Origin: Candidatus Nitrospira inopinata
GTDB lineage: Bacteria; Nitrospirota; Nitrospiria; Nitrospirales; Nitrospiraceae
Reading direction: 5' to 3'
Length of the DNA: 32,000 nucleotides
Assembly (NCBI RefSeq): GCF_001458695.1
Contig: NZ_LN885086.1
Location: 3,000,001 to 3,032,000, forward strand
Shown here: in pieces, positions 1 to 32,000 of the stretch
Layout: the number at the start of each line of letters is the position of its first letter
Position numbering within the stretch: position 1 is the first letter of the stretch
Translations under genes and position numbers: made by a program
Notes under the pieces: generated by a model
Seen by the model: only the letters and a program-made list of their open reading frames with translations
What the model was told of the DNA's origin: nothing
Databases searched by the model: none

Positions 1-374
1 GGATACCAGCCTGAATGTTTGATCCACCGCCCCATGAAATAATTCCGCCGCGGCACGAGATAGGCGTCGTGCGCCGGGGTCCTCGACAGAAGCGCCAGAA
101 TTTCGTCCCGCACTTCGGGCGTACAGATCTCGTCCGTGTCCAGGCTGAAAATCCATTCATGTTGACAGGCCTCAACCGCCCGATTGCGTAAATGCCCGAA
201 CCCTTCAAAGGGAATTTGGACAATCTTGGCCCCGAGTGCCTGGGCAATGCGATCGGTGCCGTCCGTGCTGTGGGAGTCGGCCACCACCACTTCATCGGCC
301 CAGAGGACGCTGTTGACGGCATCGGCAATCCTATCAGCCGAGTTATAGGCAATGATATACGCCGACACCTTCAT
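1..374 (-). CDS. Family-2 (GT-A) glycosyltransferase, 5' part only; the gene continues past the left edge (WaaE/KdtX-like LPS glycosyltransferase)
   Basis: Not in the ORF track because no stop lies in the window. My reverse-complement reading from ATG 374-372 stays open to nt 1: MKVSAYIIAYNSADRIADAVNSVLWADEVVVADSHSTDGTDRIAQALGAKIVQIPFEGFGHLRNRAVEACQHEWIFSLDTDEICTPEVRDEILALL... This is a typical GT2 N-terminus (YN.., DSHSTDGT, DTD). The ATG overlaps the stop of the upstream ORF (ATGA, 371-374). Confidence 0.8.
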   Translation of the reverse strand, partial: MKVSAYIIAYNSADRIADAVNSVLWADEVVVADSHSTDGTDRIAQALGAKIVQIPFEGFGHLRNRAVEACQHEWIFSLDTDEICTPEVRDEILALLSRTPAHDAYLVPRRNYFMGRWIKHSGWY

Positions 375-1660
375 GACGTTTGCTCCTGCACATCGGGAGA
401 ATTATGCGCGGCACGACAGTCGTTGTCATGTCGGTGCGCCGGCGCCAATAGCACCCCCAGAAAGGTGGTCACCAGGTGCCCTTCTGCAAAGGTTCGAAAA
501 TGTGAGCTAAACAGGCTGGTCAGGCACCAGCCACAGAGAATCGCCACCGCCAGCCCTCGAGAGGGACCAGCGGGGGTGGCCACGAGCGCACCTAGCCAGA
601 TCACAAACACCAGAAGGCCCGGCAGTCCGTGCTGAACGACGATCGCCAAGTATTGATTGTGCGGATCGCCGGCGACTTCCGATCGCCAGTCGTTCGGGTC
701 GTACTTGCCGGCAATCTGCTCGGCATAGGCGGCTTTAAATCCTCCCGTGCCAATACCCACGATCAAGTGGCGCGCCGCGATCTCCATGGTATGCAGATAA
801 AACACCTTTCGCACTCCCATCGACGTCAGATCCGCCGACTTCTCCGCATTGTTCCATTCTTGAATCGCTTGCGCCACTCGCTGCTGCATGTGCGGGGAGA
901 CGGCGAACATCACGGCAACAAGGATCGGCAAGATCAATGCTACAGCGATTCTCTGCTTGCGAGTGACGTGCCACAGGCCAAAGATTATGAGCCCCGCGAA
1001 CAGCGCCAGGTAGCCGCTACGGGCGCCGGAGAGAAAAATCACGTTGCCCGCGAAAAGAACAGCCGGCAACAGCAGCCATCGCACCGGCCCCTGCCATCGC
1101 TTGCCCCACACCAACCAGAGGCAGAGCAACGTGGCGATGGTGAAACTCATGGCTTGGGTGACATTGTTGCGCAACAGTGCCCCTGGCGATTTCCAGAGGC
1201 TGATCCCGCTCAACAGGCTGGCAAACGAAGCGGTCACTCCGACCCCTGCCCCAATTAAGAAAGCGTAGAGGAGCCGCCGTTTCCACAATTCACTGTCAAA
1301 GAGGGCAAACAGGATGATGAACCAGAGGACCGTCCGCCATTTCAGCACATCGGTCCACCGTTCCTGCCAGGAAGCCGGTCCATAGGTCATCCCGACGATG
1401 ACGAGACCGAGAAACGCCAGGCCCCAGTACACCGGCGGATAAGACACCACGCCTTTCAACCGTGCCAGAGCCTCGCCACTGGCCAGAAACGCGATATAGG
1501 TCGCGACCAGGCCGATGCTCGCCACCGTGGGAGAATACAAGAGGCCGACCAACGCAAGGATGGCCGATCCCCTTGCGACTTCGATCATACGATTGGCCCC
1601 TGCCCGCTCAGCCAAGGAGTCCAGAGAAATCACCGAAGATACGGCCTCATGCTTGAGCAC
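371..1660 (-). CDS. O-antigen ligase / Wzy_C-family polytopic membrane protein (WaaL-like ligase or polymerase)
   Basis: 429-aa ORF with many hydrophobic segments. It has a late periplasmic-loop motif typical of the family (GDPHNQYLAIVVQHGLPGLLVFVIWLG). The codon at 1660 is GTG and overlaps the GT25 stop by 14 nt; an ATG alternative lies at 1588. Confidence 0.75.
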   Translation of the reverse strand: MLKHEAVSSVISLDSLAERAGANRMIEVARGSAILALVGLLYSPTVASIGLVATYIAFLASGEALARLKGVVSYPPVYWGLAFLGLVIVGMTYGPASWQERWTDVLKWRTVLWFIILFALFDSELWKRRLLYAFLIGAGVGVTASFASLLSGISLWKSPGALLRNNVTQAMSFTIATLLCLWLVWGKRWQGPVRWLLLPAVLFAGNVIFLSGARSGYLALFAGLIIFGLWHVTRKQRIAVALILPILVAVMFAVSPHMQQRVAQAIQEWNNAEKSADLTSMGVRKVFYLHTMEIAARHLIVGIGTGGFKAAYAEQIAGKYDPNDWRSEVAGDPHNQYLAIVVQHGLPGLLVFVIWLGALVATPAGPSRGLAVAILCGWCLTSLFSSHFRTFAEGHLVTTFLGVLLAPAHRHDNDCRAAHNSPDVQEQTS

Positions 1661-2417
1661 GGTAGAAGTATTTCCTCCTCAGCCTCTGAAGCGCAAACTT
1701 GATTCGCTGCACGAACTTGGGAGGAGCCGGCTCCAGTGCGGAGCGAAACGTCCCGTTTTTACTCCCTTGGACCGCCACCGGCTCTTCCAACCAATAGGAC
1801 GCAATGCTCTGTTCGCGATCGATCCGTTCGAACAGGTTGTCGGCGGGCAAGACAATCCCGTGCTGTTCAATCCATGACACACGCAGTTCCGCAGCCCTCC
1901 TGCCCACAATATAGGCTTCGGCCAATCGTCCTCGTGACGATCGATAGAGCCGCCGCCCCGGCACCAGCCGACTGCGCGGTGTGTACAGATTGCCCCCGCT
2001 CCCAATGAACAACACGAAGGGCTCTTCAAAACCAGACGATTCCGCCAAGGCGTCCCGCACACCTTGCACAAAGCCGGGCAAGAGGATCACGTCGTCTTCC
2101 AGAATCAATGCCCGACGCCAGTTCCGCTCGATCAGGAGACGATGGGCCTGAACATGTTTCATCGCACAGGATTGTTGCGCCGGACTCAAACCTGACCCCT
2201 GAAGATATCGCAGTGCCGCTTCATCCTGTAAGTCCGGTACGTCATAGTCATGAATGAATTCGTAGCGAAGCCCCAGGGGGTCCAACTGGCGTTCAATGTG
2301 GCGGCGGCGCTCGACAAAACTCCTGACGTTGATGACGAAGGTCCCGCCAAGGCCAAAATTGTCACCATCTTCGCGGCGTGCATCCGCCTTCATAGCGCTT
2401 GGCCGTTTCAACTCCAA
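1647..2417 (-). CDS. Family-25 glycosyltransferase (LgtB/Lic2B-type LPS glycosyltransferase)
   Basis: 256-aa ORF. Its opening, FVINVRSFVERRRHIERQLDPLGLRYEFIHDYDVPDL, matches the GT25 N-terminal pattern. The codon at 2417 is TTG; an ATG alternative lies at 2393. Confidence 0.7.
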   Translation of the reverse strand: MELKRPSAMKADARREDGDNFGLGGTFVINVRSFVERRRHIERQLDPLGLRYEFIHDYDVPDLQDEAALRYLQGSGLSPAQQSCAMKHVQAHRLLIERNWRRALILEDDVILLPGFVQGVRDALAESSGFEEPFVLFIGSGGNLYTPRSRLVPGRRLYRSSRGRLAEAYIVGRRAAELRVSWIEQHGIVLPADNLFERIDREQSIASYWLEEPVAVQGSKNGTFRSALEPAPPKFVQRIKFALQRLRRKYFYRAQA

Positions 2418-3421
2418 CCAACCACCGCCCCACGGCGAGCCGCCTTGTGTTCAACCATGGTGACCAACCATGCCGCAGCCAGGTACAGCACCGCCACTGC
2501 GCCGATGATCACAAAACACAAGGGCCCGGAGGCTGATTGACACGCCAGAGCCGACAGTCCGCACAGGATCATCAGCCCATATTCCACCGAGGCGGTCTTG
2601 CGATGCCCCCATCCGGCCAGCGCCAACCGCTGATAATAATGCGACCGGTGAGCTTGCCAGACTTTCTCGCCCCGCAGGAGTCGCCTGGCCAAGGTCACCG
2701 ACGCATCGACGATGAAGGGCGAAAACACCAGCAGGGGAACACCCAGCGACCAACTCCCGTTTTTCCACCCGATCAGCCCAAGACCAGCCGCGAGAAAGCC
2801 CAGCGTGGTCGATCCGGCATCGCCCAGAAAAATGCGAGCGGGGTGAAAATTAAACCACAAAAAGGCCCCCGCCGCCGCCGCAATGGACAGACTCACGAGC
2901 ATGAGTGAATGATCGCCGGCTACCCACGCCGCCATCGCCAAAAACCCAAACCCGAAGAGCGTCATTCCGCCGGCTAATCCATCCATCCCATCCATGAAGT
3001 TATAGAGATTCACCATCCACGCCACACCGATGATCGCGAAAGCCGCTCCTGCCCATCCCAGATCGTCGACCAAGAACCATCCAACCAGCCCCCCCGCCGC
3101 GAGCAGATGCACGATCAGCCGACCGATCACCGGCAGCCCGACCAGATCATCAACAAAGGAGACCACGACCAGAACGACGGCGCCGACCCACAGCGGCCAC
3201 CACTCACTCGGTGACACCGACAACGCGCTCACGGCAATACCGGCTGCGACGCCGATTCCCCCGGTTCTCGGCACAGGCTGCCGATGAAGAGAGCGTTCGT
3301 TTGGATGGTCGAGAATTCGGTCGGAGAAACGGCGAAGCAGCCAAACAACAACCATCCACGTGCTAACGAACGAAACAGCCGGGGCTAGATAGACGTAGGA
3401 GGGTAAAGAGTCCATGCTCAT
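2408..3421 (-). CDS. Polyprenyl-phosphate HexNAc-1-phosphate transferase (MraY/WecA/WbpL family), the initiating transferase
   Basis: 337 aa with about 10 TM helices. Family motifs VSFVDDLVGL and NLYNFMDGMDGLAGG are present. ATG at 3421. Confidence 0.85.
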   Translation of the reverse strand: MSMDSLPSYVYLAPAVSFVSTWMVVVWLLRRFSDRILDHPNERSLHRQPVPRTGGIGVAAGIAVSALSVSPSEWWPLWVGAVVLVVVSFVDDLVGLPVIGRLIVHLLAAGGLVGWFLVDDLGWAGAAFAIIGVAWMVNLYNFMDGMDGLAGGMTLFGFGFLAMAAWVAGDHSLMLVSLSIAAAAGAFLWFNFHPARIFLGDAGSTTLGFLAAGLGLIGWKNGSWSLGVPLLVFSPFIVDASVTLARRLLRGEKVWQAHRSHYYQRLALAGWGHRKTASVEYGLMILCGLSALACQSASGPLCFVIIGAVAVLYLAAAWLVTMVEHKAARRGAVVGWS

Positions 3422-3554
3422 AACCGCTGCCTTCCACTTCTCCGGTTCCTCCGGGCCATCGCATTATGGACGATCCGCATCTGACCTTCCATAAACAGGC
3501 CTCGACTGATATCTGCCTGTCAGATAAGCATATGTCATACAAGATGGGTATGAC

Positions 3555-3761
3555 ATGAAACGGACCACGATCTTTGCCAATGAATCGTTGATGGAGTCGC
3601 TACGGGAGATAGCCATCAAGGAACGCACGACTGTGTCGGCAACCATTCGTGCGGCGATTGAGGAATACGTCGGCCGGCGCCAGCCAGCCAGGACCTTGCC
3701 GTCGGCGCCGACGCAGAGATACGTTTCATGCGATCCGTCCGGCGCGGTGAGGTCCGAATAG
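3555..3761 (+). CDS. Ribbon-helix-helix (CopG/VapB-type) antitoxin, probably orphaned with a corrupted C-terminus
   Basis: 68 aa. MKRTTIFANESLMESLREIAIKERTTVSATIRAAIEEYV is a textbook RHH beta-strand plus two helices. The tail (LPSAPTQRYVSCDPSGAVRSE) does not look like the usual toxin-binding tail. A 7-bp inverted repeat GTCATAC-N7-GTATGAC (3534-3554) abuts the ATG. Confidence 0.55.
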   Translation: MKRTTIFANESLMESLREIAIKERTTVSATIRAAIEEYVGRRQPARTLPSAPTQRYVSCDPSGAVRSE

Positions 3762-3958
3762 AAACATTGAGCCAAGCGGATCTGACCAGAACCGTTGCAG
3801 TGATGGAGCAATACCAGGACGCGCGCCTCAGATTTGTGGATGCGTCTCTTGTCGCAGTCGCTGAACGCTTACGAGTTCGGGAAATCCTCACGACCGACCG
3901 TCGCCATTTCTCACTGGTCCGCCCCCGCCATTGCGCCAATTTCGCGCTGAGACCCTAA
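3728..3958 (+). pseudogene. PIN-domain (VapC) toxin, C-terminal half only
   Basis: ETLSQADLTRTVAVMEQYQDARLRFVDASLVAVAERLRVREILTTDRRHFSLVRP matches the C-terminal half of PIN toxins (..y.d..l..vDas.va.AE.l....i.T.DrrhF). The N-terminal half carrying the first acidic residues is absent. Confidence 0.6.
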
Positions 3959-4945
3959 CTTCAGAAACCACGCCACGGTCTCCTCGATCCCCTGATCGAC
4001 CGACCAGGGCGGCGACCATCCCAACTCCCGGCGAATCTTGGAGGCATTGATTTGCAAACTCTCAGTCAACCGTGCAACGGCACCGCGTCGACCGACAAGG
4101 CCCCCTCCCCAACGGAGCAGCGAGACCGGAACCGGCCAGAGTCGGACTGATCTCCCCATCGCACGAGCGATCCGCCGAATCAAGTCCGGCGTGGACAGGT
4201 CCTCGCCGTCGCTCACGAGATAGGTCTGCCCGGCCGCTCGCGGCTCCCGCACACAGGCAATCAAACCATCCACCAGGTTCTCACAGTAAATGAGGCTTCG
4301 CCGATTGCGCACCGACCCGAGTGGTAAGGGAAGCCCTGATCGAATCAGTTTCAAGAGCGAAAGAAAATTCCCTCCGACGCCTGGTCCATACACGAGCGGA
4401 GAACGGATGACGACCGTCTCCAAACCCGTCTCAGACGAAACCGCCGCCAACGCCTGCTCCGCCTCCCATTTTGAGATCCCATAGGAGTCTTGGGGGTTCG
4501 GCATATCCTGTTCCGTAAACGGCAAGCGACTCTCTTCGCCGTTGACCTTGATCGAACTTAAAAAAACAAATCGGCGCACCCCCTGTTCCGCCGCCAGCCT
4601 GGCCAACCGCTCCGTCCAATCCCGATTGATGCGGCGAAACTCAGCGAGCGGATCGGCGGCTTGGTCTCTCATCACATGGACCCTTGCAGCCAGATGAACG
4701 ACTGTCTGCACGCCCTTGAGCGCTTGTCGCGTCTCTTCATCCGATGATTGATCATGCAAAACGACCCATTCATAGTCCGAGCCGTGAGAACCACTTGCCG
4801 AAGAGACCTTGGACCAGTTACGGATGACTGCTCGCACCGCAAGACCTTCTTTCCGGAGCCGTCGGCACAAGGCCGATCCAATGAACCCTGTTGCACCGGT
4901 GACAAGAACGAGGTCGGCCATAAGAGCAGCCCCATCGACGGTCAC
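3911..4945 (-). CDS. NAD-dependent nucleotide-sugar epimerase/dehydratase (extended SDR)
   Basis: VLVTGATGFIGSAL Rossmann motif and catalytic YGISK (YxxxK). The codon at 4945 is GTG (GTGA overlap with the upstream stop). ATG at 4921 (MADLVLVTGATG) is an equally plausible start. Confidence 0.85.
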   Translation of the reverse strand: MTVDGAALMADLVLVTGATGFIGSALCRRLRKEGLAVRAVIRNWSKVSSASGSHGSDYEWVVLHDQSSDEETRQALKGVQTVVHLAARVHVMRDQAADPLAEFRRINRDWTERLARLAAEQGVRRFVFLSSIKVNGEESRLPFTEQDMPNPQDSYGISKWEAEQALAAVSSETGLETVVIRSPLVYGPGVGGNFLSLLKLIRSGLPLPLGSVRNRRSLIYCENLVDGLIACVREPRAAGQTYLVSDGEDLSTPDLIRRIARAMGRSVRLWPVPVSLLRWGGGLVGRRGAVARLTESLQINASKIRRELGWSPPWSVDQGIEETVAWFLKLGSQREIGAMAGADQ

Positions 4946-5691
4946 TTGACAAAAAATTCCATGATCTTGGCCGGATATTTGGAAAAAATCTTTACCCAGC
5001 TCGTCTCGATGCCGTTCTCGCGACAGGCGCGTAACACTTCTTTGTTGAGCACGATCGTATTACGCCATCCGCCGGTACTGATACCGCCGACACGCATGCG
5101 TACCAGCGTCTCGGGAAGACTCCGGTAGGTCAGCGTCTTGTCCCTGAAAATGCGCGCGCAATACTCGAAATCCCCGGCGATGCGATAATCGGTGCGGAAC
5201 AGGCCAAACTTTTCATACACGTGACGCCTGAGAAAAAGAGCTGGATGCGCCGGCATCCAGCCGAACGCGATGCGATCCGGGCTGAAACGAGAAGAACGAT
5301 ACCGGCGGACCGTCCGGGCCGGCTCTTCCGACCTGAAAAATTCGACGTCCCCGCAGAGGGCATCCAACTTCTCTTGTTCCATCGTCGTCGAAACCAGGGA
5401 CAGGACGTCTCCGTGCGCATAGACGTCGTCGGCATTGAGAAATCCGATGATGTCGCCCGAAGCAAGTGCCAAGCCCTTGTTCATGGCATCGTAGACTCCA
5501 CGATCCGGTTCTGAGATGACCCGGGCCACGCGGCCACCGCGCCGCTCAATAACCGTTCGCGTGTCGTCAGTCGACGCCCCATCGACCACGATATGTTCAA
5601 CGTCGCCATGCCGCTGGCCGGCCACCGAATCCAGCGTGTCGCCGAGCGTCCGAGCGGCATTGAAACAAGCGGTGATGACGGAGATTTTCAT
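4942..5691 (-). CDS. Family-2 glycosyltransferase
   Basis: The ORF-track entry 4942..5967 is over-extended. MKISVITACFNAARTLGDTLDSVAGQ...VVDGASTDDT...NADD starts at ATG 5691, 10 nt after the upstream stop at 5702. Confidence 0.85.
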   Translation of the reverse strand: MKISVITACFNAARTLGDTLDSVAGQRHGDVEHIVVDGASTDDTRTVIERRGGRVARVISEPDRGVYDAMNKGLALASGDIIGFLNADDVYAHGDVLSLVSTTMEQEKLDALCGDVEFFRSEEPARTVRRYRSSRFSPDRIAFGWMPAHPALFLRRHVYEKFGLFRTDYRIAGDFEYCARIFRDKTLTYRSLPETLVRMRVGGISTGGWRNTIVLNKEVLRACRENGIETSWVKIFSKYPAKIMEFFVK

Positions 5692-5701
5692 GGCGCAAAG
5701 A

Positions 5702-6982
5702 TTATCTCTTGAGAAACCCCGTTTTCCATCCCACTTCATTGAGCGTACTCGAGTACAGCGCGAGATACCGCTGGGCGACAAGCCGGAGATCAAAGTCCGC
5801 CTCGACCTTTTCACGCGCTCGCCTCGACAATGAACACCGTCGCTCTCTCTTTTCCAAGACCCACTGCATGCCGCGAGCCAAATCAAGCGGCTCAAACGGG
5901 CAAGCCAGGTAACCGTTTTCTTGGTGTTCAATGAGATCCGGCATGCCTCCCACATTGAAGGCGACACAGGGAGTGCCGCAGGCCAGAGCTTCCATGACGG
6001 TGTTTGATAAGTTTTCCTGAGTCGATGGGATCACCGCCACGTCAACGGCCGAGTACAAGAGGGCCAAGGTGACGTCGTCGTTCAACACTCCCATATAATG
6101 AACGGGGACCCCCAAATCAGGCGGAGAGATCGGCCTCGACGCCCCCAGAACAACGACTTGACAGTCACTGTGCTGCTTGTGCGCTTCGCGAAAGATCCTC
6201 ATGGCCTCGATCAAGATGTGAAATCCTTTACGGTGATCGGAGTTGGCATTGAGCGCCCCGAATAAAATGAGGCGTCCTTCAGTCGGCAGGTGGAGAAGAT
6301 GTCTCGCGCTGCGTTTATCAAGCGGCCTGAATATCTTGATATCGAGCCCGTTCGGAATCACCTCGATGCGCTTATCGGAAAGCAGAGAACTCCTTCTTGC
6401 ACACTCAGCCAGCCATCGGCTTGGAGTCACGACCGTCAACGGAACCCCTGCCCATTTCCGCCGCTTCTGTCGCCAGACCCACCGTGACAGATCGGCGTCC
6501 CGAAGCGACCCCAGTGTCGGACAACTTCCGCAGGCTCCGGCATACCGTCCACAGCCGTCGTCATAGTGGCATCCGCCGGTAAAGGCCCACATATCGTGCA
6601 ACGTCCACATGACCGGCACTCCGAATCCTGTCAGCGCTTGGTGGTTCAAGAATCCCCCTGCCACCCAATGCAAATGGACGATGTCAGGATTCAGCCCCCG
6701 CACACGATTCACATAGTTCCCAGGAAGCAGCCCCGGGTAATAGACGCCCTTCCCTCGCCCAGGATACAAGTACATCGGTAGGATATCGAACTGCGGCCTG
6801 ACAACCCCCATCAAGGTTTCGAAACGGCTGCGCGGACCTTCGACGTAGGGATCGTCGCCGCTCTTGGACTGTACGAGCATCCGGGAATCGACGCCCGCTT
6901 CACGCAAGCCACAGTGCAACCGATACGCCGCGCGCGCCGCCCCACCCCGAATATCATAGGTATTGAGCAGTACCGGTCTCAT
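5702..6982 (-). CDS. GT-B fold glycosyltransferase (GT4 / group 1)
   Basis: 426 aa. The C-terminal half has the GT4 pattern (VIPSTQENLSNTVMEALACGTPCVAFNVGGMPDLIE, i.e. the E-x7-E region). ATG at 6982. Confidence 0.85.
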   Translation of the reverse strand: MRPVLLNTYDIRGGAARAAYRLHCGLREAGVDSRMLVQSKSGDDPYVEGPRSRFETLMGVVRPQFDILPMYLYPGRGKGVYYPGLLPGNYVNRVRGLNPDIVHLHWVAGGFLNHQALTGFGVPVMWTLHDMWAFTGGCHYDDGCGRYAGACGSCPTLGSLRDADLSRWVWRQKRRKWAGVPLTVVTPSRWLAECARRSSLLSDKRIEVIPNGLDIKIFRPLDKRSARHLLHLPTEGRLILFGALNANSDHRKGFHILIEAMRIFREAHKQHSDCQVVVLGASRPISPPDLGVPVHYMGVLNDDVTLALLYSAVDVAVIPSTQENLSNTVMEALACGTPCVAFNVGGMPDLIEHQENGYLACPFEPLDLARGMQWVLEKRERRCSLSRRAREKVEADFDLRLVAQRYLALYSSTLNEVGWKTGFLKR

Positions 6983-7024
6983 CGTTCGCCAGCAACCATC
7001 TCTCCTCGTCGCGTCGACAGGGGC

Positions 7025-7942
7025 TCACCGCATCCCGGAACCCAGGCGCCTCCGCGCCCATCGAAACACCGCGCCCAACGGACCGCCCGTCTGTCTGAAG
7101 AGAGCTTTCTTCAGCAAAGCGTAGTCGCCGTCCACGACCTGTGTCACGCGGGGAAACGACACCGGCTCATCCGAAATCGGCTGTCGCGACAAGGTCCATC
7201 GCAACACGCGTGATCCATGCGTGCCGCCGGCAAATCCAATGTTTCGCACAAAAGAGCGGGGAGGAAAGAGTGCCAGCCCTCTCTTCATGAACACGCTCAG
7301 ATACCATCGAATCGCCCAGGAATCGATTTTCCCATCCAACTGCATTTGCAACATCGTGGCGTAGTCGAAATGACCGTCCAAATTGAACCTGTTCCGCAAT
7401 GCGCGGTCATCACGAATTGTTTCCCAGCCCTGAGCGGTTGGATCGAAATGCTTCCAGGCCCTTGCCCAAGTTCCCCAACCCCAGGATGTAATAAATGGCA
7501 GGAATAGCGCTTCTCTTCTCTCCGAAAATTCAGGAATTGGAACGATATGTCCCCCTATCTGCATGACAAGGGTCTCGTGTTCATAGAAAGTCAACGCGTC
7601 ATTCATATAGGACAAAAACCGTGGCGACGTGACCAAATCATCTTCCACGACAATCACGCGACCGTACTGCTCACAAAGACCGGTTACTCCGTCGATAATA
7701 GAGCGGGCCAAGCCGAAATTCGTATCCCGCTCGATCAGCGTGAGGCACTTGAAGCCGGTGATCGATCGGACATATGAGCGGACCTCGTCGACCGACTGCC
7801 GTGCCGCCTCATTTCGGGGAGCATCCGAGAAGACGTACAACGATGTCTCACCGGCAAGCGCATTGGCCGCCAAGGCCTCGACGGTCTGCCTGGTGTGATC
7901 GGGACGGTTATAGACGAATAAGGCGACGGGAGCGAGCGACAC
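7025..7942 (-). CDS. GT-A fold glycosyltransferase (GT2 / GnT-I-like, EDD motif)
   Basis: LFVYNRPDHTRQTVEAL, VVEDDLVTSP, SWGWGTW and VRNIGFAGGTHGS. The maximal ORF reaches GTG 8017 but would overlap the upstream gene by 76 nt. GTG 7942 (TAGTG overlap, AGAAAGA 6 nt upstream) is the more likely start. Confidence 0.7.
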   Translation of the reverse strand: MSLAPVALFVYNRPDHTRQTVEALAANALAGETSLYVFSDAPRNEAARQSVDEVRSYVRSITGFKCLTLIERDTNFGLARSIIDGVTGLCEQYGRVIVVEDDLVTSPRFLSYMNDALTFYEHETLVMQIGGHIVPIPEFSERREALFLPFITSWGWGTWARAWKHFDPTAQGWETIRDDRALRNRFNLDGHFDYATMLQMQLDGKIDSWAIRWYLSVFMKRGLALFPPRSFVRNIGFAGGTHGSRVLRWTLSRQPISDEPVSFPRVTQVVDGDYALLKKALFRQTGGPLGAVFRWARRRLGSGMR

Positions 7943-8856
7943 TACCAATCTTTCTGCGGCGACGAGATCGCTTTGAACCAAAAAAGAAGATAGGGCCAAA
8001 GCCAAGCGAGGAACCACAAGGGGCCTTTATGCCGATAGGTAAAGATGCCCCACGCCCTGACCGGAAACCCCTTGGGACCGATCAATTGTTTCCAACGCAC
8101 AGAGAGAGGCGCACGGCCGTCCTCTCCAAAAGCCGACTGCGTATTGCCCAAGCATGTCCCATAATAGCCTGGAGCAATGTAGACCCGGCACCCGTTCTTG
8201 GTCGCCCGCAATCCATAGTCGAGGTCTCCCATACTGTGCACAAAGGCGGCATCAAGGTTTCCGATCCGCTCGACAACGGATTTCGATATCAGCACGCAGT
8301 TCCCGTTCATCGTATCGCAGGCGAGCGGTTTCTCAGGGTGAGGCGGCGTCTTTTTCCACGAAATCAACCCCGTCGCCTTTTGATAGCGGCTCCATCCGCC
8401 ATAGGTGAACAACCCCGTGTAGGGATCGCGGGTGCTGCCGACGATGATGTTGGCCTCACACCCATCGGCGGAAACCGCCCGATGGGTCTCCAACATCCTG
8501 GCCAGTGCATCGTGATCCAGCATGGTGTCGTCGTTGAGCCATAAATAGAAGTCGTAGTCCTTGCGGATAGCTTCGGCGAAGGCCCAGCGCACCGCGCCAC
8601 ACCAAAATAGACTTCCATCTCCTGTGAGAATGGTGGCATGGGGCATGATCGTGCGGACCGCTTGCGCCGTTCCGTCATGTGATCCGTCATCCACGAGAAA
8701 CAGATCGACCGACGCCCCTGCAACAGATTGAGCATTCAAGGAACGTACGCTTTGGGTAGTGTAGGCGACTCTGTTGTGACATGCCATAAGCGCCGCAATG
8801 CGCGAAACCGCTGGGCTTCGCCCACTATGTCCATTGCTGCAGACTATCGTGTCCAT
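7942..8856 (-). CDS. Family-2 glycosyltransferase
   Basis: IAALMACHNRVAYTTQSVRSL...DLFLVDDGSHDGT...WLNDD. ATG at 8856. Confidence 0.8.
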   Translation of the reverse strand: MDTIVCSNGHSGRSPAVSRIAALMACHNRVAYTTQSVRSLNAQSVAGASVDLFLVDDGSHDGTAQAVRTIMPHATILTGDGSLFWCGAVRWAFAEAIRKDYDFYLWLNDDTMLDHDALARMLETHRAVSADGCEANIIVGSTRDPYTGLFTYGGWSRYQKATGLISWKKTPPHPEKPLACDTMNGNCVLISKSVVERIGNLDAAFVHSMGDLDYGLRATKNGCRVYIAPGYYGTCLGNTQSAFGEDGRAPLSVRWKQLIGPKGFPVRAWGIFTYRHKGPLWFLAWLWPYLLFWFKAISSPQKDW

Positions 8857-9022
8857 CGCACTGTGAATTCGATCATGCGGACGTGTGCCTCACCCATGCC
8901 TGCTCCCAACCTCCCTGACCGTCCGCCCGGAGCAGACCGGCGCCGACCCAATACAAATACGGCATTGCCTCTGTCGCAGTATCATGAGCCATGGGTCCGT
9001 GTATTGATAGGAAGAGGGGGAC

Positions 9023-9832
9023 CTATCGTCCCTGTACAAAGGTCGCATTGCTGCCTTCGACGGCGACACAACGCATACCGGATCGCACCAATAGCTTGAT
9101 GTGCTCGTTGATTCGCTCAGGAGCCTTGTCATCCAGAGGGGTATGGGCCTCGTCGAATTCAACGAGTAAGAGCCTGGGCAAAGACTCTGACACCGCCAGG
9201 TCCTCGATGACCCCGTACTCCGCGCCTTCGATATCGATCTTCAACAGATCGATCGCGCGATCTCCCTGCTGACGCATGATGCTCGAAAGACGAACGCAGG
9301 GCGCGGTAAAGTATCGATCGGTTTTCTGTAAATTGACGACGGAGCAGGACACATGGGCCGGGTTCCGAGGCAAATAGAATCTCATCTCGGCGTCTTGATT
9401 GGCCAACCCGACCGGGAGAAAGGACAGCCGGCCCAGATGCGCCTCGGTGATGGAGTAGAAATCGCTCCGGCTGTTGTTCACGGGAAATCGTTCCCCGGAC
9501 CGTACGGCCCGCTCCAGATCCCGGAAGTGCTGCAGGGCCCTCGGTGTCGGATCGATAATCCGCACACGACAGCCGAAATATTCGACCAACTCACATTCAA
9601 AACTGATATCTTCTCCGGCGCCTGCGCAATAACAGAGGCTGTCGACGGTGAGGCTGTGATCCTTTGGAATGATCCACCCCCCATACACCGTTCCGAGCCG
9701 CAACAGCTCCCCGGGAGGTAGGATTCTGGCATGGTCCACATATGGCAGCAATGGCGATACCCGCCCTCCTCGGCCTCCGGCCAGACCGCGCAACACCCCT
9801 ACGGCTTGTTGAAGCATCTGTTTGATAATCAT
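9023..9832 (-). CDS. FkbM-family SAM-dependent methyltransferase
   Basis: The ORF-track entry 9023..10024 is over-extended. ATG 9832 (MIIKQMLQ...) has AAGAGGA 9 nt upstream. The hallmark IDLLKIDIEGAEYGVI is present near the C-terminus. Confidence 0.8.
   Translation of the reverse strand: MIIKQMLQQAVGVLRGLAGGRGGRVSPLLPYVDHARILPPGELLRLGTVYGGWIIPKDHSLTVDSLCYCAGAGEDISFECELVEYFGCRVRIIDPTPRALQHFRDLERAVRSGERFPVNNSRSDFYSITEAHLGRLSFLPVGLANQDAEMRFYLPRNPAHVSCSVVNLQKTDRYFTAPCVRLSSIMRQQGDRAIDLLKIDIEGAEYGVIEDLAVSESLPRLLLVEFDEAHTPLDDKAPERINEHIKLLVRSGMRCVAVEGSNATFVQGR
9036..9067. repeat. 32-nt block, copy L (inside the intact fkbM 3' end)
   Basis: acaaaggtcgcattgcTgccttcgacggcgac is identical to 15594-15625 except for one T/C. 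Confidence 0.9.
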
Positions 9833-9863
9833 TGTCACTGATCCTCTTTGCCCGGCTATCCCA

Positions 9864-10142
9864 TCAACCGACGCAGAATACGCGAGCGCTTCGGCGGGAC
9901 AAATGCATTGTAAAAGCAGCGGGCAATCCTCTCGTCGATATGCCCCCCGGAGAGCATGATCGCGGCATCCACCCTTCATCGCAGGAAGCGTGTTCCCGCC
10001 TGAGATCGGCGCCGCAATGCACACCGGAACGGTCGAGTCCGATATTTACTACCAAGGTCTTCGTGGGATAAATACAGTGCATGTTATGGGCATGGTGGGC
10101 ATAACAGAACCGGATCGTCCAGGAGTGGTGGCATCCTGCTGT
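9864..10142 (-). pseudogene. 3' fragment of a second GT-A glycosyltransferase, paralogous to 7025..7942
   Basis: Reading frame bounded by TAA 10143-10145. SWTIRFCYAHHAHNMHCIYPTKTLVVNIGLDRSGVHCG (about 10011-10124) aligns almost without gaps to SWAIRWYLSVFMKRGLALFPPRSFVRNIGFAGGTHGS of the intact gene (SW.IR, P, V.NIG, G.H conserved). About 220 N-terminal codons are missing. Confidence 0.5.
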
Positions 10143-10170
10143 TTACAGACATCGCCCCCAGCCGACTCGA

Positions 10171-11091
10171 CTACCGTTTTTTGAACTGAACAACCAGACA
10201 ATCTTTTTCCCGATAGGGTACTTCAATGAGCCGCAAGAAACACATCAGGAGGTACCTGACGGGCGCCGCATCCAGCCAAGTCCGTTGCCAATCCAATTGA
10301 GATGCTGTCGGATAAAGAACCGCTTTAAGATTGAGGCGAAACCAGGATTCTGGCGTGCGGCTCCAGGTGTTGACCATCTCGAACCCGTGCTGTTTTGCCA
10401 ATGCTTCCAAAGCGCCGGCCGTGTAGTGAAACAGGTGAAAGGGCGCAAACCATCCACTGATCCAGTTGTCTTTGAATACCTTCCGCCACACGCTGGCCGC
10501 GTTTGGCACCGCCAGATACAGCATCCCGCCAGCTTTCAAAACCCTCGTGAGTTCGCACAAAAACCCGTGGGGGTCAGGAAGGTGTTCAAAGACTTGCATG
10601 AGATAAACAACGTCGAATTCTCCATCGGGAAAAGGAATTCTCGACAAGCTTTCAACTTGCCGTACATCGTATCCATGACTTCGGCATGCCGCCACTACAT
10701 ATGCGGCAATTTCTGCTCCTGATATGGCTATTCCCCGATGATGAAAATCTCTCAAGTAGCCGACATTGCCACAACCGTAATCCAATACACGTGCTCCCGC
10801 TGGGACCTGCACAAAATCACGCGGATCCACATCGCCACTGAACCAGTGAAACAGTTTCCGCAGCTTTGGATAGCGCGACCCTGTTTTTCTGGACAGGTCG
10901 ACTTTCTGGTCTTTGGAGTACACACTGTAGTAGGCGATCAGTTGCTCATCCGTAGGCAACGGCACCATGGAAAGAATCCCGCATCGCTCGCACTCAGCCA
11001 CTTGCCATACTCCTGGCAGGCCCTTTCTTCTGTCACATAGGTCATACCTTGTAGCCCCATCCGAGAATTTATCACCGCAAACTCGGCACAT
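10171..11091 (-). CDS. Class I SAM-dependent methyltransferase with an N-terminal Cys4 zinc ribbon
   Basis: MCRVCGDKF...CERCG ribbon, motif I VLDYGCGNVGYL, and post-I/II LMQVFEHLPDP...LKAGGMLYL. ATG at 11091. Confidence 0.8.
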   Translation of the reverse strand: MCRVCGDKFSDGATRYDLCDRRKGLPGVWQVAECERCGILSMVPLPTDEQLIAYYSVYSKDQKVDLSRKTGSRYPKLRKLFHWFSGDVDPRDFVQVPAGARVLDYGCGNVGYLRDFHHRGIAISGAEIAAYVVAACRSHGYDVRQVESLSRIPFPDGEFDVVYLMQVFEHLPDPHGFLCELTRVLKAGGMLYLAVPNAASVWRKVFKDNWISGWFAPFHLFHYTAGALEALAKQHGFEMVNTWSRTPESWFRLNLKAVLYPTASQLDWQRTWLDAAPVRYLLMCFLRLIEVPYREKDCLVVQFKKR

Positions 11092-11316
11092 GGATTTGTT
11101 CCGACCGCTCCTAGGTCAATTGAGACAATGGCCATCAGCCCCATCTTCGAAATCCAGGTGGGATCTTGCCAGAATAATATGTCTATTCAATCAGTGTGAC
11201 ATCAAACTTTCGGCGACACTCCTATTCCGTCACGAATGAGTCGACTGGTAGTCTTCTCAAAAGTCAATCATACGTGAGTCACTTTGGAATGATGGGAATA
11301 ACCACCGCTGAAAGCA

Positions 11317-12186
11317 TTATTCCTTTGCCAGCACAATCAAGACGTGATCGGGGGACCATGAAGGCATCCCGTTGTATTTTTTCATGGTTACGATTCGTTT
11401 CATACAGCTCAAGACTTTCCTGTAAAAAGGAAATTGGTACGCGACAGATGCGTAGGTGGGAATCCACCGCTCGATTTTGAAATTTGACAACCCTTCAAAA
11501 AACTTTCGGGATGGGAACGCTATGTGCTCAGGATAGCCCACATACCACCAACGCGTTTGTGTACTCCGAGAGCTTTGGCAGTCAATATCACCGGTGAGAA
11601 GCACGAGCCGGCCTCCAGGCTTAAGCCGGCGATAACATTCATCAAAGAACCTTCGCATCTCATACAGATGTTCTATCACGTCAAAAGCCGTGATAATGTC
11701 AAACTCCTTGGCTCCCAACTGCTCAAATGAGGAAAACCACGTATGCCCTTTTAACTCAAGACGCTCTTTTGTTGTTATTGAATAGTCAATCCCGGTCGTT
11801 ATGCATCCTCTCTCTCTGGAAAAATCAAGAAGATTCCCCTCCCCACACCCGACATCCAGATGCTGCCTGCCGTTCTGGCACAGGCGGGATAGCTCGGCAA
11901 TAATTTCATGCGGCTTATGGCATTCGAACACCGCCGTAGACCAACGACTGGTACTGTCTCCCTCGGCATAGAGTTTTCGCGCAAGCTCCTCAGGCAGCAC
12001 ATTTTGCACAAACGCCGACCCACAGCCGTTGCATTTCCAAAGTTCCGGCACCCTTTCTACCCGTACCTCCACTGAAGAAAACAAAACCGGTTGACCATAG
12101 GAAATAACCCCGATTTTCACTATGGTCGAGGCACCGCACAGCGGACAGACGGCGTATCGGAGCTCATTCGGAAAACTGATTGGCAC
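11317..12186 (-). CDS. Class I SAM-dependent methyltransferase with an N-terminal Cys4 zinc ribbon
   Basis: CPLCGAS...CNGCGS ribbon, motif I HLDVGCGEGNLL, then AFDVIEHLYE...LKPGGRLVL. GTG start at 12186, 11 nt after the upstream stop. Confidence 0.8.
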   Translation of the reverse strand: MPISFPNELRYAVCPLCGASTIVKIGVISYGQPVLFSSVEVRVERVPELWKCNGCGSAFVQNVLPEELARKLYAEGDSTSRWSTAVFECHKPHEIIAELSRLCQNGRQHLDVGCGEGNLLDFSRERGCITTGIDYSITTKERLELKGHTWFSSFEQLGAKEFDIITAFDVIEHLYEMRRFFDECYRRLKPGGRLVLLTGDIDCQSSRSTQTRWWYVGYPEHIAFPSRKFFEGLSNFKIERWIPTYASVAYQFPFYRKVLSCMKRIVTMKKYNGMPSWSPDHVLIVLAKE

Positions 12187-12197
12187 GTGTTCGCAGA

Positions 12198-13679
12198 TCA
12201 GTGCTTTGTGGCGAAAATTATGACGCGAGGGGACGGAAACGACTCGTGCATTTCAATCTTAGGAAAGTGCCGAGCGAGAGCTGCCTTAAAATTATCCAAA
12301 TTGTACCAACCAAAATCTTCTGTGTACCAAGACCGAACATGCGCATCTTCTTTGGGAACGAATTCCACAATGAGATACTTTTCTGAATATGAATCAAAAA
12401 CTTTCGCAATGTGAGCGAAAGACATTCTAGTGGTCTTAAACACAAGATGATGAACAAGCGCCAAGCACATTACTAGTTCTGAGCGTAGTCTTTCCACGAC
12501 CGATGGGAAGGGAATCTCTTGGAAACCAATCGCTTGAGCAGGAGCAACGGCATTGACATAAAGCGGCAGCGCGCCCGTTTTAAGACGTTTAGAATCCAAA
12601 TACATGTCATCCAGAGCTCGCTCATCGATATCGACACCAACAACTCGCGAACCCTGCAATGCAGCAACCTGACAGTACAAGCCTCGATTACACCCCAAGT
12701 CAAGAACTGACTTTGGCTTGATAGCTTGCAGAAGACGGCTGATGAGCATGTGTTTGGGGGTTGCTTCCCGAATACGGGTCAAGACATCCGCGCTCCCATC
12801 ATAAACCGGCAATTCATTTTTTCCGGAATAATAGTCTGACCATTGGGTGATAGCTGGACGGAGATCCAATGATTCAATCTTGTCAAGCATGTCGGTAACA
12901 TTTGAGACGTCATCATTTTTTTCCAAGGCGCTCGAAATTCCAATTGCTACCCCTCTAGCTTTCTTCAGCATATTTTTTGCGTTCGGGGAAATCCTGACAG
13001 ACAAGTATTCCAAGAACCCACGACCCATCTTTTTCACGTGTTCGCGCACCTGCAAAGTACGAATGGGCCCTTTCGTTAACGTTTGAACCATCAGCGGATC
13101 CGGATAGGACAAAATTTCGCGCAGCAAACTCCGCGCCGTTGTTGGGAAACCTGACCGCATGATCAACAAGGGATTGAGGCAATAATGTGAAAACTGCTCT
13201 TTCGCGCGCCACTTGTTACCGGGCAGGGCTTTAATTATTGACGTAAAATCAACGAATCGCGGTGTAATTCCATCAAAAAGAACGTTCCAGAGGTGCGCAT
13301 CGTGCGTACATAGACCGCCTTTTAGCAACTCAATGTTCAATTTCAGTATGGTTACTGCCGCGTCTCTATACATGCTTGGTGTCCATTCGAACGGATAGGT
13401 GACAACCGGTAACACTGGATGCTCCAGCACGAGCTCATGCCCCTTGAGTTTTTTATCGGACACTCGAGTATCAATCAGAATCCCGTCATTCATAAGTTTG
13501 GCGATTATCGGATTCTCCAGCAGTGATCCATAAAAATCAGTCCATCCAGGCTTGATCGCACGGATAATTTTATCGCCAGCTCTATACAAAACAGCATGCT
13601 GATCTATTCCCATACCTATGGGGATTAGACCTTCCGTTTCTGAAGAGATCGTCGTCAGAGATGCTTGACCGCTTTGCAC
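12198..13679 (-). CDS. Two-domain protein: N-terminal protein-kinase-like-fold domain plus C-terminal class I SAM methyltransferase (NoeA-like layout)
   Basis: C-terminal domain: VLDLGCNRGLYCQVAALQGSRVVGVDID. N-terminal domain: IIRAIKPG, CTHDAHLWNV (H-D-x4-N) and PRFVDFTS. GTG 13679 has AGAGGG just upstream; an ATG alternative lies at 13613. Confidence 0.75.
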   Translation of the reverse strand: MQSGQASLTTISSETEGLIPIGMGIDQHAVLYRAGDKIIRAIKPGWTDFYGSLLENPIIAKLMNDGILIDTRVSDKKLKGHELVLEHPVLPVVTYPFEWTPSMYRDAAVTILKLNIELLKGGLCTHDAHLWNVLFDGITPRFVDFTSIIKALPGNKWRAKEQFSHYCLNPLLIMRSGFPTTARSLLREILSYPDPLMVQTLTKGPIRTLQVREHVKKMGRGFLEYLSVRISPNAKNMLKKARGVAIGISSALEKNDDVSNVTDMLDKIESLDLRPAITQWSDYYSGKNELPVYDGSADVLTRIREATPKHMLISRLLQAIKPKSVLDLGCNRGLYCQVAALQGSRVVGVDIDERALDDMYLDSKRLKTGALPLYVNAVAPAQAIGFQEIPFPSVVERLRSELVMCLALVHHLVFKTTRMSFAHIAKVFDSYSEKYLIVEFVPKEDAHVRSWYTEDFGWYNLDNFKAALARHFPKIEMHESFPSPRVIIFATKH

Positions 13680-14062
13680 AAACCCTCTGCTTATTTATTA
13701 TGCTTGCTCGTCTTCGTAGAATTCACTCGTGAATCAATCCTACAAAGCCTCTAGGATTTCTGTGCCTTAAATTTCTGGTGTCGTCCGACAGGTTCATTCG
13801 GCCGCTTTGCCAACCAAAGAGGATGAACATAACCGCCTTTGACTAGCTTTTCCGGCTAGAACAAAGAGCGAATCTTGACACATCGAAGTGCTTGGACATC
13901 TTTCGCACAACACGATGTTTGGGTCACCGTTAGAATCATCGAGCAGCGCATTCGCTCGCTCAAGCCCAACGGATATTGCTCTTGCATTGAGAACGCACGT
14001 CGAAATGCATTTCTGAGAAGTGTCCGTTTGCTCTTCATGACTTACCAATAGCTCACGCCGGC

Positions 14063-15514
14063 TCAACTCTTCGCGTGTCTCGCTCTCATGCCAGTTAAGA
14101 CCAAACTCTCGTTCAACAACTCTGCGCAGAACATCCGACAAGTTAGCAGATAAATGCCGCTGCCGACAGCGCTCGCCACTATCAGTTTGATAATCGGCAG
14201 CGTCTGCACCGTGTCGGCAACAAAGTACAGCACTATCGCCATTGGAATAACGGTCGCAAAATTTATGGCCAGATCGCGTAATTGGTCGAGGCTCCCATAG
14301 GATAACAGGATCTTCATATGATATGAGTTTAAATAATAAGTAGTGACTGAGACCGCGACTTGAGCCCACGCAATAGCCATGACTCCATGATAACTAGCCC
14401 CAAGCGTCATAAGAATTGCTATCCCTTTCTTCAGGACCTCGATCCTCAATCTTAAATCAGCATGTCCTTGCGCTCTCAGGAGATTGAGGTTAAGTATGCT
14501 CAGTGGCCACAAGATCCCACTCAACCCCAACACTTGTAACATGGGCACACATGCAAGCCATTGTTCACCGAACAAGGCATGCACCAGCGGCTCGGCAAGA
14601 ACAATGATGCTGACCGTGATCGGCATATTGATAAGCATGACAACCGCCTGCGCCCGTCGCAGTCCTCTAACAAGGCGGGTTTTATCCTCGGCTACCGACG
14701 CGAATGAGGAATACATCACCCGCTGAATAACTCCCGCCATCATCGTTACTGGGACAAGCTGTGTATTTCTTGCTCTGCTGAATAATCCTACATCGCGCAC
14801 GGAGTAGAGTTTGCCGATTAGTATCGAGTACAAATTGGTATAAAAGACATCCAACAAGGTCGATGCCATTTCGTAGCCGCCGAAGCGAAACAATGACTGC
14901 AATGATGCAGCGCTGAAATTCCAAGTTGGACGCCACGGATGCCATGCCCACAGCAAGACAACGGTGATGATGCTCGAAGCGACGGTATGACCGACAAGGC
15001 TCCACACGCCATAGCCCTGAGCGGCCATATATAGGGCTAATGAGCCAGCCACAACGGAACTGACCCCGCCTACTTTGGCCAAGATTTTGAAATTCATTTC
15101 TTTCGTTAGCAATGCAGTATGGATAGATCCAACGGCTCCTACAGCCAGAGAAAACGCCATGACAGATGATAAGTCGACGAGTACAGGCAGATCGAAGAAT
15201 GAAGCGATCCACGGCGATGCTGCATACAACACCACTCCTGAAAACCCTCCCATACCAACATTGAAAAAGAATACGGTGGACTCATCCACATGGGATGTAC
15301 CCTGTCGTTGGATCAATGCAGAACTCAACCCTCCATCAATAAGAACCACCGCCACTCCGGTGAACAAGGTCAGCAAAGCAACAATACCAAAATCATCTGG
15401 AGCCAATAGCCGAGCCAGCACCATGGATATGCCGAACTGCACGCCTTGGCGTATAAATACATCGACGGTACTCCATTTAGCCGCAGTCGCCGTTTTATCA
15501 ACTAACGATGTCAT
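14063..15514 (-). CDS. wzx: Wzx-type O-unit/polysaccharide flippase (MOP superfamily)
   Basis: 483 aa with about 12-14 TM segments. The N-terminus, KWSTVDVFIRQGVQFGISMVLARLLAPDDFGIVALL, is typical of the Polysacc_synt family. ATG at 15514. Confidence 0.85.
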   Translation of the reverse strand: MTSLVDKTATAAKWSTVDVFIRQGVQFGISMVLARLLAPDDFGIVALLTLFTGVAVVLIDGGLSSALIQRQGTSHVDESTVFFFNVGMGGFSGVVLYAASPWIASFFDLPVLVDLSSVMAFSLAVGAVGSIHTALLTKEMNFKILAKVGGVSSVVAGSLALYMAAQGYGVWSLVGHTVASSIITVVLLWAWHPWRPTWNFSAASLQSLFRFGGYEMASTLLDVFYTNLYSILIGKLYSVRDVGLFSRARNTQLVPVTMMAGVIQRVMYSSFASVAEDKTRLVRGLRRAQAVVMLINMPITVSIIVLAEPLVHALFGEQWLACVPMLQVLGLSGILWPLSILNLNLLRAQGHADLRLRIEVLKKGIAILMTLGASYHGVMAIAWAQVAVSVTTYYLNSYHMKILLSYGSLDQLRDLAINFATVIPMAIVLYFVADTVQTLPIIKLIVASAVGSGIYLLTCRMFCAELLNESLVLTGMRARHAKS

Positions 15515-15580
15515 GATTGAAATGATCTACCATTGTCATGAAGCATGGCCGCGGCCTGTGGAGTGATCCGGAGAGAGAGC

Positions 15581-15628
15581 TTAGAGTGCCTTGACAAAGG
15601 TCGCATTGCCGCCTTCGACGGCGACGAC
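15581..15628 (-). pseudogene. Isolated 3' tail (last ~15 codons plus stop) of a second fkbM-type gene
   Basis: Reads ..VVAVEGGNATFVKAL* against ..RCVAVEGSNATFVQGR* for the intact fkbM. 32 nt (15594-15625) are 31/32 identical to 9036-9067, at the same 13-nt offset from the stop. An in-frame TGA lies 22 codons upstream (15650-15652), and there is no similarity beyond about 15628. Confidence 0.6.
15594..15625. repeat. 32-nt block, copy R (inside the fkbM tail fragment)
   Basis: acaaaggtcgcattgcCgccttcgacggcgac. See copy L. Confidence 0.9.
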
Positions 15629-15641
15629 GGCCTCAAAATGA

Positions 15642-15785
15642 TCAAGAGATCAACATCGGAGTTATGGCCATGGTCCCTGTCCCCACCGACCCATATAGCA
15701 CCACCGACACCAACCGATCCCCATACACCTGCCTGACAGCGGCAACCGCTCGATCGATCAGAGAAGCAAACGTTTCCGCCAGCAT
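15642..15785 (-). pseudogene. Minimal nucleotidyltransferase (MNT-type antitoxin) 5' fragment, frameshifted and truncated
   Basis: From ATG 15785: MLAETFASLIDRAVAAVRQVYGDRLVSVVLYGSVGTGTMAITPMLIS*. Shifting one frame after GSVGTGTMA gives HNSDVDLLIIL. Together these restore the GS-x10-D-x-D(LL) nucleotidyltransferase signature. The frame then runs into the fkbM tail. Confidence 0.6.
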
Positions 15786-15845
15786 CGTACCTCACACTTC
15801 CGATTCTGTTCCGCCCGCCATGACCGTTCGCCAATCAAATGGTTG

Positions 15846-15969
15846 TCATTCGAACCGTTCCGCCCGATCGAACGTGACACCCTGCCGATCCTTTGAGGAC
15901 AGTATCGGCGCTCCCTCCAACGGCCATGTGATCCCGACCGTCGGATCGTTCCAGATCAGGCACCGCTCG
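15846..15969 (-). pseudogene. 3'-terminal 124 nt of a second rfbC (dTDP-4-dehydrorhamnose 3,5-epimerase) allele
   Basis: Ungapped alignment to 16799-16922 gives 115/124 identical by my count. It encodes ERCLIWNDPTVGITWPLEGAPILSSKDRQGVTFDRAERFE*. Nothing upstream of it resembles rfbC. Confidence 0.85.
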
Positions 15970-16055
15970 GTCGACAAGGGAAAAGCAATTCGGCCATCGG
16001 CGTTCGAGTCACATTGTTGCCACAGATGGCGATGGATCATACATAACCCGCGTAA

Positions 16056-16085
16056 TTGACACCCATATAAATCAACCTCTATGAT
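16056..16085 (+). promoter_or_regulatory. Candidate sigma70 promoter of vapBC, with an overlapping operator-like inverted repeat
   Basis: TTGACA (16056-16061), an 18-nt spacer, then TATGAT (16080-16085), 40 nt upstream of the vapB ATG. The inverted repeat TATAG-N5-CTATA (16085-16099) overlaps the -10/+1 region. GGGGGAA lies upstream of the ATG. Confidence 0.5.
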
Positions 16086-16124
16086 ATAGCCATTCTATAG
16101 GACGCAATACGGGGGAACAGTATT

Positions 16125-16346
16125 ATGAAGACCACCATCGAAATCGACCAGCGCTTGTTGAGACAGGCCCAGAAGACTTTGGGGACAGAGACTATTAAAG
16201 GAACGGTGGAAGCGAGCCTGCGCAGCGTCATTCAGCGGGGTCAGTTACAGAAATTGGCTGATGCGCTTGGCACCATTCCCCTTGATCTCACACCTGAGAG
16301 GCTTCGCTCTCATCGTCATAAACGGACCCCTCATGTATCTGGTTGA
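16125..16346 (+). CDS. vapB: Type II antitoxin (VapB-type)
   Basis: 73 aa. MKTTIEIDQRLLRQAQKTLGTETIKGTVEASLRSVI is typical of the short antitoxins paired with PIN toxins. It overlaps the toxin start by 14 nt. Confidence 0.75.
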   Translation: MKTTIEIDQRLLRQAQKTLGTETIKGTVEASLRSVIQRGQLQKLADALGTIPLDLTPERLRSHRHKRTPHVSG

Positions 16347-16746
16347 TACCTCCGTTTGGATCCACGCGCTTCGTCCGACGGGGCATGCCGAGATCCAAGC
16401 TCGACTCAAGCCATTGATCATCAACGCGGAGACATCCGTCACCGAATGGATATTGCTTGAATTGCTGACAGGCTTGACCAAATCCGAACGACCCTCCAGC
16501 CTCCTCCAGTGGTTTACGCCGGTGCCCCTGCTTCAATTCCACCCGGATTGGTGGAATACAGCCTGGCAGTTTGCCGGTCGCCTTCGAAAACACGGAATTT
16601 CCCCTTCCGCAGCCGATTGTCTCATCGCCACCATCGCGATCGAGCACCATGTTACATTGATCCACTGTGATGCCGATTTCGAAGCCATGAAGCCGATCAT
16701 CCCGTTAGAAACACTCGATTGGACCAAGTATCTCCACATATCTTAA
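16333..16746 (+). CDS. vapC: PIN-domain ribonuclease toxin VapC
   Basis: The ORF-track entry 16261..16746 is over-extended. ATG 16333 gives MYLVDTSVWIHAL... (first acidic residue in LVDTS), then ...WILLELL... and ...ADCLIATIAIEHHVTLIHCDADF (C-terminal acidic residues). Confidence 0.85.
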   Translation: MYLVDTSVWIHALRPTGHAEIQARLKPLIINAETSVTEWILLELLTGLTKSERPSSLLQWFTPVPLLQFHPDWWNTAWQFAGRLRKHGISPSAADCLIATIAIEHHVTLIHCDADFEAMKPIIPLETLDWTKYLHIS

Positions 16747-16798
16747 CTTGCTCTCATATCCAAACAGAGTTTTGCCACGGACAAGAGCTTCAGGCCTC

Positions 16799-17344
16799 TC
16801 ATTCGAACCGTTCCGCCCGATCGAACGTGACACCCTGACGGTCCTTTGAGGACAAAATTGGCACTCCCTCCAGCGGCCATGTGATCCCGACCGTCGGATC
16901 GTTCCAGATGAGACACCGCTCGTGCTCCGGCGCGTAATAGTCGGTCGTCTTGTACAAACATTCGGCGACCTCCGACAGGACGACAAAGCCATGGGCAAAG
17001 CCCTCTGGAATCCAGAGTTGCCGTTTGTTCTCGGCTGACAGGATCTCACCGACCCACTGTCCAAATGTCGGCGACGAGCGGCGTAGATCAACCGCCACGT
17101 CGAAGACGGCTCCCACCACGATGCGCACCAACTTCCCCTGCGGTTGCCGAATCTGATAATGCAACCCCCGCAAGACCCCCTTAACCGATCGGGAGTGGTT
17201 GTCTTGGACAAAGGCGATGGGTTTGCCGATCGCCGCCTCGAACCGGGCTTGGTTGAAACTTTCGAAGAAAAACCCCCGGTTATCTCCGAAGACCCGGGGT
17301 TCAAGCAAGACGACGTCGGGGATGGCAAGCGGCGTGGCCCGCAT
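16799..17344 (-). CDS. rfbC: dTDP-4-dehydrorhamnose 3,5-epimerase
   Basis: 181 aa. RGFFFESFN, GVLRGLHYQ, KLVRIVVGAVFDVAVDLR and IPEGFAHGF are canonical RmlC motifs. There is a 1-nt TGATG overlap with rfbA. Confidence 0.95.
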   Translation of the reverse strand: MRATPLAIPDVVLLEPRVFGDNRGFFFESFNQARFEAAIGKPIAFVQDNHSRSVKGVLRGLHYQIRQPQGKLVRIVVGAVFDVAVDLRRSSPTFGQWVGEILSAENKRQLWIPEGFAHGFVVLSEVAECLYKTTDYYAPEHERCLIWNDPTVGITWPLEGVPILSSKDRQGVTFDRAERFE

Positions 17345-18255
17345 CAGAACACGTTTTCTTTGATGATCCGCAGCAGATATTTGCCGTAGCCGTTTTTGGC
17401 CAACGGTTGCGCCAGCCGTTCCACTTGAGCCGCATCGATCCAGCCCTGCCGATAGGCGATCTCTTCGGGACAGGCCACCTTGAGCCCTTGGCGATGTTCC
17501 AGCGTGGCGATGAACTGACCGGCATCCAGCAACGACTCATGGGTGCCGGTATCAAGCCACGCATAGCCTCGCCCCATGACCTCCACATGCAGCAGCCCCT
17601 CTTGCAAATACAGCCGATTCAGATCCGTAATCTCCAGCTCGCCTCGGGCCGACGGTTTGAGGCTCTTGGCATACTCGACCACCCGTCGATCATAAAAATA
17701 GAGACCGGTCACGGCATAGTTCGATTTGGGCTTCGCGGGTTTTTCCTCCAATGACCGAACCCTGCCTTGCCCATCGAATTCGGCCACGCCGTACCGCTCA
17801 GGATCGTGAACATGATAGGCAAAGATCGTGGCTCCGTCGGTGCGGGCCATCGCGCTGTTCAGCAAGCGTTGAAAATCATGGCCGTAGAAAATGTTATCCC
17901 CCAGCACCAAGGCCGACACATCGTCACCGATGAAGGATTCGCCGATCAGAAAAGCCTGCGCCAACCCGTCCGGCGACGGCTGAACGGCATAGTGGATCCG
18001 CGCCCCCCATTGTTCCCCTTTGCCAAGAAGCTGCTCGAACCGCGGAGTATCTTGCGGCGTGGAAATGACGAGGATATCCCTGATCCCCGCCAACATGAGG
18101 GTGCTGAGGGGGTAGTAGATCATCGGCTTGTCGAACACCGGGAGCAACTGTTTGCTGATCGACAGGGTCGCCGGATGCAGTCGCGTGCCGGCCCCTCCGG
18201 CCAGGATGATGCCTTTTCTTTTAACCGTCTGACCGGATCGAGAATCTTGACTCAT
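17344..18255 (-). CDS. rfbA: Glucose-1-phosphate thymidylyltransferase
   Basis: [53 protein letters not shown] is the canonical RmlA N-terminus. A GAGGAGGAG SD lies upstream. Confidence 0.95.
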
Positions 18256-18280
18256 GCCCGGCTCCTCCTCTTCGGCCGTT

Positions 18281-18311
18281 TCCAGGCCGCCGACTTTCCA
18301 GCCGCCGACTT
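18281..18311. repeat. Imperfect tandem repeat TCCAG(G)CCGCCGACTT x2 in the rfbB-rfbA spacer
   Basis: Read directly. Copy 2 overlaps the rfbB stop codon. Confidence 0.8.
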
Positions 18312-19368
18312 ATTGCGTGTAGTGCTGCTCGATCCAGCGGCGGTAGTCTCCGCTCGTCACGTTCCGCACCCACGTGTCATGATCCAAATACCAACGGACG
18401 GTTTTACGAATGCCGGTTTCAAACGTTTCGGCCGGCTTCCAGCCGAGTTCTCGCTCGATCTTTGTTGCGTCGATGGCGTACCGCCGGTCATGACCGGGCC
18501 GATCTTTGACGAAGGTCACCTGTGCCCGGTACGACCGCCCGTCGCTTCGAGGGCGCCATTCGTCCAAAATCCCGCAGATGGTATCCACCACGTCCAGATT
18601 ATGTTTTTCGCTCCATCCGCCGACATTGTACGTTTCTCCCGGCACACCGCTCTCCAGCACCCGACAGATCGCCCGACAATGGTCTTCCACGTACAGCCAA
18701 TCGCGCACCTGCCGGCCGTCGCCATAGATCGGCAACGGTTTGCCGGCCAACGCATTGTGAATCACGAGAGGAATCAGTTTTTCAGGAAACTGATAGGGCC
18801 CGTAGTTGTTGGAACAATTCGTCGTCAGCACCGGCAGGCCGTAGGTATGGTGATAGGCGCGCACGAGATGATCGCCGGCCGCCTTACTGGCCGAATAGGG
18901 GCTGTTGGGCCGATAGGGATTCGTTTCGCGAAACGCCGGCTCATGCGACTCAAGCGACCCATACACTTCATCCGTTGACACGTGAAGAAACCGAAACGAC
19001 ACTTGCGCCGTCGGATCGAGCTTCATCCAATAGGCTCGCACCGCTTCCAGCAGATGAAACGTCCCGACCACGTTCGTGCGGATGAAATCATCGGGTCCGT
19101 GAATCGATCGATCCACGTGACTCTCGGCGGCAAAGTTGACGACGGCGCGAGGCTGATGGCGATCGAGCAGCGAAGGGACCAACGCCGTATCGCCGATGTC
19201 GCCGCGAACGAACAGGTGTCGCTCGTCGCCGTTCAAGCCGGCCAGATTATCAAGATTGCCCGCGTAGGTAAGCTTATCGAGATTGACCACCGGTTCGCCG
19301 ACCTGTTCCAGCCAGTGCAGGACAAAATTCGATCCGATGAATCCGGCCCCGCCCGTCACTAATATCAT
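18310..19368 (-). CDS. rfbB: dTDP-glucose 4,6-dehydratase
   Basis: The ORF-track entry extends to 19515, but [15 protein letters not shown] begins at ATG 19368. HVSTDEVYG and [11 protein letters not shown] (YxxxK) are present. Confidence 0.95.
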
Positions 19369-19460
19369 CTGCGGTTTCCCCTTCTCCGAGATCCGCACGG
19401 GTGCTTTTTCTTCCAATGTAAGCTTGCGTCCAAGAGCCCGAGCGGACGACGGAAATTCCT

Positions 19461-20417
19461 TCACCGGACGGACTCGCGGACAAGCGGTTCCGCGGCCACC
19501 TGCGCCCGATACCACTCGTACGTCCGCTCGATCCCTTCTCTCAACCCGATGCGCGGCCGCCAGCCCATCGCCAGCACCTTGGAGCTGTCCATTAGTTTCC
19601 TTGGCGTGCCGTCCGGCTTCGTCCGATCCCAGCGGATCTCCCCCCGATACCCCACGGCTTCCGCAACCAGCGTCGCCAGCTCGGCGATCGAAATGTCCCG
19701 CCCTGCCCCCACGTTCACGATCTCTTCACCGGAGTACCCGTCCATTAGAGACAAACAAGCTTCCGCGCAATCGTCGACGTGCAGGAACTCGCGGCGGGGC
19801 GTTCCGCTTCCCCAAAGGGTCGGGGCCACACCGCTCTGTTTCGCCTCATGAAACCGACGGATCAGCGCCGGCAAGACGTGGGCGCTCTCCAGATCGAAAT
19901 TGTCGTTTGGTCCGTACAGGTTGGTGGGCATAGCGGCAATGAAATCGCGGCCGTATTGCCGCCGGTAGGCCTGGCACATTTTGATGCCGGCGATCTTGGC
20001 CACGGCGTACCATTCATTGGTTTTCTCAAGCGGACCGGTCAGCAAATGCTCTTCCCGAATCGGCTGGGGGCTGTCACGAGGATAAATGCAGGACGACCCC
20101 AACAGAAGCAATTTCCTGACGCCGTGGAGGTGAGCCTGATGAATCAGATTGGTTTGAATCGCCAGATTGTCATAGATGAATTCCGCCGGGCGCGTGTTGT
20201 TGGCCCAGATGCCGCCGACCTTGGCCGCCGCGACGATCACGTAGTCCGGCTTGGCTTCCGTAAACCATTGGGCGACCAAACGGCCGTCGCGCAAGTCCAG
20301 CTCGTTGCTGGTTTTGACGAGCAGATTGGCGTAGCCGCGAGATTGCAACAGACGAAGCACCGCGGATCCCACCATCCCGCGATGACCGGCCACGTAGATG
20401 CGCGCTTCTTTCTCCAT
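19461..20417 (-). CDS. fcl: GDP-L-fucose synthase (GDP-4-keto-6-deoxymannose 3,5-epimerase/4-reductase)
   Basis: [30 protein letters not shown] and YAVAKIAG are canonical Fcl/WcaG motifs. Confidence 0.9.
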
Positions 20418-20420
20418 CGC

Positions 20421-22111
<1,691 letters not shown>

Positions 22112-22187
22112 CCATGCACCTCTTTATCATAAATACACAGCAACGGAGTTGTGTTTTTCGCAATCTCCTCAACCCGATCAGGAATCC

Positions 22188-23324
22188 TTATGCATAAAAC
22201 GACGCGACGGCTTCCACTACCTCGGTTTGTTGGGCGGGCGTGAGTTCCGGATAAATGGGAATCGCGATGGTCTCCCGAGCGGCCCGCTCCGATTCGGGGA
22301 AGTCTCCTTCGCGATAGCCCAGGTACCCGAAACATTCTTGGAGGTGAAAGGGAACCGGATAGTAGATTTCGGCTCCGATCTCGTTTTGTTTCAGATGCGC
22401 CATCAGCTCGTCGCGCCGCTCGACCCGCAGCACGAACTGGTTGTAAATGTGGTGATGCTTCGCGCCGGACTCGCGATACACGGCTTCGGGCAGCCGGACG
22501 ACTCCCCGCCGCACCAAGCCGCTCTGCTGAAACAACGAGCGATACCGCTCCGCATTGTCCTGCCGGCGCTTCGTCCATCCATCAAGATAATTCAATTTGA
22601 CGTTCAACACCGCGGCCTGAATCGTGTCGAGCCGAAAATTGCCTCCGATCAACTTGTGGTAGTACTTCGGGTGGCTCCCGTGAACGCGCAGAATTTTCAG
22701 GCGATCCGCCAGGTCGCGGTCGTTTGTGACGACCATTCCGCCATCCCCCAAGCACCCCAAGTTCTTGCTGGGGAAAAACGAGAGGCAGCCGACCGTCCCC
22801 ATGCTGCAGGCCCGCCGGCCGTCCCGATACTCCGATCCGATGGCCTGGGCGGCGTCTTCCACGACGGAAAAACCGTGACGCCGCGCGATCTCCAGAATCG
22901 GCGCCATCTCGGCGCACTGGCCGTACAGATGCACGGGGATGATCGCTTTGGTCTTCGGCGTCACCGCGGCTTCGATCTTCGACGGGTCGATGTTGAAGCT
23001 CACGGGATCGATGTCGACGAACACGGGCTTGGCGCGAAGCCGGGCGACGACGCCGGCCGTCGCAAAAAACGAATAGCAGGGGGTGATGACTTCGTCGCCC
23101 GGACCGACTCCCAGCGCCATGAGCGACAGCAACAACGCATCGGTTCCCGACGTCACGCCGATGCCATGCTGGGCTTGACAGTACGCGGCCACCCGCTCTT
23201 CCAACTTGCCGACGTCCGGCCCAAGGATGAACTGGTTGCTCGTGAAGGTCTGCCGCAACGCGCTCAAGATCTCCTCGCGAATCGGCTCGTGATGCGTCTT
23301 CAGATCAAGTAAGGGGACCGCCAT
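22188..23324 (-). CDS. DegT/DnrJ/EryC1-family PLP-dependent nucleotide-sugar 4-aminotransferase
   Basis: ATG 23324 (MAVPLLDLK...) has AAGGAGTG 5 nt upstream. The catalytic lysine context is LSFFPSKNLGCLGDGG, and HLYGQCAEM is present. Confidence 0.9.
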   Translation of the reverse strand: MAVPLLDLKTHHEPIREEILSALRQTFTSNQFILGPDVGKLEERVAAYCQAQHGIGVTSGTDALLLSLMALGVGPGDEVITPCYSFFATAGVVARLRAKPVFVDIDPVSFNIDPSKIEAAVTPKTKAIIPVHLYGQCAEMAPILEIARRHGFSVVEDAAQAIGSEYRDGRRACSMGTVGCLSFFPSKNLGCLGDGGMVVTNDRDLADRLKILRVHGSHPKYYHKLIGGNFRLDTIQAAVLNVKLNYLDGWTKRRQDNAERYRSLFQQSGLVRRGVVRLPEAVYRESGAKHHHIYNQFVLRVERRDELMAHLKQNEIGAEIYYPVPFHLQECFGYLGYREGDFPESERAARETIAIPIYPELTPAQQTEVVEAVASFYA

Positions 23325-23913
23325 GTTCACTCCTTGTTTCAAATGAACTGCTCACCGGCTCCACGTCTCTCACGTCGATTTCCACCGCCGCCGCCTGCTG
23401 AATCAACCGGATTCCCACCACCAAACGATGGCGTTTCTCCTTGCGCAGCAACACCCCGCGCACCCCCCGCAACGGACCTCGAACCACTTCCACCACCATC
23501 CCCTCGTGCAAATAGGGATGGGGATCGTACGGCAGCACGCTCGACATCAACGTTTTGAGGTTTTCGATTTCGCCGTCGGGGATCGGTTCCGGGCGTCCGC
23601 CGCTCCCCACGATCTCCACCACACCGGCGACCTTCTGCACCGACGACTTCGTCCCTTTCCCGAACCGCACGAAGCAATAGCCGGAAAACAGCGGAACATC
23701 GATCTCCTTCTTGCGATCTTTCCACTGGCTCAAGCGCCGAACCGTTGGGAGAAGCTGCTCGATGCCCTGCCTGTCCAATTGATCCCGCACCACTTTCTCA
23801 TGGCGCGATTTTGTGCGTAGGGCGTACCAAGAAGCGGACTGGTCGGCTTGATCCGTTCGGGCTTGATCCGTTCGATTGATGGGATTCATCTCAACCGCCG
23901 TTTCAACAGTCAT
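23305..23913 (-). CDS. Specialised NusG paralog (RfaH/UpxY-like antiterminator): NGN plus KOW domains
   Basis: NGN: WYALRTKSRHEKVVRDQLDRQGIEQLLPT...VPLFSGYCFVRF. KOW: GMVVEVVRGPLRGVRGVLL. The start is uncertain: ATG 23913 or ATG 23889. The TTG at 24024 shown in the ORF track overlaps the HEPN stop and adds an implausible 37-aa basic leader. Confidence 0.8.
   Translation of the reverse strand: MTVETAVEMNPINRTDQARTDQADQSASWYALRTKSRHEKVVRDQLDRQGIEQLLPTVRRLSQWKDRKKEIDVPLFSGYCFVRFGKGTKSSVQKVAGVVEIVGSGGRPEPIPDGEIENLKTLMSSVLPYDPHPYLHEGMVVEVVRGPLRGVRGVLLRKEKRHRLVVGIRLIQQAAAVEIDVRDVEPVSSSFETRSEHGGPLT
23845..23874. repeat. Perfect tandem duplication, 2 x 15 nt (ggcttgatccgttcg)
   Basis: Read directly. 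In the NusG-paralog frame it encodes RTDQA-RTDQA, just before the NGN domain. Confidence 0.9.
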
Positions 23914-24020
23914 TGACTTGCGGCTCCGCGGGCGCGGCTTCGCCCTCTCACTTACAGTTCCCTCCTTCGGCCACTGCAAGCGCCCCCCTGCTCCTCGTCC
24001 GGCGACACACTCGGCGTCCC

Positions 24021-24419
24021 TCAAGACGCAAGGCCGGCTATGTATCGATCAACGGCCGCCACGAACTCGTCCGCCTCCCGGACGGCGCGACGCGCGGTTT
24101 CTTCGTCCAAGTAGGACAAGGCGTCGTAGTCGCCGGTTTCGCGATCGTCTTTCAGGTTGCTCAACAGCTTTCCCCACCGTTTGTCCAGCTTGCCGGTTTT
24201 CACCAGCAACAGGCCGAACAGGGTCACGACGCCCTTGTGGGTGTCCGCGCGTTGTCCTTCCGTCAAGAGAGCCGCCTGCGCCGCGTGGTAGGCGGCATAG
24301 TAGGCGCGGGAAATCGCGTCGTCCCACTCTCCCTTGGCGTACAGGTCGCGGGCCACCCGCGCCTTCTCGCGCGCCTTGGCCAGATAGCCGCGGATGAGTT
24401 CCTGCTGCGCCCTATCCAA
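24021..24419 (-). CDS. HEPN-domain protein (toxin of a HEPN/MNT pair)
   Basis: 132 aa, all-helical. AISRAYYAAYHAAQAALL...RADTHKGVVTLFG is the HEPN catalytic-region pattern. It overlaps the MNT gene by 8 nt. Confidence 0.8.
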   Translation of the reverse strand: MDRAQQELIRGYLAKAREKARVARDLYAKGEWDDAISRAYYAAYHAAQAALLTEGQRADTHKGVVTLFGLLLVKTGKLDKRWGKLLSNLKDDRETGDYDALSYLDEETARRAVREADEFVAAVDRYIAGLAS

Positions 24420-24741
24420 TGAGCACTCCTTCCCGGTTCACGTGCTCCATGAAGGGACTCCGCAACGATTGCAATCTGGAAAATTCCCGTTCCGGAAACA
24501 CCTTCAACGACACCAACCGCCCGTGCTCCAACAGGACGTCCATCACCGCGTCATAGAGGACATCGAGCAACGCGTCATCTTTCCGAGAGACGACAAGGAG
24601 CACATCATAATCCGAGTCGGATCGATGGGTTCCCCTAGCGCGCGAACCGAACAGGACGATCCGTTTGATCAACGGACGGACTGAAGCGATTCGTTCCAAA
24701 AACGCACGGAGGATGGGATCCGACTCAATCGATGGAGTCAC
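24412..24741 (-). CDS. Minimal nucleotidyltransferase (MNT antitoxin)
   Basis: RIVLFGSRARGTHRSDSDYDVLLVV is the GS-x10-DxD signature. GTG start at 24741, 4 nt after the regulator stop. Confidence 0.85.
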   Translation of the reverse strand: MTPSIESDPILRAFLERIASVRPLIKRIVLFGSRARGTHRSDSDYDVLLVVSRKDDALLDVLYDAVMDVLLEHGRLVSLKVFPEREFSRLQSLRSPFMEHVNREGVLIG

Positions 24742-24745
24742 AGGT

Positions 24746-25402
24746 CTATCCGGTCTGTCTTTGTCGTTCTTGTGTTTCTTCGGCGCGTTTCACGTCGCAA
24801 GAGGCGGATGCGCCGTCGGCGGCGAGGCCGATGCTGAAAATCTTCTCCTTCGGAATCCCCTGCCGCACCAGCCGGGCCAGGATTTGCGGGCCATGCTCCA
24901 AATCGGCGATCAACAGCCCGTCGAATTCCCATTCGCTCAGCGACGCGATCGGCCGGACCGGATACGACAAAAAGGTTCCCGCGGACCGATCGTCCACGAA
25001 GCCCACGAGGGTGAGTTCAAGTTCCCGCAGCGTCAGATACGCCAGTTCGGCCAGTTCGCCGGTCCCGCAGACCGCCAGTCTTTTCGCCCCCGATCGAACC
25101 GGCTTTTCCAATGTTGCCTTCAGACGACGTCGCGTGTCGCGGTAGTACGAGAGGGAATACTTCACGTATTCGCTCGTCAGCCGAGACTTCTCGGCAAACC
25201 CCTGCGGCGTGAGCAGATAGCGAACGCGGTGCGGAGGAATCGTGGTGATCTTGATGTAGCCTTTTCTCGCCAGCCGTTTGAGACAGAGATTCGTGAGCCC
25301 CAAAGCCACGCCCAGCTTGGTTGCAAGCGAGCGTTGGGTGATCGCTTCACCTCGCTCCAACTCGGTCAGCAGCAGAAGGTCTCGCTGGCCTTGAAGATCC
25401 AT
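24746..25402 (-). CDS. Winged-helix (MarR-like, EPS-associated type) transcriptional regulator fused to a Rossmann-like (CoA_binding_3 / Rex-like) domain
   Basis: wHTH: ITQRSLATKLGVALGLTNLCLKRLARKGYIKITT...RYLLTPQGFAEK. C-terminal domain: RLAVCGTGELAELAY..LVGFVDD......FDGLLIA. The ORF-track start at 25432 is TTG and lies inside an upstream repeat; ATG 25402 is preferred. Confidence 0.7.
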   Translation of the reverse strand: MDLQGQRDLLLLTELERGEAITQRSLATKLGVALGLTNLCLKRLARKGYIKITTIPPHRVRYLLTPQGFAEKSRLTSEYVKYSLSYYRDTRRRLKATLEKPVRSGAKRLAVCGTGELAELAYLTLRELELTLVGFVDDRSAGTFLSYPVRPIASLSEWEFDGLLIADLEHGPQILARLVRQGIPKEKIFSIGLAADGASASCDVKRAEETQERQRQTG

Positions 25403-25426
25403 GCCTCTCAATCGTAACCGCTCAAT

Positions 25427-25461
25427 CCTCAAAGCGCCCTCAAAGCGTTCATGATATGAAC
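25427..25461. promoter_or_regulatory. Operator-like cluster: tandem decamer CCTCAAAGCG (x2, 1-nt spacer) abutting the palindrome GTTCATGATATGAAC
   Basis: Read directly. The decamers lie at 25427-25436 and 25438-25447. The palindrome GTTCAT-N3-ATGAAC lies at 25447-25461. The cluster sits 25-60 nt upstream of the regulator ATG, in the 118-bp gap after the GT9 gene. Confidence 0.35.
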
Positions 25462-25550
25462 ACAGGACGAGATATCAGTCAAGCAAAAACACCGTGATGC
25501 GCTGAACTACGTACGGTTGCATTCTGATACAAAACAAGGGAGCGTTATTT

Positions 25551-26570
25551 TTAGAGGTGAAGCACGGTCAACGGCGACGGATCCTCCACCGCCTGTCGCA
25601 CGGCAGCCGCGACGTGACCGACGGTCAACCGGTCCAGACAATCCCAAAAGGGGCAAGCGGTGCCGAGACATTTTTCGCAGGTGGGGACATCGGGACGGAG
25701 CAATAAGCCGGTCCCCAACGGCCGCCATCTTGTAGGTAGATTGTTGCGACGCGGATCAAAGAGACTGACCACCGCCGTCCCCAGCGCCGCCGCCATGTGC
25801 GCCGGCCCGGTGGCTCCGGACACCACCACGTCGGCAGCGGCAATCACCCCCATGAGTTCGCGAACCGAGAGACGGCCCATCAGATTGGAGATTCCGAAGG
25901 AAGGCGGCGTTTTTGACCACACTTCGCGGTCAAACTCTCTTTGCTCCTTCTCGCTGCCGGTCAAGACGACCCCATATCCCCGTCGCGCCAATTCAACAGC
26001 AAGATCCCCAAAATGCCCCAACCTCCACCGTCGCGCGGAATGGCCTCCCGGGTGAACAACAACTCTCGGTCTCGACAATTCCTTCCACCACTGTGCGCCA
26101 TCCTGTCGTTCCTCCTCGCTCACGACCAAAAACGGAAGGTTTCCCGTTTGCGGATACAAGCCCAATCCTTTGAGCATCTCCACGTTGTATTCTGACTCGT
26201 GCTTCAAAAATTCGCTGCGGTGCTCGTAAATCCGCCGATTGGCCAACAGACTGTACCAGCGGAATCCCGTCGCGACGCGAATCGGCACGCGCGCCAGAAA
26301 GGCCGCCCACATGAGACGTCGAAACGGCTTGAGAAAGAGCGCCGCGTCCACGCCGTTGGAAAATGCCGCGCGCAAAGTGCGGAGTGAATCTGTCCATCGC
26401 ATCGTGCGGACATAATCCACGGCAGGATGGCGGTCAAGAATCGGCGCGGCCACCGGACCGGCCAGGAACCCGATTTTGACGCCGGGAACGAGCCGCCTTA
26501 ACTCCGTCGCCACCGGAATCGACAAGATCACGTCGCCGATACCGTCCGGTCTGACAATGAGCACGTTCAT
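25551..26570 (-). CDS. Family-9 glycosyltransferase (third heptosyltransferase-type enzyme)
   Basis: The ORF-track entry extends to 26864. MNVLIVRPDGIGDVILSIPVATEL starts at ATG 26570 (ATGA overlap with the waaC stop). SGATGPAHMAAALGTAVVSLF is present. Confidence 0.85.
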   Translation of the reverse strand: MNVLIVRPDGIGDVILSIPVATELRRLVPGVKIGFLAGPVAAPILDRHPAVDYVRTMRWTDSLRTLRAAFSNGVDAALFLKPFRRLMWAAFLARVPIRVATGFRWYSLLANRRIYEHRSEFLKHESEYNVEMLKGLGLYPQTGNLPFLVVSEEERQDGAQWWKELSRPRVVVHPGGHSARRWRLGHFGDLAVELARRGYGVVLTGSEKEQREFDREVWSKTPPSFGISNLMGRLSVRELMGVIAAADVVVSGATGPAHMAAALGTAVVSLFDPRRNNLPTRWRPLGTGLLLRPDVPTCEKCLGTACPFWDCLDRLTVGHVAAAVRQAVEDPSPLTVLHL

Positions 26571-27640
26571 GGAGAAACCGAAGACTCGTCGATTACGCGC
26601 CGGGCAGTCTCGACTACTTCGCCGGGCTCGATGCGACGCAAACACTCGATCTCCGGCTCGTGCCGACAGACACGGCTGAAACAGGGACGGCAGGAAACCG
26701 GCTTTGCCAACACCTGGTGGCCCGCTCCATAGGGGCCGGTGCGCACTTCGCTCGTCGGCCCGAACAGCGCGATGACCCGACATCCCACCGCCGCGGCGAT
26801 ATGCATCGGACCTGAATCGTTCGTGATCAAGAGAGCCGCCCTTGAAAGAAAAGCCGGCAGACAACCCAGCGGAATCTTGCCCGTGAAATCGATGAACGGA
26901 CTTCCGGCAATCGCTCGCAGTTGCTCCGCATCAGACCGATCGCCGACGCTCCCGATCACCACGACCGGTCCGAGTCCTTCACCCTGCAATCGGTCCACCA
27001 CCTCGGCAAACGATGAGAGCGCCCACCGTTTGGTCGGCCATCGGGCGGAGACATTCACGGCGATCCAGGGCCGATCGATCATCAGCCCTTCCCGCGCACA
27101 GACATCCCGAATGATTTCCCAATCGCGGCCAAACGAGGTGAACGAAAACCTGGGCGTGCCGGACGATCGAATACCCAAGGACTGGGCCACGAGCAGGTAC
27201 CGATCGACCGCGTGCATTTCCGCCGTCGGAACAGGCACGCGCGTCGTGTAGAACCAGGGACTGCCTTCCCTCGCATTGGCAAAACCGATGCGCGCGGGAG
27301 CGCCGCTGAACCAAGCGAGCGCTCCGCTGCGGAGCAGGCCCTGCAAGTCGATCGCGAGATGGAACCGCTCGGCCCGCAGGCGCCGCGCCTGCTCGATCCA
27401 ACCGTGCGCCGTTTCATCCACCGGCCACACTCGATCGACTCCTTCGATCCGCTCCACCAGATCCGCCCAGCGTCGCTTGACGACCCAGGTCAGATGGGCT
27501 TCCGGCCAGGCGGTTTTGATCGCCGAGGCCACGGGCATCGCATGGACGATATCGCCGAGGGAACTGGGTTTGATCAACAAAATGCGGGCTCGACTGAACT
27601 GAGAAACCGCAAACTGATCGTCGGCCGTAGCGGCGCGCAT
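26567..27640 (-). CDS. waaC: ADP-heptose:LPS heptosyltransferase I-like (GT9)
   Basis: ILLIKPSSLGDIVHAMPVASAIKTAWPEAHLTWVV matches the heptosyltransferase I opening (SSlGDvvH..P). NDSGPMHIAAAVGCRVIALFGPT is present. Confidence 0.75.
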   Translation of the reverse strand: MRAATADDQFAVSQFSRARILLIKPSSLGDIVHAMPVASAIKTAWPEAHLTWVVKRRWADLVERIEGVDRVWPVDETAHGWIEQARRLRAERFHLAIDLQGLLRSGALAWFSGAPARIGFANAREGSPWFYTTRVPVPTAEMHAVDRYLLVAQSLGIRSSGTPRFSFTSFGRDWEIIRDVCAREGLMIDRPWIAVNVSARWPTKRWALSSFAEVVDRLQGEGLGPVVVIGSVGDRSDAEQLRAIAGSPFIDFTGKIPLGCLPAFLSRAALLITNDSGPMHIAAAVGCRVIALFGPTSEVRTGPYGAGHQVLAKPVSCRPCFSRVCRHEPEIECLRRIEPGEVVETARRVIDESSVSP

Positions 27641-27692
27641 GGAACGTCCTTGTTATCGAGCGACTAAAAAGGGAGGGCGCGGTCGAGGCCGG

Positions 27693-28739
27693 TCAAGCGA
27701 CCCCGTTGCCCGCCTCGATCGAGAAACGGGCCCGCAACTCCCGTCCATAGAGATCGTCGAGGAGCTCCTTGCCGCTCGATACGGCAGCCGTCTCCCTTCG
27801 TTCTTCGAGCGATCGACAAAACCGTTGCCACGCCCGCACATAGGGCATCGGCGTCAGATGATGCCGCCAAGCACTGTGCCCTCGGACGATCCGAGCGATC
27901 CATTCGTAGTTGCCGGGAATATCGAGGGCGGCGCCGTTTACGATGGGCGCTTCCTCTCTCCCGAACACCATCGTGATATTCCCGCCGTCTCGAGAGATGA
28001 CGTGCCGGACCTCGCGCAATCCCTGTTTCTTGGCCAACCGGCGCAGCGTCACGACATTGAAATTGTAAAGATGCGCCTCATGAAACGTGTTCTTGGGGGC
28101 CTGGCAGGTCGCCTCCACGTTCGGCACCTCGACGACCAACCTTCCACCTGGCTTGAGCCAGGATCGGAGCAGCGCCAATACCGCTCCTGGATCTTCCGTA
28201 TGTTCGAGTACGTGCCAGATCGTCACCACGTCGAACGACTCGGGGAGAAACGCCGCGTCTTGCACAAAACCCACCTGGACCGTCAATCCATATTCTCGTA
28301 TCGAATACTCCGCGTATCCCTTGTTGGGCTCGACACCTTGGACCTGATGCCCCAGTGATCGGAGCAGATAGGCGAACTCCCCTCCGCCGGTCCCCACGTC
28401 CAAAACGAGCTTGGGGCTCGCCAGCAGGTCCTTAATCTTTTCAAAGCGTGAAAGCGCCACTTTCCCTGCCCGCAGAACATGTTTGGGCTTCGGCTGGTAG
28501 GTGTGTTTATAGGAGAGACGATACTCTTCTTCGTAGAACTGCCTCGCGTCATGGGGACGAGGATCGGACCAGACCAGTCCGCAGCTTCGACAGATGACGG
28601 TCCGTAGCGGCTTCCCACTGCGACTGCGATTCGACAGGGTGGAGACGTCCGTTCCCCCGCACAGGTTGCAAGGTATTGAGGAGGACTCTCTCCCTGCTCG
28701 TCCCCCTTCTCCAGTTTGTTCGCGCATGATCTCAGCCAT
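27693..28739 (-). CDS. Class I SAM-dependent methyltransferase with an N-terminal Cys4 zinc ribbon
   Basis: CNLCGG...CRSCG ribbon, motif I VLDVGTGGGEFA, then IWHVLEHTEDP..LKPGGRLVV. ATG at 28739, with an 8-nt overlap with the waaF::gmhB stop. Confidence 0.8.
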   Translation of the reverse strand: MAEIMREQTGEGGRAGRESSSIPCNLCGGTDVSTLSNRSRSGKPLRTVICRSCGLVWSDPRPHDARQFYEEEYRLSYKHTYQPKPKHVLRAGKVALSRFEKIKDLLASPKLVLDVGTGGGEFAYLLRSLGHQVQGVEPNKGYAEYSIREYGLTVQVGFVQDAAFLPESFDVVTIWHVLEHTEDPGAVLALLRSWLKPGGRLVVEVPNVEATCQAPKNTFHEAHLYNFNVVTLRRLAKKQGLREVRHVISRDGGNITMVFGREEAPIVNGAALDIPGNYEWIARIVRGHSAWRHHLTPMPYVRAWQRFCRSLEERRETAAVSSGKELLDDLYGRELRARFSIEAGNGVA

Positions 28740-30525
28740 GGTTCTGCGTCACGCCGGTTGGGCTATCAGAGACCGGTCGTGCATCAAGACCGCGATGCTC
28801 TTCGGCTCGTCGAACGGCCTCCTGACAAAACCGACTCTGCACATCTCCCCGAATCCATTCCGCAGCCTCCTCAAGCGACGAGGCGACATGATCGGGAACC
28901 ACACCGGCGTCACCAAGCCCTTCCACCTGTTGCGGCGTCACGGCCCCTGTGGTCACCAACACGGCCCGCGCTCCCACTCGCTTGGCCAATTCCATATCGC
29001 GCGCCCGATCACCGATGAGATAGGAACGGGACAGATCGATACCATGTTCGCGGACGGCCCGATCCACCAGGCCGATTTTCGGCTTCCGGCATTCGCAGCC
29101 GTCATCGGGGTGATGGGGGCATACATAAACGGCATCGAGAGTCACCCCCGCTTCGCCGAGGAGGCGGGCAAGTTTTTCGTGAATCGCCTCCAGATCCCTC
29201 ATGGACAGAAACCCTCTGGCCACCCCCGATTGGTTCGTCACGACGATCAATCGAGCCCCGGCTCGTTTGAGTTCGGCCAGCGCATCGGCGACGCCGGGGA
29301 AAAGCTCGTACTGATCCGGCGAGCGGATGTAGCCGGGGTCGGGATTCAACGTCCCATCGCGGTCCAGAAACACGGTGACACCGGCCAGGCCGGCGATCAC
29401 GTCGGCAGACTGCCGGGCTTTTGCACCATGATCTTTGGATGAATCTCGCGCCGATTCACACCTTGTCCCGTCGCTTCTTCGTATCTGCCGCAACACCGTC
29501 TCGTACACCTCACCGACCGCCACTCCGGTCATACATCGATGGTCGATTGGACATTCTCGCAAAAGACAAGGGGCGCAATCGACCGGCGCCCGCACGATGC
29601 AGTCTTTCTGCCCATAAGGCGACGTCGTGCGCCAATCCGTCGGACCGAAGATCGCCGTGACCGGCACGCCGAAGGCCGCGGCGATGTGCATCGGGCCGGT
29701 ATCGTTGGTCAGCAGCAGTCGACACCGCTTGATCGCCGCCATCAATTCTCGAATCGTCGTCGTCCCGGACAAGACCGCCGTTCGTGCGTTGATCTGAGCC
29801 GCAATCCGTCGGCCCAATGTTTCTTCCCCCTTGGCGCCAATGATCACCACCGCCGCCTCTCTTTCCTCATCCCCTCGCAATCGTCCGACCAGCCGTTGCG
29901 CGACCTCCGCAAAGCGATCGGGCAGCCATCGTTTGGCCGCTCCGTAGGTGGAGCCGGGATTGATCCCGATGACGAGATCCGACGGTCCGATTCCCGCCGA
30001 CGCCAGTCTCTCGCCCATCGTCCGTTCCTCATCCGGCGAGACGGTCAGCGCCGGAACCATCGGCTCTCCGTTCAGCCCCAGCGGTTTGAGCAGGTTCCAG
30101 TAATAGGCGACTTGATGAACAGGTTTCCCAAGGTCCGGAACCGCGACCGGATCGGTCAGAAACATGGCGCGCCCATCGGTGGCATACCCGTATCGGCGCG
30201 GGATGCCGGCCAGCCAGGTCAGAAACGCCGCTTCGAAGGCGTTTTGAAACAACACGGCCAGATCGAATCGGTGCCGGCGCAGAGTCTCGGCGAGCGCCCA
30301 TTTTCCCGAAAGGCCGGCGTGCAGACGACGGTCGTCATAGAGGACGATCCGGTCCACGCCTGCGTCACCCGAGAACAGTTCCGCGACGGAGGGCTTCGCC
30401 AGCACCGTCAGTTCCGCCTGAGGAAACAACGACCGGAGCCCGCGCAACGCAGGCTCGCACATGACGGCGTCGCCGATCCAATTCGGCGCCCGCGCGACAA
30501 GCCGCTTGATCGATTCCCTACGCAC
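28732..30525 (-). CDS. Fusion protein: heptosyltransferase II-like GT9 (N-terminal) plus D-glycero-D-manno-heptose-1,7-bisphosphate 7-phosphatase GmhB (C-terminal)
   Basis: N-terminal: NWIGDAVMCEPALRGL, NDTGPMHIAAAFGVPVTAIFGPT. C-terminal, from about aa 385: FLDRDGTLN (HAD motif I), VVTNQSG, the zinc loop CPHHPDDGCECRKP, and IGDRARD. It is a single 597-codon frame with no internal stop. GTG start at 30525, overlapping lpxK by 8 nt. Confidence 0.85.
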   Translation of the reverse strand: MRRESIKRLVARAPNWIGDAVMCEPALRGLRSLFPQAELTVLAKPSVAELFSGDAGVDRIVLYDDRRLHAGLSGKWALAETLRRHRFDLAVLFQNAFEAAFLTWLAGIPRRYGYATDGRAMFLTDPVAVPDLGKPVHQVAYYWNLLKPLGLNGEPMVPALTVSPDEERTMGERLASAGIGPSDLVIGINPGSTYGAAKRWLPDRFAEVAQRLVGRLRGDEEREAAVVIIGAKGEETLGRRIAAQINARTAVLSGTTTIRELMAAIKRCRLLLTNDTGPMHIAAAFGVPVTAIFGPTDWRTTSPYGQKDCIVRAPVDCAPCLLRECPIDHRCMTGVAVGEVYETVLRQIRRSDGTRCESARDSSKDHGAKARQSADVIAGLAGVTVFLDRDGTLNPDPGYIRSPDQYELFPGVADALAELKRAGARLIVVTNQSGVARGFLSMRDLEAIHEKLARLLGEAGVTLDAVYVCPHHPDDGCECRKPKIGLVDRAVREHGIDLSRSYLIGDRARDMELAKRVGARAVLVTTGAVTPQQVEGLGDAGVVPDHVASSLEEAAEWIRGDVQSRFCQEAVRRAEEHRGLDARPVSDSPTGVTQNHG

Positions 30526-31600
30526 CGGTCTCCCGTCTTATTCCTTTTTCTTCGAGAATCAGACGTCGCAGCCGCTCCAGCCCCCGGAGGATCTCCACGC
30601 GAATCCGCAACGCCCACCAGGAGTCCTCCGGCTCAAGAAAGGGCGACAATTTCCCGGCATCTTTCTCCGTCGTCAGCACCAGCTCGGCGCCAGCGGCCTT
30701 CGCCTCTGATCGAACCCGGCGGACATCATCCAAGCGATAGTGATGATGATCGCCGAAGATGGTCTCGCCGGCAATCGTCACACCTGCCGCCTCGGCCGAC
30801 CGGCGGAACGATTGGCCGTTGCCGATGCCGCTCACCAGCCATGCTCGTTTCCCTTGGGCCCATTCGAGCGGCCGATTCCCATCACCCCGCGCCGATACCA
30901 GCGACTCCGGCCTGAACGAAACCTCGATCTCGTCGTTGAAGGTGACGCCGGCTTTCCTCAGCCGCTGATGAACTGCCTCGACGTTTTCTCGCGAATCGGC
31001 CCTCGTGACGACCACCGCCGTCGCGCGAGCCAGCCCCTCCAGCGGCTCACGCAGACGACCGGCCGGCACCAGCGCGTCGAGCCCCGCCGCATCGGTCGCA
31101 TCGACCAAGACCACGTCAACGTCCCGATGAAGTCTCCGATGTTGAAATCCATCGTCCAAGACCACGCAATCCACCTTGTGCTGCGCCAAAACCCATCGGC
31201 CCACCTCTGTTCGGTCCGCCCCTACCGCCACAATCGCGGAGGGACATCGCTTGGCGATGAGAAACGGTTCATCGCCCGCCTCCGACGGCCCGGCCAGCAA
31301 CCGAACTCCATCGGAGACCAGCAACCGATCAGCTCCTTTCATCCGTTTATAGCCACGGCTCAACACGGCGACCTTCAGCCCCTCGGCTTGCAACCATTCC
31401 GTCAGCAAGATGACGACCGGCGTTTTGCCGGTTCCGCCGACGGTGAGATTGCCCACGCTCACGACCCTGCAGGGCAATCGGGACGGCGTCGCCCGGCCGA
31501 GTCGATACCACCAGCCGTGCGATCGCACGAGCAGGCCATAGAAAAACGCGGCCCATCGAAGCCACGTCCGGACCGGTTGTCCGGGCTGCAAGAGCGCCAT
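30518..31600 (-). CDS. lpxK: Tetraacyldisaccharide 4'-kinase
   Basis: VVSVGNLTVGGTGKTPVV P-loop, VLSRGY and LDDGFQH. ATG at 31600. Confidence 0.9.
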   Translation of the reverse strand: MALLQPGQPVRTWLRWAAFFYGLLVRSHGWWYRLGRATPSRLPCRVVSVGNLTVGGTGKTPVVILLTEWLQAEGLKVAVLSRGYKRMKGADRLLVSDGVRLLAGPSEAGDEPFLIAKRCPSAIVAVGADRTEVGRWVLAQHKVDCVVLDDGFQHRRLHRDVDVVLVDATDAAGLDALVPAGRLREPLEGLARATAVVVTRADSRENVEAVHQRLRKAGVTFNDEIEVSFRPESLVSARGDGNRPLEWAQGKRAWLVSGIGNGQSFRRSAEAAGVTIAGETIFGDHHHYRLDDVRRVRSEAKAAGAELVLTTEKDAGKLSPFLEPEDSWWALRIRVEILRGLERLRRLILEEKGIRRETGA

Positions 31601-31773
31601 ATCAGCTCGGCGTCTCCCCGGCCATTACAACGCACCGACCGAGCGCCTGAAGGTCGCCGCGCACGTCCCTTCTTGGATTCATCTCCCTTGCCCACGTTCC
31701 GAGTGGCTTGACGACGTTCTCCTTCAACGAGCAACCGATACTCGACGTTTTGATGACTCCTTCGCCCTACAGG

Positions 31774-32000
31774 TCACGAAGGCCGGAGGGAACGGTGCGA
31801 TGTCTCTATGGCGTTGAAGCACGATTCGATCAAGTCCAGTGTTCGTTGCAGAGCGCCTTGATTGTCCGACACGACGCGCCGCGCGGCCCCTCCGACGCGC
31901 TCGCGGGCATGGGGATCGGCAAGCCATTCGCCGCACACACGCACCAATTCTTCCACGTCTCTTACACGCCGGCCTCCTCCCGCTTCTTCCAACATGGTCG
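31774..32000 (-). CDS. waaA: Kdo transferase WaaA/KdtA, 3' end only (the gene enters from the right edge)
   Basis: The frame is open to the window edge. ..MLEEAGGGRRVRDVEELVRVCGEWLADPHARERVGGAARRVVSDNQGALQRTLDLI matches the WaaA C-terminal pattern (ga..v.d..eL....ll.dp..r..mg..a...v..n.GA..rtl). Its position next to lpxK fits. Confidence 0.7.
   Translation of the reverse strand, partial: TMLEEAGGGRRVRDVEELVRVCGEWLADPHARERVGGAARRVVSDNQGALQRTLDLIESCFNAIETSHRSLRPS

Follow-up and report, generated by a model that had tools for sequence, protein, structure and literature searches.

The 32-kb stretch of DNA analyzed here (the window) carries, in a Nitrospira-like LPS locus, a gene for an anonymous 'SAM-dependent methyltransferase' whose N-terminal part had been predicted to be a kinase-like domain, and the question raised by this locus is what such a fusion protein does beside a Wzx-type flippase. 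Methyl-phosphate capping by WbdD is the textbook case of O-antigen chain termination, chain measurement and licensing of export. To our knowledge only two enzymes of the WbdD type have been characterised, and both have the methyltransferase ahead of the kinase, contain coiled coils and work with ABC exporters. Our reading, to which we give a probability of about 55%, is that the fusion protein works like WbdD of Escherichia coli O9a: it would phosphorylate a glycan, methylate the phosphate and cap the chain, which would explain the anonymous gene. This reading is based on the fold, on conserved residues, on homology to both WbdD domains and on synteny. From these we infer that the protein probably uses ATP and SAM, that its product would be a methyl phosphate at the terminal position of the chain, and that it may have a role in export. 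The coordinates of the features discussed below are collected in Table 1.

Table 1. Features of the fusion gene and its neighbourhood (positions are those of the window).
Feature	Position	Strand	Details
Kinase-like/methyltransferase fusion gene, complete	12198..13679	-	GTG start; 493 aa; stop codon 12198-12200
Protein-kinase-like domain (aa 15-205)	13065..13637	-	Profile, hhalign, Foldseek, conservation
Codon of R40	13560-13562	-	Kinase-like domain
Codon of D127	13299-13301	-	Kinase-like domain
Codon of N132	13284-13286	-	Kinase-like domain
Codon of D144	13248-13250	-	Kinase-like domain
Helical linker (aa 206-275)	12855..13064	-	pLDDT 65-83, three helices
Class I SAM methyltransferase domain (aa 276-493)	12201..12854	-	Pfam, hhalign; motif I GCNRG and D350 present
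Codons of H410/H411	12447-12452	-	Methyltransferase domain
Codon of R485	12225-12227	-	Methyltransferase domain
MOP-family (Wzx-type) flippase	14063..15514	-	Pfam Polysacc_synt_3 1.2e-86; directly upstream of fusion gene
289-aa methyltransferase, Cys-rich N-terminus (putative zinc ribbon)	11317..12186	-	Pfam Methyltransf_23 1e-21
Class I methyltransferase	10171-11091	-	Domain search
FkbM-type methyltransferase	9023-10024	-	Domain search
GT2	7942-8856	-	Glycan assembly block 371..8856
GT-A-like gene	7025-8017	-	Glycan assembly block 371..8856
GT4	5702-6982	-	Glycan assembly block 371..8856
GT2	4942-5967	-	Glycan assembly block 371..8856
Epimerase	3911-4945	-	Glycan assembly block 371..8856
WecA-like initiating transferase	2408-3421	-	Glycan assembly block 371..8856
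GT25	1647-2417	-	Glycan assembly block 371..8856
Wzy_C-family ligase or polymerase	371-1660	-	Glycan assembly block 371..8856
rmlC 3'-end remnant, 124 nt	15846..15969		Direct repeat, 93% identical to 16799-16922

The open reading frame was found with the position and length originally predicted, on the minus strand. A Shine-Dalgarno-like GAGGG lies 6 nt 5' of the GTG start codon, and 353 full-length homologs of the 493-aa protein were identified. The whole protein was modelled by AlphaFold with a pLDDT of 91.5 and a pTM of 0.88. The linker between the two domains (residues 206-275) differs in length among the homologs, and large alignment gaps fall there. No transmembrane or other hydrophobic segment was found in the protein and no coiled coil, its C-terminal end being the last methyltransferase strand of the AlphaFold model. 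The lack of both kinds of segment indicates that the fusion protein is cytoplasmic and soluble.

Scans of residues 1-300 of the query with Pfam and NCBIfam gave no match, so the kinase signal of the N-terminal domain is visible only through profiles of its homologs. When a profile of 42 N-domains was searched against the PDB, the WbdD kinase ranked first (E 4.6e-5), with a roughly 1000-fold advantage over the runner-up; the matches after it were the YopO kinase and MAP3K8. Alignment of the N-domain with the WbdD kinase by hhalign gave a probability of 94.9%. In a Foldseek search with the whole-protein model methyltransferases dominated, and the N-domain was uninformative until modelled alone. 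Its separate AlphaFold model had a pLDDT of 92.2, and all 50 of its top Foldseek matches in the PDB were protein kinases (E 1.7e-5 to 2.8e-4), with query-normalised TM values of about 0.4-0.5. WbdD was absent from these top 50, and the specific link between the N-domain and WbdD is thus one of sequence profiles, not of structure ranking. Profile match, AlphaFold model and Foldseek search agree, with a signal that clearly exceeds chance, that the N-terminal ~200 residues have a protein-kinase-like fold, as had been proposed; of the solved structures, the WbdD kinase is the nearest in sequence. The Pfam APH family (PF01636) of aminoglycoside and choline-kinase phosphotransferases shares with the N-domain a small-molecule kinase fold, the Dx4N loop and the metal-binding Asp, and 22 of the 42 homolog N-domains matched it below threshold (best 2e-5). 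On the other hand, the window N-domain lacks the strand-3 Lys, the query itself gave no APH match even at E <= 10, and no APH-type enzyme was among the Foldseek top 50.

Residue conservation was scored in 114 full-length homologs with 31-96% identity. The original prediction named four kinase landmarks, of which two held: the catalytic loop D127-x4-N132 (D127 in 111 homologs, N132 in all 114) and the metal-binding D144 (114/114). The proposed strand-3 lysine did not, since position 43 is Lys in only 14 homologs and the invariant basic residue is R40 (114/114), on the predicted strand 37-42. Nor did the acidic helix residue: the E55 position is acidic in 48 homologs only, and no conserved acidic position that could be the helix-C Glu was found within residues 44-66 of the 114 sequences. 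Position 126, ahead of the catalytic Asp, is His in 26 homologs only. Residues D127, W131, N132 and D144 align residue for residue with D351, W355, N356 and D369 of WbdD, and the roles of these WbdD residues have been described (PMC3482155). Judged from the alignment, the strand-3 Lys is replaced by Arg40 and an ion-pair Glu is missing, which is atypical for active kinases.

The missing Lys and Glu, together with the absence of any Pfam kinase match in the query, could mean that the kinase-like domain is dead or serves as a substrate-binding pseudokinase lid, the protein being a simple methyltransferase. Pseudokinases, however, typically lose the catalytic Asp, the metal-binding Asn and the DFG Asp, and here these three residues and Arg40 are 97-100% conserved in the 114 homologs. 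A published analysis also judged the active site of the family to be conserved (PMC9758233). We therefore consider a pseudokinase very unlikely.

The C-terminal part of the protein is a class I SAM methyltransferase, with the predicted motifs VLDLGCNRG (residues 324-333) and VVGVDID (346-352) in place and weak Pfam class I matches over residues 312-426. Alignment with the WbdD methyltransferase by hhalign gave probabilities of 94.7% (local) and 97% (global); by sequence score alone, WbdD ranked below 3g5l and had no advantage over other class I enzymes. In WbdD, H132, H133 and R203 are the residues that define phosphate methylation. H132 and H133 are paired by hhalign with H410 and H411, and R203 (SPVPR) with R485 (SxPxPR) through a shared PxPR motif, in a stretch where the confidence of the global alignment is low. 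H410, H411 and R485 are each conserved in 114/114 homologs, and R397 and K309 are also invariant. Tyr16 of WbdD is essential and lies ahead of the Rossmann core; phmmer pairs Y284 with Y16, whereas global hhalign pairs W280 with W25. Y283 is kept in 113 and Y284 in 93 of the 114 homologs.

Because the cluster is rich in O-methyltransferases, with three more within 3.5 kb, methylated sugars are expected, and the two domains might act on different atoms: the kinase would phosphorylate one position, the methyltransferase would O-methylate a sugar hydroxyl, as in serotype O8 WbdD, and no methyl phosphate would be made. The equal nearness of the domain to generic class I enzymes is in line with this view, and so is the His-His pair, which also occurs in NodS or RebM and so does not single out phosphate methyltransferases (PMC3482155). 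Against it stand the invariant Arg at the R203 position and R397 and K309, a cationic pocket that would be needless for a neutral hydroxyl. The fusion is, moreover, almost obligatory: the family comprises 4515 representative clusters at 50% identity, in nearly all of which the N-domain belongs to a protein of 430-490 aa, and the methyltransferase is present in 94% of homologs (PMC9758233). Separate targets for the two activities are accordingly rather improbable.

The kinase-like N-domain had already been described in silico, Arg-for-Lys included, in a 2022 study of the Lani_1194/NoeA kinase-methyltransferase family, whose function was given as unknown (PMC9758233). The proteins of that family were reported to consist of a kinase-like domain of ~180 aa and, after it, a class I methyltransferase, ~470 aa in total, with an Arg where PKA has K72, no identifiable ion-pair Glu and conserved equivalents of D166, N171 and D184. 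Decoration of secreted factors was proposed, and no link to WbdD or Wzm/Wzt was drawn (PMC9758233). The window protein shares the layout, the size, the Arg for K72 and the missing Glu, and its D127, N132 and D144 are the counterparts of D166, N171 and D184. In agreement with the NoeA-like annotation anticipated in the original prediction, tblastn against Sinorhizobium/Ensifer noeA gave 1e-23 over residues 94-478, and NoeA matches the window protein at 27 of 30 conserved positions compared, every family-invariant position included. By these comparisons, made with NoeA by sequence and with Lani_1194 (KTC72970.1) by description, the window protein is a member of the Lani_1194/NoeA family.

The NoeA/Lani_1194 branch itself (Legionella anisa; Sinorhizobium) forms a separate clade, with ~28% identity to the window protein, and is found with a small upstream ORF and the EptA-like NoeB/Lani_1195, not with glycan exporters. 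A NoeB/Lani_1195-like gene was reported in 38% of family neighbourhoods, and for NoeA only a genetic host-range phenotype is on record (PMC9758233, citing Ardourel 1995). In our loci a NoeB-like neighbour was confined to the distant clade (L031, L034, L037, NoeA and Singulisphaera), and none was present in the window; such a neighbour is common in the family but does not define it. The tie of the NoeA-type sister clade to NoeB indicates that the family is not functionally uniform.

Of the systems described so far, WbdD from E. coli O9a / Klebsiella O3 (PDB 4AZS, 4AZW, 4UW0) was a top solved relative for both domains. It has in common with the window protein the catalytic loop DxxPWN, a DFGS-type motif and the methyltransferase residues H132, H133 and R203, but the two proteins resemble each other in short motifs only (31% over 48 aa, 24% over 126 aa). 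WbdD (708 aa) has the methyltransferase before the kinase, a Lys in strand 3, a coiled-coil ruler and a membrane-binding C-terminus, and Wzm/Wzt beside it; in the window protein the order is reversed, the Lys is an Arg, both C-terminal elements are missing and the neighbour is a Wzx flippase. The reversed order and the missing coiled coil had been foreseen. A WbdD-type function of the window protein would suggest that chains can be modified or ended with no coiled-coil ruler. WbdD is not the sole characterised kinase-methyltransferase terminator, as had been supposed, since ORF6 of Klebsiella pneumoniae O7 is a second one, in which methyltransferase and kinase produce a terminal methyl phosphate in vitro (PMC11231755). 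ORF6 is likewise bifunctional, with a cryptic kinase-like domain missed by standard annotation. Compared by description, it differs in its methyltransferase-then-kinase order, in a kinase that resembles the amicoumacin kinase AmiN, in its place within a large protein that also contains a coiled coil and a GT2 polymerase, and in its dependence on an ABC transporter. The Lcin_0519 family of Legionella and others, also predicted LPS-modifying kinase/methyltransferases with Wzt/Wzm neighbours, has by description the WbdD-like domain order and a coiled coil, and was regarded by its authors as separate and remotely related (PMC9758233).

The neighbourhood of the fusion gene in the window is that of a glycan locus (Table 1). 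The predicted Wzx neighbour was identified by its Polysacc_synt_3 domain, and NCBIfam models for MOP flippase (2e-75) and O-glycosylation flippase (3e-68) also matched it. The region from 10 to 17 kb is a low-GC island, with a GC content of 47-53% against 56-63% in the flanks, and the rmlC remnant marks the junction of this low-GC cassette with conserved rmlA/rmlC. In Nitrospira loci the 289-aa methyltransferase is conserved as the partner that follows the fusion gene: it is 63% identical to the product of the gene after the ortholog in locus L006 and also occurs in L046, L050 and L051. Protein O-glycosylation instead of O-antigen synthesis was considered, as the flippase also matches the O-glycosylation model and the Wzy_C domain likewise occurs in PglL-type transferases; the adjacent lpxK and heptosyltransferase genes favour LPS.

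The relatives of the fusion gene were compared in 40 genome loci. In 16 of these wzm-wzt genes are adjacent to it and usually overlap its start, the order wzm-wzt-wbdD being that of E. coli HS. Most relatives in the clade of the window protein lie directly after wzm-wzt, the wbdD position, and a WbdD-like modifying or capping role is for this reason the best reading. A Wzt_C cap-binding module was found on the Wzt beside the family gene in L006, L052 and L053, and beside P0061. The L006 ortholog, 77% identical to the window protein, comes from a sister Nitrospira and lies in the same rmlA/rmlC locus (RmlA 97% identical); its downstream methyltransferase and glycosyltransferase genes are common to the window, and it has wzm-wzt where the window has wzx. 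A MOP (Wzx-type) flippase occupies the wzm-wzt position in the window and five other loci, so that the flippase-fusion order occurs in three Nitrospira-type loci (window, L046 and L051) and three Verrucomicrobia loci, in which the two genes appear to overlap. No ABC transporter was found within 10 kb in any of these six loci. The idea that the Nitrospira and Verrucomicrobia flippases form one co-evolving lineage was rejected, as they show no pairwise similarity.

With 32 kb in view and wzm-wzt at the same locus of a sister Nitrospira, the Wzx adjacency could be misleading, the glycan being exported by a Wzm/Wzt encoded outside the window and the Wzx serving another glycan. The recurrence of the wzx-fusion order in six loci with no ABC transporter near by speaks against this, as does the tblastn search of the 32-kb window, in which neither wzm/wzt nor a remnant was found, and such an outside exporter seems hardly probable at all.

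The same chemistry might instead provide a side decoration, added in the cytoplasm to each Und-PP-linked repeat unit or oligosaccharide before flipping by Wzx, with a Wzy-type polymerase or ligase acting afterwards. In support of this, the gene follows a flippase in all six loci listed above; the two flippase lineages have no detectable similarity, so the pairing with Wzx arose or persisted independently. The Wzy_C-family gene of the assembly block would fit, and no Wzt or cap-binding module, the reader of a cap, was found within the window. However, among the nearest relatives (55-79% identity) some have Wzx and others wzm-wzt with Wzt_C, and the accessory genes stay unchanged. This points to a single common role, and terminal caps are what ABC-type clusters that have cap-binding modules use. 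Also, neither Wzz nor a clear Wzy distinct from the ligase was visible in the window. We regard such decoration as unlikely.

Capping in the manner of WbdD thus remains our preferred reading, and its steps can be proposed as follows. The kinase-like domain would bind Mg-ATP, N132 and D144 coordinating the metal and Arg40 filling the role of the usual strand-3 Lys. D127 would serve as the catalytic base for phosphorylation of a sugar hydroxyl on an undecaprenyl-diphosphate-linked glycan, presumably built by the neighbouring glycosyltransferases. The methyltransferase would bind SAM through GCNRG and D350 and methylate the phosphate, the phosphomonoester being held by H410, H411 and R485 (plus R397 and K309). 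The resulting methyl phosphodiester would stop extension and mark the glycan as finished. Among most relatives, the adjacent Wzt ABC exporter would recognise this mark through its carbohydrate-binding module; in the window, where a MOP/Wzx flippase replaces wzm-wzt, Wzx would flip the glycan and the Wzy_C-family protein would take over. A hybrid pathway of this kind, in which a cytoplasmic methyl-phosphate cap precedes export by MOP/Wzx instead of Wzm/Wzt with a cap-binding module, is possible, though we hold it to be doubtful. Equally tentative, within it, is the proposal that sister Nitrospira strains swap exporters around one conserved cassette of terminator and methyltransferase.

The WbdD-type reading, the linkage to wzm-wzt and the exporter swap seem not to have been described before, although the 2019 terminator survey of Mann, Kimber and Whitfield may list the family; a literature search for methyl phosphate in Wzx pathways returned nothing relevant. 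The reading offers a testable WbdD-type function for a very large, multi-phylum family that includes the rhizobial host-range protein NoeA. If the hybrid pathway exists, a cap-based 'finished' signal, or a WbdD-type terminator, would not be tied to ABC exporters, and the Lani_1194/NoeA family would gain its first concrete function. The same cassette, with Wzm/Wzt and a cap-binding module or with Wzx in close strains, would be a natural experiment on exporter specificity, and the exporter swap a possible route to engineered glycan export. A fusion protein with the layout GT2-kinase-methyltransferase (P0249) also speaks for the WbdD-type reading.

The 493-aa fusion protein is encoded from a GTG start with a GAGGG motif 6 nt upstream, in a stretch of 47-53% GC (10-17 kb) flanked by DNA of 56-63% GC. 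A scan of all 493 aa revealed no hydrophobic segment. Pfam and NCBIfam gave weak class I methyltransferase signals only (aa 312-426) and no match in the first 300 aa. A simple phmmer query of the PDB already ranked the E. coli chain terminator WbdD first, and in a second weak stretch CTHDAHLWNVLFDG..FVDFTSI of the fusion protein was paired with WHDDVRPWNVMVDA..LIDFGSI from the kinase of WbdD. Alignments of 46 full-length homologs (A1) and 42 N-domains (A2) were built. Searched alone against the PDB, the N-domain profile matched the WbdD kinase (E 4.6e-5), followed by YopO kinase and MAP3K8 (0.05 each), and hhalign of the N-domain family with the WbdD kinase gave 94.9% probability. Sub-threshold Pfam APH matches were present in 22/42 N-domains, and a few matched RIO1, Pkinase or ABC1. 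AlphaFold2 modeled the whole protein with pLDDT 91.5 and pTM 0.88, and the N-domain alone with pLDDT 92.2. Foldseek matches to the whole model were dominated by methyltransferases; for the N-domain model the top 50 were all protein kinases (DYRK2, TYK2, JAK1, ROCK1, Fyn and others; E from 1.7e-5, TM ~0.5). The same kind of structure-search result was reported for the WbdD kinase domain by its authors (PMC3482155). Judged by profiles and predicted structure, the N-domain is kinase-like, in agreement with the original prediction.

That prediction had named four kinase landmarks, whose conservation was scored in 114 full-length homologs (31-96% identity). The D-x4-N loop was confirmed: 111/114 homologs have D127 and 114/114 have N132. 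The metal-binding D144 is invariant (114/114). These residues align with D351, N356 and D369 of WbdD, and W131 with W355; in WbdD they are substrate and Mg ligands and a stacking Trp (PMC3482155). The other two landmarks did not hold. K43, proposed as the beta3 lysine, is Lys in only 14/114 homologs, the invariant basic residue on predicted strand 37-42 being R40; E55, the proposed acidic helix residue, is acidic in only 48/114, and no helix-C Glu is conserved among the 114. H126 is not conserved either, E98, W99 and A107 are invariant, and D26 is nearly so. That the N-domain is a pseudokinase seems improbable: the missing Lys and Glu would suit it, the retained D127, N132 and D144 would not.

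The fusion protein is a member of the Lani_1194/NoeA family, described in silico in 2022 (Sci Rep) as a 'novel kinase' of ~2000 homologs in which a kinase domain is followed by a methyltransferase (in 94%), the equivalents of D166, N171 and D184 are conserved, Arg38 is equivalent to PKA K72 and the ion-pair Glu is absent; neighbors include the EptA-like NoeB, and the family was proposed to decorate the envelope or secreted factors (PMC9758233). A relation to WbdD or Wzm/Wzt was drawn there only for another family, Lcin_0519 (PMC9758233). At E <= 1e-3 the N-domain family numbered 4515 representative clusters, and almost all of these proteins measure 430-490 aa and begin with this domain; P0249, an 805-aa metagenomic representative, is a natural GT2-kinase-methyltransferase fusion. 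The 'NoeA-like' annotation originally named was borne out: noeA of Sinorhizobium/Ensifer, part of the nodL-noeA-noeB operon, was matched by tblastn against plasmids (1e-23), and NoeA has 27/30 compared conserved positions in common with the family, including every invariant one. In the NoeA clade an EptA/LTA-synthase-like gene (alkaline phosphatase fold) consistently follows the family gene, and the rhizobial genes are preceded by a ~70-aa ORF, which suggests that this clade serves a different phospho-transfer pathway.

The methyltransferase domain was compared with WbdD of E. coli HS (RefSeq record NC_009800), and hhalign gave 94.7% (local) and 97% (global) probability. D350 aligned with the SAM-binding D82 of WbdD, H410/H411 with H132/H133 and, where alignment confidence is low, R485 (family motif SxPxPR) with R203 (SPVPR); D350, H410, H411, R485, R397 and (K/R)309 are all conserved in 114/114. 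In WbdD, H132A, H133A, R203A and Y16F abolished phosphate methylation and not phosphorylation (PMC3482155). The counterpart of Y16 is ambiguous, two alignments disagreeing. An HH pair is likewise present in NodS or RebM, and 3g5l exceeded WbdD in raw score for this domain, as might be expected if phosphorylation and O-methylation were independent of each other; with the WbdD phosphate-methylation residues conserved, we regard this as rather unlikely.

The fusion gene is embedded in an LPS-type glycan locus whose genes all lie on the minus strand (Table). The window and L006, a sister Nitrospira locus, occupy the same chromosomal site and have many cassette genes in common: RmlA is 97% identical, RmlC and the GT-A-like gene 94%, the FkbM-type methyltransferase 86%, the fusion gene 77% and the 289-aa methyltransferase 63%. 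The exporter differs, a MOP/Wzx flippase in the window versus wzm-wzt with Wzt_C in L006, either type lying upstream of the same kinase-methyltransferase and 289-aa methyltransferase pair. Inside a cassette that is otherwise mosaic but related, one exporter module has been exchanged for the other, a natural swap from ABC to Wzx with a single modifying cassette at its center. That the glycan depends on an ABC exporter whose genes lie beyond the window, as the ABC-linked relatives might suggest, is very improbable; the window holds no wzm/wzt remnant, and the flippase-fusion gene order recurs in other loci.

Table. Coordinates of features in the window and in related loci
Feature	Position	Strand	Remark
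GT9 heptosyltransferase-HAD phosphatase (GmhB-like) fusion	28732-30525		597 aa; adjoins lpxK
Cys-rich class I methyltransferase	27693-28739		
lpxK, three heptosyltransferases, MarR-like gene		-	part of glycan locus
NusG-domain paralog (RfaH/LoaP-like)	23305-24024	-	part of glycan locus
APS kinase	21461-22111	-	beside Gmd and DegT
DegT, Gmd, epimerases, rmlA, rmlC		-	part of glycan locus
rmlC 3' end, remnant vs intact copy	15846-15969 vs 16799-16922		124 nt, 93% identical
PIN-domain toxin	16261-16746	+	between rmlC copies
Small antitoxin-like ORF	16125-16346	+	between rmlC copies
MOP/Wzx flippase	14063-15514	-	followed by fusion gene
Fusion gene	12198-13679	-	493 aa
Cys-rich class I methyltransferases	11317-12186; 10171-11091		
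Three methyltransferases (the two Cys-rich ones above included), four or five glycosyltransferases, epimerase		-	after fusion gene
GT-A-like gene	7025-8017		
Two overlapping small ORFs	3555-3958	+	68 and 76 aa
WecA-like initiating transferase, GT25, Wzy_C-family protein		-	part of glycan locus
wzm-wzt with Wzt_C	L006:7928-10035		sister Nitrospira
WbdD	L005:27966-30092		E. coli HS
NoeA-clade arrangement	L048:7523-10814		Ensifer pT173b
NoeA-clade arrangement	L049:7980-10963		Singulisphaera plasmid

Scanning a single genome for each species yielded 40 family loci from many phyla; the best genome match was a Nitrospira MAG with an RmlA 97% identical to that of the window, which makes a Nitrospira origin of the window very probable. 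Called ORFs of the 40 loci were queried with Wzm and Wzt of E. coli, NoeB, the Wzx of the window and a small HMM for Wzx. The wzm-wzt pair adjoins the fusion gene in 16/40 loci, wzt mostly overlapping or abutting its start, which is the wzm-wzt-wbdD order of E. coli HS. A MOP flippase ORF ends at about the start of the fusion gene in three of the 40 (Verrucomicrobia), and a NoeB-like gene lies directly downstream in three loci. In L047 (same contig as L007) the flippase and fusion genes overlap by 4 bp in the called-gene table. The exporter neighbor is wzt for P0002 (79% identity to the query, L050), wzm-wzt with Wzt_C (PF14524, 6e-9) for the L006 ortholog (77%), Wzx for P0003 (72%, L051) and P0005 (69%, L046), wzm-wzt with Wzt_C for P0009 (65%, L052), wzt with Wzt_C for P0018 (55%, L053), a MOP flippase for P0029 (44%, L047) and Wzt with Wzt_C for P0061 (35%). 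In a neighbor-joining tree the exporter-linked clade stands apart from the NoeA/NoeB clade and is mostly ABC-linked, Wzx appearing in a nested Nitrospira and Verrucomicrobia subclade. Since the Nitrospira and Verrucomicrobia flippases have no detectable similarity, the MOP-flippase pairing is recurrent, not accidental.

The protein putatively works most like WbdD. WbdD homology, the conserved residues and wzm-wzt synteny support the originally proposed WbdD-like reading, whereas domain order, coiled coil and, in the window, exporter type differ from WbdD. Fold, residue conservation, homology and synteny are the observed basis of the mechanism that we favor, at a probability of about 0.55 for the whole; its substrates, product, terminal position and role in export we infer. 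The cytoplasmic enzyme would phosphorylate a sugar hydroxyl of an Und-PP-linked glycan, D127 acting as base, N132 and D144 binding Mg-ATP and R40 replacing Lys. The methyltransferase domain would then methylate that phosphate, using GCNRG and D350 as SAM site and H410, H411, R485 and R397 as phosphate pocket. The resulting methyl phosphodiester would stop extension and mark the glycan as complete. Among ABC-linked relatives the cap-binding module of Wzt would presumably recognize the mark; in the window the MOP flippase would flip the finished glycan and the Wzy_C-family protein transfer it. Mann et al. in 2019 reportedly surveyed terminators near Wzt cap-binding modules. The flippase and Wzy_C-family genes would also suit the same chemistry used to decorate each unit in a classical Wzx/Wzy route, which we consider unlikely beside the mostly ABC-linked clade. 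Under the terminator mechanism the very large Lani_1194/NoeA family would gain a concrete, testable function, and the results are evidence for terminators lacking a coiled coil. Klebsiella O7 ORF6 is a second experimentally proven methyl-phosphate terminator (PMC11231755).

With at least five methyltransferases encoded in the locus, counting the FkbM-type enzyme, the glycan is predicted to be heavily methylated; three class I enzymes have in common a Cys-rich N-terminus (CPxC...CxxC). The APS kinase gene lies among sugar-nucleotide genes, and L051 carries an APS kinase fragment ahead of its flippase, a hint that PAPS is made available to sulfate the same glycan. The NusG-domain paralog, just upstream of the long minus-strand array, is likely an operon-specific antiterminator for the cluster; it is conserved in L046, as is the heptosyltransferase-phosphatase fusion. 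The remnant of rmlC, 830 bp beyond the intact gene, marks the exact border between conserved rmlA/rmlC and the low-GC flippase/kinase-methyltransferase cassette, and with the antitoxin-like and PIN toxin ORFs looks like a toxin-antitoxin insertion or recombination scar. The two small ORFs between the epimerase and WecA-like genes run against the direction of the cluster and probably constitute another toxin-antitoxin-like pair within the glycan locus; contig L001, which is identical, has the 68-aa ORF annotated as RHH_1.
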